From positions 1 to 64,000 of the forward strand of contig JBCCXZ010000003.1 of assembly GCA_039190745.1 (NCBI GenBank): a stretch of 64,000 bases of DNA, in the 5' to 3' direction. The notes beneath the pieces were generated by a model. The model did not search any database and was not told the origin of the DNA. It saw only the letters and a program-made list of their open reading frames with translations. A program made the position numbers and the translations under genes. Below are positions 1 through 64,000 of this stretch, in pieces. Position 1 is the stretch's first letter, and every line of letters begins with the position of its first letter. The stretch is from Planctomycetota bacterium (GTDB taxonomy: Bacteria; Planctomycetota; Planctomycetia; Pirellulales; Lacipirellulaceae).

Positions 1-3000
1 CAATCCGTGCTCTCTTTATTAACGGTCCAGCGGACCGTGACCCGGACGGTGTGGCCGGGTTGCAAATCACTCTGAAGTTTGTCGAGGACCTGTTTCGCAC
101 CTCGCACGTCTGTCTCTTGCGACTCTTGCCAATCGGGCTCAGGCGGTCGAACAACAATCGCTTCCTTGAGGAGTTGACTCGCCTCTCGCTTGGCCGCGTC
201 AATCGCGGGGCCGATGGGGGTGACGTGCTCGTCTACCGACAGGGCCTCCTTGAATCGCTTCAGAATTTCAACGGCTTGCTCCTGATGCTCCCCCCGAAGA
301 TTGGAAAGCAGCTCGAAGTTGTCCCACGGACCGCCGGCTAGCCGCGTTTTCAGGTTTTCTGCGCCTCCCACGCAGTCACTCAGAGCGGCGGGGCTCGCGC
401 TGAGGTTGGTCGTTGCGAGCAGCTTCACGAGCTGCTCCTCGCTACAAGCCAGGACCCTGTCGAGCAGAGAGACGGTCTCTTGAGCCGTAGCAAGGCGGGC
501 TTCGGAGCCGTTCAGGCCAATCCGTTGGGAGTAGTCCTCGAGCGCCTGTGCGTAATCGACGCAGTTCTGTTGGGCTGCCTGGGCGCGGGTTTTGACTGCC
601 TGAACGAGCCCCTCGACATTGCCAGCCGATAGGTGCGGCGAAGTCGCGGTCCCGAAGACCCGGTCGGCTAGCTGTGTCGCAGCCTCCCAGTGCTCTCGGT
701 CCGGCAACTCCACAGTCCGAAGCTCACAGTCATCGGGCAGATTGGTGACAGTCGCCTCGCCGTAAGGACCGTTGTGCAAAAACACCGACCGACCGGTGTG
801 CGCGGCGAACGTGAGGATGATCGCGTTCTGGGCTTCTTTCGGCAGGCCCATCGCCCGCGGCGAGTCGATCCACTCTCTGAGGTTCCGCACAGACAACTCC
901 GCCCCGTGCTCCGCCTCCTTCCGCTCGAAGTGCGACTTCCAGTGGTACGCCAAGACGAAGTGGGTCGCGTCCGCACCCATCTCACCGAGCTTGAGCGGCT
1001 GAGCGATGTCGCGGAGCAGGGGCCGCAGACCCGTATCAACGGCTAGCCGCCCGTCGCTTGTCTGCGCGGCGGCCGTGGTCTGCTCCAGGACCTTCTTGAG
1101 GGCGTTGGCACGGACCTCGGCGCCGAACTCGGGGGCCGCCGGGAACTCGCACGCTAGGGCCTGACCCAGCAGGTCCTCCATCGCCCCCTCGAGTCGAGCC
1201 GCCCGAGGCGTCTCCAAGGCCAGCCCGTTCTTCAGCCCCTGGAACTGTTGGTTGGGCGGGAGGCTGTGGGAGGAGTCGACCCCGGTCCCCTGGGTGCTGA
1301 TCCCGTAGGCCGATGCAAGGCACAGCCGGATGTGCTCGGTGAGCTGGTTGCGTTGGCTCTCGAGGTTCGACTTGGCGGTAACGCGGTCCTGGGGCGACAA
1401 GAAGTTGGCGTGGTCGTTAAACCGGTCTTCGCTCGCCAGGATGTGGTCGAGCTTCACCAGGGTGCCCAGGTCTCTCAGCGATTCTTGGTTTAGGAACGAT
1501 GGGACCCAGCAGATGGTTTTCGCTCCGTCAGCGTGGTTGCTGCGGAAGTTCTGGAGTTTGGCCACGTCGTCGCTCGGCCCGTGCCCCTGGTCGTCGAACG
1601 GGTAGTCGATGACGAGCTTCCAGTTGTCGTCGTCAGTCTGCAGCGAGGTGTCCGACAACGTGCGGATGTTCTGGAAGAGGATGGTCGCGGTCCGCTTCGT
1701 GTTCTTCCACAAGAACTCGTGGTACTGCTCGAACTGACCCTCCCCCTGAACGCCCAGCTCCTCGAACAGCATCCGCCGCACCCTGCGGATGCGATTGCCG
1801 GGGTTGTCTTCCCGGGCGGCGTTCTCCAGGATCGTCTCGGTGTCGACGCCCGATAGCTGCACGGTGATGGTGGGGTTCTGCCCTTCGCTGATGCGGATTT
1901 CTCCGACCCCGGCGGCGATCCAGCTGCGGATTTTTCCGAGAACGACTCGGCCCTCGTTGCCGGGGATGGGCGTCTTGATTGTCCCGTGGTTCAGCGCGGC
2001 GAGTCGCTCGGCCGTCATCCCTCGCAGCGACTCGACCTCTGGGGCCAACGCGGAGAGCAGCAGGGTCTTCACGAGACGGTCATCGTTGCGGAACGCCGTC
2101 CGCTTCGGGTCGTCGTACGGCAGGCCCTCGAGGTCCTCCGAACGGATTTCGTTGGCGCGTTCCAAGAGCGGGAGCAGCTTCTGGTGGTACAGCCGACGGG
2201 CGTTCTCGAAGTGGGTCGCCAGTTCCTGCGTCGGTGCGTCGATGCTCTGCGCGACCACGTCGAACAGGTCGCCCACGGGAACGATGTCGCCCAGCCGCAG
2301 GGTTTCGCGTTGGTCGACCAGCAGCTTGGTCATCACCTGCAGCGCTGTCCGCTCGCGCTGCAACACGCTCGAGACCGCGACGAGCGTTTGGACTAATGCG
2401 GGGCTGAAAGGGTAAACCTGCCGGAACATCTCGCGGTCGCCCTCTTGGGTGAGCAGCACCCGCATGACCTCATCCCGTGCCGGGATCGACTCTTCAAAGG
2501 CGGATGCCATCTCCGCGTCCGCCGAGGTGGAGAGACGCTTGAGGACCCGCTTCTCGGCGATCGCCGGCAGGTTCCGGTCCTCAAGAGTAATCGTCTCGAG
2601 CCGGCCGCCCTGGTAGCTGAGGGCGTCACCGAAGCTGAGACGCTGCGCGCCGGGGATGTGATCGCCGACCAGCTCGCTCAGGTCGCGCTGCCGTGCGACG
2701 AAGCTCACAATCGGGATCGGCCGGTCGGCGGACTGCGACTCTACCAGGCTGGTGATCTTGGAGGCCTGCTCGCGGACGTAGTCGAGGTCGGACGCCCGTT
2801 GCGAGAGCCACAGGATCAGCTCATCGAGGAACAACACCAGCGCGTCGTAACCCAGGTCGCGGGCGTGCCGGCTCATGATCGAGAGCCCCTCGTCGAACCG
2901 CACGAACATGCCGCCGCGGTTCGTGATCACTTCGGCGTGGCTCGACGCGACGGTCCTCAGCAGTGCGCTGAGCAGCCGGCGGTGTTCTTCTGAGGCGGGG

Positions 3001-3620
3001 TCCGACGCGGCCGCCCGCTCGAACGACTCGGCGCTCCACTGAGTCTCCAGTGCTCCCCAACCGGAGTCGGGGTTGTTGCCCTCGTTCAGGCGGTTAAAGA
3101 AGGCCTCGTCGCCGTAGCTTTGCCGCTCCTGGCGAGCCTCTTCCATGATGGCGGTTGAGGCGTACACCGGAGGGATCGGGGCCTCGGGGTGCACCCGCCG
3201 AACGTACTTCACATATTCCCCAAGCACGCCTGACTCGAGGTCGTGCGCCCCGAGCAGGTGGAACGGCACGAGCAGGAACTCCTTGCCCTGCATCCAATCG
3301 TTGTGCCGGTGGACCACGTCGGCCAGCTCGCGCACCCCGCGGGCCTGGGGGTTGCCGTTCAGGATGAGGTGCAGCACGGCCATGAAGTGGCTCTTGCCGC
3401 TGCCGAAGCTGCCGTGCAGATAGGTTGCCTTGCTGCTGCGGCCTTCGACGGCCGACTTGATCACCGATAAGGCGGCGTCGTACGACCGCACCAACTCGGG
3501 CGTCACCACGTAGGTCCCCAGTGTTCCCTCGGCGTCGTTGACGCCCTCGGTGAGTTTGAGGACAAACTGGCCGCGCTGGACCCGTTCGGGGATGTCGATG
3601 AGTTCTTTCAGGAGCGTCAT
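1..3620 (-). CDS. pglY: BREX-2 ATPase PglY (about 1206 aa; stop codon at or just past the window edge)
   Basis: Absent from the ORF track because the frame runs to the edge. Manual translation of both ends: ATG at 3620 gives MTLLKELIDIPERV...YVVTPEL...YLHGSFGSGKSHFMAVL (Walker A); the end reads ...VRVTVRWTVNKESTD. Lies directly downstream of pglX. Confidence 0.9.
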   Translation of the reverse strand, partial: MTLLKELIDIPERVQRGQFVLKLTEGVNDAEGTLGTYVVTPELVRSYDAALSVIKSAVEGRSSKATYLHGSFGSGKSHFMAVLHLILNGNPQARGVRELADVVHRHNDWMQGKEFLLVPFHLLGAHDLESGVLGEYVKYVRRVHPEAPIPPVYASTAIMEEARQERQSYGDEAFFNRLNEGNNPDSGWGALETQWSAESFERAAASDPASEEHRRLLSALLRTVASSHAEVITNRGGMFVRFDEGLSIMSRHARDLGYDALVLFLDELILWLSQRASDLDYVREQASKITSLVESQSADRPIPIVSFVARQRDLSELVGDHIPGAQRLSFGDALSYQGGRLETITLEDRNLPAIAEKRVLKRLSTSADAEMASAFEESIPARDEVMRVLLTQEGDREMFRQVYPFSPALVQTLVAVSSVLQRERTALQVMTKLLVDQRETLRLGDIVPVGDLFDVVAQSIDAPTQELATHFENARRLYHQKLLPLLERANEIRSEDLEGLPYDDPKRTAFRNDDRLVKTLLLSALAPEVESLRGMTAERLAALNHGTIKTPIPGNEGRVVLGKIRSWIAAGVGEIRISEGQNPTITVQLSGVDTETILENAAREDNPGNRIRRVRRMLFEELGVQGEGQFEQYHEFLWKNTKRTATILFQNIRTLSDTSLQTDDDNWKLVIDYPFDDQGHGPSDDVAKLQNFRSNHADGAKTICWVPSFLNQESLRDLGTLVKLDHILASEDRFNDHANFLSPQDRVTAKSNLESQRNQLTEHIRLCLASAYGISTQGTGVDSSHSLPPNQQFQGLKNGLALETPRAARLEGAMEDLLGQALACEFPAAPEFGAEVRANALKKVLEQTTAAAQTSDGRLAVDTGLRPLLRDIAQPLKLGEMGADATHFVLAYHWKSHFERKEAEHGAELSVRNLREWIDSPRAMGLPKEAQNAIILTFAAHTGRSVFLHNGPYGEATVTNLPDDCELRTVELPDREHWEAATQLADRVFGTATSPHLSAGNVEGLVQAVKTRAQAAQQNCVDYAQALEDYSQRIGLNGSEARLATAQETVSLLDRVLACSEEQLVKLLATTNLSASPAALSDCVGGAENLKTRLAGGPWDNFELLSNLRGEHQEQAVEILKRFKEALSVDEHVTPIGPAIDAAKREASQLLKEAIVVRPPEPDWQESQETDVRGAKQVLDKLQSDLQPGHTVRVTVRWTVNKESTD

Positions 3621-3633
3621 GTCGGTCTTTCGA

Positions 3634-6600
3634 TCAGCTGCTGGCTCGTCTCCGCCGGCCTCGGCGGCGTTGCGGCGGCTGCCAGGATTTGATTTCGTCG
3701 AGGGTCCATCCAATCGTTGCAGGCTGCGCTTCGCCTTCTTCGCCGTCGGCGGATTCTGTGGGTCGAGGAAGCCTCATCGCTTCGTCGCTCACGAAGCCTT
3801 CGTAGTAGTCGCCCATGCGGAGGTTGTACTCGGGGTCGACCTCGTTGTGCCACTGCTTGAGCCAGGGGATCAGCTCGAGCAGGCAGCCCAACAACGGAAT
3901 AAGGCGGGGGTCTTCGTTGCCGCCTTGGCGTTCTTTGATGTCGACGTAGAAGCTGCTCACCGCTTGGGCGAGCTGCAGGTGGTCGAGGCCGGCCCAGGCG
4001 ATGGCGGGCGTGCCGTCGGCGGCGTCGCAGTGGGGGAAGCTGACCCAGCGTTCCTTGGGCACGTCGAGCTTGCCCCGCAGTGCCCAGTAGCGGGCGCCGC
4101 CGGTGGAGACGAAGTCGCTCGAATTGTACTTCGGCGGCACGGGTATGTCGCCAACCTCTTCGCCGGCGTCTTCGCGGCGTTGCAGGGCCCACGTCTCTTC
4201 CCAGGCGGCCCGCTTGCGGAGGCCGGGGGGCTTGTAGCGGAGCACCGGCAGCAGCGGCACGCTCTCGCCGCGGACGAGTTCTTCGACCAGCCGCGCCACG
4301 TCGAAGGCTTCGTCGCCGGTGTAGACTTCGCCGACTTCCTGGAACCGCTCGTCGGCCCGGGCGGCATCGGCCAGCTTCCCGACGGAGGTCACTTCCACAT
4401 GGAACCGGCAGTGCTCACCGACCCCAGACGACTCGGCCTCGCCGGCCATGCGGTCGTCGATGTCGAAGTAGCTTTCGAGCCGGTCGAGCAGCCAGTTCTT
4501 GCAGGCCTTCTCGACCTGCTCCTCCCACGGCTCGGTGCTCCAGCGGCGTTTGTACTCGGGGCGTTCGATGAGGCCGATGTTCTTGTCGGATTCGATCAGC
4601 TCGATCCGCCGTTCGACCAGCCGCTGGTAGTCGTCGGGCCAGTGGCCGGGCAGCACAGTGATCGGCGTGGAGCCGTGACGCTCGAACCAGGTGGTCTCCA
4701 ACTCTCCAGTCGCCATCTTGCGGGCCATGACGATCTCGAATGCCCGTTGCCCCAACTCCAACGGGGGCGGTTCGTCGATTGTGAGGTTGTCGTCAAGCAG
4801 GCCGTAGAGGCTGTAGCATTCCCAGTCGAGTTCTTCTTGGTGGGCGATCATCTCGCCGAGTAACTGATCGTTCGAGCGCCGCGCGCTCTGCATAGTGTCA
4901 TGCAGCGGCGCGGCGGCGCAGAGAGCCTCTCCAGGGCTTGCTTCTGATGCCTCCTGGGCTAGACGATCAAGCAGCCCTGATCGGCTAACCGAGCTTTCCA
5001 TCGGCAAGGGAAACGACTTGAGTCCGGTGCCTGTGAACTCCCGAAAATGTTCCCAGGCCTCGGTTTTCAGACCTTCATTGACTCCTTGGCTACCCTTGCT
5101 ATGGAACACCTGCTTCATCCAGAAGCACGCAACGGAGCTGTTTAGCAGGCCGAGGAGGGCGAGGTGGTCCTCCTCCGTGGCGCCCTCGGGCAGCTTGATC
5201 ACCGGGGCGGACTGCTTGAATACCTTCCCGCCGCGGTCGAGCACGAAGTGGTTGTGTGTCGCCACGAAGGCGAACACGATCGACAGCGGCGTGCGGAGTT
5301 TGTCGGTGTAGACCTCACGTAAAGCCCACCAAGGGATTCCACGCTGCTCGATCGGGACCCCAAACGCCTTGCGATTCTGCAGAGAGCGACGGTATTGCCA
5401 AAGGAAGTGGAGGGTTTCCCGAATCTCGGCTTCCGAAAGACGTGTGCCCACGTCGTCATTCGGCCAGATTGTGATTAACTCGTCGTCGATAACCCAGTCT
5501 CGGACCACGTCGCCGTCGACCATCGGCAACGTGTGCGTGACTCCGTGGCGGCGCGGCACGTCAGGTGGAAGCAGAAGACAGTTGTCTTCACCGGTAATCA
5601 CGGCAAATCCGATTCCCGCCGCTAGAGAACCTAGGGACTGATCCCCTGCGTCATCAAGCTGTTCCTTTAACTCGGCTGCTCCGCCGCCACCGATAGACCA
5701 CGGGTGGGTGGCGAACCGGTCGCGCTCGGTGTCGCCCACGCTGATGAAGTCACTCTCGCTCCCAGGCTCATCGATCTGGTGAGTTATCGCCGTCCAAACC
5801 AGACCGAGCCCCGGGTCATCCGGGGTCGAGGGCTCACCGCGGATACCCATCACGGCTCGCACCGTATCGGCAACCGGTCGCTGTCGTCGGCCGAAGAGAA
5901 TGACCGTTGGCGTGCCATGGCCGGGGATGTAGGCGCCTGATGTGTCGATGACGTGCGTCAGATCAACACGCGGAAAAAAGTCCTCAATCAGTCGCTTACC
6001 GAACTCTCGCTTCATGAAGCTATTGGCGGTGATCTGCCCGGTGTAGCCCGCGGCCTGCATGCTGTTCTCGCCGAGGACCGCCAACCGGAAGATGCGCTGA
6101 CAGAACGGTACGGCTAGCGAGTACTGCCGATAACAAGCGGAATAGCGTTCTCGATACAGCTTGTTTGCCGCTGCGTCCTTAGGAACGATGTAAGGCGGGT
6201 TCGCCACGACGCAATGGTATGTCCCATCAGCAAGCAGCCGACGCAGTTCTGCGGCGTTCTCGACGTGGAAATAGTGCGACTCGTCGGTCATGTCGGCGAC
6301 GAGAGCCTTCTGCTCCGAGTAGCCGTGGTAGAGCGAGTCGCCGCAGGCCAGATTCGTCTGGTAGTTCGGCGCGTCGACGAGCCGCTGCACTCCGGAGGCC
6401 TTCATCGCTGCCAGCAGCAATCGAAACCGGGCGATCGCGACCGCGTACGGGTTCACGTCGACCCCGTGGACGCTGTCCAGCGACCGCTGTACCAGGTCTT
6501 TGATCTCGGTGGCCGGCTCCTTGCGGTTCCAGCGATCGAGAATCCGCTCGAAGGCGCCCAGCAGGAAGTGGCCCGACCCGCAGGCGGGGTCGATCATCTT

Positions 6601-7326
6601 GAACCGTTTATCCTCCGCGCAGCTGGGCTGCAAACCGAACTCGTCGAGTGCGGGCTCCAGCGTCCGGTCCAGGATAAACGACTCGACGAAGTCGGGCGTT
6701 TGCAGCAACGCGTAGCGTTTGCGGGCGGCTTCGGAAAGGTCCTGGTAGAGGTCGCCCAGGAACCGGGTGCCCCACTCGGGGTCGGTGAAGTCGTGCTCCA
6801 GCTCGCCGGTGTTGGCCTCGATCTTGCGGAAGAACCGCAGCAGCACGCCCGCAGCGTCGCCGGAGAGCCAGTTCGGTTCGTCGCGGAGCGGGTTGTGGTC
6901 GCCGAAGAGTTCCCCGGCGCCCGGGAGCTGCGCCAGGCCGTCGAACACGTCGAGCAGGTACTCCCGGTCGGTCTCGGTGGGCCGAGTGCTGAAGAAGGCC
7001 GACTGCTCTTCGCGGGCCCGCTTCAGCCGCTCACCAGAACCGCTGAGCCGCGGCGGTTCGACCAGGTCGTTGTCTTCCAGGAACCGCGCGAACACGCACG
7101 ACAGCACCCAGGCCGCGGCGACCTGTGTGATTTCGCCAGCCCGCCAATCAACCCACGAGAGGGCGGTGCGGTTGGCCTCCTTAGCGCGGTCGTACTCGGC
7201 ACGCAGCCGCTGCCCGATGGTGGCGACCTCGGCCGGTTCGGCGGCCTCACTGCGGTCCAGCAGGTCCTGCTCGAGCGTCTTCAGCACCGCTTGCAGGTCG
7301 GAAAGTAATTGCTGGCGGTCGATCAT
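3634..7326 (-). CDS. pglX: BREX-2 adenine-specific DNA methyltransferase PglX
   Basis: SAM motif DPACGSGHFL, catalytic NPPY, PglX-typical FLGDLYQDLSE, YALLQTPDFVE, HNHFVLDRGGKVF, RGKLDVPKERW. Confidence 0.95.
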   Translation of the reverse strand: MIDRQQLLSDLQAVLKTLEQDLLDRSEAAEPAEVATIGQRLRAEYDRAKEANRTALSWVDWRAGEITQVAAAWVLSCVFARFLEDNDLVEPPRLSGSGERLKRAREEQSAFFSTRPTETDREYLLDVFDGLAQLPGAGELFGDHNPLRDEPNWLSGDAAGVLLRFFRKIEANTGELEHDFTDPEWGTRFLGDLYQDLSEAARKRYALLQTPDFVESFILDRTLEPALDEFGLQPSCAEDKRFKMIDPACGSGHFLLGAFERILDRWNRKEPATEIKDLVQRSLDSVHGVDVNPYAVAIARFRLLLAAMKASGVQRLVDAPNYQTNLACGDSLYHGYSEQKALVADMTDESHYFHVENAAELRRLLADGTYHCVVANPPYIVPKDAAANKLYRERYSACYRQYSLAVPFCQRIFRLAVLGENSMQAAGYTGQITANSFMKREFGKRLIEDFFPRVDLTHVIDTSGAYIPGHGTPTVILFGRRQRPVADTVRAVMGIRGEPSTPDDPGLGLVWTAITHQIDEPGSESDFISVGDTERDRFATHPWSIGGGGAAELKEQLDDAGDQSLGSLAAGIGFAVITGEDNCLLLPPDVPRRHGVTHTLPMVDGDVVRDWVIDDELITIWPNDDVGTRLSEAEIRETLHFLWQYRRSLQNRKAFGVPIEQRGIPWWALREVYTDKLRTPLSIVFAFVATHNHFVLDRGGKVFKQSAPVIKLPEGATEEDHLALLGLLNSSVACFWMKQVFHSKGSQGVNEGLKTEAWEHFREFTGTGLKSFPLPMESSVSRSGLLDRLAQEASEASPGEALCAAAPLHDTMQSARRSNDQLLGEMIAHQEELDWECYSLYGLLDDNLTIDEPPPLELGQRAFEIVMARKMATGELETTWFERHGSTPITVLPGHWPDDYQRLVERRIELIESDKNIGLIERPEYKRRWSTEPWEEQVEKACKNWLLDRLESYFDIDDRMAGEAESSGVGEHCRFHVEVTSVGKLADAARADERFQEVGEVYTGDEAFDVARLVEELVRGESVPLLPVLRYKPPGLRKRAAWEETWALQRREDAGEEVGDIPVPPKYNSSDFVSTGGARYWALRGKLDVPKERWVSFPHCDAADGTPAIAWAGLDHLQLAQAVSSFYVDIKERQGGNEDPRLIPLLGCLLELIPWLKQWHNEVDPEYNLRMGDYYEGFVSDEAMRLPRPTESADGEEGEAQPATIGWTLDEIKSWQPPQRRRGRRRRASS

Positions 7327-10300
7327 GTCGTTGGCTCATTCTCACTGGCCAGGGGAGGGTTCCGTCCGCTGGTGCGGTGGCGGTTGGCCAGCCAGCTCTC
7401 GGGGATGCTTGCTTTCTGACCGTGGCCGGTGAGCGGGACAGGCTTGCCCTCGATCATCGCCTGGCTGTCGCCGGTCAACAGCAGCCACATCGCGGGCGGG
7501 GCGTTGTCCCGACCAACTCGCTGGGCCAGCAGGTCGAGGACATCCATCTGGTCGTAGCGTGCGAGCAGCCCCGGGAAGACCATTAGCATCGGTTTGCGGA
7601 CGGCGAGCAGACGCTCTTGGATCGCGGGCTTCGCGTACTCCACGAGCTGCAGCAGCCTGTCCCAATCGCCTTCGCTGGGCGTCGCATCGGTGCGGAGGAC
7701 CAGGTTCCAGTCGACGCCCTTCTCGTCGGCCGCCGCGCGGAGGGCGTCGAGCACCACGCCTTCGCAGTCGACCAGCTCCAGATCGAACCGGTGCAGCAAC
7801 TCGTCCCGCGCGGCATCGAATCGCTTCGGAGGGACGAGAAGCACCTGGAACGCGTTGTCACGCAACGAGACGTTGAGCCGTTCTTCGAACTGGCGGGCTT
7901 CGGCAACCTCGGGGGTAATCTCGTCAAAGTGGACCGTGCCGGAGGAGGTGGCCCAGCGCTGCAGCGAAGTCGAGAGGCTGCTCACCGAGTGCCGGTCCGT
8001 AACCTGAGGCCGGTAAGCGCCGTGACCACTGGCGGCTCGCGGGTCCCAGTTGAGGGTGAGGCCGGCTTCTTCCAATAGGCTGTCGAGCGCCGGACGCCCG
8101 GGCAGCTCGGCGCACAGCGGGTAGCGTCCACGGACCCGCGCGACGATTTGTTCGACGGGAAGCTCACGCTGAGCGAACAAGGCCCCTTGGGACAGCTTGA
8201 CCGCCCGCCCGGCGTCCATTCCCCGCGGATACAGCTCCTGCCGGCTCGAGACGGCAGCGCGGCTAGACGCGGTGGCCGCCAAGCGGAGCAAGCGGGCGTT
8301 TGCGAATGCGACGCCCTCGGGCGCGGGGACTTCTTGGAGCCTCTCCTGGGCGAGCGAGGAAGAGAGCAGGGGGTCTTCGGCGGCAATCGAGTCGGCCAGC
8401 TTGCCGAGCCGCCAGGCGTAATCGATGAGCCGGCGGTCGGTCGCGATCAGGACGTTCTGCTCCCGACGCCGCGCGATGTAGCGGGGGTTCTCGCGGGAAC
8501 GCTCGACCTCCACGCAGGCCCGCACCGCGGCCTGGGCCAGCTGGCCCCGGAGCGGCTCGTCCTGCATCGAACCCCTGGTGACCAGCAGCGCGTCGGCCAG
8601 TTCACGGGGAGACGCGACGCCCCCCTGTGCCTCCAGCAGCTCGTGCAGCGTCTGGCGGAGGCTGGTCAAGGACGGCTCGTCCGACCACCGCTTCTGCAGC
8701 TCGGTCACGATCTGCCCAACACGACCCCGGGTCACCTCGGCCGCCGGGGTGATGTCCGATTGGCTGGGCCACCCGCCCTGCCAAGGGCCCTCAAGCCCGA
8801 GCAGCAGCCGCGAAACCTGCCGGAAGGTGTCGCCCTTGCGCTGCCCGGCACGCACTACCCGGTCCATGACCAGGTCCACGCTCATCGAGTCGACTTCGGT
8901 GGAGGCCGTTTCACGCTGATCGGTGTCGACCAGCTCTTCGGGCTCGACCTCGGGCGTGCCGAGCCGCTCACGGAGCAGCCGCACCGCGGCGGTGATCTCC
9001 TTGCGTGTCTTGCTGCCCACGCCCCGCAGCGGGACAAGCTGCCGCGCGGGGGTGGTCAGCAGGTCGGCGACGGTGAGGATGTTGGCCCGGTCGAGCGCGT
9101 TGGTCGCCCGCGTGCCGAGGCCCAGCTCGTGGATGGCGGAATCGAATGTCGCGGCCGCCAGCCGTTCCTGCAGCTCTTGGTCCTCGGCCTGGTCGGTCAG
9201 GGGCGTCGCTTCGCCGACGTGCTCGAAGGCGGCCCGCCACGCGCGGAGCATCACCTCGGCGTTGTCGAACCGCTGGGTGATGTCCCGCCGGAACGCCCGC
9301 CCAAAAAACTCCCCCAATGGCCGGCGGAGGGCGCCGTCGAGCAGCTCCAAATCCAGCGTCGCTTCGGTCTCCTCGGGGAGCTGCGACGGCTCGGTGACGC
9401 CGTCGCCCCACTTCGGCAGGGCCCCGGTGGCGAGTTCGTAGAGCGTGGCCGCCGCGGAGTATCGCTCGGCGTGGAGGTCCCACCGGGGCGGCTGGCGGAG
9501 CGGCAACAGGGGGTCGAGGTAGCCGGGAGTGCCGGCGCGGACGTTCTCCGCCGGAGTCCGCGACAACGAAAAATCAAACAACACCGCGTGCAGCGCCCCC
9601 CGGCCGCCAACCCGGCCCACGGCGATGTTGTCGGGCTTGATGTCACGGTGGGGGACGCCGTTCTCTTCCAGGTGCAGCACGACCGACAGCAGGTCCTCGC
9701 CGAACCGCTGCAACAGGTCGATCTGCAGGCTGCCCTCGCTGCGGAGCCGCTGACCGAGCGTCTCGACCCGGAGGTTGTCGCGGTCGGCGACGATCGGCCG
9801 CATCAAGAACCCAAAATGCTGGCCTATCTGGACCACGTCGACCAGGTCGACGATCCCCTGGTGCCGCATCGCATCGCCCTGCAGCACCTCGGCCTCTTCC
9901 GCCAGCCTGTCGCTCTGGTCGGGGTGGTTGGCGACCTTCATCACAAAATCCGCCCCCTGGAACTCCACCAAGAGGGCGATCGAGCAGGCCCCTTTGCCGA
10001 GTCGGCGCTTCACGCGGTAGCCGCCGGCGAGGGTGTCGTCGATCCTGGCGGCTGTTGGGTCGTCGATCGACTCGTCCTCTGGCTCGGTCAGCTCCTCTTC
10101 CACGAGGTCGAGCGCTTCCAGGAATTCCGACGCGGAACCGGTCCGGGTGGCGACCACCGGGTGGGTGGCGGTCTGCACCAAGTCCTGCAGCCAGGGCGAC
10201 GCCCCGTTGAGCACGGAGCTGATCTGCAGGCCGTTGGTCCCGCGGAGCTTCTCGGCCAGCGTGACCGCGCTGCTGGCCGGCGGTTGGCCCGAGAAGATGT

Positions 10301-11588
10301 GGAAGGCCAGGGCGCCCAGCGAGAACACGTCGAGGTGCTCCCCCATGCCCGCCTCGGTGAGCGTCTCGGGGGCCAGGTAGGCGGTCGAGGCCTCTTCGAC
10401 GAACCGCTCGACGTGCGAGGTGGCAGAGACGGCCGGGTGGCCGCCGCTGGTCGAACGCGGGGCGCGGTAGCCCAGCTGCCAGTTGAAGACCTTCACCTCC
10501 GGCTTCGGGCCGTCCGCGTTGGTGAGCAGGATGCTCTGGGGCGACAGGGCGCGGTGGACAACGCGACGGTCGTGGGCGTAGCGGACCACCTCGGCGATCT
10601 GCCGCACCAGGTCCAGCCGGGCGTCCGTCGAGAGGCTGCCGCCTCGCTGGAGGAGGTAGTGGTCGAACCGGATCGACTGGGGGTCGTGCTCCATCAGCAG
10701 GGCAGGGCCCAGCGTGTGTTGGGTCAGCTGGTGGGCCTCCAGGACCCCCGGGTGCCTCAGGCTGCTGATCAGCTGGAACTCGCGCTCCGCGGCGCGGCGG
10801 CGTAGGTCCCGTTCGTCTTGGGCCGCTTCGGTACGGACGAGGTACAGCCGTGCCCGACGTAGCACGTTTTCGACCTGGCTGTGGCAAGCTTCCCAGTCTT
10901 GGTAACCGGGACCCTCTCCTACGAGTTTTCGCAGCCGGTAGTCGCCCACTCGGCGGCTCGCTTCTCTCTGCCGGATGCCCGCCTGGTCGAGGGCCTGGGC
11001 CACCGCGCGGGCAGTGGGTCGATCGTGCGGCTGCCGCGGCGGTCGCGGGTCGAGCCCGGGGCAATCGCGGTCTTTGACGGCGGCCATGATCCCGGGCCGG
11101 GCCGGGCGTTCGTCGGTCGCCTCCCGGTCCCGAAGGCAGACTTTGGTCCGGGCCGCCCCCTGCAGGTCGCACTGCAGGCCCTCCGCCGAGCAGAAGACCA
11201 GCGGTTGGACGTAGGGCATCCGCGCCCGGCCGCGGCGGAAGGCGTTCTGTTTTTCGAGCAGTGACCGGAGCTTCTTGGACTTCAGGTCGGTCGCAAAGAG
11301 CGGGTTGTCGACCGTCTTCGTACGGCCGTCGTGGACCCAGTTCCAGCTGCCCGCGTCCCCGGTTAGCCGTCCTGGGTTGCTCTTAATCTCGATCAGGAAG
11401 AACCCCATCGGGGAGAAGAGGAGCAGGTCCACTTCGTTGATGCTGCCATCGTCGGCGATGAACTCGAAGTTCGACCAGGCCCGCCATGTCTCTGAGGCGG
11501 GCATGCGCTCGCGGATGTAGTCGAGCGCCTCGCGTTCCCAGGGGAACGGAGACTCTGATACCGTCGTCCAGTGAGGAGTGGGGGGCAC
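7323..11588 (-). CDS. pglW: BREX-2 Ser/Thr kinase PglW (NERD nuclease-like domain, two kinase domains, RNAP alpha-CTD-like domain)
   Basis: NERD-like EVDLLL...LIEIKS; kinase HRDIKPDNI; alpha-CTD-like IHELGLGTRATNALDRANILTVADLL...GVGSKT; stop overlaps pglX start (ATGA). GTG start at 11588 is inferred; ORF track extends to 11621. Confidence 0.93.
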   Translation of the reverse strand: MPPTPHWTTVSESPFPWEREALDYIRERMPASETWRAWSNFEFIADDGSINEVDLLLFSPMGFFLIEIKSNPGRLTGDAGSWNWVHDGRTKTVDNPLFATDLKSKKLRSLLEKQNAFRRGRARMPYVQPLVFCSAEGLQCDLQGAARTKVCLRDREATDERPARPGIMAAVKDRDCPGLDPRPPRQPHDRPTARAVAQALDQAGIRQREASRRVGDYRLRKLVGEGPGYQDWEACHSQVENVLRRARLYLVRTEAAQDERDLRRRAAEREFQLISSLRHPGVLEAHQLTQHTLGPALLMEHDPQSIRFDHYLLQRGGSLSTDARLDLVRQIAEVVRYAHDRRVVHRALSPQSILLTNADGPKPEVKVFNWQLGYRAPRSTSGGHPAVSATSHVERFVEEASTAYLAPETLTEAGMGEHLDVFSLGALAFHIFSGQPPASSAVTLAEKLRGTNGLQISSVLNGASPWLQDLVQTATHPVVATRTGSASEFLEALDLVEEELTEPEDESIDDPTAARIDDTLAGGYRVKRRLGKGACSIALLVEFQGADFVMKVANHPDQSDRLAEEAEVLQGDAMRHQGIVDLVDVVQIGQHFGFLMRPIVADRDNLRVETLGQRLRSEGSLQIDLLQRFGEDLLSVVLHLEENGVPHRDIKPDNIAVGRVGGRGALHAVLFDFSLSRTPAENVRAGTPGYLDPLLPLRQPPRWDLHAERYSAAATLYELATGALPKWGDGVTEPSQLPEETEATLDLELLDGALRRPLGEFFGRAFRRDITQRFDNAEVMLRAWRAAFEHVGEATPLTDQAEDQELQERLAAATFDSAIHELGLGTRATNALDRANILTVADLLTTPARQLVPLRGVGSKTRKEITAAVRLLRERLGTPEVEPEELVDTDQRETASTEVDSMSVDLVMDRVVRAGQRKGDTFRQVSRLLLGLEGPWQGGWPSQSDITPAAEVTRGRVGQIVTELQKRWSDEPSLTSLRQTLHELLEAQGGVASPRELADALLVTRGSMQDEPLRGQLAQAAVRACVEVERSRENPRYIARRREQNVLIATDRRLIDYAWRLGKLADSIAAEDPLLSSSLAQERLQEVPAPEGVAFANARLLRLAATASSRAAVSSRQELYPRGMDAGRAVKLSQGALFAQRELPVEQIVARVRGRYPLCAELPGRPALDSLLEEAGLTLNWDPRAASGHGAYRPQVTDRHSVSSLSTSLQRWATSSGTVHFDEITPEVAEARQFEERLNVSLRDNAFQVLLVPPKRFDAARDELLHRFDLELVDCEGVVLDALRAAADEKGVDWNLVLRTDATPSEGDWDRLLQLVEYAKPAIQERLLAVRKPMLMVFPGLLARYDQMDVLDLLAQRVGRDNAPPAMWLLLTGDSQAMIEGKPVPLTGHGQKASIPESWLANRHRTSGRNPPLASENEPTT

Positions 11589-11950
11589 GAGGGCAGATCG
11601 TTCGAGCGGGCGGCGGCCCACGCACCGGCGTGGACCGCCCGTATAAGACGGGGCCTAACCACCGCAGCCTACCAATATTGACCGCTCGCCGGAATCAGCG
11701 CCGGGGGCTATGGAGTGCTTCTGGCGAGGTGGCTTGGGCCGGGCAGAGGCGAGTCTAGGGGTTGCACAAGGGCGTCGAGGGCGGGGCAGTGGGGCTTCAC
11801 CACGGAACGGTGCACTCTCCGTTCTAGCCAGCACGCCCAGCAAGACCCCGCGGTCGCTGATTGGAGCCCAGATGGGGATTTTAGGGCCACATAATTCCAG
11901 CGCCCTCGCCGCGAGCCGGCTGGCTCTCTCTGGTATGCAGAGTCTGGAAT

Positions 11951-12328
11951 CTACTCTTCCGACTGGTTCCCCAGCCTCGCCTGAAGCCGCTCCAGAAACT
12001 CGATCGAAGCATCGAAGACCCGTGTACGTTCCGCCTCGGACTCGCGACGCTCGGCGTCCGCTCGCCGCTGGGCCTGGAGCCTGATGATACGGTCGTTGGA
12101 ACCGCAGAGTTGCAAGGACGGCCCTCGCTGGGTTCGAGGGCCGGGCCGGGAGTGGACCAGGTACCACCGCAGCTGCCGCAGGTGACGCTCGGTGTACTCA
12201 AAAGCCCTGCGGTGACCGCGGCGTGGCTTGGGGTCGAGGTAGCCGTGCATCAGGGCATGACGAAGCCGGTCTACGGTCACCGCGAAGCCCTCTTGCCGCA
12301 GCAGTTTGATCACTTCCTGGCGGCCCAT
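11951..12328 (-). CDS. Small putative DNA-binding protein (MerR-like HTH)
   Basis: VTVDRLRHALMHGYLDPKP...AFEYTERHLRQL resembles a MerR/excisionase winged HTH. Confidence 0.55.
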   Translation of the reverse strand: MGRQEVIKLLRQEGFAVTVDRLRHALMHGYLDPKPRRGHRRAFEYTERHLRQLRWYLVHSRPGPRTQRGPSLQLCGSNDRIIRLQAQRRADAERRESEAERTRVFDASIEFLERLQARLGNQSEE

Positions 12329-13286
12329 ATCCAAAGTCCTTCCCTGGAGTCTTCCGAACCTGCAGTCGTGGCTGTTTCAGGAACAAAGTCTGCCTAGCTG
12401 GTTTGGAGTGGAGCTGAACGGTCTCCCGCTCGCCCTCGTCGAAGACGACTTCGAGGTTGGGTAGTCGCAAAGCGGCAAGCTTATAGCGGGAAACACCAGT
12501 TGGTAAACCGGTCCGCGAGCGCTGCCGCGCGACGCTGCCATCTGATTCACCGGACTGCCACCCGTCACGTCGACAACGACAAGTAAGCCTGTCAGGGAAA
12601 GCCACTGCTCACGTCTTAGCGGCACCGCTTAATTCGTGGCGATTAAGAATTCAAGGAAGTCGCTATTCTCGGGCTAAGGATGAAGCACCACTAACCAAGC
12701 GGCACTGGGTCGGAACCGCCAGCCATCCGGTCGGTGGTCTGGGGCCCGGGCTGCCGCCCATGCAGCAGAAGAGCCGCTGGGCGAATCCTGCGGTTCCGAG
12801 CCTCTGGCCGCCCAGTGGACGCCTCGTCGCGGTCTGCCAGACCGCCTGGAACCGCGCCGAGCCAGAGCGGGGAGTTTAGGTCCAATTAATTCGCCCGGGC
12901 CAGCCTGGCAACCCACCCTGGTAACCGAAGCCCACTGCCGGCAGCTCGGCGCCAAGATTCTCAATCGGTAAACCAGCAATACCACTGTAAAATCAGTACG
13001 AAACCACGACTGCCCAGCTGCGGGCCCGCAAGTGACTTCTGGGTGGGCTCGGTGGGCCCACCAGCCCGGCAGCAGGAGCCCAAAGAATTCCCCGGGTGAC
13101 CAGCTCCGTGGCAACTGGCCTCGCCCATGCTCTGTCGGGTGGCGGTCTCTTAGGCCCACGTAACCAGATCGGTCGCCCAATGGGTTCCGACTGGGCTTCG
13201 ACTGGGCTTCGCAAGTGCAGCCGGCCGATTCAGCTGGTGTTGCCTTCCTGGGCCAGACTGTGCCTGGGCGGCCTCTGGCCATCGAA

Positions 13287-13640
13287 TCAGGTAGACGCAG
13301 GCAGACTCACCTCAAAGTTCGGGTGGGTGTTGTGCCACACGTCCTCCTGGGCGTTGACCAGCTCGAGAATGGCTTCCGCGATGGAATCGGATCTTATCCG
13401 GTCGACGAGGAACGTCGGCCCGAGGAGGTGCTTCTGGAGGGCTTCCCCGGATTGCCCAGTGGAATCGATGGTGGTCTTCTGCTGGGCGGCGTAATCGAAG
13501 GTCCAGAACCGGATGTGCCACACGGTCCCGTCAGCGAACTCAACGCGCGCATATTGGTTGCCGATCAGGTCCCACTCGACCGGTCCATACCCATCGAGCG
13601 GCGGCTCGAACGTGATCGTAAAGTTCTGAAGCCGGCTCAT
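13287..13640 (-). CDS. Hypothetical protein (117 aa), possibly immunity-protein-like
   Basis: Globular-looking composition; purine-rich RBS-like sequence before ATG 13640. Confidence 0.6.
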   Translation of the reverse strand: MSRLQNFTITFEPPLDGYGPVEWDLIGNQYARVEFADGTVWHIRFWTFDYAAQQKTTIDSTGQSGEALQKHLLGPTFLVDRIRSDSIAEAILELVNAQEDVWHNTHPNFEVSLPAST

Positions 13641-14172
13641 CGATCCACCCTTTCTCAGAGGAGCAGCGACCCGACGCCCAGCCGAAGCAGGTCGTGAGGC
13701 CATTCGCGGCCCCTCTGTGCCAGAACCCCCAGATTCTCAATCAGCTCGAACGCCCGTTTTTCTGCGCGCGCTTGTTTGACTGATTGCGCGCTTCACTTTG
13801 TAGTAAGAACAATCAAGAAAGCTCAAAGAAGAATACAACCAGCGTTGCTGTCCGAGCATGTGCGTACCGACCCCATCCAGAGGATGGGGGCGGCACGCAC
13901 ATTGAAGATGGCGTCGCCGCCCTTCGCACGCACTCACCGCCGGCACTTTTTTTCTCTTGGCGTACCGGTTCCCCCGCCAAGCCGGGCCGTGATCCGCAGC
14001 CGTACGTCGTCGCCGCTGCGGCGGTTATCCGGACTCTTCACTCGCCCTCTTGTTGACCTCCTCGAGGCGCGTCGGCGGGGCGTGTTTCTATTGCCGTGTG
14101 CTGCTTTGGCTTGTCAGTGTTGGTTCTGGCGTCCTGTAGAGCCTCACGCTTCACTCGAGGCTTCAGGGGCGT

Positions 14173-14466
14173 CTATATGCCCTGGCTCTCCAGGTAGTCG
14201 CAGGCCCGCTTCTGTTCGTTCTCACGCACCGAGACGCTGACGGTGTGCCCGCTGGCTACATCGGCGGAAGCGGTCGTCTCCCGGACGAACCGACGGACAG
14301 CGTCGACGCTGGTAACGCGCCTGCCTCCGATAACGACCGTCTCGAGACGGGCCCCTCGCACGCCCCGTGTCCGCCAGCGGTAGATCGTAGCTGTGTGCGG
14401 GCGCTTTCCGGTTGCCCGCGCGATGGCGTCGACGACCGGCATGAGGTGTTCTTTTTCGAGATTCAT
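14173..14466 (-). CDS. DUF1580-type HTH protein (putative excisionase/regulator)
   Basis: RPHTATIYRWRTRGVRGARLETVVIGGRRVTSVDAVRRF matches the DUF1580 pattern seen beside planctomycete integrases. Confidence 0.85.
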   Translation of the reverse strand: MNLEKEHLMPVVDAIARATGKRPHTATIYRWRTRGVRGARLETVVIGGRRVTSVDAVRRFVRETTASADVASGHTVSVSVRENEQKRACDYLESQGI

Positions 14467-14542
14467 TGCATGCTCATGCAATAAAAAAAGATGGATTGCA
14501 TTGCCTGCAACCCACCTTACTGCCGAACACGGTCTTGCCGAG

Positions 14543-14583
14543 GCAAAGCGCTAGCGCCTTGCTGCAAAGCGCTAGCGCTTTGT
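14543..14583. promoter_or_regulatory. Two tandem palindromes (putative operator pair) upstream of the DUF1580 gene
   Basis: gcaaagcgctagcgccttgc (14543-14562) and gcaaagcgctagcgctttgt (14564-14583), 21-bp period. Confidence 0.6.
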
Positions 14584-14588
14584 CAGAA

Positions 14589-15110
14589 TTAGTCGGAATC
14601 TAGTGCGTGCCTCCTGGCGGTCCTCATGTCGATGTCGAATCGTTTCTTCAGCTCTTCCAATGCCTCTTTTGGTTCGACATTCTTGTTGACGAGTTCTTGG
14701 AATGCTTGCCGGATCATCTGGCCCTTCTCGCGCTGCTTCTCATTCGTCATCTTCGCGCCGCGTGACCTACTCGCCTGGATCGTCGCATACTTGATCAAGT
14801 GCTCGTAAACGCGTAGTCGCTCCGTCCATGTTCCCAGGCAGAAGCCAGCTCTTACCGCATCTGCAACCGCTTCCTTGGCCGGGACACTTCCAGTTTCGAC
14901 CTGCTCTAGTGCTTTCTCCGCGCTCTCTGCTGCACTCCTCACTTCGGGGGCAGTCCCTACGCACGAGAGGAAACTCATAAGGCCCTGCTCATCCAGTTCA
15001 CTGCCACGGACTTTTCTCGATTCGGCGGCCCGCCAATCCGCGTAGTCCACGCAGTGTTGCAGGAACTCCTCGATAGGCAGCTCTAGATCATCGAATGAAA
15101 CGGGTTCCAT
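14589..15110 (-). CDS. Hypothetical protein (173 aa), possible C-terminal HTH
   Basis: GGAGG RBS before ATG 15110; C-terminus PKEALEELKKRFDIDMRTARRH is HTH-like; visibly lower GC than neighbours. Confidence 0.7.
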   Translation of the reverse strand: MEPVSFDDLELPIEEFLQHCVDYADWRAAESRKVRGSELDEQGLMSFLSCVGTAPEVRSAAESAEKALEQVETGSVPAKEAVADAVRAGFCLGTWTERLRVYEHLIKYATIQASRSRGAKMTNEKQREKGQMIRQAFQELVNKNVEPKEALEELKKRFDIDMRTARRHALDSD

Positions 15111-15187
15111 TGTTTCGGACCTCCTCCCTCGTCGTTGATGTTGCAAAACACTGCAAATCCAAGCACAGCCTAATTGCTCTACCGCCG

Positions 15188-16363
15188 TTAACCAGTCTTC
15201 GCGGCTATCTCCCGGGCCAGCGCCTCGTCCCGCATCGCGTAGTGCTCCGTGACGTTCGCGTGTGAGTGGCCCAGCAGCACCTGGCTCGCTTCGAGTCCGT
15301 GCTTGGCTCGCACCTCGGTCGCGAAGGTGTGCCGCAGCAGCCCCGGCGACCAGGGTTCTACGCCCGCCGCCTCGGCGGCCCTCTGGACGGCTCTCCGGTA
15401 GCTGTCGACGCTGTACCGGGCCCCTGGCGGACGCTTGGCTGAGCGATGCCGCTTGGCGGCGGGGCGGTTCCCTTGCGACAGGGGCGTCGTACGGGCGGCG
15501 TGTCGCGCTTCGTAGTGCTCCGCGACCGCCTCTCGCGGTGAGAAGCAGTACTGATCGGCCCCACGCAGCAGGAAGGGACGCAGGACCTCCTGGCCGCGGG
15601 GGCCGATGTAGACCTTCCGGTTCTTGCCGAGGTAGTCCGTCTTGTGGGACGCCGGCGTATAGCGCCACACTTGGTCGCTCCGGTCGATGTCTCCCGGTCG
15701 GAGGATGACCAGCTCACCGGGCCGCATCCCGGTCTGCCGCTGCAGCTCGACCATCGCCCGGACGGTGGGCGTCAGGTGGGGCAGGGTCTTGGCGAGCTGT
15801 TCGTCCGTCACGGGCCGCCTGGGAGCGGCCTCACGGGCCTGGCTGCGTCCCTTGCGGAGCCCCTCGACGGTGGCGAGGGACTGCACCACCTCGACGGGCA
15901 CCAGCCCCTCGCTCACGCCCCAGCGGAACATCCGCTTGATGCGGTTGACGTGGTCGTTGATGTACCGCCGGCTCAGGCCGTCTTCAAGCATCTTCTGCCG
16001 CAGGGCTTTCAATGCCACCGGGGTGAACTCCGCTACCGAATCCTCTCCATACCACGCCTTGAGGTAGCGTATGACGCACTTGACGGCGGGGGCCACGCCA
16101 GTGCAACGGCCGTCCTTCTGGTAGTACTGCAACGCGTGCTTATAGTACCGGGCGCAGAGTTCGACGACCGACAGCGAGTCGTGGCCGGCGGGATCGCAGC
16201 GGCCGCCGGCGAGCCACTCGGCGACCAGGCGGTCGTAGGAGAGTTTGCTGGCCTTGGTGCCGTGGGGACCGAGGTAATGGTCGACGCCGGAGAGGGTGAC
16301 CACGGCCTGACCGCTGGCTTTGTGCTTGCGGTACTTGGGGATCGAATGGGCGAGACGCGGCAT
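15188..16363 (-). CDS. Tyrosine recombinase/integrase
   Basis: TGMRPGEL (catalytic R), LLRHTFATE, LLGHS...TEHY; N-terminal arm-binding-like YRKHKASGQAVVTLSGVDHYLG. Confidence 0.95.
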   Translation of the reverse strand: MPRLAHSIPKYRKHKASGQAVVTLSGVDHYLGPHGTKASKLSYDRLVAEWLAGGRCDPAGHDSLSVVELCARYYKHALQYYQKDGRCTGVAPAVKCVIRYLKAWYGEDSVAEFTPVALKALRQKMLEDGLSRRYINDHVNRIKRMFRWGVSEGLVPVEVVQSLATVEGLRKGRSQAREAAPRRPVTDEQLAKTLPHLTPTVRAMVELQRQTGMRPGELVILRPGDIDRSDQVWRYTPASHKTDYLGKNRKVYIGPRGQEVLRPFLLRGADQYCFSPREAVAEHYEARHAARTTPLSQGNRPAAKRHRSAKRPPGARYSVDSYRRAVQRAAEAAGVEPWSPGLLRHTFATEVRAKHGLEASQVLLGHSHANVTEHYAMRDEALAREIAAKTG

Positions 16364-16393
16364 GCGCAGGGCTCCCGTAGTGAGGCACAGCCA

Positions 16394-16415
16394 CAAAACG
16401 GTATGTACCGTTTTG
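16394..16415. promoter_or_regulatory. Near-perfect palindrome between the tRNA 3' end and the integrase start
   Basis: caaaacggta-tg-taccgttttg, 10-bp arms. Confidence 0.5.
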
Positions 16416-16490
16416 CGCCGTCGGGAATTGCCGCGCTGCCGACCGCCGGCAGGTAACTTAAAGACTAGTTTCGGCGGGGTTTAGGTTCAG

Positions 16491-16564
16491 TGGGCGACAC
16501 TGGATTCGAACCAGTGACCTCTGCGGTGTGAACACAGCGCTCTAACCAACTGAGCTAGCCGCCC
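16491..16564 (-). tRNA. tRNA-Val (anticodon CAC)
   Basis: Reverse complement gggcggctagctcagttggttagagcgctgtgttCACaccgcagaggtcactggttcgaatccagtgtcgccca folds as a cloverleaf; CCA tail not encoded. Confidence 0.97.
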
Positions 16565-16618
16565 TGGGAATCCCGAATCTTAACGCTTCCAGCCCCGCCG
16601 TTCCAGGCGCCCGGCCGG

Positions 16619-16981
16619 CTACGCTGTCGGGGTCGTCGGCTTGTCGTCCGCCGCTGAGTCAGCAGCTTCCCCCTCGGAGGCCGACCCCTCCAGCCCGTCG
16701 TTTGAGCCATCGTCGTCTGAGTCATCCTCGTCCGAGCCGGCGTCGGCGTACTGCTGTTCGTCGTAGTACGGCAACCGTTCGGTATCGGTGTCGACGTACA
16801 GCGACTGATTAAACTCGTCCTGGATGCCGCTGAGCCCGCGGCGGAACTCGGCGAGCGTCTGCCCCCAACTCCGGGCCACCTCCGGCAGCTTGCCGCCGTA
16901 CAGCAGCAGTGCCACGCCCAGGATGAGCAGCATCTCCCCCGGGCCGGGGCTCCAGAAGGCCAGGATTGAGTGCATGTTCAT
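16619..16981 (-). CDS. TatA/TatB-family translocase subunit with acidic tail
   Basis: GPGEMLLILGVALLLYGGKLPEVARSWGQTLAEFRR. Confidence 0.85.
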   Translation of the reverse strand: MNMHSILAFWSPGPGEMLLILGVALLLYGGKLPEVARSWGQTLAEFRRGLSGIQDEFNQSLYVDTDTERLPYYDEQQYADAGSDEDDSDDDGSNDGLEGSASEGEAADSAADDKPTTPTA

Positions 16982-17023
16982 CTGCCAGCCCAACGGAAGT
17001 TGAGGCGTGCCTTTGCTTCGGCG

Positions 17024-17257
17024 TTACTTCTGGGCGAACTCTTTCTCGTGTTCGCCGCTGGAGGCTGCGTGCACCTTCTCTTCGATTTTCTCCTCGGAGG
17101 TGTCTCCGTCCCGGATGCCCTTCTTGAACTCAGTGATGCCAATACCTAGAGACCGCATCACCGAGGGCAACCGGTTGCCGAACAACAGAAGCAACACGAA
17201 AGCCACGATCAGCATCTCGGGCACACCGGGGAACCCGATCGCGAACAGGATGTCCAT
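17024..17257 (-). CDS. tatA: Twin-arginine translocase subunit TatA
   Basis: EMLIVAFVLLLLFGNRLPSVMRSLGIGITEFKKG. Confidence 0.92.
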   Translation of the reverse strand: MDILFAIGFPGVPEMLIVAFVLLLLFGNRLPSVMRSLGIGITEFKKGIRDGDTSEEKIEEKVHAASSGEHEKEFAQK

Positions 17258-17401
17258 GGGTTACTCGCCTTTCTCGGTGTCGGCTCGTCGCCTATCGTAA
17301 ACTTTGTCTGCGCAACACGTTCGGTTCGAGACCCTCTATTATTCCTCTCGTAACGCGTCTAGTCAAACCGCCGACAACTTTGGCCGAAATGGTGCGACGC
17401 T

Positions 17402-19204
17402 CTAGCGTGAGATCGCCTCCCACCCCCGCCGCTCGGCTACGCCGGGGCTGTCGTCCGGAGAGTACCGGTAATACACCTCCAGGCACAGCGCCGCCATCGC
17501 GGTGGTGTACACCCGCCCGCCGTAGCCGCCCCAGGCCGTGTCCGTCCCCCAGCCGCCGTCGGCTTGCTGCGTCGTAGTGAGGGCCGCGGTGAGCGCCCGG
17601 TTCCAACGCCGCCACGCCAGCTCCGCGTCGACCGAAGCATCGCTTGCCGATTCCAACGCCAGCGTCGCGTAGTACCAGTAGTAGAAGTTCGCCCGCCCCG
17701 AGCCCGGCGGCTGCACCAGCAGCGAGTCGACCGCTTCCTTCGTCACCGCCGGCGCCACGGCCGATGCGTTGCCCGCCAGCAGCTGCCGGCAATACAGCGC
17801 CTCGGCGGTCATGGTCCGGCTCGCCCGGGTCACCGGTTGGTAGGCCGCCAACCCGCCCGCAGACCCCCTGCGAACACTCCGCAGGAAACGCTCTACGCGG
17901 GTCCACGTGACCGACGGCACATCGACGCCGGCAAGCTGCGCGGTCTTCAAACCCATTAGTTGCCAGCCGAGCTGACTCGTGTCGCCGGCGTGCCCGCGGA
18001 GGTACCGCCAGCCGCCGTCCGAGGGGTGCTGCAGACTCAGCGAGTAACGCACCGCCCGCTCACACATCGGCCGCAGCTGGTCGTCCCCGGTGACAGCCAT
18101 CGCCTCTAGCGCCGCGAGCGACGCCATCGAATGGCAGTAGGTCTGCGCGAACACCTGGGCGTCGCCGTAGAGCGAGCCGTCGGCCCGCTGGCGGCCGCGG
18201 AGGTACGCCAAGCCGCGGTCGATGTTCTCCGCGTACGGCCCCGACTCGTGCGTGCTGCCTCCGCCGAGGAAGGCCAGTAGCGCCAGGCCGGTCACGCCCG
18301 TGTCTGCGTTCGCCCCGGCGCCGTTGCGGTTGTGACCGAGAACAACGCGCTCCACGCCGGCCCCGTGGCGTGCGGCGACCCAGCCCCCGGAATCGGCCTG
18401 CGTGGAGGCCAGCCAGGAAAGCGCCTTCCGCACGGCCCGCTCGGTTTGAGGGCTGCCGCCGCGCCTGGCGGCGCGCTGCAACCGATCGGCCGCGAACCGA
18501 TCGGCGTACTGCGACGGAACCACGGGGTCGGGCCGCGGCCGCAGCGGGTTCACCGGCTCTTGGCCGTCGTTGACGTCCTTGTTTGTGGAAGCTGTCCCCG
18601 ACTGCTCGGGCGGAGATTCTGGCTCTGCCTCGTCCGCGTCAGCGGGCAGCTCGACGGCGTCGTCTGCTGTCTGCTGTTCCTCTGTCTGCTCCACAGCCTC
18701 GGGCTCACTCTCCGGTTCTTCCGCCGGCATCTCCTCTGCCGGCGCCTCTTCTTCCGGCTCCGCCTCCTGGATCTCCTCCAGGACCTCTTCGAGTTCCTCC
18801 GCTGTCACGGGCTCCGGCGGCGTCGGCTCGGGCATCACCACCGGTTCCTCGACGGGCTGCTCCCAATCGGCCAGCGGCGGCGCCTCGTCAGCCTCCTCTT
18901 CCTCTTCAACGAGCGCCTCGTCGGGCAGCATCGCGATGCGGATGGGTGCGTCCGAGCCGTCGCCGCCTGCTCCGGAGACGATCCGGATGGTCGTCGCCAC
19001 GCAGGCCAGCAGCAGGTGCACCCACAGCGACAACGCCGCGCAGCGGTGCCACGCCTTGGCCCCGCGCCAACGCGTGCGGAACAGCAGCACGAGCCCGACG
19101 GCGCTCGCCGCCAACGCAACCCACAGCCCGACCGCGGCGCTGGGCAGCGCCCGCGACCAAACCGAACAGAGCAGCGCCAACGGGGCAGGGCAGGGCGGTT
19201 GCAT
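17402..19204 (-). CDS. Membrane-anchored prenyltransferase/squalene-oxidase-repeat (terpene cyclase fold) protein with TonB/TolA-like N-terminus
   Basis: QW-like repeats (QADSGGW, QRADGSL, QHPSDGGW, QQADGGW), C-terminal TAMAALCLEVYYRY; two N-terminal TM helices, the second with SLWVH; long Glu/Pro-rich linker. Confidence 0.85.
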   Translation of the reverse strand: MQPPCPAPLALLCSVWSRALPSAAVGLWVALAASAVGLVLLFRTRWRGAKAWHRCAALSLWVHLLLACVATTIRIVSGAGGDGSDAPIRIAMLPDEALVEEEEEADEAPPLADWEQPVEEPVVMPEPTPPEPVTAEELEEVLEEIQEAEPEEEAPAEEMPAEEPESEPEAVEQTEEQQTADDAVELPADADEAEPESPPEQSGTASTNKDVNDGQEPVNPLRPRPDPVVPSQYADRFAADRLQRAARRGGSPQTERAVRKALSWLASTQADSGGWVAARHGAGVERVVLGHNRNGAGANADTGVTGLALLAFLGGGSTHESGPYAENIDRGLAYLRGRQRADGSLYGDAQVFAQTYCHSMASLAALEAMAVTGDDQLRPMCERAVRYSLSLQHPSDGGWRYLRGHAGDTSQLGWQLMGLKTAQLAGVDVPSVTWTRVERFLRSVRRGSAGGLAAYQPVTRASRTMTAEALYCRQLLAGNASAVAPAVTKEAVDSLLVQPPGSGRANFYYWYYATLALESASDASVDAELAWRRWNRALTAALTTTQQADGGWGTDTAWGGYGGRVYTTAMAALCLEVYYRYSPDDSPGVAERRGWEAISR

Positions 19205-19220
19205 CCGATCGACCCCCCGC

Positions 19221-19652
19221 TTACCTAGGAGCCGCACGGCCGCCGTCGGCCACGCGCACCGTGATGCCGAGCTCCGCGACCCGCGCGTCTTTGCACGCGG
19301 ACAACGCCGAGGCGATCTCCTGGAACCGGCTCTCCGCCGCCCCGCGGATGACGACGCTCGTCCCCGGGAACGCCGCCACGGCCGAGGCGAGCCGGCCGCG
19401 GAGCGTCTCCAGCGAAACCGTCTCGCCGTCCAAGGCCAGCGTGCCGTCCCCGCGGACGCTCACCACCCGCTGCTTCGGCGCCGGCGTCGACGGCGACGCG
19501 GCCGCCACCTCCGGCAGGTCGAGCGGGATCTCGTGCTCCAGGTCCACGAACTTGGTCGCGACCATAAAGAAAATGATGAGCAGGAACACCACGTCGATCA
19601 TCGGCGTGAGGTTCAGCACCGGTTGATCGTCTTGTTGAGTCTTTAGCGGCAC
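19221..19652 (-). CDS. exbD: ExbD/TolR family protein
   Basis: LNLTPMIDVVFLLIIFFMVAT; GAGGGAGG RBS before GTG 19652. Confidence 0.93.
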   Translation of the reverse strand: MPLKTQQDDQPVLNLTPMIDVVFLLIIFFMVATKFVDLEHEIPLDLPEVAAASPSTPAPKQRVVSVRGDGTLALDGETVSLETLRGRLASAVAAFPGTSVVIRGAAESRFQEIASALSACKDARVAELGITVRVADGGRAAPR

Positions 19653-19674
19653 GGCGCCTCCCTCGCTCGGCGGG

Positions 19675-20475
19675 TCAAGCGGCCTTCTTGCCGGCGGCCT
19701 TGATGCCCGTTTGACTCGCACGCGAGCGGCGGTGTTCCAGCGCCTCGCACGAGATGAGGTTCACCAAATCTTGGCCTAGCCGATCGATCTCCATCACCAG
19801 CGAGTCGACCCGACCCACGAACCAGAGGTAGAGGATCAACGCCGGGATCGCCACGAACAGCCCCGCGGCGGTCGACAGCAACGCCCCGCTGATGCCTTGG
19901 GCCAAAAGCTCTGGCCGGCCCATCGCGGCCTGCCCGGCGATCGCGTTGAACGCCTCCATCATCCCCCACACCGTGCCCAACAGCCCCATCAACGGGCTCA
20001 CGGTCGCGACGCCGTTGATCACCCGCAGGAACCGACGCAGCTGGTTGGCGGCCCGCTCGCCCTCGTCGAGCACAGCCTGCTCGACCTCCACGGCGGGCTT
20101 GCCCCATTTGCGGACCGCGGCGGCGAATACCTCGGACACGTGGCTGCCGTTCTGCCCGCAGAGCGCGAGCGCCTGGTCGCGGTCGACGGCGCCCTCGCTG
20201 ATCTGCAGCAGGAACCTCTCGGCGAACAGCCGCGGCGCCACCCGAGCCCGACGCAGGCTCACCGTCCGCTCGAAGCTCACCAGCAGCAGCACGAACGAAC
20301 AGAGCACGATCGGCAGGAGCAGCGGCCCGCCGGCCCACAGCATGTCCCACACGCTCGTGGTGGGGATCGCCTCTTCAACGAACACGTCGGCGGCTTCTTG
20401 CGCACGCGACGCCGCCGGCGCCAACGCCCAGAGCGCTGCGGTTGCGTAGCCCGTGATTCGATGCCGACCGATCAT
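19675..20475 (-). CDS. exbB: MotA/TolQ/ExbB proton channel protein
   Basis: ATVSPLMGLLGTVWGM...GISGALLSTAAGLFVAIPA. Confidence 0.93.
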   Translation of the reverse strand: MIGRHRITGYATAALWALAPAASRAQEAADVFVEEAIPTTSVWDMLWAGGPLLLPIVLCSFVLLLVSFERTVSLRRARVAPRLFAERFLLQISEGAVDRDQALALCGQNGSHVSEVFAAAVRKWGKPAVEVEQAVLDEGERAANQLRRFLRVINGVATVSPLMGLLGTVWGMMEAFNAIAGQAAMGRPELLAQGISGALLSTAAGLFVAIPALILYLWFVGRVDSLVMEIDRLGQDLVNLISCEALEHRRSRASQTGIKAAGKKAA

Positions 20476-20531
20476 CCCTGACCGCCTGTTTCTGTCCGCT
20501 TCCTTGCGGGGCCGTTCGAACGATTGCCTTT

Positions 20532-21851
20532 TTACTTCCGTCGGGCGACCCGGTCTCGCGTGTGCGATACCCGTCCGCGCAACTGCTCCTCGACCGGCGA
20601 ACCCGGCCAACGCTCGATGGCTTCGTCGTACACAACCGAGGCCCGTGCCCAGTCGCCCGCCATCTCGTGTGTCTTACCGATCTCCAGCGCCGCCCGCGCT
20701 TGCCACTCGGGTTGGTCGTGCTCGTCGATCACCCGCCGCAGCTCCAGCCGAGCGCGCTCAAAATCTCTCTGGTGAAAAAACGTCTCGCCGATCATCCACT
20801 GCGCCATCGCCGCGATCGGTTGCCCCTCGGCTTGTGGTTCGCTCAGCACTCGGCGGTAGGCGTCCCGCGCCGCGGGAAACTCTCCCCGCCCCGCCCGAGC
20901 CCGCCCACGCAGGTAGCGCAGTTCCGGCGACAGCTCGAAGCCGTCCGCTTCCACCGCCTCGACGTACTCCAGCGCCCGCGTCCACTGCTGCCGGCGTGCC
21001 GCGAGTTGACCCAGCCTCAGCAGTACCACGCTGCGCACCCGGTCGGCGACCGACGACAGCTCGGCCTCGATACGCCGGAACCGCTCCGCCGCCTCGTCAA
21101 AGTCTCCTGTTCGGTAAGCCGCTTCCGCCCCCCAGTAGGCGAGCTCCGCGGCGGTCTCGTTGTCGATGCCCGTTCGGTGCCCGGCGAGCGTCGCGCCGAT
21201 CTCCCGCCAACGCCCCATGCCCGCGAGCGTCCGGCACATCAGCGCCAGGGTGTTCGCGTAGAGCGCTTCGTCTGCGCTGTCGACCGCTATTTCGTCTAAG
21301 CCGTCTTCGTCTTCGCCGGCACGAGCTTGGCCGAGCGTGGTCAGCAACGCATCGGCGTGCGCCACACATTCCTCCGCCCGGTTATCTTCGGCACAAACGA
21401 GTGCTAGCCAGTAGGCCGCCCGGAGGGCCTGCGGCGAGCCCGCGTGCTCAGACCTGACCCGACCGAAAGAGTCTTCCGCGCCCGCAAGGTCGCCCAACTC
21501 GTAGCGGATGCGGGCCGACGACTCAAGCGCAGCGGCCGCGTAGGGGTTGGGCCGCGGCGCCGCGGCGATCTGGTCGAACAAGACGGCCGCTTCGGCACGG
21601 CGAGAAAGCCTGAGCTGCAGCAGAGCCGCCCGCCACTGGGCCGTCGCCCGCTCGTTGAAATTGGTCGCTTCCTCGGCCGCCTGGCGGTAAGCGTCGATCG
21701 CCGCCTCGAGCCGCTCCTGCTGCTCCAGCCGCAGGCCCTCGACCAGCGCCGCCTCGGAGTCGGCCCGGGCGGGTAGGGCGACGAAGCCCGCGGCAACCAA
21801 GAGCAGCCCGGCGATCGCTCGTGCAGGTTGCTTCATGCCGACCAGCCTCAT
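20532..21851 (-). CDS. Exported TPR protein (CpoB/YbgF-like repeats)
   Basis: Signal peptide ending PARA-D; multiple TPR helices such as AQWMIGETFFHQRDFERA. Confidence 0.85.
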   Translation of the reverse strand: MRLVGMKQPARAIAGLLLVAAGFVALPARADSEAALVEGLRLEQQERLEAAIDAYRQAAEEATNFNERATAQWRAALLQLRLSRRAEAAVLFDQIAAAPRPNPYAAAALESSARIRYELGDLAGAEDSFGRVRSEHAGSPQALRAAYWLALVCAEDNRAEECVAHADALLTTLGQARAGEDEDGLDEIAVDSADEALYANTLALMCRTLAGMGRWREIGATLAGHRTGIDNETAAELAYWGAEAAYRTGDFDEAAERFRRIEAELSSVADRVRSVVLLRLGQLAARRQQWTRALEYVEAVEADGFELSPELRYLRGRARAGRGEFPAARDAYRRVLSEPQAEGQPIAAMAQWMIGETFFHQRDFERARLELRRVIDEHDQPEWQARAALEIGKTHEMAGDWARASVVYDEAIERWPGSPVEEQLRGRVSHTRDRVARRK

Positions 21852-21867
21852 TCAGCCTTACAATATC

Positions 21868-21940
21868 TGTATGAGGCCTCTCCGAGGCCGATAACCGTTT
21901 CCTGAGCGAAGCGAAATCGGCCTCAGAGAGGTCTCCTACA
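21868..21940. repeat. REP doublet (REPIN-like), copy 1
   Basis: tgtatgaggcctctccgaggccgat ... atcggcctcagagaggtctcctaca, inverted 25-mers. Confidence 0.8.
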
Positions 21941-22073
21941 ATCGGTGTTCGAGTCACCCGTTTCCAGAAATGAAAAAAGGGCCTGCCGATCCGCCCGACC
22001 GGCGATTCGACAAGCCCCCTGTTCCCAAACCCCAAGTCCCCAAGCCTCTGTTTTCTCTGCCGCGGCAGTCTCT

Positions 22074-22685
22074 CTACCGTGCCGAGGGGCCGTAAGACTC
22101 GCTGGGACCCGTGTCGACGTTCCCCACCATGTGCAGGTGGTTGTGGTCGATGTAGATCACCTCCCGGGCGTCCTCGTCCACAATCGTGTGCGGCACCGGC
22201 CAGCCGACGCGGCGGACGTCTTCGTAGAAGATCGTGCACTTGTAGTGGGCGTGGTGCTGCTGGGCCGGCCCGATCAGCGGGTACTGCCGCGGCGGGTCGA
22301 CGTAGTCGGCGATCTTCTCCTTCACGATCCGCACGTCGTTGCGGTTGTGCTCGTAGAGGAACGGCACGCCGCCCTGTACTTTGTCCGCACGCTCCAGGGC
22401 GCGCATCACCTCGTCGTCGGTCGGCGGGTCGAGCGCCGCGATCTCGCCGCCCGATTGGATCGGACCCAAGATCGGCACCCGGGCGTAACGCTCCTGCACC
22501 CAGGCCTCGTCTTCCTTCTTCTTCTGGAAGTACGGGCTCACCGGCACCGGCACCGCGAACGGCCCCAGACTCGGCCCCAGGTTCTGCAGACCCCAGAAGC
22601 AACCCGTTGAGGAGAGCGACCCCGCCGTAAGCAGGGTGACCACAGCCAAACGCAGGTTGCGAGTGATGCAGAGTTTCGGATCCAT
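22074..22685 (-). CDS. Hypothetical lipoprotein
   Basis: Lipobox-like LSSTGC after a hydrophobic stretch; coding-like composition. Confidence 0.75.
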   Translation of the reverse strand: MDPKLCITRNLRLAVVTLLTAGSLSSTGCFWGLQNLGPSLGPFAVPVPVSPYFQKKKEDEAWVQERYARVPILGPIQSGGEIAALDPPTDDEVMRALERADKVQGGVPFLYEHNRNDVRIVKEKIADYVDPPRQYPLIGPAQQHHAHYKCTIFYEDVRRVGWPVPHTIVDEDAREVIYIDHNHLHMVGNVDTGPSESYGPSAR

Positions 22686-22870
22686 CGGAATGCCTTGCTC
22701 GGTGTCTTCTGTCGGGGAGCGGCTCACACGCCTGCGGACCGGAACTCCTCCGATCCACGGAAGTAGTTATCGTGTGAACGTGGGCAAGACTTGCAGGTTT
22801 TTCGGATTATTCCGGGAATGCCGGTTCTGGCGCCGCTGGCGTTGCTAGCGGCTATTGTTAGCACTTCTTC

Positions 22871-22945
22871 TGTAGGAGGCCTCTCCGAGGCCGATGTCGG
22901 TTTCTTAGCCGGAGAGCGTTATCGGCCTCTGACAGGCCTCCTATA
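22871..22945. repeat. REP doublet (REPIN-like), copy 2
   Basis: tgtaggaggcctctccgaggccgat ... atcggcctctgacaggcctcctata; GTAG motif followed by an internal palindrome. Confidence 0.8.
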
Positions 22946-22979
22946 GATCCTTCCAAACACGCCAGCGCCTCAGCCATCG

Positions 22980-23011
22980 AAAAAGCCCCGCCGGCAACTT
23001 GCCGGCGGGGC
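22980..23011 (-). terminator. Rho-independent terminator of the BON gene
   Basis: gccccgccggcaa/ttgccggcggggc stem with a U-run on the minus strand. Confidence 0.85.
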
Positions 23012-23046
23012 CGTGGACGCTTCACTCACACTCCGCTAGCACCGGC

Positions 23047-23796
23047 TTAATAGTGCTTGTTGTCCTTGAAGTCCAAGAACCACCAGCCGTCGTCCCACTC
23101 CAACTGCACCTTCCGCCAGCCCAGCGGGACCTGCGGGTAGGGGTAGAACGGGCCGATGTAAGGCCACGCCGAGGGCGAGTACTGCTTCGGGTACGTCAAC
23201 GCCGCGTAGTTCGGCGAAGCCGCGTAGCTTGGCCAGGCGTAGCCCGGGAGCTGGGGGTTGTCGTAGCTGACCGACTGACCCACCGCCGGCGGGATTTGAG
23301 CTGTCGGCGCCGGGCCCATGCCCGGACCCATTCCAGCGCCGGCGTACCCGCCGCCGCCGGCGAATGTCGCCGCTTGGATCGGGGCGCCCGCCGGGGCGTA
23401 AGGCAGCGGCATGTTGCCGCGGGCCGTCCGGCGAGCCGTCATCGGCTGCACCTCGGGCATCCGGTCCAGCGACTGCTCGGTGCTCGCGAGCTTCGGCTCG
23501 GGCAGCTGCCTGGCAGGCTCCTCGATCGTGATCCGGCTCACCACCGCCTCGACACCCTCGGTGCCGCGGGCGAGCTGCTCGGCGATCTTCTTCTGCTGCG
23601 GGCTCGTCACCGTGCCCATCAGCCAGGCGACGCCGTCCTCGTACTTCACGCCGACCTTGTAGCCCTTCAGGCGCCCGCTCTCTTTCATGTTGCGGGCGAT
23701 CAGGTTCGCGGTCTTGTCCTTGGCGCTTGCGGCCTGGGGCGCAACCGCGCCGCAGAACAACGCCAGGGCCATCAGACCCACTGTGAGTTTTCGCAT
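23047..23796 (-). CDS. BON domain protein with Pro/Tyr-rich C-terminus
   Basis: Signal peptide; VKYEDGVAWLMGTV...AEQLARGTEGVEAVVSRI is BON-like; strong RBS. Confidence 0.85.
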   Translation of the reverse strand: MRKLTVGLMALALFCGAVAPQAASAKDKTANLIARNMKESGRLKGYKVGVKYEDGVAWLMGTVTSPQQKKIAEQLARGTEGVEAVVSRITIEEPARQLPEPKLASTEQSLDRMPEVQPMTARRTARGNMPLPYAPAGAPIQAATFAGGGGYAGAGMGPGMGPAPTAQIPPAVGQSVSYDNPQLPGYAWPSYAASPNYAALTYPKQYSPSAWPYIGPFYPYPQVPLGWRKVQLEWDDGWWFLDFKDNKHY

Positions 23797-24085
23797 CTCC
23801 CCCTCCTGGTGAGTGAGCGCCGTCGCGACCCACCGCCGATCGGCAGCGGTCGCGGCAGAAAAGTGTGCGTCCACGCCCGGCAGTGCGTCTCTGGCGACAC
23901 GCCGCCCGGGCATCCGACCGCCCGGCGCCCCCCGCGGGGCACACTCCGAGACCGGTCTGGTTACGCTTTTCGGCACGCGGTCATGCCGGAGAGGAGTTTT
24001 TTTCCGATTTTGCCGGCCGCTCCGCTCTTAACGCCTCTGCCGATCTTCCGGCCGAGCCGCTACGAGAGACGCCGGCAAGCCGCTG

Positions 24086-26023
24086 CTAGCGTTTGTTCCG
24101 CCGGCTCGTGTTCGCCTGCCGAGAAGTCAGCAGCTTCTGCACCGCCTCCTCCAGCTCGGTCGCCTGCAGGTCGTTGCTCACGAGCCGTCCCTGCTGGTCG
24201 ACCAGCAGCAGCAGCGGCAGAGAGGGCACCCCCATCTCGGTCGCCAGCCGGCTCTCGAAGCCGCCCGCCTCGCGCAGCTGTCTCCACGGCAGACGGTTCT
24301 TCTTCAGGTACGCCTGGGCAGCGGACGCGTCGTAGTCGAGGTTCACGCCCAAGATCTCCAGCCCCTGCTTGCGGTACTTTGTGTACAGCTCTTTCAGGAT
24401 CGCGTGGTCGGTTTTCGACACGTCCGGCGAGGTGGCCCAGTACTGCACCACCACGACCTTGCCGCGGTAATTGGCGAGCCCCGCCTTGCCGCCGCCGAGC
24501 ACCGCCCCGGCGATCTGTACCGGCTTGCCCACGCCCGTCAGCCGCTTCAGCGCCCCCCGGGCCCGCGGGGCGTGCAAGTTCTGCGGCGCCTGCGTCACGA
24601 TACGCTGGTACCACTTCGCCGCCGCTTTCGCATCGGAGATCTCGCTGCCCAACGCCAGCTGGTAGTAGGCCTCGGCGCTCTGCTCGCTCTGGGGGTACTT
24701 CTTGACGAAGGCTTCGAGGCTTGCCAGCCAAGCGTCGTTCGTCTTCGAGTGGTCGACCCCCGGCTTGCCCAGTGCGGCCATGTACTCCGCCAGCATCCGC
24801 TGGAACTGGAAGTACGGCACGAGGTCTTTTGTGCCGGCCCGCTCTGCCAGCTTCTTCTCCCAGCTGGCCAGGTACTTAACGCCGCCGTCGAACTGGCCCA
24901 TCTGCGTCGCCGAACCCACTGTGTCAGCAATCTGCTTCAGCCACAGTTGCTGCTCTTCTGCGCTGGTCGCGGCAGCCGCCAGACGCCCCAACAACTCCGC
25001 CCGCTGCCGGTTCAGTTTCGGCAGGTCGTCGGCTTTCCCCTGGATCATCTTCTGGTCGATCGCGTCCAGCTGCGTCAGCATCTCCTGCATCTTGTTGTCG
25101 CCGCCGGCTCCAGCCATAGCCGTCGGCAGCGGCGTCACGCTGCCGTTGGGGCTGTAGAACAACCCGGCCGTAGCCGTAGCGTCTGTCGAAACAGTCGGCG
25201 AGTCGATCAGCTTCCACGCATCGCCCACCCGCACCATCGTGCCCAGGTTCAGCTGGTTGTGCTCCTCGCCGTCCTGCACCATCGCCCAGGCGTTCTCGTA
25301 CACCAACAGGTCTTTGGCGGTCTTGCCTTCTGCAGGAATCAACCCCGGCCGCAGCCCGCCGAAGTCGGAGAACTCCGTCTGCTTGCTCAGCCCGGCCTGC
25401 TTGGCGTTGGCTGCGAAGTCCTTGCTCGCGGCGGCAATCCGCTCCGAGACCCGCTCCGCCTGCGCCGCTCCCAAGCCGAGCGTCTTCAGCTCCCCGGCAG
25501 TCAGCAGCAAGCTAGCAAACCGGCGCGAGTCGCCCTCAGCCAAGGCGTACACCGCCTCTGCCGCGGCCTCCTCGGCCGAGATCCGCTTCCACTGATCGAT
25601 GCGGCCGTCTTGGTTGCGGTCGATCCCCCAACGCGTGCCCGCCTGGTGGAACCACCGCGACTGGTCCGCCTTGTTGTCGAAGTCGCTGTCGATATCGCGG
25701 TACACCTCGACGCCGTTGCTGTAGTAGCTCCAGCGGTCCACGACCTTGTCGCTGTTCGTGTCGGCAAACTGCCGCAGCACCACGCCGGCCCCCGAGCGGA
25801 CCACCCACGCCGTCGAGTCGCCCACCTTCTCGGCCTTCACCGTGCAAGCGGCCGCCTCCGCCGGCTCGGGCCGGTCGTACTCCACGCCCGCCTGAATCGG
25901 CTCATACTCCAGCGTGTCGGCAACCTTCGGCGCGGCCCCCGCTCCGGCGGGCAGCACAACAAGGCAAGCCAGCACAGCCAGCAACGGGCGGCGAACAACG
26001 GTGCAAACAGCGAGCGGCGTCAT
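24086..26023 (-). CDS. Exported protein with TPR and C-terminal TlpA/redoxin-like domain (no CxxC)
   Basis: LANYRGKVVVVQYWATSPDVS...GLEILGVNLD...GVPSLPLLLLVDQQG. Confidence 0.85.
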   Translation of the reverse strand: MTPLAVCTVVRRPLLAVLACLVVLPAGAGAAPKVADTLEYEPIQAGVEYDRPEPAEAAACTVKAEKVGDSTAWVVRSGAGVVLRQFADTNSDKVVDRWSYYSNGVEVYRDIDSDFDNKADQSRWFHQAGTRWGIDRNQDGRIDQWKRISAEEAAAEAVYALAEGDSRRFASLLLTAGELKTLGLGAAQAERVSERIAAASKDFAANAKQAGLSKQTEFSDFGGLRPGLIPAEGKTAKDLLVYENAWAMVQDGEEHNQLNLGTMVRVGDAWKLIDSPTVSTDATATAGLFYSPNGSVTPLPTAMAGAGGDNKMQEMLTQLDAIDQKMIQGKADDLPKLNRQRAELLGRLAAAATSAEEQQLWLKQIADTVGSATQMGQFDGGVKYLASWEKKLAERAGTKDLVPYFQFQRMLAEYMAALGKPGVDHSKTNDAWLASLEAFVKKYPQSEQSAEAYYQLALGSEISDAKAAAKWYQRIVTQAPQNLHAPRARGALKRLTGVGKPVQIAGAVLGGGKAGLANYRGKVVVVQYWATSPDVSKTDHAILKELYTKYRKQGLEILGVNLDYDASAAQAYLKKNRLPWRQLREAGGFESRLATEMGVPSLPLLLLVDQQGRLVSNDLQATELEEAVQKLLTSRQANTSRRNKR

Positions 26024-26247
26024 CGGAAAGGCTCCTCTGGTCGAGAGCGGTTCGGACCGAACCCTCAGGCTCGGGTCGGGTCACGATAAGCGGGGCCCGG
26101 CTCGGCCCCGAGCCACGACTTATAACGCTCCCCTGGGCCCCCTGGCCACCCCGATCGGGCCGACTTATACTAGCGAATTCCCGTCGCCGCGGCGTCGTGT
26201 GCAAGCAGCGCAGGCACGCCGAAAGAGTTCAACTCCGCCGCGACCGG

Positions 26248-26321
26248 GGGCGTGTAGCTCAGTTGGTTAGAGCGCAGCCCTGATAAGGCTGAGGTCCCAA
26301 GTTCGAATCTTGGCACGCCCA
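26248..26321 (+). tRNA. tRNA-Ile (anticodon GAT)
   Basis: gggcgtgtagctcagttggttagagcgcagccctGATaaggctgaggtcccaagttcgaatcttggcacgccca cloverleaf. Confidence 0.97.
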
Positions 26322-26392
26322 CTACCCCCGGACCGTCCCCCCAATGAGCGGCCCGGACTCTCCTCGTGCCCCATGACGCGGCGAGCGCTACC

Positions 26393-27445
26393 ATGGGGGC
26401 AGCCCTTCTTAACAGCCTGATCTACCTCGTCGGCGTCCCCGCCACGCTTTGGGCCGCCGGGGCACTCTTCTACGACGCCGGCCGCGCTAAACCACTCGGC
26501 ATGGTACTGGCCATCCTCTGGATCGTCGCCGTAGCGGCGCTGTTTTACTTCCTCGCCCCGCCGTGGAAGGCCTTCGGCGTCTTCGCCATCGCGATGACGG
26601 TCCTGCTCTCCTGGTGGTTCTCGCAGAAGCCCTCCATGCACCGCGACTGGGACCCCAACTACGCCCGCTTGCCCCGCATCATTCTCGATGGCGATTCGGT
26701 CGTCATCGAGAACCTCCGCAACTCCGAATACCACCCCGATGGCCAGTCCACCGCACGGTTCGAGACCCGCCGCTATCGTATCTCACAGCTCAAGGGCGTC
26801 GACACGCTCGTCCTTACCTTCGGCGTCCCCACGATGAGCCACCCCATGTTCGTCTTCGACTTCGGCGCAGACGGACGCGTCTGCATCTCGATCGAGGTCC
26901 GCTACCGCGTCGGGCAGAAGTACGAAGTGCTCCCCAGCATCTACCGCCAGCAGTAACTCATCTACGTCGTCAGCGACGAACGCGACTCTGTCCTCCGCCG
27001 CACCCTCGGCCACGACGACCACGACCTCTACCTCTACCGCCTCAACGCCGAGGGGCTGGTCGTCCACCAGTTCTTCCTCGAGTACGCCAACAGCATCAAC
27101 CACCTCGCCGAGACGCCCCGCTGGTACAACGGCATCACCCAGAACTGCACCACCAGCATCTACTCCCAAGCCAAGGGACGCATGCCGTGGGACTGGCGCA
27201 TCCTCTTCAACGGGGCTCTGGGCCGCATGATGTACGAGCGAGGCGTCCTCGACCAAACCCTGCCCTACGACGAGCTCAAACGCCAGAGCCGCGTGACCGA
27301 CATCGCCAACCGAGCGCCGGCCGAAGGCTTCAGCGACTACCTCCGCGCTGAACTGCCCGGCTACCGGCCCCGCGAAGCAGGCCAGCCAGACACGCCCGAA
27401 GAGCCAGACGCGCCGGAAGAGATCGAAGAAGGAGCCCAGGCGTGA
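26393..27445 (+). pseudogene. DUF4105 (Lnb N-terminal-like) membrane protein interrupted by one in-frame TAA at 26954-26956
   Basis: One frame reads YRQQ*LIYVVSDERDSVLRR...PRWYNGITQNCTT...WDWRILFNG; family-like motifs continue across the stop. Confidence 0.8.
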
Positions 27446-29271
27446 TCCTCGACAGAGTCCTGCTCCTCAAACGCCACCCCTGCTCCCGGGGCCTCGACCA
27501 GCAAGCATTAGAAGAAGTCGCCGAAGCCGCCGAGCTGCTGCGCCTCGACTCGGGCGAGGTCGTCTGCCGCCCCGGCGACCCGATCCACAGCGTCTTCCTC
27601 GTCATCCACGGCCGGCTCCGCGTCGAACTCCATGACGAGAAGGGCCACCTCATGGTCGACCGTCTCCTCCACTGGGGGAGCCAGTTCGGCGGGCTCGCCG
27701 CGGCCTTTGGCGAGCCGATCCCCCTCGGCTGCACCGTCGAAGACCCCTGCCTGCTACTCCGCCTCGACCACGAGCGCGTGGTGGACCTTACCAAAAAGCA
27801 CGATGCGCTCCGAGCCAACTTCGCACGCCTCATCGCCCTCGGCGTCCGCAACGCCGTCTTCGCCGACAAGACCCCCCGACCGCCGCGCTTAGTCAGCTTC
27901 TTCCACGCCTCCGACGCCACCCGCGGCATCCCCCAGAAGCTCGTCGAACGGCTCGCCTCCCTCGGCGAGGACATCGGCGTCTTCACGGACTGCCCCCTTG
28001 AGTTCCCCGCTGCGGCCGAGCACCAAAGGATCAGCAACGACAACCTCCCTGCACCTAAAGAAATCCAGAACCGGGCCGCCGAACTCAGCCAGGACGGCCG
28101 CGTCTGCTTCGACGTGGCAGTCGATTACAACCGAGAGCGAGCGCTCGACGCCTGCGAGGCCTGCGGCCAGCTCTACTGGTGCGTCACTCCCGACAACTGG
28201 GAGTCGTCGCTCCCCCACATGCAAGCAATCATGCAGCGCGCACCCACCTGGCGCGACAAGCTATTCATTGTCTGGCTGCTCGAGCCCGGCCAGCACGCGC
28301 CGGTTGCCGAGCAACTCCGCGAACACTCCGCGGGCGATTTCAAAGTGTGCTTCGCAGAGCCCGCAGAAAACCAAGGCCCCACGGTCACGCAGGGCTTCGA
28401 GCGGCTCGTCCACCGGCTCCGAGGCGTTCAGATCGGCCTCGCGCTCGGCGGCGGAGCCGCCCGCGGCATGGCCCACCTCGGCGTCCTCCGCGCCCTGCAA
28501 GAGCACGGCATCGTCGTCGACCAGATCGTCGGCACCAGCGCCGGCGCAATGACCGGAATCTTGTGCGCCGCCGGCTTCCGGCCCAACTACCTCATCGAGC
28601 GGTTCATGGCCGACCTCCGCCCGTCGCGCCCCTTCCGATGGCTCCCCCGCGGCGCCCAGTGGTACCTGCTTTACAAGTACCGCACGCGCCAGTTCGACCC
28701 CATGCTCCGCAGGTACCTGGAAGACCTCCGCATCGAGCAGCTCCCCATGCCGGTCCGATCCGTAGCGGTCGACCTCATCAGCGGGCAGACCGTCGTCCGC
28801 AACTCCGGCGACGCGGTGCACGGCATCGTCGAGAGCATCAACCTCCCCCTGCTCGCTACGCCCATCAACCGCGAGGGCCAAGCACTCGTCGACGGCGGCC
28901 TGCTCAACAACGTCCCCGCCGACGAGCTCTCCAAGAACGAGTGCAACTTCGTCATCGCCGTCAGCGTCACCGCCAAGATGGAGTACGAGTTCGCCAAGAA
29001 CCGCGTGGACACGCCGCTCGACAGCATGCGCCGCGCCTCCACTATCCAGACGCTGCTCCGCAGCACGCTGGTGCAGAGCTACAACATGAACTCCATTGGC
29101 GTGGCACCAGCCGACATCGTCATCGAGCCCGACGTCACCGGCTTCGACCTCACCGACTTCGGCAGCACCGACGCCATGGCCGAGGTCGGCGCCCAGGCAA
29201 CAGCCGAAGCGATGAACAAAATCAAGAGCCTCCTCCACACGCTCGACGGCAAGCTCTTCCCCGAAGCGTAG
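27442..29271 (+). CDS. Cyclic-nucleotide-binding patatin-like phospholipase (NTE family)
   Basis: N-terminal cNMP-binding domain; GGGAARG, GTSAG and DGG motifs. Confidence 0.92.
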   Translation: MILDRVLLLKRHPCSRGLDQQALEEVAEAAELLRLDSGEVVCRPGDPIHSVFLVIHGRLRVELHDEKGHLMVDRLLHWGSQFGGLAAAFGEPIPLGCTVEDPCLLLRLDHERVVDLTKKHDALRANFARLIALGVRNAVFADKTPRPPRLVSFFHASDATRGIPQKLVERLASLGEDIGVFTDCPLEFPAAAEHQRISNDNLPAPKEIQNRAAELSQDGRVCFDVAVDYNRERALDACEACGQLYWCVTPDNWESSLPHMQAIMQRAPTWRDKLFIVWLLEPGQHAPVAEQLREHSAGDFKVCFAEPAENQGPTVTQGFERLVHRLRGVQIGLALGGGAARGMAHLGVLRALQEHGIVVDQIVGTSAGAMTGILCAAGFRPNYLIERFMADLRPSRPFRWLPRGAQWYLLYKYRTRQFDPMLRRYLEDLRIEQLPMPVRSVAVDLISGQTVVRNSGDAVHGIVESINLPLLATPINREGQALVDGGLLNNVPADELSKNECNFVIAVSVTAKMEYEFAKNRVDTPLDSMRRASTIQTLLRSTLVQSYNMNSIGVAPADIVIEPDVTGFDLTDFGSTDAMAEVGAQATAEAMNKIKSLLHTLDGKLFPEA

Positions 29272-29645
29272 CAAGCGATCAGCGCCTAAGCCGTAAGGCG
29301 TTGGAAGTCCTAAGCCGCTGCTTCCTTGTAGCTGCTTTCTTGTAGAAAGTGGCCACCCACTCTGATAAACAGAGGGTGCGTTGCACGTTTCGTGCTAGCG
29401 CACACCTAGAAAACTCAAGCCGCATTGGCCAAAACAGACCGCGGCTCGTCCGCCTCCAACAACGACTTCGCCCTACAAACACCGACCTCTGACCTCCGAC
29501 CCCTCGCCACTCCCAACCGCCTTTAGGCGTATCGCCGCGAGTTTTCCCCGGCATCGTTCGCATAGAAACCGCAAACCCTGGTCATACGGATACTTCCAGC
29601 AACGCTCCGATCAGTATCGCCGACCGCCAACCGACAAAACACAAC

Positions 29646-31154
29646 ATGCCCACCCCAGGCTACCTAGGAATCGACGCCGGAACGCAGGGGCTCTCCGTCC
29701 TGTTCGTCGACCAGAACATGCAGACCGTCGCCCTCGGCGAAGGCGACTATGAGATGGTCCCTGGCCTCGCCGAAGGCTGCTACGAACAACAGCCCGAAGA
29801 CTGGATTGCCGCTCTACGCAGCGCCAGCCGCCAGCTGCACGACAAACTCGCCGCCCAAGGCGTCCAGCCGGAGGTGCTCGCCATCGGCATCTCCGGCCAG
29901 ATGCACGGCGAAGTCCTCGCCGACGAATCCGGCCAGCCGCTCGGCCCGGCCCGCCTCTGGTGCGACGCCCGCAACGACGCCGAAGGCGAAGAGCTCACTA
30001 AGCTGCTGGGCGTCAAAATCCCCAAGCGGATGACCGCCGCCCGCTGGCTCTGGACCCTCCGCAACCAGCCCGAACGCGCCGGGCGCTGCCGCCGCCTCAC
30101 CACGCCCGCCGGCTGGATCGCCCACGCCCTCACCGGCCAGTGGCAGATCGGCGTCGGCGACGCCTCGGGGATGTTTCCCATCGATCCTCAGACTTACGGC
30201 TACCGCACAGACCTGCTCGACCGCTTCGCAACCATCACCGACGACGCACCGTCGCTCGCCGAGCTGCTCCCCGAACCCCGCGTCGCCGGCCAGCCGGCCG
30301 GCGTCCTCAACGAAGCCGGAGCCGACCTGCTCAGCCTGCCTGTAGGCGTCCCCGTCGCCCCCGCCGAGGGCGACCAACCAGCCTCGCTCGCCGCCTCGCT
30401 CATCGGCGAGCCCGGCATGGTCTCGATGAGCTTCGGCACCTCCGTAGTGGCCAACTCCGTCAGCGACCGACCGTTCGAGGGCACGCACGCCGCGGTCGAC
30501 CACTTCTGCGCACCCGACGGAAAGCCGATCAACATGGTCTGCCTAACGAACGGAACTACTTTTCTCAATGCAGTGGTCCAGATGCTCGGCGGCCGGTTCG
30601 AGGAAGTCATGCCCGCACTGCTCCAGGCCCCGCCCGACTGCGGCGGGCTGATCGCCCTGCCGCTGATGGACGACGAACCCGCCCTCGGCGTGAGCACAGG
30701 CGGCACCGCGACCCTGTTCGGGCTAGATGCGGAGAACGCCACGCCCGGCAACGCCGCCAAGGCGGCCCTGCTGGCCACCACATTCAACCTCCGCATCGGC
30801 AGCGAGGTCCTCGCCGCGCAGGGCCAGCCCCGCACGCGGATCATCCTTACCGGCGGCCTCGCCAAGACGCCCGAACTAGGCCAGGTCCTCGCCGATGTCT
30901 TCGCCACGCCGTTGGTCGTGCCCGACGCCGCCGACGAAGGCGCCGCCTGGGGCGCTGCGCTGCTGGCCAAGTACCTCCACGACTCTGCGTCCAACACGGC
31001 AGCGCCGTGGCCTGAGTTCCTTGAGTCCCACGCCGCCGCGCCCCTCGCCGAGTTCCAGCCCGACGCCAACCGCAGCCGTGATTACGACGACGTCTACGCC
31101 CGCTACCAACGGTTGCTCGCCGCCCGCCCAACCCTGGCGACGGTTAACGCATGA
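29646..31154 (+). CDS. FGGY-family sugar kinase (xylulokinase-like)
   Basis: YLGIDAGTQ, IGISGQMHG, LWCDAR, GDQPA, LTGGLAK. Confidence 0.9.
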   Translation: MPTPGYLGIDAGTQGLSVLFVDQNMQTVALGEGDYEMVPGLAEGCYEQQPEDWIAALRSASRQLHDKLAAQGVQPEVLAIGISGQMHGEVLADESGQPLGPARLWCDARNDAEGEELTKLLGVKIPKRMTAARWLWTLRNQPERAGRCRRLTTPAGWIAHALTGQWQIGVGDASGMFPIDPQTYGYRTDLLDRFATITDDAPSLAELLPEPRVAGQPAGVLNEAGADLLSLPVGVPVAPAEGDQPASLAASLIGEPGMVSMSFGTSVVANSVSDRPFEGTHAAVDHFCAPDGKPINMVCLTNGTTFLNAVVQMLGGRFEEVMPALLQAPPDCGGLIALPLMDDEPALGVSTGGTATLFGLDAENATPGNAAKAALLATTFNLRIGSEVLAAQGQPRTRIILTGGLAKTPELGQVLADVFATPLVVPDAADEGAAWGAALLAKYLHDSASNTAAPWPEFLESHAAAPLAEFQPDANRSRDYDDVYARYQRLLAARPTLATVNA

Positions 31155-32152
31155 CCAGCGCTGCCAAACCCACCATCGCGATCTCCACCGGCGACCCCGC
31201 CGGCGTCGGGCCCGAGATCGTCTGCAAAGCGCTTGCCGACGTGGGCTTGCGGAACGCGGCCCGCTGGGTGCTCATCGGAGAACGGTGGGTCTTCGACAAA
31301 CACCAGGAGCAAACCCCGCTAGAGATCGACCAGCACGCGGCTGACTGGAAGCAACTCGACGGCAGCGCTTCGGTTGCACTGCTCGACGCCCGCCAACTGG
31401 GAGCCGAGCAAACGGTTGTCGGGAAGGTCGACGCCGCGTGCGGAGCCGCCTCACTCGAGTATGTTTGCCAAGCCGCCGCCGCCTGCATCGACGGCCGGGC
31501 CGACGCCATGGTCACCGCGCCGCTGAGTAAAGAGGCGGTCGCTCTGAATGGCGTCCCCTTCACCGGCCACACCGAGTACATCGCCGACCTCTGCGGCCGC
31601 GACGACTCGCGGCTGCTGCTGTACCACAAGCAGATCTCGGTTGTGCACGTCTCCACACACGTCAGCCTGGTCGAAGCGGCTCGGCTCGACATCCGCCGGA
31701 TCACCAAGACGATCGAGCTGGGCGCCGAAGCGATGCGGCGGTTTGGCGTTGCTCACCCCCGCGTTGCGGTTTGTGGGCTCAACCCCCACGCCGGTGAGAA
31801 CGGCCTGTTCGGCACGGAGGAAGCCGAGTTCATTGCACCTGCGATCGAAGCGGCTCGCGGCTCCGGTATCGACTGCTACGGCCCGCTGCCGGCCGACACG
31901 GTCTTCCTCCAAGCAGTCAACGGCGCCCACGACCTGGTTGTCGCGATGTACCACGACCAGGGGCACGCCCCAATGAAGCTGTTCGACTTCGAGCACACCG
32001 TGAACGTCACTCTCGGCCTGCCGATCATCCGGACCTCGGTCGACCACGGCACGGCGTTCGACATCGCCGGCAAGGGGCTGGCCTCGGAGGTCGATATGCA
32101 GACCGCCATGCGGCTGGCGTTGCGGATGGCCGGAGCACCGGCCCCGGCTTAA
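31151..32152 (+). CDS. pdxA: PdxA-family dehydrogenase
   Basis: GDPAGVGPE, GHTEY, LNPHAGE, MYHDQGH, RTSVDHGTAFDIAG. Confidence 0.93.
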   Translation: MTSAAKPTIAISTGDPAGVGPEIVCKALADVGLRNAARWVLIGERWVFDKHQEQTPLEIDQHAADWKQLDGSASVALLDARQLGAEQTVVGKVDAACGAASLEYVCQAAAACIDGRADAMVTAPLSKEAVALNGVPFTGHTEYIADLCGRDDSRLLLYHKQISVVHVSTHVSLVEAARLDIRRITKTIELGAEAMRRFGVAHPRVAVCGLNPHAGENGLFGTEEAEFIAPAIEAARGSGIDCYGPLPADTVFLQAVNGAHDLVVAMYHDQGHAPMKLFDFEHTVNVTLGLPIIRTSVDHGTAFDIAGKGLASEVDMQTAMRLALRMAGAPAPA

Positions 32153-32308
32153 CAGGTCCTAGCGCAACCCGATCAAACCTCATATGCCGCACCCGCGGGC
32201 GCCAAACTCCTGTCGCCGCCTGGAGTATGGCATAGTTGTGTAAGGCCGCACCGCGTAGCAAGCGGCCCCTGTTTGCCGGTCCTCACAGCACTCAGCCCCT
32301 CTCCTCTC

Positions 32309-32908
32309 ATGACTACACTCCAAAGCGGTGCGTCCGCAGTCTCCCGTGTCCATTGCGAGGCCTGCGATCTTGCGCTGCCCTTACGCCTGGGCGGCATGAG
32401 CGAACGATCGGCCCAATGGGAATGCGGCCGCTGCGGCTCGTCGTTCATGTCGGTTTACGACACGGTCTCGCCCAAGCACCGGATGTCGCTCATCCGCTTG
32501 GGCGACCTGCACTTCGACGTCTCACGCGCGCCGAAGATCACTCCGCAGATCAAGTCGCGGATCGAGATGCTGGTCGACGATCAGCACAGCGACGTTTTTC
32601 ACGAAGCCCGCAGAGAAAAACGCGTGCGTCGGTCGTTGCCGATCACCTGCGTCCGCGTCGACGAGAACCTCTCCCCCACCGGCGGCGGATTCGCGGCCAT
32701 GTTGGTGGATATCTCCACGGGCGGTCTGGGCATGGTGAGCCTGGAGCCGATCGATACCGAGTCGGTGATTGTGCAGCTGCCAAAGCCTCAGGACCGGCTG
32801 ATGCAGGTGTTGCTGAAGATCACGCACAACCACGAGATCGACCGCGACCTGCACCGCGTCGGCGGCCCGCTGGTAGGCCGGTTCGCCGAGGCCGTTTTGC
32901 AGGGCTAG
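32309..32908 (+). CDS. PilZ domain protein with N-terminal Zn-ribbon
   Basis: CEAC...CGRC; RREKR...DISTGG (RxxxR and DxSxxG c-di-GMP motifs). Confidence 0.8.
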   Translation: MTTLQSGASAVSRVHCEACDLALPLRLGGMSERSAQWECGRCGSSFMSVYDTVSPKHRMSLIRLGDLHFDVSRAPKITPQIKSRIEMLVDDQHSDVFHEARREKRVRRSLPITCVRVDENLSPTGGGFAAMLVDISTGGLGMVSLEPIDTESVIVQLPKPQDRLMQVLLKITHNHEIDRDLHRVGGPLVGRFAEAVLQG

Positions 32909-32961
32909 CCTAGGTTGTGCGCTACGGCTCGGGGGCGGCGGATTCGTTTGACTGTTGCGGG

Positions 32962-34050
32962 CTAACGCTGCACGCGTGCGGAACCGCCCGTCGCCAGCGC
33001 TTCGACCTCCGCGAGCGAGGCCATCGACACGTCTCCTGTGAAGGTGGTCAGCAACGCGCCGTGGGCCCAGCCGATCCGCAGGGCTTCTTCGTAGGGCCGG
33101 CCGCTGATCAGGCTGTAGATCAGGCCCGAGGCGAAGCCGTCTCCGCCGCCGATGCGGTCGACGACGTCGAGCTCGAGCGTGGGGCTGGCGAGCTGCTGGC
33201 CGTCGATCCAGAGGACGGCGCCCCAGTTGTGACGGTTTGTGCTCTTGACCTCGCGGAGTGTCGTGGCGACGGCTTTCACCTGCGGGAGTTCGGCTCGCAC
33301 GGAATCGATCATGGCGAAGAAGGTCTGCGGGTCGAGCTTCGAAGCGATTTTCTCCTCGACCTCGGGGCCGCGGATCCCGAGGCCTTTCTGGAGGTCCTCC
33401 TCGTTGCCGATCAGGACGTCGACGTGCTCGACGATGCGGCGGAACACTTGCTGCGCCTCTTCGATCCCGCCGCGTGCGGCCCAGAGCTTCGCGCGGTAGT
33501 TGAGGTCGAACGAGGTGACGGCTCCCGAAGCCTTGGCGGCCTGCATGGCCTCGATGATCAGCTCGGCGGTCGTGTCGGAGAGGGCTGCAAAGATGCCTCC
33601 GGAATGGAACCAGCGGACGCCTCCGCCGAAAATCTGTTGCCAATCGAAATCTCCGGGTTGGAGCAGGGCGCCGGCTTCGTTGGAGCGGTTGTAGAACACC
33701 ACAGGCGGGCGGACGCCCTGGCCCCGGTCGCTGTAGACCGTGGCGATGTTCGGGCCGCGGACGCCGTCGTAATCGAAGTGCTTGTAGAAGGGCCGGACGC
33801 CCATTTCACGCACCCGAGCCTGGACGAGCTCGCCGATCGGGCTGTCGACCATCGCGGTGGCAACCGCTGTATCCAGGCCGAAGCAGCTCGCGAGGTTTGC
33901 GGCGGTGTTGTACTCGCCCCCCGAGACGTGCACTTCGAAGGAACGGGCCCGGCGGAAGGGGATGATGCCGGGGTCGAGTCGGTGGACGAGCGCCCCGAGC
34001 GAGAGGAAGTCGAGTTCGCAGTCGTCTTTGCGGACGTTCAGTGACGGCAT
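32962..34050 (-). CDS. kdgK: PfkB-family sugar kinase (2-keto-3-deoxygluconate kinase-like)
   Basis: SFDLNYRAKLW, GNEED, VVDRIGGGDGFASG. Confidence 0.85.
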   Translation of the reverse strand: MPSLNVRKDDCELDFLSLGALVHRLDPGIIPFRRARSFEVHVSGGEYNTAANLASCFGLDTAVATAMVDSPIGELVQARVREMGVRPFYKHFDYDGVRGPNIATVYSDRGQGVRPPVVFYNRSNEAGALLQPGDFDWQQIFGGGVRWFHSGGIFAALSDTTAELIIEAMQAAKASGAVTSFDLNYRAKLWAARGGIEEAQQVFRRIVEHVDVLIGNEEDLQKGLGIRGPEVEEKIASKLDPQTFFAMIDSVRAELPQVKAVATTLREVKSTNRHNWGAVLWIDGQQLASPTLELDVVDRIGGGDGFASGLIYSLISGRPYEEALRIGWAHGALLTTFTGDVSMASLAEVEALATGGSARVQR

Positions 34051-34285
34051 CTTGGTTCGGCGGGGTAAGGGATGAGAGGGTCTTTGGTACAGGGCGCGGC
34101 GCCCTGATGGTGGACAGCAGTGAGACGAGTTAGAGCGCCAAAGAGACTGTTAGCAGTCTCCCGCGGCCTCAGCGGGTAGGGCTCCGCATGTGAGTATTTT
34201 CTCTGAATGCTCTGCCGACGCCAGTGCCAACGCGGAAGTCGGACTCGGAGTGCGAAAAAAGTGGAAGTGGCGGCTTGGTCGGTGC

Positions 34286-35440
34286 CTACAAAGCCGCCCG
34301 GTAGATCGAAAGCAGGGCTTCGGCGTCGAGCGGGACTGGGTTGAATGAGACCGTCCATTGCGGCAGGGCCTCTTTTGCGAGACGCGGGAGAGAGTCTGCA
34401 GGGATTTGCAGGTCGGAGAGGGTGGTCTTCAGGCCGGCGCGGCGGCACAGTTCTTCGAGCAGGGTCGCGGCAGCGGCTACCGAGTCGCTTGGCGACCCGT
34501 CTCCGCCGGTAAGAGGCCCGGCCAGGAGTTTGTAGGCTTCTGCACAGTCTTGGCAGTTGGCGCCGTTGTAGCGGACGACGTGCGGGAGCATCACGCCGAC
34601 GGCCTGCCCGTGGGGCACTCCGAAGTTTGCCGTGAGCGGGTTTGCCAGCGCGTGGGCGGCCCCGAGCATCGAGTTCTCGATGGCCAAGCCGGCGAAGCAG
34701 GCTCCGAGTTGCATGTCGGCGCGGGCTTCGAGGTTGTCGGGCTCCTCGAAGACACGGATGCCGCTGACCAGCGCACGCCAGGCCTCGCGGGTGAAGGCCT
34801 GTGAGATGGGGTTGCGCTTGGCGGTGACGAGCGTCTCGACCGCGTGCGCAACCGCGTCGATGCCGGTGAGCGCCGTGACCATCGGCGGCTGGGTGAGCGT
34901 GAGCTCGGGATCGAGCACCGCGGTGCTGAAGGCGGCCCGCTTGTCGCCGCAGGCCATTTTCACGTGGGTTTCGGCGTCGGAGATCAGGGCGAAGGACTGG
35001 GCTTCGCTGCCGGTGCCGGCGGTGGTGGGTACGGCGATCATCGGGAGGAGGTCGGCGGTTGCTTTACCGACTCCCCGGTAGTCTTGCATCCGCCCGCCGC
35101 AGGAGTGGATGAAGTTGATGCCCTTGGTGCAGTCCATGCTGCTGCCGCCGCCAAGGCCGACAAGGATTTGCGGGTCGAACTCTTGGGCCACCGCGACGCC
35201 GGCGTCGACGTTGTCGGTGGTGGGGTTCTCCTGGATGCCATCGAACAGGAGGGTTGTGTGGCCGGCGGCTTGGAGCGATTCGATGCCGCGTTGGGTGTGC
35301 CCGGCGGCGATGACGCCGGGATCGCTGGCGACCAGCACGCGGGTGTTGGGTGCGATCAGAGCGGCCAGCGCGCCGAGTTCGGAGACGCGGCCGGGCCCGA
35401 ATGCGATGCGGGTGGGGCAGCTGAAGTCGAACGGCGTCAT
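34286..35440 (-). CDS. Iron-containing alcohol dehydrogenase
   Basis: GGGSSMD, PTTAGTGSE, DAVAHAVE, HALA...HG; start overlaps the ALDH stop. Confidence 0.93.
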   Translation of the reverse strand: MTPFDFSCPTRIAFGPGRVSELGALAALIAPNTRVLVASDPGVIAAGHTQRGIESLQAAGHTTLLFDGIQENPTTDNVDAGVAVAQEFDPQILVGLGGGSSMDCTKGINFIHSCGGRMQDYRGVGKATADLLPMIAVPTTAGTGSEAQSFALISDAETHVKMACGDKRAAFSTAVLDPELTLTQPPMVTALTGIDAVAHAVETLVTAKRNPISQAFTREAWRALVSGIRVFEEPDNLEARADMQLGACFAGLAIENSMLGAAHALANPLTANFGVPHGQAVGVMLPHVVRYNGANCQDCAEAYKLLAGPLTGGDGSPSDSVAAAATLLEELCRRAGLKTTLSDLQIPADSLPRLAKEALPQWTVSFNPVPLDAEALLSIYRAAL

Positions 35441-36864
35441 CCGGCTGCGGCGACCTGCAGCGCTCGGCTGCGGTAGAGGAACTCGATGAGGTTGCCTTCG
35501 TGGGGCTGGAGCCAATCGAGTTGAGGGGTGGGGATCGGGCCTAGGTTGAGCCGATCTATGTCGGTGCTCGCGATGAGGGCGTCTTGGAAATCGACGTCGT
35601 CGGTCAGAGCAGTCCCTACCAGAGTGGGGCCGATGTGGCGGAGCATCTGGTCCTGGGGGCAGCGGACCACACTGGCCATCGGGAACATATACTCTTTGTT
35701 TGCGGCGGGGATTTCGGGCGAGTCGACGTGGAGGATTGTAGGGCGGAGGTAGGCGCAGGTTTCCTGCTCGACAAGCCTGGGCCCGTAAGGCTCGGTGGAA
35801 TGGGCCACACCCTCGGCGGCGATGTCTGCTTCGAGCGCTTTCCAAACCGCGGCGGCCACGCCTTCGGTGGTGAACGCGGCGAGGCCCGCGTCGGGGTCGT
35901 CGGGCGGGAGTGCTTCGATGGGGCCGAGTTTCTCGGCAATCGCCGCGGCAATCTCTTCTGTGTGTCGCGAGGCGTAGACGCTGCTGCAGTTGATACAGCT
36001 CCGGCCCCCGTTGCGGTAGATGCTATCGGCGATCAGGTCGACGTACTCCGGCCAGTTGTCTACGCAGTCGTCGCCGAGGAGGATCTTGCTGTAGCCTGGC
36101 CCGTGGACCTGCACGCGGGGGTTGCCCTCGTACTGTTGCACGGTGCTGGGGCCGCCGAAGATCATCGCCCGGCGGTAGGCTGCGAGCAACGCCCCGCCGA
36201 CTTCCGCTCCGGGCCCGGGGTAGAGGGAGATGGCTTCAGCGGGGATGCCGGCCTCGATCATTGCGGCGGCCACTCGGTACGGCGTCCACGGCTCTTGAGA
36301 ACCCGGCTTGAGGGCGAGCCCCATCTGCAGCGGGATCACCGGCAGCCAGAGCGTGTGAACGCCTGGCGAGTTGGAAGGCAGGACAGCGCCGAGTGCGTCG
36401 GTTTGTGCTTGGTAGCTGACGGTGACTCCGCGGCCTTCTTCGCCGTAGCCGCGGGCGAGGGTGTCTGGTGAGATGCCGCGGGTGAGGCAGTCGAGGATCT
36501 TCTCGATGTTCTTCAGAACGAATGCGTTCTTGGTGACGTTCGCCTTGCACATCGAGATCGGCATGCCGGTGGTGGCTGACTGCTGGGCGACGAAGTCTTC
36601 GGGCGACTGCGGGCTGTCGCCGACCGTGACCGTCCCAGACTCGAAGAGTTCGCCGGCATTCTTACAGCGTTCCATGAGCTCGGTGGGCGAGATCTGTCGG
36701 AGAGCCGCTCGGGCGTGGGCGGCTTTCTTAGCGTCGCGCTTAACGATTCCGCCGCCGACAGTATGGACCTTGGCGACCGGTTCGCCGGTGAGGAAGTGCG
36801 AGACGGTTTCGGCTTCGAGGGACTCGTAGGGCTGGCCCCAGCGGTAGGCTGGTAGTTCGATCAT
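35437..36864 (-). CDS. Aldehyde dehydrogenase / acyl reductase-family protein
   Basis: LPSNSPG, LKPGSQEP, HGPGYSK, GGRSCINCS (catalytic Cys), EYMFP. Confidence 0.88.
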   Translation of the reverse strand: MIELPAYRWGQPYESLEAETVSHFLTGEPVAKVHTVGGGIVKRDAKKAAHARAALRQISPTELMERCKNAGELFESGTVTVGDSPQSPEDFVAQQSATTGMPISMCKANVTKNAFVLKNIEKILDCLTRGISPDTLARGYGEEGRGVTVSYQAQTDALGAVLPSNSPGVHTLWLPVIPLQMGLALKPGSQEPWTPYRVAAAMIEAGIPAEAISLYPGPGAEVGGALLAAYRRAMIFGGPSTVQQYEGNPRVQVHGPGYSKILLGDDCVDNWPEYVDLIADSIYRNGGRSCINCSSVYASRHTEEIAAAIAEKLGPIEALPPDDPDAGLAAFTTEGVAAAVWKALEADIAAEGVAHSTEPYGPRLVEQETCAYLRPTILHVDSPEIPAANKEYMFPMASVVRCPQDQMLRHIGPTLVGTALTDDVDFQDALIASTDIDRLNLGPIPTPQLDWLQPHEGNLIEFLYRSRALQVAAAG

Positions 36865-36868
36865 AAAG

Positions 36869-37304
36869 GGAACCGCCGATGAACGCAGATGAACGGAGAT
36901 GGAGTGGGAGTAAACTAGAAATTGTTGACGATGCGTTGCACTTCAACCTTGGAGTTGCCGAAGTTGATTAATAGAGCAACCGAAAGGTTGGTCGCCTTGA
37001 GGTAGTTCATGCATTGCGCTTGGTGAATACTATCTGGCTGCTTCACGGCCTTGAGTTCAAGAATGATGCACTCTTCAACGAGTAGGTCAGCAAAATACTC
37101 GCCGACGGCCCTGCCATCGTAAAGCACGCTGATCGATTTCTGTTGCTCTACGCGAAAGCCTCGTTTGCCAAGTTCATGACAAAGCGCATTTTCATAGACC
37201 TTCTCTAGAAAACCCGTACCCAGTGCATTTGCCACGTCATAGGCCGTTCCAATAATCGCCTCGGTCAGCCGATCGCTTTGCGATCAGCGTTCATCGGCGG
37301 TTCC
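36869..37304. mobile_element. GxxExxY cassette bounded by perfect 18-bp inverted repeats
   Basis: ggaaccgccgatgaacgc (36869-36886) and its exact reverse complement gcgttcatcggcggttcc (37287-37304); interior visibly lower in GC. Confidence 0.65.
36915..37268 (-). CDS. GxxExxY protein (PD-(D/E)xK nuclease fold); 5' end appears frameshifted
   Basis: LTEAIIGTAYDVANALGTGFLEKVYENAL...ADLLVEECIILELK...QCMNYLK; upstream ATGs lie in a different frame, so the start is uncertain. Confidence 0.88.
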   Translation of the reverse strand: MTEAIIGTAYDVANALGTGFLEKVYENALCHELGKRGFRVEQQKSISVLYDGRAVGEYFADLLVEECIILELKAVKQPDSIHQAQCMNYLKATNLSVALLINFGNSKVEVQRIVNNF

Positions 37305-37307
37305 ATC

Positions 37308-38426
37308 TCAATAAACGCCAACGGTCGTTGCCTCAGCTAGTCGCCTGAAGGGCCGGACGCCGCTGATGCCGTCCCAGGGGTATTGCTCGCAGGGGGGCTC
37401 GCGTTCGCCCTCGTCGCGCTCGAGGAAGCCAGGGACGAAGAACTCTTGGGTGAGCGTCGTGAGCTTCGCGCGACCGGTCTCGCCGTAGCCTACCACCGCG
37501 TTCGTGTCGTCGAAGTCGACCACTTCCACAACCGCGCGGGGTTGTGGGGCATAGTAGCTGATCTTGTAGCCGTTCTCGGCGTTCACCGGGGCGCTGCAGG
37601 CGAGGCCCATGAGGGTGTTGCCGTAGGTGGGCGTCATGTAGATACCGCTCTCTTCGGGCGGGCCGCCGAAGAGTTCCTCGACGCAGAACTTGGTCCACTG
37701 GGGGGTGAATTCGGTGCCGCCGGAGAAGATGCCGGTCACTCCCTGCTCGGCGAGGCTCGTGCCGCGTTCTTCAAGTTCCAGGCAGAGCGATTCGATCAGC
37801 TTGGGCGTGCCGAACATGCACTTCACATCGTGCCCGGCGCCGAGGATGGTGATGGCTTGGTCGATGCAGTGCTTCTTGTAGGCTTCTAGGTGTTCCATCC
37901 AGCCCTTCTTGATGAGCTTGATGACCCACCGCGGGTCGAGGTCGATGCAGAACGAGATGCCGCCCCGGTGCTGGGCGAGGTGTTCGACCGCGAGCCGCAG
38001 GCGCCGGGGGCCGGAGGGGCCGAGCATCAGCCAGTTGGCGCCCTGGGGGAAGTACTGGTCGGGGAGCGTTTCGCTAAAGAGCGAGTAGTCGGTGCGGAAG
38101 TCTTCGATGGCGATGCGGCTCTTGGGGACGCCGGTCGTGCCACCGGTCTCGAAGACGTAGACCGGCTTATCTGCCAACCCCTGCGGAACCCAGCGGCGGA
38201 CCGGGCCGCCGCGGAGCCATTCGTCCTCGAACGGGTCGAACTTCTTGAGGTCGTCGTAACAGCGGATCTCGGTCAGCGGGTCGAATTTCAGCTCGCGCTT
38301 CTTTTCGAGCCAGAAGGGGCAGCCGGTCGAGTTGTGGAAGTGCCACGCGACCGTTTCCACCGCATGGGCGTCGAGCACTTCAAGGGCTTTTTCGGACTGG
38401 GTTTCGGCTGCGGGGGCCTCGCTCAC
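37308..38426 (-). CDS. EhpF-like / LuxE-PaaK-like AMP-dependent acyl-activating protein
   Basis: WHF...GCPFW, FETGGTTGVPK P-loop, IDLDPRWV, YGNTLMG, FLERD. Confidence 0.78.
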   Translation of the reverse strand: MSEAPAAETQSEKALEVLDAHAVETVAWHFHNSTGCPFWLEKKRELKFDPLTEIRCYDDLKKFDPFEDEWLRGGPVRRWVPQGLADKPVYVFETGGTTGVPKSRIAIEDFRTDYSLFSETLPDQYFPQGANWLMLGPSGPRRLRLAVEHLAQHRGGISFCIDLDPRWVIKLIKKGWMEHLEAYKKHCIDQAITILGAGHDVKCMFGTPKLIESLCLELEERGTSLAEQGVTGIFSGGTEFTPQWTKFCVEELFGGPPEESGIYMTPTYGNTLMGLACSAPVNAENGYKISYYAPQPRAVVEVVDFDDTNAVVGYGETGRAKLTTLTQEFFVPGFLERDEGEREPPCEQYPWDGISGVRPFRRLAEATTVGVY

Positions 38427-38635
38427 GGGTCGGTTCCTCTGGCGGGAGCGGCGTTAGAATCTCACGTTTCACCTAGCCCGACCATACCGGCAGCCGCGCA
38501 GGGTGACAACTGTGTGAGCAGACAACCGCGGCGAGGAGCACGGCGTAACGAGTCCGCTCCGACTCGGTAAGCCCGAGAGAGCCCGTATGGTGAAGCAGCA
38601 TAAGCTGCCGAAGAAGCGGGCCGCGAAGATCGAGG

Positions 38636-39103
38636 CTATTCGTTCTCGTTGTCGGCCTGAGGTGAGACACTGAGCTGCGCGAGCACTTGGATGACGCCGT
38701 TGAGGTGGGCGAGCCTCGGGCCGAAGCGGTCGACAAACTCGTTCAGCATGAATTCGCCGTCGATCATCTCTTCGGCGGTGTCGTTGATCTCTTCAGTGAT
38801 GCGCTCGAGGTACTCGAGTTGCACTCGGCTAAGAGACTCAGCGGCTTCGCGGCAGGAGTTCGCCAGGCGGGGATTGGCGCTCCGCCACTGCTTGAGTTCT
38901 TGGCTTCGTTGCTTTTGCTGAGCCGCCATCACGGAGACCAGCTCTTCGAGGATCTCGTTGGTGCGGTCCTGAGCGGCGAGCACCTCTCGCAGGAGCTCGG
39001 ATTGCTCTGCCTGTTGTCCGACGGAAGCCTCGGTCGGTTCCGCACCTGCGGAGACATCGACTTGCGAGAAGATCGCGGCGGCGGGAGGCTGGCTTTGCGA
39101 CAT
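38636..39103 (-). CDS. Hypothetical helical protein
   Basis: Coiled-coil-like; FVDRFGPRLAHLNG. Confidence 0.75.
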   Translation of the reverse strand: MSQSQPPAAAIFSQVDVSAGAEPTEASVGQQAEQSELLREVLAAQDRTNEILEELVSVMAAQQKQRSQELKQWRSANPRLANSCREAAESLSRVQLEYLERITEEINDTAEEMIDGEFMLNEFVDRFGPRLAHLNGVIQVLAQLSVSPQADNENE

Positions 39104-39418
39104 ACAACAACGGCCTTTCAAGGGCGACCGGCTAGACTCGGCGGCGGGCGTAGTGGGGCCCGGCGTGTGCAGCAGACGGTACGCTCCAGCAACGGTGAAT
39201 AGAAATGCAGGCGAAGTGGCGTAGGTGCAGGATACCCGACGGGGGCGGTTCCGAGGAAGGAGCTTCGGCGGGTGAGCCGGTGATAGGCAAGGGTCGAAAA
39301 CTAGAGTCTTCCGCCAAACCTGCGTATCCGACTCAGACCTCTAGTGTAGTCGGGGCCGCAGATTTTTCCACTGTTGCGCAAGCTTGCGGACAACGCGGCC
39401 AGGAATAGGCAACTCTGG

Positions 39419-40363
39419 CTAGAGGAAGCGTCGGAGCAGGGTGTCGAGGGTTTGGTCGATCTGGTCCTTGGTTTCCGCCAAAACCGCGGAATTTCTGTCT
39501 TGGTAGACAGTGTGGTCTCCGGCTGTGTCGTGATCGTGAGCGGCGCCCGGCTCGCTGACGGCTTGGAACCCGGCCCATTCGAGTCGGACAGGCCAATTCT
39601 GCAGCTCAGCCGTTTGGTTTACCCGCTGCATAACCCGCAAGGACCAGAAAGCCCCGAAGGCGTCTCGGAATGCGATCCAGCGAGCAGTTTGGCGGTTTGC
39701 GGCACTCTCCGGCTGATGGCCGTGCCTCGCCTTCGCATTGCTAGCAGTGAGGCCGCGCCTCAGGGCCGCTACAGCCAGCAGCAGGAGGAAAGTGCCGACG
39801 AGTGTTCGTGACCCGCTGTCGCTGGCGGAGCCTTTGGCGAGCCACTCATAGATAAGAACTGCTTGACCGACGGTGGCTAGAAGCACTGCGACGCGGAACT
39901 GCGTGGGTATGTAATTGAGGGGCGCCAAGCAGAGCAGCCCCCCGAGAAAGAGTCGCCAGGCGGTGAACAGCTCGACCCGTGCAGCCGAAGCGGTCACGAG
40001 GCCCTGCAGTGCCGGCCAGACGAGCACGAGCCAAAGTGAAGCGACGATCCATTGCCAACCTCGGTCTTGAGGCCTCTTGGCTCCGAGCAGAGCCATAATC
40101 GGAGTAAAGAGACCGGCCGTTGCTGCGTAGCGTAGCAGCGATATCCCGAAGCTGCTTTCGTCTTCAACATTGGCCGCAATCCAGACCTCGCTCGACGCGA
40201 GGAACGTGAAAGCCGCGACGGCCCACAGCAACGGCGCCAGTAGGGTCGTTCCCCGAGCGCGGGGCGCCAGGAGGCCGAGGAGACATGCGGCGATTCCGGC
40301 CGCGATTGCCGCGCAGGCGTGGGCGACGAGTGGCCAGGTAGTTCCGTCTGCAGGGATCGTCAT
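39419..40363 (-). CDS. Hypothetical multi-pass membrane protein
   Basis: About 7-8 hydrophobic segments; start uncertain (ORF extends to 40411). Confidence 0.75.
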   Translation of the reverse strand: MTIPADGTTWPLVAHACAAIAAGIAACLLGLLAPRARGTTLLAPLLWAVAAFTFLASSEVWIAANVEDESSFGISLLRYAATAGLFTPIMALLGAKRPQDRGWQWIVASLWLVLVWPALQGLVTASAARVELFTAWRLFLGGLLCLAPLNYIPTQFRVAVLLATVGQAVLIYEWLAKGSASDSGSRTLVGTFLLLLAVAALRRGLTASNAKARHGHQPESAANRQTARWIAFRDAFGAFWSLRVMQRVNQTAELQNWPVRLEWAGFQAVSEPGAAHDHDTAGDHTVYQDRNSAVLAETKDQIDQTLDTLLRRFL

Positions 40364-40641
40364 AACCGGGGTATCGGTCGTGCCGGTTGGCGGAGGGTTC
40401 CGAGTCGGCAAAGCGTGCCGGGTTGGGTTTGCTCAACCCTTGAACGTAACCCATGTTTCATCAGCGAGACATGAGGGGCGGCGAGCGACGCCATGCGGAT
40501 CGGAAATGCCCCGACAAGGTCCTCCCCACGGGCTGCGTCGGCGGGCCGGTTTACCGGGCATCCAGGCCGTCCTACACCGGTGTTCGTCGTGGCTGCGCCT
40601 ACTGGGGAGTGCGGCGCGTCACGGCGACACCGGCCGAACAG

Positions 40642-40686
40642 GCCCTTGTCTGGCCCCGACTTAGGGGGCCGGCAAGGGCTTTTTTT
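40642..40686 (+). terminator. Rho-independent terminator on the plus strand
   Basis: gcccttgtctggcccc/ggggccggcaagggc followed by T7. Confidence 0.75.
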
Positions 40687-40803
40687 GTCGGCGCTTGCGG
40701 GAAAACCCCGAGAACGCTCTTCAGCGTTGCACTCCCGAAGGCCGATAAGCTTGCTGTAAGGAAACGGGAGGGCGGAGCACGCTTGTGCTCCGCTTCAGGA
40801 TAG

Positions 40804-40846
40804 AGGTCACGGCAGGGCGACGGATCGGCCTGCCGTGACCTTTTTT
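40804..40846 (+). terminator. Rho-independent terminator on the plus strand
   Basis: aggtcacggcagg/cctgccgtgacct followed by a T-run. Confidence 0.75.
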
Positions 40847-40867
40847 GTTTCGCGGTACAAAAGCGGC

Positions 40868-42289
40868 CTACTCGCTCTTGAGTTCTTCGAGGAGCTTCTC
40901 GGCCTGCTCCCTGTAGACGAAGAGGTTCGCCGTCTTACCGACGACTTGTTCGAGTATCTGCCTAGCGTTCGGCTTGCTGTTCTGCTCAGCGAGCATCCGT
41001 GCAACGAAGTAGGACGAGTCTGGCGTCAGGCTCCCGGATTGGGCGCCCTTCTGGAGTGCTGCACGCGATTCTTGAGTACGGCCGAGCTTGAACAGCACCC
41101 AAGCGAGGGTGATGTTGGCCTGGGCATTGTTGGGGTAGCCGCGGGCGTTGAGTTGGGCGTGGCGGAGTGCTTTCTGCTGCGAAGTTGTGTCGTCTCGAGC
41201 CGCCAGCAGCAGGGCAAGCCAGTTGGTGGCGCTCTCGTTGCCGGGCGAGACGGCCAAGACTTTGTTGAGGAGTTCCTCGGCTCGCTCGCTATCGCCTCGC
41301 ATCTGCGCGATGAGGCCCGACAGCAGTAGCGCTTCGACCGCGCTCTCGTCTTGGGCCAACAGCGCGGTAGCAATCTCGTTGGCTTTATCCAACTCCCGCT
41401 GCTGGATCAGCCATCCGGCGTAGGCCTGTGAGGTAGAACGCTCGCCGCCGGTTTCCTCGTAGGCCCGTTCGTACGCTTTCCGGGCCTTCTCAATGTCGCC
41501 GTCTTGGGTGAACAGGTTGCCGAGCGCCACGTAGGGGTACGGCGCGCGGTCAGAGATCTCGCGGGCCATTTTGAAGTGATTGAATGATTCTTTAGCCTTG
41601 CCGAGGCGGAAGTAGGTGACCGCCAGGCGCTGGAGGGCGGCCGCGTTGTCGGGATCGATCTCTTTCCACTTCAGAAGCAGTTCCAAAGCTTGGTCCCACT
41701 TCTCGCGTCGTTCGAGCACCGCGGAGCGTCCCGCGAGTAGTTGGACGTCGAATCTACTGCGTCGCTTGTTGTTGGAGGTGAAACCCTCGACGATGGGGGC
41801 AGCATACTCGAACAGTGCGCTCGCCTCGGTGGTTCGTCCTTGCCCGAATGCTTGATTGGCCATGATGAGGTAGGCCTCAGGGTCGGAAGGTTCCTCAGTT
41901 ACGACACGCTCGAGCGAGATCATCGCGGCTTTGACGTTCCTTGCAGCGATCTGCATCTTTGCCAGGATCAGGTCGACCGGCGGCAGGCGTTTTGTCTCGC
42001 TGCGGGCGATCTCCAGGAATTCTCGTGCGCCCTGGATGTCGCCGTTTCTGAATCGCTGGATGGCTTTGTCGACGTTTGGGTAGTCGCGGTTAGAGAACGA
42101 TACGGCGTCGCCCACGAGTTCTTTGGCCCCGAATTCTTTCTTCTGCGGGACCGACGAGAGCGTTCCTCCCGGGGGGGCTGGCGTGCTCTGTGCAGTGGCG
42201 ACCTGTGGCACAAACGAAACCAAGAGCGCCAGCAACATCGCTGCATGGCTCCAGGTTCGCCGGATTAGGGTGGCGGGCATTGGGATCAT
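40868..42289 (-). CDS. Exported TPR protein
   Basis: Signal peptide ending ATA-Q; many TPR repeats. Confidence 0.88.
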   Translation of the reverse strand: MIPMPATLIRRTWSHAAMLLALLVSFVPQVATAQSTPAPPGGTLSSVPQKKEFGAKELVGDAVSFSNRDYPNVDKAIQRFRNGDIQGAREFLEIARSETKRLPPVDLILAKMQIAARNVKAAMISLERVVTEEPSDPEAYLIMANQAFGQGRTTEASALFEYAAPIVEGFTSNNKRRSRFDVQLLAGRSAVLERREKWDQALELLLKWKEIDPDNAAALQRLAVTYFRLGKAKESFNHFKMAREISDRAPYPYVALGNLFTQDGDIEKARKAYERAYEETGGERSTSQAYAGWLIQQRELDKANEIATALLAQDESAVEALLLSGLIAQMRGDSERAEELLNKVLAVSPGNESATNWLALLLAARDDTTSQQKALRHAQLNARGYPNNAQANITLAWVLFKLGRTQESRAALQKGAQSGSLTPDSSYFVARMLAEQNSKPNARQILEQVVGKTANLFVYREQAEKLLEELKSE

Positions 42290-42660
42290 ACCTCTCTAAG
42301 GAGTCTGAGCGGTCCGGGGGGCAGGCCGGTCGCTTTGGTTCTTGCCTGGGCAGGCGGCTGAGTCTTGGCCTCGCCGCACGGCCCCGTAGTTTAGACGATC
42401 AAGGCCTAAGCTGCACGGAGCCGCGAACGCGGCTGGGCGCAACAGTTGGCCGATCGTTGTCCGTTTATGTCGGTCACGCAGGATGGAGCCCCTCTGGCTC
42501 GACTCGCCTCCGGGGCGTGAATATACTGCGTTGCCCTCGCAGAGAGTGGTCGGCAGCCTCCCTCCGCCCTGGGAAGACGAGGCAGTCGAGAATCGTTGAG
42601 ACGTACCGATCCTGTGCGTCGTTCCAAGAATCGCCACTTTTTTTGAACCGGTAGGGCAGT

Positions 42661-44418
42661 TTGCTCGTCGGCCCTGTCTTCACACGAGAGCTGATGACCG
42701 CCCCACGCGGGTGGCGGTTGTATTTCACCCGAGCGGTCTACGTGGGGTCGCTTTTTGGCTTGGTCGTCACGGCTTGGCTGATTCTGCTGGGGTCGTACAC
42801 GCTAGAGGGGCCGGCCGCCTTGTCGCGGTTCGGCTCGGCGGTCTTCGCAGTCATCGCGCCGGTGCAGCTGGCGATGGCGATCGCTTTTTCCGCTCTGTTG
42901 ACTGCCGCTGCCGTCGCGCAAGAGAAGGATCGGCGGACCCTGGAACTGCTCTTGCTTTCTCGGCTAACGAACTCGGAGCTCGTTCTTGGCAAGATGCTCG
43001 CCAGCATGCTCACGGTGTTGGTGCTGATCACAGCCGCTGCTCCGTTGATGGTTCTGTTGACGCTGCTGGGCGGGGTCTCCCACGGCCAAGTGCTGCGGGT
43101 TCTTGGCGTGACGCTCGCAGCCGCCGCACTCGCGGGCAGCTTGGGTTCGATGGTTGCGCTTTGGCGAGAGAAGACATTCCAGAGCCTCGCGGCAACCGCT
43201 ATCGCTTTGGTGTTGTGGTTGCTCTTGGGCGAAGCTGTTGCGAACGGCCTTTTCGGGACCTTAGCCGATCTGTCCCCGGAGGACTGGGCGGCGGGGTTAA
43301 GTCCCTTCCGAGCCATGGGAGTCGCAAACCGCGCGGCCGGTAGCGGCACGGCCGAGTTTGCGGCGGTTGGAGGGCCCGCGGGGCTGTTCATGGTTTTGGC
43401 TTCAGCGGCCGCGATCGGACTGAACCTGCTGGCCATTCTCCGAGTGCGTGCTTGGAATCCGACCCGAGAGTTGCTGCCCTCCTCTACGAACGGCGCGGAG
43501 TCGACTCAGGGAGAGGAGGTGGACATCCACGCGGCGCCGGGACCCTCGCGGCGCGTCTGGGACAACCCGATCTTGTGGCGGGAGGTTTGTACTTGGGCTT
43601 ACGGCAAGAAGATCCTGTTTGTGCGCCTGGGTTACTTAGCAGTGTTCGCGGTTTGTGCGATCGCATTGTTCGCGACCGACTCGACGGCCCGGCGGGGCGG
43701 CGCGACGCCGCCTGAGGCGTTGCCGCTTGTCCCGTTGATGGTGGTGAGCCTTGTGCTGGTCAACGCGCTGGCGGTGACTTCGATAACGAATGAACGCGAC
43801 CTGAAGGCGCTCGACCTGCTGTTGGTTACAGACCTCTCGCCCAAGGAAATCGTCTACGGCAAGCTCGGCGGGATTTTCTTCAACTCGAAAGAGATGCTCT
43901 TGCTGCCGCTGGCGCTGGCGGGTTTCTTGTGGTGGCAGGGCGCGTTAGGAAACGAGAACCTGCTATTTGTTTCGGTTGGCCTGATCGTCGTTAATGCGTT
44001 CGTGGCAATGCTAGGCGTTCACTCCGGGATGACCTATTTGACGTCGCGTTCTGCGGTGGCGGTCAGTCTGGGAACGGTGCTCTTTCTGCTCTTGGGCGTC
44101 GGCGTTTGCATGAGGATGATGGTAGCGTTTCAAGGTTCGTTCTTTAATCAGTTGCAGGCTTTCCTCGCCTTTATGCTCGGTGGGGGAGCGGGGCTGTTTG
44201 TGGCTTTGGGGTACCGCAACGCTTCGCCAGCGATCGGCTGGGCGACCATACCGATGCCGTTCGCGTCGTTCTTTGCGATCACGAGCTTCCTGAACGGCGG
44301 GTACGGGTCGGCCTTCCTCGTGGCGGCGGGGATGTACGGCTTCGCGACAGCGGCGATGCTTGTGCCGGCGATTTCTGAATTCGATGTTGCGACCGGGCGG
44401 ACCTCTGCCCAAGACTGA
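42661..44418 (+). CDS. ABC-2-type transporter permease (duplicated domain)
   Basis: Two repeats EKDRRTLELLLLSRL / ERDLKALDLLLVTDL; many TM helices. Confidence 0.88.
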   Translation: MLVGPVFTRELMTAPRGWRLYFTRAVYVGSLFGLVVTAWLILLGSYTLEGPAALSRFGSAVFAVIAPVQLAMAIAFSALLTAAAVAQEKDRRTLELLLLSRLTNSELVLGKMLASMLTVLVLITAAAPLMVLLTLLGGVSHGQVLRVLGVTLAAAALAGSLGSMVALWREKTFQSLAATAIALVLWLLLGEAVANGLFGTLADLSPEDWAAGLSPFRAMGVANRAAGSGTAEFAAVGGPAGLFMVLASAAAIGLNLLAILRVRAWNPTRELLPSSTNGAESTQGEEVDIHAAPGPSRRVWDNPILWREVCTWAYGKKILFVRLGYLAVFAVCAIALFATDSTARRGGATPPEALPLVPLMVVSLVLVNALAVTSITNERDLKALDLLLVTDLSPKEIVYGKLGGIFFNSKEMLLLPLALAGFLWWQGALGNENLLFVSVGLIVVNAFVAMLGVHSGMTYLTSRSAVAVSLGTVLFLLLGVGVCMRMMVAFQGSFFNQLQAFLAFMLGGGAGLFVALGYRNASPAIGWATIPMPFASFFAITSFLNGGYGSAFLVAAGMYGFATAAMLVPAISEFDVATGRTSAQD

Positions 44419-44494
44419 ACGAGTCATGCGATTTGGTTCACGGCCGTCGGCTTAGAGCCCGGCGGCCAATGCACACTCAGCGGCGTTTGTTTCG

Positions 44495-45760
44495 GTGGAC
44501 CTTCTTCAAGAAACTGCCCCTCTCTTTGCGGCGATGGCCTTCCTCGCGGCAGCGTCCGGGTTCTTCTCGTGCAGCGAGGCCGCACTGTTTTCGGTTCGGC
44601 CAGACCAGCTACGCCGCCTTGGACGCGAGGGTCGCCGCAGCCGCGCGGTGGTCGAGCTGCTGTCAGATCCCGAAAGGCTGCTCACGGCGATCCTGTTCTG
44701 GAATCTGATGATCAACATCGCGTACTTCGCGCTATCATCCGTTGTGAGCATTCAGTTCCAGAAGGACGGCCGCCCCGCGGAGGCGGGGGTCGTGGCCGTC
44801 GGCGCTGTCCTGGCGATTATCCTTTTCAGCGAGATGTTGCCCAAAACGATCGGAGTCACCGGCCCACGGTCGGTCAGCACGCTCGTGAGTCTGCCGCTCG
44901 CGGCCTCGGTGCGTCTGCTCGATCCGGTGGCCCCCGTGTTCGGGACGGTTATGCGTGCGTTGAAACGGGTATTCCTGCCGGGGTTCCAGCCGGAGCCGTA
45001 TCTCCAAGTGCAAGACCTTGAAAGGGCGATCAGCCTTTCCACCGCCGACCAAGAACTAGCTGCGCTGGAGCACTCGGCGCTCCAGGAGATTGTCCAGCTC
45101 TCCGAACAAACGGCGGAGGAACTCATGCGGCCGCGGCGCCACTACCAACAGTTTGCTCCGCCCGTGCATCTAGACGACCTCGGCGGCCGGCTGACTCGTA
45201 GCGGATACGTTCTGGTTAGCGAACCCGATTCGGACGAGATCGCTCGGGCGATCCCCGTGAAGCACCTCTGGAGCGTGCCGCGGCAGCACCTGGAGGAGTT
45301 CGCGGTCGATGTCGTTTATGTTCCTTGGTGTGCGTCGGTGGCGGTAGTGTTCGGCGAGCTTCAGCGGCAACGGAGCGAGGTTGCGGCCGTGATCAACGAA
45401 CACGGCGAGACGGTCGGGATAGTGACCTTGGAAGACCTGCTGGAAACGATCTTCTTGAGCGACTCGACCCGCAGCGGAAGGCTGTTGGAGCGGACCGCTA
45501 TACAGCCTCTATGGGAGGGGGGGTGGCGTGTGACGGGCATGACCGGCATACGCCGGCTCGCACGCGAGCTCGGGCTTGAAACACCCGACACGAAGAGCAC
45601 CACCGTCGGCGGCGTGCTCCAAGAAGAGCTCCAACGCATACCGGAAGAGGGCGACCGCGTCTCTTGGGGACAGGTGGAGTTTCATGTGGTCGAAGTGACG
45701 GACGACGGGACGCTGCTTGTAGAAATGACGCTTACCGGCCTCCTGGAGGACGGCGTATGA
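44495..45760 (+). CDS. CNNM (DUF21)/CBS/CorC-HlyC domain protein
   Basis: SGFFSCSEAALFS, FSEMLPKT, VINEHGETVGIVTLEDLLE. Confidence 0.9.
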   Translation: MDLLQETAPLFAAMAFLAAASGFFSCSEAALFSVRPDQLRRLGREGRRSRAVVELLSDPERLLTAILFWNLMINIAYFALSSVVSIQFQKDGRPAEAGVVAVGAVLAIILFSEMLPKTIGVTGPRSVSTLVSLPLAASVRLLDPVAPVFGTVMRALKRVFLPGFQPEPYLQVQDLERAISLSTADQELAALEHSALQEIVQLSEQTAEELMRPRRHYQQFAPPVHLDDLGGRLTRSGYVLVSEPDSDEIARAIPVKHLWSVPRQHLEEFAVDVVYVPWCASVAVVFGELQRQRSEVAAVINEHGETVGIVTLEDLLETIFLSDSTRSGRLLERTAIQPLWEGGWRVTGMTGIRRLARELGLETPDTKSTTVGGVLQEELQRIPEEGDRVSWGQVEFHVVEVTDDGTLLVEMTLTGLLEDGV

Positions 45761-46722
45761 TCGCTGCGGCTTGTTTGCTGATCTCTGGGCTTGTCCTGAG
45801 CGCGTTCTTCAGCGGCTCCGAGACTGGCTTTTACCGTGTGACTCGCGTGAAGCTTGTTGTGGATGCTCTTGGCGGCGGTCGCCTGTCACGGGTGCTGTTG
45901 TTCCTGGCGAACCGGCCTTCGCTGTTTGTTGCTACGACGCTGGTGGGTAACAACCTAGCGAACTATGTCACCTCACTGGCGGTGGTGCTCGGTTCGCAGC
46001 GGTTGGTTCCTGGCGGCGGTACAGCGGTCGACCTGCTCGCCCCCATGGCCTTAGCGCCGCTATTGTTTATCGGTGGCGAGCTCTTGCCCAAGAACCTGTT
46101 CTTCGAGGCGCCGAACCGCCTCCTGAAACGCTGCGCACCCGGCCTCGCCGTTTGCGGGGTGCTCTTCGCCCCCATCACGGTCGTGTTGTGGGCGTTCAGC
46201 CGTTTGCTGGAGTTGGTCACAGGGGCTTCTCCCCAAGAGGCGCAGCTGAAGATTGCCAGGCGAGAGCTGAACAACCTCTTCGCCGAGGGGCACGAAGCCG
46301 GCATCCTCGAGCCGGTTCAGCGGACGCTTGCCCAGTCAATGCTCCTGGTCGCTGGCAAGCCGATCAGCGCTTTCGCTTCGCCAAAAGGAAGGGTGGTGCG
46401 TGCAACCACTACCATGAGCAAGAGCGACGTGCTGAAGCTCGCCCAGCGGCATCGCCGGACGCTCCTGCCGTTGGAGGACCCGAACAACAAGAGACGGCTC
46501 GTGGGCTACTTGCGGATGATCGACCTTTGCCTGGACAAAGGGGCTGCTTTGCCCGAGCCTATGCCACTCGTGGAACTCCGCGATACCGACTCGTGTCTGT
46601 CTGCTTTGCGTGCGTTAAGCCAATCCGAAGACGCGCTTGGACATGTGGTTTCTCACACCGGCGAGACTGTTGGATTCGTCACCGGGCGAGAACTGCGGCT
46701 GGCTTTATTGCGCGATGGGTAG
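45757..46722 (+). CDS. CNNM (DUF21)/CBS domain protein
   Basis: SAFFSGSETGF, TTLVGNNLAN, GELLPK; ATGA overlap with upstream gene. Confidence 0.9.
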   Translation: MIAAACLLISGLVLSAFFSGSETGFYRVTRVKLVVDALGGGRLSRVLLFLANRPSLFVATTLVGNNLANYVTSLAVVLGSQRLVPGGGTAVDLLAPMALAPLLFIGGELLPKNLFFEAPNRLLKRCAPGLAVCGVLFAPITVVLWAFSRLLELVTGASPQEAQLKIARRELNNLFAEGHEAGILEPVQRTLAQSMLLVAGKPISAFASPKGRVVRATTTMSKSDVLKLAQRHRRTLLPLEDPNNKRRLVGYLRMIDLCLDKGAALPEPMPLVELRDTDSCLSALRALSQSEDALGHVVSHTGETVGFVTGRELRLALLRDG

Positions 46723-46923
46723 AATGCAATTCGCAATCTGGCGGAAGGTTTGGCGCGCGCAGACGCATAGATTCCTTCTAATGCTGAGTCAATCAGAACG
46801 CCGTACTGTCCCATCTAGGTTGGAGAGGCTATTTTGGAAAGCAGACAAAGGTTACTTACCAACGGCATTGATTGACGGACCCCCGGGTACGAGGTTTGCC
46901 TGGGCAAGTCAGCAGCAGATGAG

Positions 46924-47685
46924 GTGAAGCTAATGAAGATGTACAGCTCTAGAAGTCAAATTCTTATCAGGGCGCTAACTCTATCTGCCCTGTTTTCTTC
47001 GGCGGCTGCGACAGCGATCGCGGTCCCAATCTTTGATACCTTCGGCCCGCTTGATGAGGCGACGTTCGGCGGGCAAGGCATCCCCAACGACGAGGTCGCC
47101 GTCTCAAGGCAGTTTACTGACGGCAACGATATCGAAATCACCGTAGCACTTAGCGCGACTCAGCGCTTTAGCAATCCTGCGTTAAGCAATGATGGCGCCG
47201 GTACTTACTTCGCCACTCCCGGCAGCAACTTTGGCGGCAATGGTGAGAGCGGCACCGAAGGTGCGTTGTGGAACTTCAACTTCTATATAGCAGTTGAGGG
47301 CTTCAACGGAGCAACTCCTTTGCTGACCGACTACCAGATCGATCTGAAATACGATTTCGACCCAGCTAGTGGAACGCCGGTTGGGGATTTGGGATCAATC
47401 GACCTGACGAACTCGTTATTGTTCAACGATCCCAACTCCATACTGGTGGAAGACTCTCAGAATCTGCTTTTCAGCTTCCTCGGCACGAGCGTCCCCGGCT
47501 TCCTGGTTGCTCCGTCAGGATCATTCGACCAGAACGCCTTGGGGGAATACACGTTCGCGATCACGATCTCCGGCAACGGCTTTCCGATCGAGACCGTTGC
47601 CATGAATGTCGAAGTGATCCCCGAGCCAACCGCTTTGTTCTTGGCTTCACTGGCTGGCGTGGCTTTGCTTGGCCGCCGTCGGTAG
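46924..47685 (+). CDS. PEP-CTERM sorting domain protein
   Basis: Signal peptide; C-terminal IPEPTALFLASLAGVALLGRRR. Confidence 0.92.
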   Translation: MKLMKMYSSRSQILIRALTLSALFSSAAATAIAVPIFDTFGPLDEATFGGQGIPNDEVAVSRQFTDGNDIEITVALSATQRFSNPALSNDGAGTYFATPGSNFGGNGESGTEGALWNFNFYIAVEGFNGATPLLTDYQIDLKYDFDPASGTPVGDLGSIDLTNSLLFNDPNSILVEDSQNLLFSFLGTSVPGFLVAPSGSFDQNALGEYTFAITISGNGFPIETVAMNVEVIPEPTALFLASLAGVALLGRRR

Positions 47686-47720
47686 GCCTAGCACGGCAGA
47701 CTCCGCGAATCTGATCTACG

Positions 47721-47757
47721 AAGCCCTCTTCGGCCGACCTGCCGAAGAGGGCTTTTT
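47721..47757 (+). terminator. Rho-independent terminator
   Basis: aagccctcttcggc/gccgaagagggctt followed by T-run. Confidence 0.85.
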
Positions 47758-47802
47758 GCTTGGCGGATCAATCGGCTTTTGCAGTGATGGGCGTCGATTT
47801 GT

Positions 47803-48078
47803 TCAAGAAAGCACCGCCATGACCGCGGCGAACACGAGGCCCAATGCCACAACGCCGGCGACAACCCAAGCCATTAGGCTGAGCCCTTCCGAACGGTACT
47901 TGGGGCCGTCTATCCGCCGCCTGTCTGCTTCGGTGAGCCAGTAGCCGCACTCGGGGCACTGCTCGAGGATGAGTTGGATCTCGGCCCCGCACTCCGGGCA
48001 CGACGCGGTCCCTTCTTCTTCGGGGTCGTAGTCTCCGTCGTCGTCCCAGTCTTCCTCGCCCCAGTCTTCTTCATGCAT
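47803..48078 (-). CDS. Small Zn-ribbon membrane protein
   Basis: Acidic N-terminus, CPECG x2, C-terminal TM helix. Confidence 0.75.
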   Translation of the reverse strand: MHEEDWGEEDWDDDGDYDPEEEGTASCPECGAEIQLILEQCPECGYWLTEADRRRIDGPKYRSEGLSLMAWVVAGVVALGLVFAAVMAVLS

Positions 48079-48163
48079 CCGGTTGTGCCTCAAGTAAGCT
48101 TCGAGACGTTCTCGCCTCGACCAAGTCTCACCCTGTTCCCACCTTTTCGTAGAACGTAGCCTA

Positions 48164-48586
48164 GTGGCCATGGTGCACCAAGAGACGATCGAGCTTCGAA
48201 CCGAAGGCCATGGGCAGATGCATGATCTGACGATGCGTGTCGCAGAGGCTGTGCGCGCATCCGGCATCTCGACCGGAACGGTCAACGTCGCGAACCTGGG
48301 GTCCACCGGGGCCATCGGCTGCATTGAGTTTGAGCCCGGTCTCGTCGCAGACCTTCCCTCACTCTTAGACCGCTTCATCCCGCCGTCGCCAGACTATGGC
48401 CACGAGCAGGCTTGGCACGACGGCAACGGTCACTCGCACTTGCAGGCGACGTGGCTTGGACAGTCGTTGACGCTGCCCGTCAGTGAAGGCGCACCGATTC
48501 TCGGGACGTGGCAGCAGGTATTTCACTTGGAGTGCGACGTCAGGCCGCGGAGCCGTGAGATAGTTCTCACTGTGATGGGCGAGTAA
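48164..48586 (+). CDS. yjbQ: YjbQ/UPF0047 family protein
   Basis: HEQAWHDGNGHSHL, LGTWQQ. Confidence 0.9.
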   Translation: MAMVHQETIELRTEGHGQMHDLTMRVAEAVRASGISTGTVNVANLGSTGAIGCIEFEPGLVADLPSLLDRFIPPSPDYGHEQAWHDGNGHSHLQATWLGQSLTLPVSEGAPILGTWQQVFHLECDVRPRSREIVLTVMGE

Positions 48587-48608
48587 TGCGCTAGACCCGT
48601 TTGGTTGC

Positions 48609-48881
48609 TCACTCGTCTGGCTCGCCGAGATCGACCTGCGACCAATCGACCTGGGCTCCTGAGGTCTTGATTTCCGCCAGGAGCCGCTTTGCCGCATCCA
48701 ACTGCTTGCTGGGCACGAGCACCTCAACCCGGCCCGGCGCTTCCGCCTGGAAACTCGATGTGTAGCTGCCCGCTCGGACGGCTAGGATCCCTTCGGCTGC
48801 AAGCAGCGCCTCCAGGCTAGCGGCTTCATGGTCTGAAGCCGTAGTCGTCAGCAAGACGGGGCGGTCGTGAGGACTAGGCAT
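48609..48881 (-). CDS. DUF2007-like small protein
   Basis: EAASLEALLAAEGI...VEVLVPSKQLDAAKRLL. Confidence 0.75.
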   Translation of the reverse strand: MPSPHDRPVLLTTTASDHEAASLEALLAAEGILAVRAGSYTSSFQAEAPGRVEVLVPSKQLDAAKRLLAEIKTSGAQVDWSQVDLGEPDE

Positions 48882-48919
48882 GCCAAACTCACGGCTATTG
48901 GCCAGACTCATGTGGAATG

Positions 48920-48953
48920 AAAAAAAAGCGGAGGAGGCCGAGGCCTCTTCCGC
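48920..48953 (-). terminator. Rho-independent terminator
   Basis: gcggaggaggcc/ggcctcttccgc with A8 on the plus strand (U-run on minus). Confidence 0.75.
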
Positions 48954-49007
48954 CGCATTTTCTACGTGAGGGTTTGCCGAGGCAAGCGTATGCCCGCCCG
49001 ACGCGAG

Positions 49008-49265
49008 CTACTTGGAGTAGCCCAGCTCCTGGATAACCGAGAGCATCTCTTCGTAATTGATGAACCGTCGACGGTGCAGCATCTTGTACTGGTCGATGGC
49101 CCGGCCGAGTTCGGCTGCCTCGGGCGAGAGATCGGTATGGCTGCTGGCGAACTGGCGGCGTTCGGAGCCGGCAGTCGCGAGGGCTTCTCCGCGACGGCGG
49201 TCAACAAAGGTCTCAGCAGGCGCCTCGGTGACAGGCGAGTCGAGCGTGGCTGTGGACATGGCCAT
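49008..49265 (-). CDS. Small hypothetical protein
   Basis: FVDRR...ERRQF...AIDQYKMLHRRRFINYEEMLSVIQELGY; GAGG RBS. Confidence 0.75.
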   Translation of the reverse strand: MAMSTATLDSPVTEAPAETFVDRRRGEALATAGSERRQFASSHTDLSPEAAELGRAIDQYKMLHRRRFINYEEMLSVIQELGYSK

Positions 49266-49539
49266 TTCCTCAGAGCAATAGTCGTGTTTTGGAGGCGTAA
49301 CCCGACGGGGAATGTCGTATTGGACGCGGGCACTGAAGCTACGCAACTATACCCCACAGCCGGCAGAGTGACCGACAGGCTGTCGCGGCTTTCCGAAGGG
49401 CTCGGCGGCCAGCCGTTCCGATCCGACTAATCGCTACATCCCCGCGCCAATCGGCTGCTTGGCGATGATCTGGCGGGTGGTAGACTGGCCGCCCTGCGAA
49501 GCCCTAACAAGATACGAACCCGTTGAGGAGTTCACAGTG

Positions 49540-50871
49540 ATGCGATGTTCAAGAAACCGAACGCTTGCGATCGCGGCGCTCTTGGGTTGCGTTTTTCCAG
49601 CGGCCACTCCGGAGGGACACGCGGAAGACTGGCCCCAATGGATGGGGCCGCAACGGGACAACGTTTGGCGAGAAACCGGGCTGTTGGAGCGGTTTCCGGA
49701 AGGTGGGCCGACCGTTGTGTGGCGGACCCCGGTAGCAGGAGGCTACGCTGGGCCTGCGGTTGCCGATGGACGCGTCTTCGTCACCGACTACGTCTCGACC
49801 GACGACGTGAAGGTTTCCAACTTTGAGCGCAAACCGACTTCCGGTTCAGAGCGTGTGCTCTGCATCGACGGGGCGAACGGCGAGGTACTCTGGAGGCACG
49901 AGTACCCGGTGCAATACACCATCAGCTACCCGGCCGGCCCGCGTTGCACCCCCGTCGTCGAGGGCGACCGAGTGTACACACTGGGCTCCGAAGGAGACCT
50001 CTTTTGCCTCGATGCGGCCACCGGAGAGGAACGTTGGAAGAGAGACTTCCCGGAAGAGTACAACGCAAAGACTTCGCTGTGGGGCTGGGCCTCACATCCC
50101 TTACTAGACGGTGAGAAGCTGATCTGCGTAGTCGGCGGCGAAGGAAGCCATGTGGTTGCCTTCGAGAAGCACACAGGCGAGGAGCTTTGGCGCGCCCGCA
50201 CCGCCAATGACCAAGGGTACTCGCCCCCCACGATTATCGAAGCGGGCGGAGTCAGGCAGCTGATCTTGCTGCAGCCCGACGCGGTGGCTTCAGTTGATCC
50301 CGAGACAGGCACTGAATACTGGAGTTTGCCCTACCAGGCTACGAGCGGTTCGATCATTATGTCGCCCGTGCAAGTGGGTGAGTACTTGTACGTCGGCGGC
50401 TACGACAAGAAGAACTTGTTGCTAAGGCTCGACTCAGAAGGCCCGGGCGCCGAAGTCGTCTGGGGCAACCAGTCGAAGCGAGGCCTTTCGCCGGTGAATG
50501 TACAGCCTATCGCGCACCAGGGGATGATTGTCGGGTTTGATCAAAGCGGTCTGTTGACGGCGTTCGAGTTGCCGAGCGGGGAGAGGATTTGGGAGACGCC
50601 TCAGCCGGTAAGTGAGCGTCGCGTCGGCTCTGGGTCAGCATTCCTAGTGAAGCAGGATGACCGATTTTGGCTATTTACCGAGAACGGCGAACTAGTCATC
50701 GCTCGGATCACACGCAAAGGGTTTGAAGAGATCGACCGAGCTAAAGTCATCGAGCCGACCAACAACGCCTTCGGACGGGACGTGGTGTGGTGCATGCCCG
50801 CGTTCGCCAATCGCCGGGTGTATGTCCGCAACGATGCCGAGTGTGTCTGCGTCGAACTGTCTCGCAACTAG
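49540..50871 (+). CDS. PQQ-binding-like beta-propeller protein (BamB-like)
   Basis: EDWPQWMGPQRD, GYAGPAVADGRVF, repeated CLDAATGEERW. Confidence 0.9.
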   Translation: MRCSRNRTLAIAALLGCVFPAATPEGHAEDWPQWMGPQRDNVWRETGLLERFPEGGPTVVWRTPVAGGYAGPAVADGRVFVTDYVSTDDVKVSNFERKPTSGSERVLCIDGANGEVLWRHEYPVQYTISYPAGPRCTPVVEGDRVYTLGSEGDLFCLDAATGEERWKRDFPEEYNAKTSLWGWASHPLLDGEKLICVVGGEGSHVVAFEKHTGEELWRARTANDQGYSPPTIIEAGGVRQLILLQPDAVASVDPETGTEYWSLPYQATSGSIIMSPVQVGEYLYVGGYDKKNLLLRLDSEGPGAEVVWGNQSKRGLSPVNVQPIAHQGMIVGFDQSGLLTAFELPSGERIWETPQPVSERRVGSGSAFLVKQDDRFWLFTENGELVIARITRKGFEEIDRAKVIEPTNNAFGRDVVWCMPAFANRRVYVRNDAECVCVELSRN

Positions 50872-51053
50872 CAGCGGCTATCTCCGCCGGCTTTAAGGCC
50901 CTGCGTGAGTGCGTCGCCTAGCTCGGGTGGGGTCCACGTCGCCCTGGGGACTGTGCCCTTCTTTGGGTGGCGCGGCGCACTGCGCGTCTCAAAGCCAGTC
51001 CCGTGCGGAGTTAGCGCGGTCTGCGTGTCTCGGCTTGTGCAAATGACAAGCTT

Positions 51054-51497
51054 CTAGCTCCGAGCGGCTTCCGCTTCGTGGCGGAGCAGGCTCGCTAGCA
51101 TCGCCTGAAAAACTGGACCCACGGTACGCATCTCTCTGTCTTCCGCTTGAGAGACTACCAAGTAGGTTGCACCGGCGGTGTTCACCCCACGGATGCGAGC
51201 GGTGCTGATGAAGTCGAACAGGTAGAAGTCGACGTCGTAGCCAGTCACATGCTGGCTGTCGATCTTCTCCTCGACGTAGGAGACCTCCATGTCACGGTAC
51301 TCGGAGCGCAACGCCGCGAGGGCTTCGTCGAAGAGCGGCTCCAGTTCGGTGCCGGCGTCGTACTTGCCTGCGTGCCAGAAGGCCGTTTCAGGGCTAGAAA
51401 CCACGACCTGCGAACCCTTCGATTCGGTCTCGGATTCAATCGACCAGTTGTCGGGGTACTCGAAACGCAGGCCGATACTGTCGTAGAGTGCTGGCAT
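51054..51497 (-). CDS. Hypothetical protein (PsbP/Mog1-like fold possible)
   Basis: GLRFEYPDNWSI N-terminus; FQAMLASL C-terminus. Confidence 0.7.
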   Translation of the reverse strand: MPALYDSIGLRFEYPDNWSIESETESKGSQVVVSSPETAFWHAGKYDAGTELEPLFDEALAALRSEYRDMEVSYVEEKIDSQHVTGYDVDFYLFDFISTARIRGVNTAGATYLVVSQAEDREMRTVGPVFQAMLASLLRHEAEAARS

Positions 51498-51749
51498 GGT
51501 CTGGGGGGGGCGATTTGTGAATTAGGGAAAGCGATAGGCCCCATGCGGACGATTTGAAATCTACCAACTCCTCAACAACTTCGGTAGCTGCTAGCAGCTA
51601 CCCGGGCACAGTTGGACAGCCTCGTGAGCGGCGTTGTCGGTTTCCACAGGTGGTTGATACAGTCTGCCCCTTCTGATTTGGGGTCTGGACCAGCCGCACT
51701 AGAGCACAGTTTGTTCGTTTGAATTCTCCTGTCTCGATCGGGTAATGAC

Positions 51750-52691
51750 TTGCCGTTTTCGGAACGACAACTGCCGAGCCGACGCTGCCTCTACGGAGCG
51801 GCGTTCGCATTCTCTTTGGCGGTTTGCGGTTGTTCGTCTCTGAGCAAGCCCAAGATCATCCCCGACTCAATCGCGGCGTGCCGCGAGTTGGCCCAGCGGG
51901 GCGCGTCGGCTATGGAGATGGGCGACTCGGTCGAAGCGGAGCGTCTGCTGGCAGGTGCCGTCGAGTCGGAACCAACCGATGTTGAGGCCCGCCGACACCT
52001 TGCCGAGGCGATGTGGGCCAATGGCGATCGCTCTGAGGCGGTGCTCCATATGGAGACAGCCATGCAGTTGGCGCCGGGACACCCGGGGACAGTGGTTCGG
52101 GTCGGCGAGATGCAACTGGCCCTGGGCCAAACCAGAGGAGCGGAGCAGCGGGCAGAAGAGGCGCTCGCTCTCGCACCTACCATGCCCGAGGCTTGGGCAT
52201 TGCGAGGCCGAGTGTTTCGGGAGTTGGGCGAACCGAAACGATCTCTGGCCGATCTACAGCAGTCGTTGGCTTACGCTCCCCACAACAAATCGGTTTTGCA
52301 GGACGTTGCGAGCCTTCAATTCGAGCTGAAACGACCGCGGCGTTGCCTTTCGACACTGCACAGTCTGTTGGACGGCTACCCCCACGGGGAAGAACCCCGG
52401 GACGCGTTGTGGCTAGAGGGCTTGGCCTACGGAGCGTTGGATCGCCACTCCGACGCGGCCAAGAGCCTTGCCGAGGCGACACAACGAGGTAATCCACCCG
52501 CGGAACTCTTGTACCACCTGGCGATGGCTTCCAACCAATGTGGCGACGCAGCACAAGCGGCCGACGCCGCTGAGCGTGCGCTTGCAACCGACGCGAGCCA
52601 CGGGCCGAGCCAGGTGTTGCTCGCCAGTCTCCGGGCCGATGGGACTCGGGGCAACGCTGTCCGGACCGCATCGGGGACGATCTTGCGCTAA
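51750..52691 (+). CDS. TPR lipoprotein
   Basis: SRRCL...LAVCGC signal; TPR repeats. Confidence 0.85.
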   Translation: MPFSERQLPSRRCLYGAAFAFSLAVCGCSSLSKPKIIPDSIAACRELAQRGASAMEMGDSVEAERLLAGAVESEPTDVEARRHLAEAMWANGDRSEAVLHMETAMQLAPGHPGTVVRVGEMQLALGQTRGAEQRAEEALALAPTMPEAWALRGRVFRELGEPKRSLADLQQSLAYAPHNKSVLQDVASLQFELKRPRRCLSTLHSLLDGYPHGEEPRDALWLEGLAYGALDRHSDAAKSLAEATQRGNPPAELLYHLAMASNQCGDAAQAADAAERALATDASHGPSQVLLASLRADGTRGNAVRTASGTILR

Positions 52692-52695
52692 AGGA

Positions 52696-53589
52696 CTACC
52701 GCTTACGGGCGACTTTCTTCTGCGGGGCGATAAGGTCCTCTCTGAACCGCGACTCGTAACGCATGCTGCTAGTGGCGCCCGCGAACCCGAGGATGTTCTT
52801 GTCGACGTCTTGCCGCTGCGAGATGAACCTGCCGGCTTCGATATCGAACCGCACAAGGCCTTTCGTAAGCCGCTGAACGAGCTGTGCCTCGATGTAAGGG
52901 GAGATGGGCGTCAGAACGTCGTACTTCACCTCGATGGCCGCGACGCCGCGGCTGACGGACTTCAGGCGGCAGAGACGGCGGGTCCGCACCTCGGTCTTTG
53001 TGCCGCCCTTGCGTTCCGCTTCGATCTCGTACGTGGTGGTCCACTTCTCGCCCACCGCGATCGGCTTGCCAGGCAGCTCCAGTGTGATCGGCAGGTCGTC
53101 GCTGGTCGGCGGCTGCGGGTGCTTTTCTTCTCGGTCGAGGATATCGCCGGACGGGGAGATCTTCAGCACCGACAGCGGGATACCAATTGCGCGGGCGGCC
53201 GTCTCGTAGCCCTTAGGGGGCTCCTCATCGGCGGTGCTGTCGTAAGACGTCTCGCCCTTGCCGGGCGTGCGGTTGCTCATCTTCACCGACTCGACGAGGT
53301 GAACGAACTGGATCTCGCCGCTGGGAAGCACGTCGGTCACTTTCCAGGCTTTGACCGACTCGCTCCTCGTCTCGACTTCTTGGGAAGTCCCGTCGATGTT
53401 GCTACGGATATTGGCCGCGTGCTTCACCTTGTAGCGCAGCACCTCTCCCGACTGGAATTTGTAACGCAAAGAATACTTCTTCGCGCCCTTGCGATTGGGG
53501 GACTCGGCGTGCGACTCGCAGACAACTGTCAGCGTGCCGCAGAGAATCAGTGCCGCGGCGAAGCAGCGTCCGGGGCGGGTAGCGTGCAT
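52696..53589 (-). CDS. Exported hypothetical protein
   Basis: Signal peptide; YSLRYKFQSGEVLRY; beta-rich. Confidence 0.8.
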   Translation of the reverse strand: MHATRPGRCFAAALILCGTLTVVCESHAESPNRKGAKKYSLRYKFQSGEVLRYKVKHAANIRSNIDGTSQEVETRSESVKAWKVTDVLPSGEIQFVHLVESVKMSNRTPGKGETSYDSTADEEPPKGYETAARAIGIPLSVLKISPSGDILDREEKHPQPPTSDDLPITLELPGKPIAVGEKWTTTYEIEAERKGGTKTEVRTRRLCRLKSVSRGVAAIEVKYDVLTPISPYIEAQLVQRLTKGLVRFDIEAGRFISQRQDVDKNILGFAGATSSMRYESRFREDLIAPQKKVARKR

Positions 53590-53674
53590 CCTTGCACCTT
53601 CTGTTGGGAGAGCCGGGCAGTTGGTGGCCCGGGGTGGTATCGATTACTAAGATCTTGTGTGGCCGGTCGGAGGG

Positions 53675-54559
53675 TCAGTCGTTCAGTTCCAGTCGACCGC
53701 CCCAGCCAAGCTTTTCTCGGAGCGTGCGATAATAGCCGCGCCCGGCGACTTCCACCAAGCGGAAATCGGTCTCTGAGCGTCGGACACGGACGCGGTCGCC
53801 GGGTTGCAAGCACCGGACGACCCGCCCGTCGACCAGCAGCGAGGTACCCTCGTTGGGCTGCGGGACGACGATTTCGTAACGCCGATCAGCTGAGTCGACC
53901 ACCGGCCGGTTAGTAAGCGTGTGGGGGTTCAGGGGCGATACGACAAATGCCTGCAGCGACTTGCGGAGGATCGGCCCGCCCGCGGACAGGTTGTGGGCGG
54001 TAGAACCGACGGGCGTGCTGATGATCAGCCCGTCGCACCGGTAGGTGGTCACGAGCTCGTCATCGACAAAGAGCTGGACGTCGAGAATCGCGAACGGGGC
54101 GCCTGCTAGCACCGATGCTTCGTTGAGGCCGAGCACGCTGTGAGCGGGCTCGCCAGAGGCGTCCAGCACTTCGCAGCGGAACATAAGGTGGGAGATCACC
54201 CGGTAGTCGCCCGCAACGACTTGGGCGAGGGTGTCCGCTAGCGATGCCGGGTTGACGCCGGCGAGGAACCCCAGCCGTCCGAGGTTCACGCCGATCACGG
54301 GCAGCCTCCGGTCGCCCAGCCGACGGGACGAGCGGAGGATCGCCCCGTCGCCGCCGAGCACGATCGCGAAGTCGGCCGGCGTGTCGGGAACCTCTTCGGT
54401 GGCGTCGTCCACGACGCCGACCACTTCGAAGAACTGGTCGATGGTTGGGCGGAGCTCTTCCACGTCCCGCCGGATCTCTTCCCGGTGGCAGTCGGCGAGG
54501 ATCAACGCGTGCGGGCGTTGAGGGTCGATCAACCCAGGGCTGGCAGGCTGCGGATTCAT
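53675..54559 (-). CDS. nadK: NAD+ kinase
   Basis: LGGDGAIL, GVNLGRLGFL, LNE, DGLIISTPVGSTAHNLSAGGP. Confidence 0.95.
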   Translation of the reverse strand: MNPQPASPGLIDPQRPHALILADCHREEIRRDVEELRPTIDQFFEVVGVVDDATEEVPDTPADFAIVLGGDGAILRSSRRLGDRRLPVIGVNLGRLGFLAGVNPASLADTLAQVVAGDYRVISHLMFRCEVLDASGEPAHSVLGLNEASVLAGAPFAILDVQLFVDDELVTTYRCDGLIISTPVGSTAHNLSAGGPILRKSLQAFVVSPLNPHTLTNRPVVDSADRRYEIVVPQPNEGTSLLVDGRVVRCLQPGDRVRVRRSETDFRLVEVAGRGYYRTLREKLGWGGRLELND

Positions 54560-54605
54560 AGCTGCAGCATAACAGCGGCAACGCACAGGGACGAGGCGAC
54601 TCAGC

Positions 54606-56501
54606 TTAACGCTGATAAGAGACCGCGGCTGCCTCCTGGCATGCCTGAACGATGCCCTCTGGGCTCATGCCCATGTCGGCCAGCAGTTCTTCGCGTTCGC
54701 CGTGCTCGACGAAATGATCGGGGATGCCCAGCCTGCGGAGCCGGCTGGCGTCAACGCCCGCGTCGGCAGCGGCCTCAAGCACCGCAGAGCCGAAACCTCC
54801 GGCTAGGGCGGCTTCTTCGACTGTGAAGGTGAAGCCGCACTCTTCGATCGCTTTGAGGATTGTCTCTGCGTCAAGCGGCTTGATGAACCGAGCGTTGATG
54901 ACGCGGATCGATAGCCCCGATTCGGCGAGTGCATCGGCGGCCTCGACGCAGCGAGGCATCAGGGCGCCCGCGGCGATCAGGCAGCCATCGCTGCCTTCGT
55001 GGACCACCTCTGCTTTGCCGTGCTCAATCGGTTGTGCCGTTCGTTCAACGGTTGTCGCGCTGGCTTTCGGGTAGCGGATCGTGCAGGGGTGGTGCGAAGC
55101 CAGGGCGAAATCAAGCATCGCGGGAAGATCGGCGGCGTCGCCGGGCGCCATGACGACCATGTTGGGGAACACGCGGAGGTAGCCGAAATCGAACACGCCG
55201 TGGTGGGTGGGGCCGTCGGGCCCGGCCAGCCCGCCCCGGTCGAGCATGAACGTTACGGGCAGGTCTTGCAGCGCCACTTCTTGGAAGATGTGGTCGTAGG
55301 CCCGCTGCAGGAACGTGCTGTAGATATCGACGATCGGACGCATGCCGACCTTTGCCTGCCCCGCGGCAAAAGCCACGGTGTGGGCTTCGCAGATGCCGGT
55401 ATCGAAGAACCGATCTGGGAACTCGTCGCGGACGGCCTCGAGCTTGTTGCCTTGGCACATCGCGGCGGTGAGCACCGTGACCCGCTCGTCGGCCCGCATC
55501 CTCTCGGCGATCGCTGCTGAAGCAACGTGCGTGTAGGCCTTGGTCTTGCTCTTCTTCATTGCGACAACCCGGTTGTCGCTTCGTTCGAACATGGGCGGGG
55601 CGTGGAACAGCACGGGGTCTTCGGTCGCTGGCTGGAAGCCGTGCCCTTTTTCGGTAACGACGTGGAGCAGGACCGGCGACTCGCTGCGGCGGACCATCTT
55701 GAGATACTTCCGCAACAGGCCGATGTTGTGCCCGTCGATCGGGCCAATGTAGCGGAAGCCGAGGTCCTCGAAGATCATGCCGCCGCTGAGCCCGGCTTTG
55801 GCGGCTTCCTTCACCTGCGCGAGCAGCCGCTCGGTTGGGTCGCCGAGCAAGGGCACGTGGTTGAGCACCTTGACGATCTCGTCCTTGAGGCCCGTGTAGA
55901 GCGGGTTGCTGCGGAGCCGATCGAGGTAGTCGGCGACTCCGCCCACGCGGGGGCAGATCGACATCTTGTTGTCGTTGAGGATGACCGTGAAGCGGCCGCC
56001 CTGAGCCCGGGCGTTGTTCATCGCCTCGAAGACCACGCCCGACGGGAAGGCCCCGTCTCCGATTACCGCTACTGCGTGGCGGTCTTCCTCGGCTCGTAGC
56101 AGCGCGTCGCCGCTAGCCAGCCCGAGTACAGTCGAGACACTGGCCCCCGCGTGGCCGGTCATGAACAAGTCGTAATCGCTCTCGACCGGGTTGGGATAGC
56201 CCATCAGGCCGCCCTTAGTCCTTATCGACTGGAACTGGTCGTAACGCCCAGTCAGTAGTTTGTGTGGGTAGATCTGGTGGCCGGTGTCCCAGATGAGTCG
56301 GTCGCGTCGGAAGTCGAATACGTCGTGCAGGGCGATCGCGAGTTCAACCACCCCGAGATTCGACGCGAAGTGCGCGCTGCGGCAGGCGACCAGGCCGCAG
56401 AGCACGTCGCGGATTTCCGCGGCGAGCTGCTCCAATTCGTGCAGCTTCATCCCAGCGAGGTCTTCGGGGCCGTTGAGGCCCGACAGGATCTTGTGCTTCA
56501 C
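54606..56501 (-). CDS. dxs: 1-deoxy-D-xylulose-5-phosphate synthase
   Basis: NLGVVEL, WDTGHQIYPHK, GDGA...NDNKMSI, DGPTHHG. Confidence 0.97.
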   Translation of the reverse strand: MKHKILSGLNGPEDLAGMKLHELEQLAAEIRDVLCGLVACRSAHFASNLGVVELAIALHDVFDFRRDRLIWDTGHQIYPHKLLTGRYDQFQSIRTKGGLMGYPNPVESDYDLFMTGHAGASVSTVLGLASGDALLRAEEDRHAVAVIGDGAFPSGVVFEAMNNARAQGGRFTVILNDNKMSICPRVGGVADYLDRLRSNPLYTGLKDEIVKVLNHVPLLGDPTERLLAQVKEAAKAGLSGGMIFEDLGFRYIGPIDGHNIGLLRKYLKMVRRSESPVLLHVVTEKGHGFQPATEDPVLFHAPPMFERSDNRVVAMKKSKTKAYTHVASAAIAERMRADERVTVLTAAMCQGNKLEAVRDEFPDRFFDTGICEAHTVAFAAGQAKVGMRPIVDIYSTFLQRAYDHIFQEVALQDLPVTFMLDRGGLAGPDGPTHHGVFDFGYLRVFPNMVVMAPGDAADLPAMLDFALASHHPCTIRYPKASATTVERTAQPIEHGKAEVVHEGSDGCLIAAGALMPRCVEAADALAESGLSIRVINARFIKPLDAETILKAIEECGFTFTVEEAALAGGFGSAVLEAAADAGVDASRLRRLGIPDHFVEHGEREELLADMGMSPEGIVQACQEAAAVSYQR

Positions 56502-57403
56502 GAGTTCCTCGCAGCTACGAATCGAGCCGTCTCGATCAATGGTTCGGCGCGTTCGCCAAAATCAGCGAGCGCCGCCTCGGCGCGACCGATTAGGTCTTCA
56601 ACAAGCCTGCGACTCTCATCGACGCCGATCAAGTCGGGGTATGTAAGCTTGCCGCGATCGGAGTCTTTGCTGAGCCGTTTGCCGACGACGGACTCTTCCC
56701 CGCAGATGTCGAGCAGGTCGTCCACAACCTGGAACGCGAGCCCCAGGTCGGTCGCGTAGCGGTCCAGTGCTTCGAGCTGCGCCTCACCGGCGCCGGCTGT
56801 GAGGGCCCCGAGTCTGACGCTCGCTCGGAACAACGCCCCGGTTTTCCGGGCGTGGATCGCTTCGAGTGTCACGATTGTTGGCGGTAAATTCTCGGCGGAG
56901 AGGTCGTCCGCTTGGCCCCCGACGAGCGCCGCGGCGCCGGCGGCCTCAGCTAGGACCGCACAGCAGCTCGCCGCAGCCTCGGGTGGTTTGATTTCTTTTG
57001 CCATCAACTCGAAGGCGCGGGCTTGCAACGCGTCGCCGACCAGAATGGCCGTGGCCTCATCGAACTGGACGTGACAGGTAGGCCGCCCGCGGCGTAGGTC
57101 GTCGTTGTCCATCGCCGGGAGGTCGTCGTGCACCAAAGAGTAGGCGTGGATCATTTCAACCGCCGCCGCAGCAGGCAGGGCTTGTTGTGGATCTCCTCCA
57201 CACGCTTCGGCCGCCATCAGCACCAACCTCGGTCGGAGTCGCTTCCCAGGTCCAAGCAGGGCGTAACGGATTGCCTCCTCGAGTGGGGCAGGACAACCGG
57301 GTTGCGGGACAGCGTAACGCGCGAGTGCGTCATCGATCGCGGCGAGCCGCAAATCAGACGGGTGTGCGGCGTCTGCTGGAGCGCTGGTTACGGTCATGGG
57401 CAC
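56498..57403 (-). CDS. ispA: Polyprenyl (farnesyl) diphosphate synthase
   Basis: GKRLRP, SLVHDDLPAMDNDDLRRG, FQVVDDLLD. Confidence 0.95.
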   Translation of the reverse strand: MPMTVTSAPADAAHPSDLRLAAIDDALARYAVPQPGCPAPLEEAIRYALLGPGKRLRPRLVLMAAEACGGDPQQALPAAAAVEMIHAYSLVHDDLPAMDNDDLRRGRPTCHVQFDEATAILVGDALQARAFELMAKEIKPPEAAASCCAVLAEAAGAAALVGGQADDLSAENLPPTIVTLEAIHARKTGALFRASVRLGALTAGAGEAQLEALDRYATDLGLAFQVVDDLLDICGEESVVGKRLSKDSDRGKLTYPDLIGVDESRRLVEDLIGRAEAALADFGERAEPLIETARFVAARNS

Positions 57404-57524
57404 GTTTGCAACTGTTGTCTGCTGCGGTCTTTACAATGATTCTAACCGCCCGCTCCTCCCGAGGTAACCGCGGAGGACGCCACCCAGTCACAGCCAACGG
57501 CTTCCCATACAGCCGGCTGAACCT

Positions 57525-57866
57525 CTAGAAGAGCTCGGAGTCCTGCGATTCGTTCGCATCCGGGGCACTACGCCGTCGGGAACGCGCTGCTGACTTCCGC
57601 TCCAGAGGGGCGTCGCCATCGTCCGCAAAAGGTTCGGTAACGGGACGGCCGTCTTTGTCGACGCCGCTGACTTTCTCAATCCGACGCTCGGCTAGTTCGA
57701 GCTGCTCGTAGCAAGCCTTGAGGTGGCTAACCCCCTCTTCGTACTTCTGGAGCGAATCGGCCAGTGGCAGTCGCCCGCCTTCCAACCCGGCGACGATTTC
57801 CTCAAGCCGTTCGAGAGACTGCTCGAAAGTGAGTGGTTTCCTTTTTGCTGCCTTCTTCTTAGCCAA
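57525..57866 (-). CDS. xseB: Exodeoxyribonuclease VII small subunit
   Basis: TFEQSLERLEEIV...LADSLQKYEEG. Confidence 0.93.
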   Translation of the reverse strand: MAKKKAAKRKPLTFEQSLERLEEIVAGLEGGRLPLADSLQKYEEGVSHLKACYEQLELAERRIEKVSGVDKDGRPVTEPFADDGDAPLERKSAARSRRRSAPDANESQDSELF

Positions 57867-57884
57867 TTGTTGTGCTCTGGCGGG

Positions 57885-59105
57885 TTAAGGTTGTTGCGAG
57901 GCGACGATCGAGACCACTTCGCCACTGGCGAGCCTCGTGCGTAGACGATCGCCCTCGTGAAGCACGGATGCGTCGGTGACGGGCGGGCCGCCATCCGCCC
58001 TTTGAGTCAGGCTATAGCCGCGGCTCAGAACCGCCAAGGGGCTCAGTGCTTCGATCCGCCCCGCGATGCTCGCGACGCGGGCGGCTTCGGTCGTCAGTCG
58101 GGCGTTTGCGGCTGAGTGGAGGCGTGTTGAGGACTCGTCGATGCTGCGGGCGAGGAGGTGGATCGGGTCCATTGGCCGGGCGAACACAGGCCGTGTGGCG
58201 ATGGCGTCGAGCCGATCCGAGAGGATCGCTGTGCGAGTGCGGATGGCATCTCGCAGTCGATTGCCGAGCGATTCCACGCCGGCGGTGAACTCCTCGGACG
58301 AAGGCACCACACGCTCGGCGGCTTCGCTGGGCGTCAGCGCGCGGAGGTCGGCTGCGAGGTCGCTGAGAGTGACATCGATCTCGTGCCCGATTGCCGAGAC
58401 CGTTGGGATGCGTGACGACGCGACCGCGCGGACGGTTGCTTCCTCGTTGAAGGCCCAGAGGTCTTCGATGCTGCCGCCGCCGCGTGTGACCACGAGCACG
58501 TCGGGCTTCGGGGTAGTCTGATTGGCGATCCGGATCGCTTGGGCGACTTCTTCCGCCGAGCCTTCACCTTGCACGCGTGTGGGGTAGACGAGCACCTCGA
58601 CCCCTCTCCACCGGCGGCGGAGGACCTCCAGGAAGTCACGTATCGCGGCGCCGGTGGGGCTCGTCACGACCCCGATGCGGCGAGGGAAGCGGGGCAGCGT
58701 CCGCTTCCTATCGCCGTCGAACAGGCCCTCGGCCGCAAGCTTGGCTTGCAGCTTCTTGAGAGCGAGTTCGAGGGCCCCGACGCCACGCGGCTCCATCTTC
58801 TGCACCACAAGTTGGTAGCTCCCGCGGGGCGGGTAGAGGTCGAGCCGACCCTGGCACACGACTTCCAGGCCGTCGCGGAGGTCGAATGTGAGCTTCGCCG
58901 CGGTCGAACGCCACACGACGGCACGCAGTTGCGCGTCGTCGTCCTTGAGCGTGAGATAGCAGTGCCCCGATTGGGGACGCGAAAAGTTAGAAACCTCTCC
59001 GACGACCCAGACATTGGGGAAGCTGCTCTCGACCACCGTCTTGAGCCGAGCCGTCAGCTGGCTGATCGAAAGGGCAGAGTCGGCGCTGGAGATAGTTTCG
59101 GGCAA
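57885..59105 (-). CDS. xseA: Exodeoxyribonuclease VII large subunit
   Basis: SGHCYLTLKD, RGGGSIEDLWAFNEE, GHEID, TPSEAAE. Confidence 0.97.
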   Translation of the reverse strand: MPETISSADSALSISQLTARLKTVVESSFPNVWVVGEVSNFSRPQSGHCYLTLKDDDAQLRAVVWRSTAAKLTFDLRDGLEVVCQGRLDLYPPRGSYQLVVQKMEPRGVGALELALKKLQAKLAAEGLFDGDRKRTLPRFPRRIGVVTSPTGAAIRDFLEVLRRRWRGVEVLVYPTRVQGEGSAEEVAQAIRIANQTTPKPDVLVVTRGGGSIEDLWAFNEEATVRAVASSRIPTVSAIGHEIDVTLSDLAADLRALTPSEAAERVVPSSEEFTAGVESLGNRLRDAIRTRTAILSDRLDAIATRPVFARPMDPIHLLARSIDESSTRLHSAANARLTTEAARVASIAGRIEALSPLAVLSRGYSLTQRADGGPPVTDASVLHEGDRLRTRLASGEVVSIVASQQP

Positions 59106-59181
59106 GGCAGCGTTACTTGGCGTTGGTTTAGCAGGCTCGCCAAGTCTAACACGTTGCCTCGTCGAGAGAGAGACGCATCTA

Positions 59182-59970
59182 CTACGCCGCCTTGCGGCGA
59201 GCGATCTCGCACGGCTCGTAGTCTGCTAGCTCTTGGGCCGGGATAGCCGGCAGGGTCGGCAGCTCCGCTGGGCCTGGTAACCGACCCTCTCGTCGGCCTG
59301 CGACCGTGCCCTGGGGGGCGTCGCCGATCTCGGCCCATCCCTCGGCCTGCGAGGTAACTTGATTGAGCAACCTTTCCAGACTCTGCCTTGTCTGCTCGAG
59401 CTCAGTGCGATCAAGCTTGGCGTCGATCGAGACCGCCGGGCCCACTACGGCACGAGCCTGCGAGAAAAGGCGTGGCAGGGCGAAGCGGTCCCAACTCCGA
59501 AATCTCCACGGCCGCCGGTAACCGAAGCCCAACGGGACGATCGGCATGCCGAGTTTGGCGGCCAGATAGATCGGGCCCACCGCGAGCTTGCGACGCGGTC
59601 CGCGGGGGCCATCGGGGGTGATCGTGAGGTGCCGGTTCGAACCGGCTCGCGCCATCGAACGCAGAGCCGTCACCGACCCCCGGTAGGTTGAGCCTCGCAC
59701 CGAGTCAAAGCCCATCTGTTTCGCAACCCGAGCGAGCACATCGGCGTCGCGGTGTTGGCTGAGCAGCATGGTGAGGTCGCAATTCCCCCTGAGGTAAAGC
59801 GGCAGCAGGATGTACTCGTGCCAGAAGACGTACATCCGCGGCTGATCACAGCCCGTCTTGGGGTCGAGCGCCGGGTCGTGGTAGGCGATCCGGTAGCGGA
59901 GAGTCTTCATCCAAGAGCGGACCGAGACGGAGGCGGTAAGCCCGGCCGCGGAGAGTAGCATGTTGTTCAT
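59182..59970 (-). CDS. DUF374 lysophospholipid acyltransferase-family protein
   Basis: FWH, SQHRDA, RGS, ITPDGPRGP, SWDRF. Confidence 0.88.
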   Translation of the reverse strand: MNNMLLSAAGLTASVSVRSWMKTLRYRIAYHDPALDPKTGCDQPRMYVFWHEYILLPLYLRGNCDLTMLLSQHRDADVLARVAKQMGFDSVRGSTYRGSVTALRSMARAGSNRHLTITPDGPRGPRRKLAVGPIYLAAKLGMPIVPLGFGYRRPWRFRSWDRFALPRLFSQARAVVGPAVSIDAKLDRTELEQTRQSLERLLNQVTSQAEGWAEIGDAPQGTVAGRREGRLPGPAELPTLPAIPAQELADYEPCEIARRKAA

Positions 59971-60019
59971 CGAGCGTCCTTGCGCGAAAGGTCGTTTCGG
60001 GAGGCGACCGCTGGGCCGA

Positions 60020-60853
60020 TCAGTCCGGCCATTCTCCAGAAAAGACCTCCACTGCGGGGCCAGTCATATACACGTGATTGTCTTCGTGCCAATTCAGGCG
60101 TAACGTGCCGCCTGGTAGGTGAACGTCGATCGCACGTTCGGTCCGGCCGGTGAGCGCCCCAGCGACGCAGACCGCCGCGGCGCCGGTGCCGCAGGCAAGC
60201 GTCTCGCCCGACCCGCGCTCCCAAGTGCGCTGATTGACCGATGCGCGGTCGACGACCTTTACAAACTCGACGTTAGTCCGATTCGGGAAACGCGCGTCGT
60301 GCTCGATAGCCGGGCCTGTGACCTGCACGTCCTGGTCGGTAACGTCGGGCAGGAAAACGACGCAGTGCGGATTTCCCATCGACACGCAGGTGACCTTTAA
60401 CGAACGCTCACCCAGGACGAAAGGGGCGTCCACAACGGGGTTGCGTTCGATGGTGGTCGGGATTTCCGCCGGCGTCAGGGTGGGCTCGCCCATGTCGACG
60501 CGGACGCTCTCGACCTTTCCGTTTTGGGTCTCGACCCGCAAGTCGTAGGGCACTCCCGCCGAGACGATCGTGAGGCTTTCTTGCTGTGCAATGCCGTGGT
60601 CGTGCACGTACTTTGCGACACAACGGATGCCGTTGCCGCACATCTCCGACGGGCTGCCGTCTGCGTTGTACATCCGCATCTCGGCGTCGCCATCAGGGGT
60701 GGGTGCGATCAAGATGAGGCCGTCCCCGCCCACGCCGTAGTGGCGATCGGCGATCTGTTTGGCCAACGCGGAGGCGTCTTCAGGGAGCGGCTGGGCGAAG
60801 CAGTCGACGTAGACGTAATCGTTGCCGGCGCCGTGCATCTTCGTGAATTGCAT
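60020..60853 (-). CDS. dapF: Diaminopimelate epimerase
   Basis: FTKMHGAGNDY, EMCGNG, SMGNPH, ERGSGETLACGTG. Confidence 0.97.
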   Translation of the reverse strand: MQFTKMHGAGNDYVYVDCFAQPLPEDASALAKQIADRHYGVGGDGLILIAPTPDGDAEMRMYNADGSPSEMCGNGIRCVAKYVHDHGIAQQESLTIVSAGVPYDLRVETQNGKVESVRVDMGEPTLTPAEIPTTIERNPVVDAPFVLGERSLKVTCVSMGNPHCVVFLPDVTDQDVQVTGPAIEHDARFPNRTNVEFVKVVDRASVNQRTWERGSGETLACGTGAAAVCVAGALTGRTERAIDVHLPGGTLRLNWHEDNHVYMTGPAVEVFSGEWPD

Positions 60854-60876
60854 CCGTGATTCCCTCTACGCAGGAA

Positions 60877-61218
60877 CTAGCCGGTCAGGTCGAGCCCGTT
60901 TCCACAGTTGCCGGTTGGGTCTTTGGGGCGCGGGCGTTCGGCGGTTCGCTGTCCCGCAGCCTCTTCGTCTTCCTGGTTCTGCTCACCGTGGCCGGCGGGG
61001 TTTTCCCAGAGCCGTCGGCCGTCGGCGTCGCGGTCAGAGGACTGTTGGTCTTCCTCGGTCTGGCCAATGCCGGCCGCCTTGTCTGCTTGTTGGTCGGTGT
61101 CTGCTTTACGCTCTTGGGAACGGGCCTCTGAAGCGCGTTCTGGTTCGCTGCTGGCCTGCTGGGGCAGCGGAGCTCCCGCGGCACTGCCGACGACTCCGCT
61201 GAATGGACCGACACTCAT
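60877..61218 (-). CDS. Small hypothetical protein
   Basis: GGGAG RBS; DRDADGRRLWE and C-terminal GNGLDLTG. Confidence 0.7.
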   Translation of the reverse strand: MSVGPFSGVVGSAAGAPLPQQASSEPERASEARSQERKADTDQQADKAAGIGQTEEDQQSSDRDADGRRLWENPAGHGEQNQEDEEAAGQRTAERPRPKDPTGNCGNGLDLTG

Positions 61219-61266
61219 GATACGTCTCCCGGTGATGGGTGAGAACGGTGCTCCGAGGTGCGGCTG

Positions 61267-64000
61267 CTAACGTCGGCCGAAACGCGGTGAGGTCGGCAGG
61301 CTCCGGCCTGCGTTGCGCGGATCGGCGATCGCTGGTGCTTGGGCGTTGGTCTGGAATTGCTCGATCAGGTCGTAGAACCCCGGGAATGCCTGGGTGGCGA
61401 CCTGGGGATTGCTCACGGTACCGCTGACGTACATCCGGAGGATGCCCTGTCCGGGGCCGCCGAGGACGTTCGTCCAGAAAGGCAAGCGCCGGTCGTCTCG
61501 GCCAACCGTGCCGCGGAATTCGAGATTGAGCTGCTCGTCGAGGTTGGTGTAGCCGCTGCCGTACAGTTGGACCGCGTCGCCGAGGAAGTTGAGCTGCTCC
61601 AAGACGATGTGCTTGCCGGTCATGCGGAAGTTGGCGTCGACTTCGTTGAAGGCCGTGGCGTCTGGAGTTTTGCTGCGTAGCACCTTGAGCAGGCTAACGA
61701 GCAGGGGGAGTTCGTAGATATTGGCGTCTCGGACCTTGACCACTCCTTCGCCCCGGAGGGTCGTCAGGCTCGCACCGGTGCCCTTGAGATCAATCTCGGC
61801 GTCGACCTTGCCGACGTAGCTCTGCTGGCTCGAGAAGCGTTCGATCATCAGACGCTGGAGATCGACGCCGCGGCACTCGATCTCGCAGAGGTACTTTGGC
61901 GCGGACTGCAGCACCACCGTGCCACTGAGACCGACGCTACCCCCGTAGGAGGTTGCCAAGATAGGGCGGGGCGTCCGGCCGGGCCGGATGGCGTTGCGGC
62001 CGAGCCAACACGTGTTCGCGTCGACGACGAACGGCCCCGACACGCTGGTGAGCTGGGTGTCGCGGACGGTGACGGTTTCCAGGTTTAGTTCCCCGGCGGT
62101 GTATTGCTGCCGGCCGTGCTCGCCAAACAGGCGTACCGAACCGTGGCAGTTCCTGAGTTCTACGCCTGCAGTGATATTGGCTTGGTGACAGTCGAGCGAC
62201 ACGTCCCAGGATGAGATGACAGACGCACGCGGCCCAGCGGCCTTCGAAAAGCGGAGCACGCCGTTATGCAATCCGAAGCCACCACTTGGCCGCATTGAGT
62301 ACACAATCCTTCGCAGGGTCTCCGGGGAGGCGTCCAGTAAGTCGTCAGAAGGCGAGAGCCGGTCTGCGGTCAGGCCTTCGAGCTGAACAGACCACCGCCC
62401 GTCGGGGGCAAACTCGCAAAGGCCGTTGGTGCGGAATTTGGTCGGGCCGTGCGCGGCGCGGACTTCTTTGAGCTGCACAACGCCGTCGCTGTACTCGATG
62501 TTCCCCTCGACTCGACTGAAATCGTAAGGGAAGAAGTTAGGGCGGAACGACGCGGTTTCGGGGTTCGGCGAGACCGCAACACTGATGGTCGGTACGTGGA
62601 CGCCCGGGGGGCGACGGACGATCGCGGTGAAGTCGGCGTTGCCGCGAGGGTTCAGCTCGGCCCAAGCACGCCGCTCCGATTCTGGAAGTGCTCGCTGCAA
62701 ATCGCGGTCGAACGGTAGATTGCGCCCCTGGAAGTTCAACACCAGGTCGTGGCCGCCGGGGGTCTTGGTGAGCCTGCCGCTGCATTGAACAGCCTTGGCC
62801 CCGCTCGAAACGATGTCGCTGAACGTCCAGTTCCCGTCGACAGACGAGATAACCCCTGTCACTCCGGAGACCGGGTAGGGGAACTTCTCGTAATTGAGAG
62901 CCCCGTCGACGATCTCCAACCGCAAGCGGTGGGAGAATTTCCCGCCGGGTTCCGTCCGTTCGACTTGGCAGGCGACGTCCATTGTTCCGGAGGTGTGCAT
63001 CGACCGGATGACCTCACGGGCGTGTGCGTTCTGGATCGCATCCACCATGCGCGGCTCGACTTGTAGGCCGTTGCCGGTGATGTTGACGCCGCCGTAGGAA
63101 AGGGGGCCCGGGTTGAAGATCCGGCCCGCGATGCGAATCGGGCGTCCTCCCCCATACCCGGTAATATCAATATCCAGCAGGGGAGGCAGAGTCTCGTCGG
63201 GCTGGTGCAGGTGGAGGGTTCCGGCGCCGTCTTTCAGTCTGTAGGCGTACTTGTCTGACTCGAACGCGAGTTCGCTTCCCCGCAGAGTGATGTCGGGGCG
63301 GAGCCCGGTTCGATCGATCGTGATGTCTGCCGTAGCTTCGACCCTTCCCTCAGGTCGATACTTGTTCCACAGCTTCAGCAACTGATTGGGCAGAGAAGCC
63401 CGCAGGCGCTCGTCGAGCGGCAGTTGCTCGACCGCGGCACGGATCTCGATCGGCGCGTTGGAGGTCCACCCGTCTCGGCGGGCCGACAGTCGGACAGGGG
63501 CCGCACCGAGCATCCCGGTAGCGTTCTCAAGTTCTAGGCCGCTTGTCCGGCACGAAACGCGCCCCGCGATCGAGGTCATGTCACGGGGCAGTCTCGGGTG
63601 ACGGAGTTGCCCGTTTTCCACGGTCAGGCGCGCGATGGCCTGGGGAGGCTCGAACCCGAACAGCGCACCGTTGAATGAGAATTCCCCGTCAACACGGCCT
63701 CGAAAATCGGTCTCACCCATGCTGCCGCCGGCGTAGGACGCGAGCCAGCCGGAGAGTTCGTCGGAGACCTGCAGCGCCTCGAAACGACCTGCAAGCGTCG
63801 CTGAGAATTCGGCGGGGTTTATCACCGCGGCGAACTCGGCTCCCCGGAGATCGATCCCTGCGGTGAAACCAGAGACCTGGATAGCCCCGTCGCGCGGCGG
63901 AGCAGGCGCAGGCCCGGTGATTTCACAAAGTTGTGGAAACTGTTCGATCATCCGATGGACAGTGTCGCTCTCAACCGGGCTGACGCGGAAGCTGACGTCG
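61267..64000 (-). CDS. AsmA-like/TamB-like beta-taco protein, 5'-truncated by the window edge
   Basis: Frame open to position 64000; repetitive beta-strand pattern; C-terminal LYGSGYTNLDEQLNLEF...VSGTVSNPQV. Confidence 0.8.
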   Translation of the reverse strand, partial: DVSFRVSPVESDTVHRMIEQFPQLCEITGPAPAPPRDGAIQVSGFTAGIDLRGAEFAAVINPAEFSATLAGRFEALQVSDELSGWLASYAGGSMGETDFRGRVDGEFSFNGALFGFEPPQAIARLTVENGQLRHPRLPRDMTSIAGRVSCRTSGLELENATGMLGAAPVRLSARRDGWTSNAPIEIRAAVEQLPLDERLRASLPNQLLKLWNKYRPEGRVEATADITIDRTGLRPDITLRGSELAFESDKYAYRLKDGAGTLHLHQPDETLPPLLDIDITGYGGGRPIRIAGRIFNPGPLSYGGVNITGNGLQVEPRMVDAIQNAHAREVIRSMHTSGTMDVACQVERTEPGGKFSHRLRLEIVDGALNYEKFPYPVSGVTGVISSVDGNWTFSDIVSSGAKAVQCSGRLTKTPGGHDLVLNFQGRNLPFDRDLQRALPESERRAWAELNPRGNADFTAIVRRPPGVHVPTISVAVSPNPETASFRPNFFPYDFSRVEGNIEYSDGVVQLKEVRAAHGPTKFRTNGLCEFAPDGRWSVQLEGLTADRLSPSDDLLDASPETLRRIVYSMRPSGGFGLHNGVLRFSKAAGPRASVISSWDVSLDCHQANITAGVELRNCHGSVRLFGEHGRQQYTAGELNLETVTVRDTQLTSVSGPFVVDANTCWLGRNAIRPGRTPRPILATSYGGSVGLSGTVVLQSAPKYLCEIECRGVDLQRLMIERFSSQQSYVGKVDAEIDLKGTGASLTTLRGEGVVKVRDANIYELPLLVSLLKVLRSKTPDATAFNEVDANFRMTGKHIVLEQLNFLGDAVQLYGSGYTNLDEQLNLEFRGTVGRDDRRLPFWTNVLGGPGQGILRMYVSGTVSNPQVATQAFPGFYDLIEQFQTNAQAPAIADPRNAGRSLPTSPRFGRR

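Follow-up and report, generated by a model that had tools for sequence, protein, structure and literature searches.

The window analysed here is the whole 64,000-nucleotide stretch at the start of a contig from a Planctomycetota bacterium. ORF calls place four genes on its minus strand between 17402 and 21851, in the order TPR, exbB, exbD and P0001, the last encoding a 600-aa protein. They are separated by gaps of 56, 22 and 16 bp, and the original prediction had described this tight operon correctly in place and order. The genes and features are as follows.

20532..21851, minus strand: TPR gene, 439 aa (Pfam TPR)
19675..20475, minus strand: exbB/tolQ-type motor subunit (PF01618, E 5e-29)
19221..19652, minus strand: exbD/tolR-type motor subunit (PF02472, E 4e-25)
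17402..19204, minus strand: P0001, proposed toroid-headed transducer, 600 aa (PF13243, E 1e-10)
19043..19141, minus strand: first TM helix (residues 22-43) and basic loop (44-54) of P0001, from hydropathy
18977..19042, minus strand: second TM helix of P0001, with S59-x3-H63 (motif at 19030-19016)
18923..18946, minus strand: D-box-like strand P87-IRIAML-P94 of P0001, from pattern and spacing
18521..18922, minus strand: acidic Pro-rich linker of P0001, from composition and low conservation
17450..18520, minus strand: (alpha/alpha)6 toroid of P0001, residues 229-585, from the AF2 model and fold matches
16619..17257, minus strand: two tatA-family genes (PF02416), neighbours by synteny
22074..26023, minus strand: upstream genes for a lipoprotein, a BON protein and a thioredoxin-fold protein, kept as neighbours in loci of the Pirellulales type

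Profile annotation finds neither tolB nor pal in the cluster, and Pfam profiles find no lipid-synthesis or lipid-transport gene in its core. PADLOC returns no match for P0001, the TPR protein or the lipoprotein, and no target gene travelling with the cluster was found among the compared loci.

P0001 has two TM helices, the first reaching a hydropathy of 2.08. This helix and the basic loop behind it recur as a pattern in our alignment A3, where W46 is found in at least 90%. From the positive-inside rule, loop 44-54 is probably cytoplasmic and the barrel would be periplasmic, a topology drawn from hydropathy and charge only. The second helix is hydrophobic and contains SLWVH (S59-H63, beginning at 19030), with the His in 28/28 and the Ser in 27/28 sequences of A3, and both in 119/120 close homologues. 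An SxxxH-containing TM helix precedes the barrel in 118/120 long homologues vs 30/1506 host-genome proteins with a hydrophobic segment, although the 118 are not independent because the homologues are kin. The helix is likely a motor-docking motif of the TonB/TolA type, with docking predicted. The Leu-x3-Ser half of the SHLS motif is not retained in P0001 (A70, as in 24/28, and R74 at a variable position); this half is less conserved in Ton too. A D-box-like strand with prolines on both sides begins 25 residues past the His, and is found at this spacing in 104/119 close homologues. Among wider homologues it occurs in 22/51 vs 16/466 control windows, and 29/51 are without it by the pattern used. 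With the TonB D-box pattern and spacing as reference (PMC10907165, 10.1101/2024.10.08.617233), residues 87-94 are a predicted ExbD-binding site, by pattern and spacing only. Of the 130 residues of the linker that follows (96-225, about 18530-18920), 39 are E, 8 are D and 22 are P. The linker has a mean identity of 0.20 vs 0.63 for the barrel, and its length is 108-199 aa in 110 close homologues. The original prediction had the SxxxH motif in a TM helix and a Glu/Pro-rich linker of about 120 aa, and in both it was right; its single-helix anchor does not stand, since it had missed the first helix and basic loop, and it had also missed the strand ahead of the linker.

The neighbouring motor genes retain most of the residues expected of them. 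In ExbB, with the register checked against E. coli ExbB, S60, T168, T202 and P211 are kept in 24/24, and the TM aspartate D20 of ExbD is present in 27/27. Judged from these alignments, the proton-path Asp and the two pore Thr are retained and the motor residues are intact. In TonB-ExbB-ExbD a Trp of ExbB contacts the TonB His; here the Trp38 position is aliphatic (L64 in this ExbB), and Trp occurs there in 0/24. Synteny was compared across 39 loci. An exbB-exbD pair lies immediately upstream in 26 of them and a lone exbB-like gene in 2; contig ends truncate another 8, and the remaining 3 show no motor gene. Conservation of SxxxH beside exbBD had been proposed as a check, and in the motor-linked loci the His is found in 26/26 and the Ser in 25/26, three loci being read across frameshifts. 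A further 20 loci were chosen solely by their N-terminal module; SxxxH and barrel are both present in every one of the 20, with exbB-exbD-transducer in 12, exbD only in 2, a degenerate exbB in 5 and neither in 1. The operon has come apart in four genomes (G003, G042, G090 and G108): exbD and the transducer gene stay together and the exbB orthologue lies elsewhere (E 1e-81 to 1e-89, vs 1e-38 at best for other exbBs), adjoined in 3/4 by a large TPR gene. The motor-linked forms make up one 37-row clade in a quick tree (SH-aLRT 98), and the orthologue is single-copy in 41/61 genomes of the class.

These data also bear on a scaffold reading, in which P0001 would be anchored but undriven, attached to ExbB or to nothing at all, and its link to motor genes would be historical. 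In family f76, the exbB of 5/6 loci lacks the Ser of TM1 and the Thr/Pro of TM3, no exbD was found at the 6 fetched loci, and SxxxH is nevertheless retained; two other loci (L029, L039) show the same pattern without an intact motor. Therefore, the motif can outlast an intact cognate motor. Numerous SxxxH paralogues far from any motor gene and the missing ExbB Trp point the same way. However, the proton-path Asp and Thr are invariant outside f76, exbD remains with the transducer when the operon splits, and the D-box-like strand lies at the TonB spacing. We consider the scaffold quite unlikely.

The head of P0001 is modelled as a 12-helix (alpha/alpha)6 toroid with QW-type repeats (AF2 pLDDT 94.4, pTM 0.94), and it stands in the place of a TonB_C/TolA_C domain, which is absent; Pfam gives no VWA match either. 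Its top fold matches are terpene cyclases (8paj, Z 25.6; 1gsz, Z 25.3), which as a group score Z 22-26 at 15-18% identity. Just below them, at Z 18-23, come glycosidases, epimerases and a transaldolase of the same fold. No DxDD-like motif is present in P0001, and DxDD occurs anywhere in only 1/120 close and 9/162 diverse barrels, never in a conserved column. Thus, the QW-repeat barrel without DxDD of the original prediction is borne out. Near-invariant in the 162 diverse barrels are Y356 (161), D408 (161), S410 (160) and W414 (162), with R564 (151), E576 (160) and R580 (159) also conserved; the motif bias of the locus sample does not touch these counts. In the AF2 model these residues lie at or near the starts of the putative inner helices, and Tyr and Trp abound on the conserved face. 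An attempt to match one inner helix to the DxDD helix gave short, inconsistent profile alignments and no assignment. D408 is near-invariant and may correspond to the catalytic DxD or lone protonating Asp of MstE-type cyclases.

Database names would make P0001 an ordinary membrane-tethered terpene cyclase or prenyltransferase of the monodomain kind. PF13243 scores above its cut-off, public names include 'squalene--hopene cyclase', MstE is a precedent for a monodomain cyclase (PMC12324236), and D408 is a conserved Asp that stands alone. We regard this as highly improbable, since P0001 has no DxDD and its homologues conserve none, TIGR01787 gives 48 bits vs a cut-off of 323, and the barrel would sit in the periplasm at the far end of a long linker. 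TIGR01507 likewise gives 38.4 vs 431.1 bits, and there is a single toroid, not the two-domain beta-gamma arrangement. Type II terpene cyclases (SHC, OSC, MstE, 8paj) share the alpha/alpha toroid and QW-type repeats, whereas P0001 is a single domain on a probable periplasmic tether. In published planctomycete SHC-like proteins the catalytic residues are kept and the gamma domain is detectable (PMC7306690, PMC12324236).

A lipid role was also considered, in which isoprenoids or other lipids would bind to a motor-driven toroid and be extracted, or shuttled from one membrane to another, by it. The top fold and profile matches to terpene cyclases and the Tyr/Trp-rich conserved face would suit it. 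However, neither a squalene-hopene cyclase nor a two-domain cyclase was found in the host genome, and the core cluster offers no lipid gene. Across 121 sampled genomes, counting as barrel any homologue at E <= 1e-15, 110 have barrel homologues: 35 have barrel and squalene-hopene cyclase, 75 barrel only, 4 cyclase only and 7 neither. We think this role unlikely, and the isoprenoid-lipid handling of the original prediction gains little from these counts.

In the host genome, which is 95%-complete, neither TonB_C (PF03544) nor a TonB-dependent receptor was found. An SxxxH-containing TM helix and linker carry a toroid head in 3 of its proteins and a vWA head in 2, and this interchange suits a binding role. 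A secreted barrel homologue in the same genome adjoins MoxR and vWA genes.

These observations also frame a somewhat unlikely reading in which the motor-coupled toroid is an enzyme of non-squalene chemistry (its substrate being, e.g., a glycan, the wall or a protein) that is positioned or switched by the motor. The near-invariant Y356, D408, S410, W414, R564, E576 and R580 near helix starts, the glycosidases, epimerases and transaldolase of the same fold, and the secreted homologue beside MoxR and vWA genes all speak for it. Against this, the barrel matches none of the known catalytic motifs, repeat proteins conserve their structural residues as well, and the swap with vWA heads suits binding. 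The original prediction had called the barrel 'non-catalytic': it is not a DxDD cyclase, but the claim does not extend beyond that, as D408, S410 and Y356 are nearly invariant.

The TPR protein, which the original prediction took for the CpoB partner of Tol-Pal, has a likely signal peptide and is probably exported. Judged by sequence, it is a shortened form of the ~1000-aa TPR protein encoded ahead of exbB in most relatives; in the N-terminal-module set, the protein has 990-1152 aa in 12/14 TPR-positive loci. CpoB (YbgF) is a protein of roughly 260 aa with an N-terminal trimer domain. The CpoB model TIGR02795 scores 85.7 vs a cut-off of 90.1, with its best stretch at the C-terminus (residues 345-423), and Pfam finds generic TPR families only. 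In the 26 motor-linked loci the TPR gene is present in 14, absent in 9 and unclear in 3. The sub-cut-off score, the generic families, the ~1000-aa relatives and the absence from 9/26 loci together rule out CpoB. The tatA pair is probably not part of the core either, as it has its own promoter-like site (17366-17338, 10/12 matches) and tatA was not seen beside the barrel at four compared loci (L040-L043). In the four split-operon genomes the lipoprotein gene lies apart from the motor genes, adjoining BON in two, and because this holds in 4/4 genomes checked we reject it as a core outer-membrane partner. Its model is of middling quality (pLDDT 65), and a PDB search with it gives nothing at E <= 0.001. 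The lipoprotein, BON and thioredoxin-fold genes are probably not core.

The closest known relatives by design are the vWA-headed transducers (Williams-Jones et al. 2025, PMC12204202), which share the SHLS-type TM helix, a predicted motor box, a Pro-rich/disordered linker and a non-TonB head, and which in PVC bacteria likewise have TPR, tolQ-like and tolR-like genes upstream. Unlike them, P0001 bears a toroid and an extra N-terminal TM helix, and after TPR and exbB there is here a single exbD in place of the heterologous tolR-like pair of that class. The words 'prenyltransferase', 'squalene' and 'toroid' have no match in the main text of that paper, nor have 'squalene', 'prenyltransferase' and 'terpene' in its supplement, and in the literature searched we found no description of a toroid-headed motor transducer. 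P0001 is best read as a sister to the vWA-headed class with a new head type. TonB-ExbB-ExbD is similar in the Ser-x3-His, the proline-flanked D-box-like strand at His+25, the Pro-rich linker and the Asp, Thr, Ser and Pro residues of the motor, and differs in having TonB_C, the ExbB Trp38, one TM helix fewer and a TonB-dependent receptor. Tol-Pal (TolQRA, TolB, Pal, CpoB) shares the motor type, the docking motif and a clustered gene for a periplasmic TPR protein, and a PD40 propeller resembling TolB is present in 88 of the 120 longer relatives listed; Tol-Pal differs in tolB and pal, in the TolA C-domain and in a TPR protein that fits the CpoB model. The main text of a TraDIS study of P. limnophila does not mention ExbB, TonB, Tol or squalene (PMC10632474), and its essential-gene figure includes Plim_3131 (COG0811), Plim_3133 (COG0848) and Plim_0306 (COG1657), tags that we could not match to the genes described here.

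Since TonB-type docking motifs, an ExbB/ExbD motor and a terminal toroid come together in this system, P0001 likely carries force across the envelope. We are fairly confident that it is a motor-coupled transducer. We lean, with more caution, towards the fuller reading that it is a TonB/TolA-like force transducer for the adjacent ExbB/ExbD, whose non-cyclase toroid head binds protein. The original idea of a cyclase-type toroid in the slot of the TonB C-domain is supported in this by SxxxH, motor residues, synteny and topology, but not in its CpoB, lipid and 'non-catalytic' parts. We suggest that the second TM helix would dock outside the ExbB pentamer via S59/H63, and that the ExbD dimer would capture strand 88-93. 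Proton flow would turn the motor and reel in the linker, so that the toroid, gripping a protein target across the periplasm through its conserved aromatic face, could pull on that target. The target may be an outer-membrane or wall-associated protein, with the large TPR protein assisting, and the likely job would be envelope upkeep or uptake in cells without TonB-dependent receptors. A wider scenario is possible, though we would not bet on it: Planctomycetia may have swapped TonB and Tol-Pal for interchangeable toroid and vWA arms on several ExbBD motors, one family being motor-less. The toroid would then be a force-gated receptor or enzyme derived from the terpene-cyclase fold, driving receptor-independent uptake or outer-membrane remodelling across an enlarged periplasm.

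Among envelope force transducers of the TonB/TolA class, the protein-binding one that we favor would represent one more type of head. Many planctomycete proteins named 'squalene-hopene cyclase' or 'prenyltransferase' would be reassigned, with homologues in most of the sampled genomes, and this matters for hopanoid synthesis inferred from annotations. In addition, H63, residues 87-94, ExbD D20 and D408/S410/Y356 are named residues that may bear on how the envelope is energised without TonB-dependent receptors.

The four-gene cluster lies on the minus strand of the window, which opens contig C3 of the host genome (G000; 3.9 Mb, 95.5% complete). The nearest titled relative, at 86% identity, comes from the Lacipirellulaceae (assembly L001), which places the host among Pirellulales-type planctomycetes. 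Its open reading frames are as follows:

20532-21851, minus strand, TPR protein
19675-20475, minus strand, exbB
19221-19652, minus strand, exbD
17402-19204, minus strand, P0001, the 600-aa putative transducer

The genes are separated, in turn, by 56, 22 and 16 bp, in keeping with the tight operon of the original prediction. P0001 has hydrophobic helices at residues 22-43 and 55-76 with a basic loop between them, and the second carries the SxxxH motif (S59-x3-H63; 19030-19016). The Glu/Pro-rich linker is likewise present, with 22 P, 39 E and 8 D in residues 96-225. By the positive-inside rule, the basic loop would be cytoplasmic and the barrel periplasmic.

Among 39 related loci, exbB and exbD are directly upstream of the barrel gene in 26; two carry an exbB-like gene alone, eight are truncated at contig ends and three are without a motor gene. 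Conservation of SxxxH beside exbBD had been set beforehand as a test, and the His is kept in 26/26 and the Ser in 25/26 of the motor-linked loci; in L008, L028 and L031 the motif is read in a different frame, before a frameshift. Of the 61 genomes of the class, 41 have a single copy of the N-terminal module, and the count for hits of family f77 is 0/13. Twenty of its 40 non-self matches were inspected as loci, and all 20 have SxxxH and a barrel. The order is exbB-exbD-transducer in 12, exbD-transducer in 2 and TPR-degenerate exbB-transducer in 4; one further locus has a degenerate exbB 6 kb off and one has neither. In four genomes (G003, G042, G090 and G108) the unit is in two parts: exbD stays with the transducer, and an exbB orthologue lies at another site, next to a large TPR gene in 3/4. 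In a quick tree the motor-linked forms are one 37-row clade among 68 barrels (SH-aLRT 98). Because of the synteny counts, the split-unit genomes and the single clade, we conclude that the core is TPR, exbB, exbD and transducer. Lipoprotein, BON and tatA genes adjoin it in Pirellulales-type loci only.

The lipoprotein in the window (22074-22685, minus strand) is highly conserved, His-rich and without a family, and often follows a BON protein. Its closest clusters are mostly from Planctomycetota, its predicted model is beta-rich and LptE-like matches are weak (E 0.08 or worse). At 24086-26023 (minus strand) is an exported 645-aa protein with a C-terminal TlpA-like thioredoxin fold, without CxxC at the usual place. 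The sequence of the L028 cluster nests among planctomycete ones, but the cluster sits at the extreme end of a 3-Mb contig whose title reads Acidobacteriaceae; that end of the contig may be chimeric.

In E. coli, TonB Ser16/His20 touch ExbB Ser34/Trp38, with Pro190 behind, and the TonB D-box (residues 45-51) binds the ExbD dimer (10.1101/2024.10.08.617233). In the cluster, the Ser, Thr and Pro of ExbB (S60, T168, T202 and P211, 24/24) and the Asp of ExbD (D20, 27/27) are retained, but Trp38 is not, its position being aliphatic or small in 24/24. A D-box is described as alternating hydrophobic and polar residues with a proline at either side (PMC10907165). P0001 has a D-box-like strand by sequence pattern, P87-IRIAML-P94, which begins 25 residues past H63, the same spacing as in TonB. 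The strand is at His+25 in 104/119 close homologues, and in a wider set the pattern occurs in 22/51 versus 16/466 control linker windows. An SxxxH helix precedes the barrel in 118/120 long homologues, compared with 30/1506 host proteins having a hydrophobic segment.

Some observations count against the motor reading: many paralogues sit far from motor genes, and the TPR gene is missing in 9/26 motor-linked loci. The cluster has no gene for a target as a constant companion. In family f76, exbB is without the TM1 Ser and TM3 Thr/Pro in 5/6 inspected loci and exbD is present in 0/6, while SxxxH is kept. This decay, with no adjacent exbD and SxxxH kept, is family-wide, the loci concerned being L086-L089, L092, L029 and L039. 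The f76 lineage may rely on a different motor; otherwise the helix would also have a role that needs no proton flow.

The C-terminal 357 residues of P0001 are predicted to form a 12-helix toroid (pLDDT 94.4), in agreement with the proposed cyclase fold. The top structural matches are 8paj, a squalene cyclase of the monodomain type (Z 25.6, rmsd 3.0, 288 aligned), and 1gsz, a squalene-hopene cyclase (SHC; Z 25.3, rmsd 3.4, 294 aligned), followed by sugar-acting toroids (Z 18-23); Foldseek ranked both kinds together, and a profile search of PDB sequences gave SHC first (E 9e-16). DxDD is absent from P0001. Since it occurs at any position in only 1/120 close and 9/162 diverse barrels, the head is, by sequence, not a standard squalene cyclase. 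In the toroid fold, the starts of alternate helices face the central pocket. Y356, D408, S410, W414, Y508, Y511, T568, E576 and R580 are each kept in at least 159/162 diverse barrels, and most near-invariant residues lie at or near such starts in the predicted model. We suggest that the pocket is under selection; it could bind a peptide or catalyse another reaction, so the predicted non-catalytic barrel holds only for standard cyclase chemistry.

A TolB-like PD40 propeller is found in 88/120 longer homologues, among the matches listed, and a secreted toroid homologue of the host (L067; G000:C30:29095-43150) adjoins MoxR AAA, vWA and propeller genes. These propellers and MoxR/vWA neighbours point to periplasmic protein-protein work. 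Two toroids occur in 14/120 long homologues. Transducers with a PD40 propeller include a 1948-aa protein with two toroids (L051:5228-11071, minus strand) and a 1270-aa protein (L044:5012-8821, plus strand). A tandem pair of toroids without SxxxH (L035:8533-11877, plus strand) has a weak OAA-lectin match at the N-terminus of the first.

Binding or moving of isoprenoid lipids had also been suggested. No two-domain cyclase was found in the host genome, and Pirellulales are without SHC in a preprint also (10.1101/2025.07.29.667474). Among 121 phylum genomes, 110 have barrel homologues and 39 SHC (both 35, barrel only 75, SHC only 4, neither 7). A hopanoid-handling role is thus weakened. TonB-dependent receptors occur in 89/121 genomes, yet in 0/6 of the host's class within the sample; neither these receptors nor a TonB_C domain was found in the host genome, which has two OmpA-domain genes and four exbB loci. 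A second motor locus of the host (L062; G000:C21:46709-53397) has exbB, two exbD, a beta-propeller protein, a toroid-plus-HEAT protein with a signal peptide and a TM protein without a family. The window also holds a PglW-type NERD/kinase gene (7323-11621, minus strand; PADLOC PglW, 1452 bits), in an island whose boundary is marked by an integrase (15188-16396) adjoining tRNA-Val (16490-16564).

A scan of the host genome for SxxxH helices with an acidic or Pro-rich linker gave six matches, one a likely false positive; the other five end in a toroid (three) or a vWA domain (two). The closest description is of a vWA-headed transducer class, in an account (PMC12204202) whose accessible text does not mention a toroid head; the portion available of a 2026 review (PMC12905483) does not mention vWA transducers. 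The "SHC-like" clade differs from the P0001 toroid in keeping catalytic residues and the gamma domain, as far as the available parts of its descriptions go (PMC7306690, PMC12324236). Our search, largely without subscription journals, found no publication on a toroid-headed transducer, and the architecture is apparently unpublished. The cluster is real and conserved. P0001 belongs to neither the TonB nor the TolA family, nor to the squalene cyclases, and is predicted to work like TonB/TolA.
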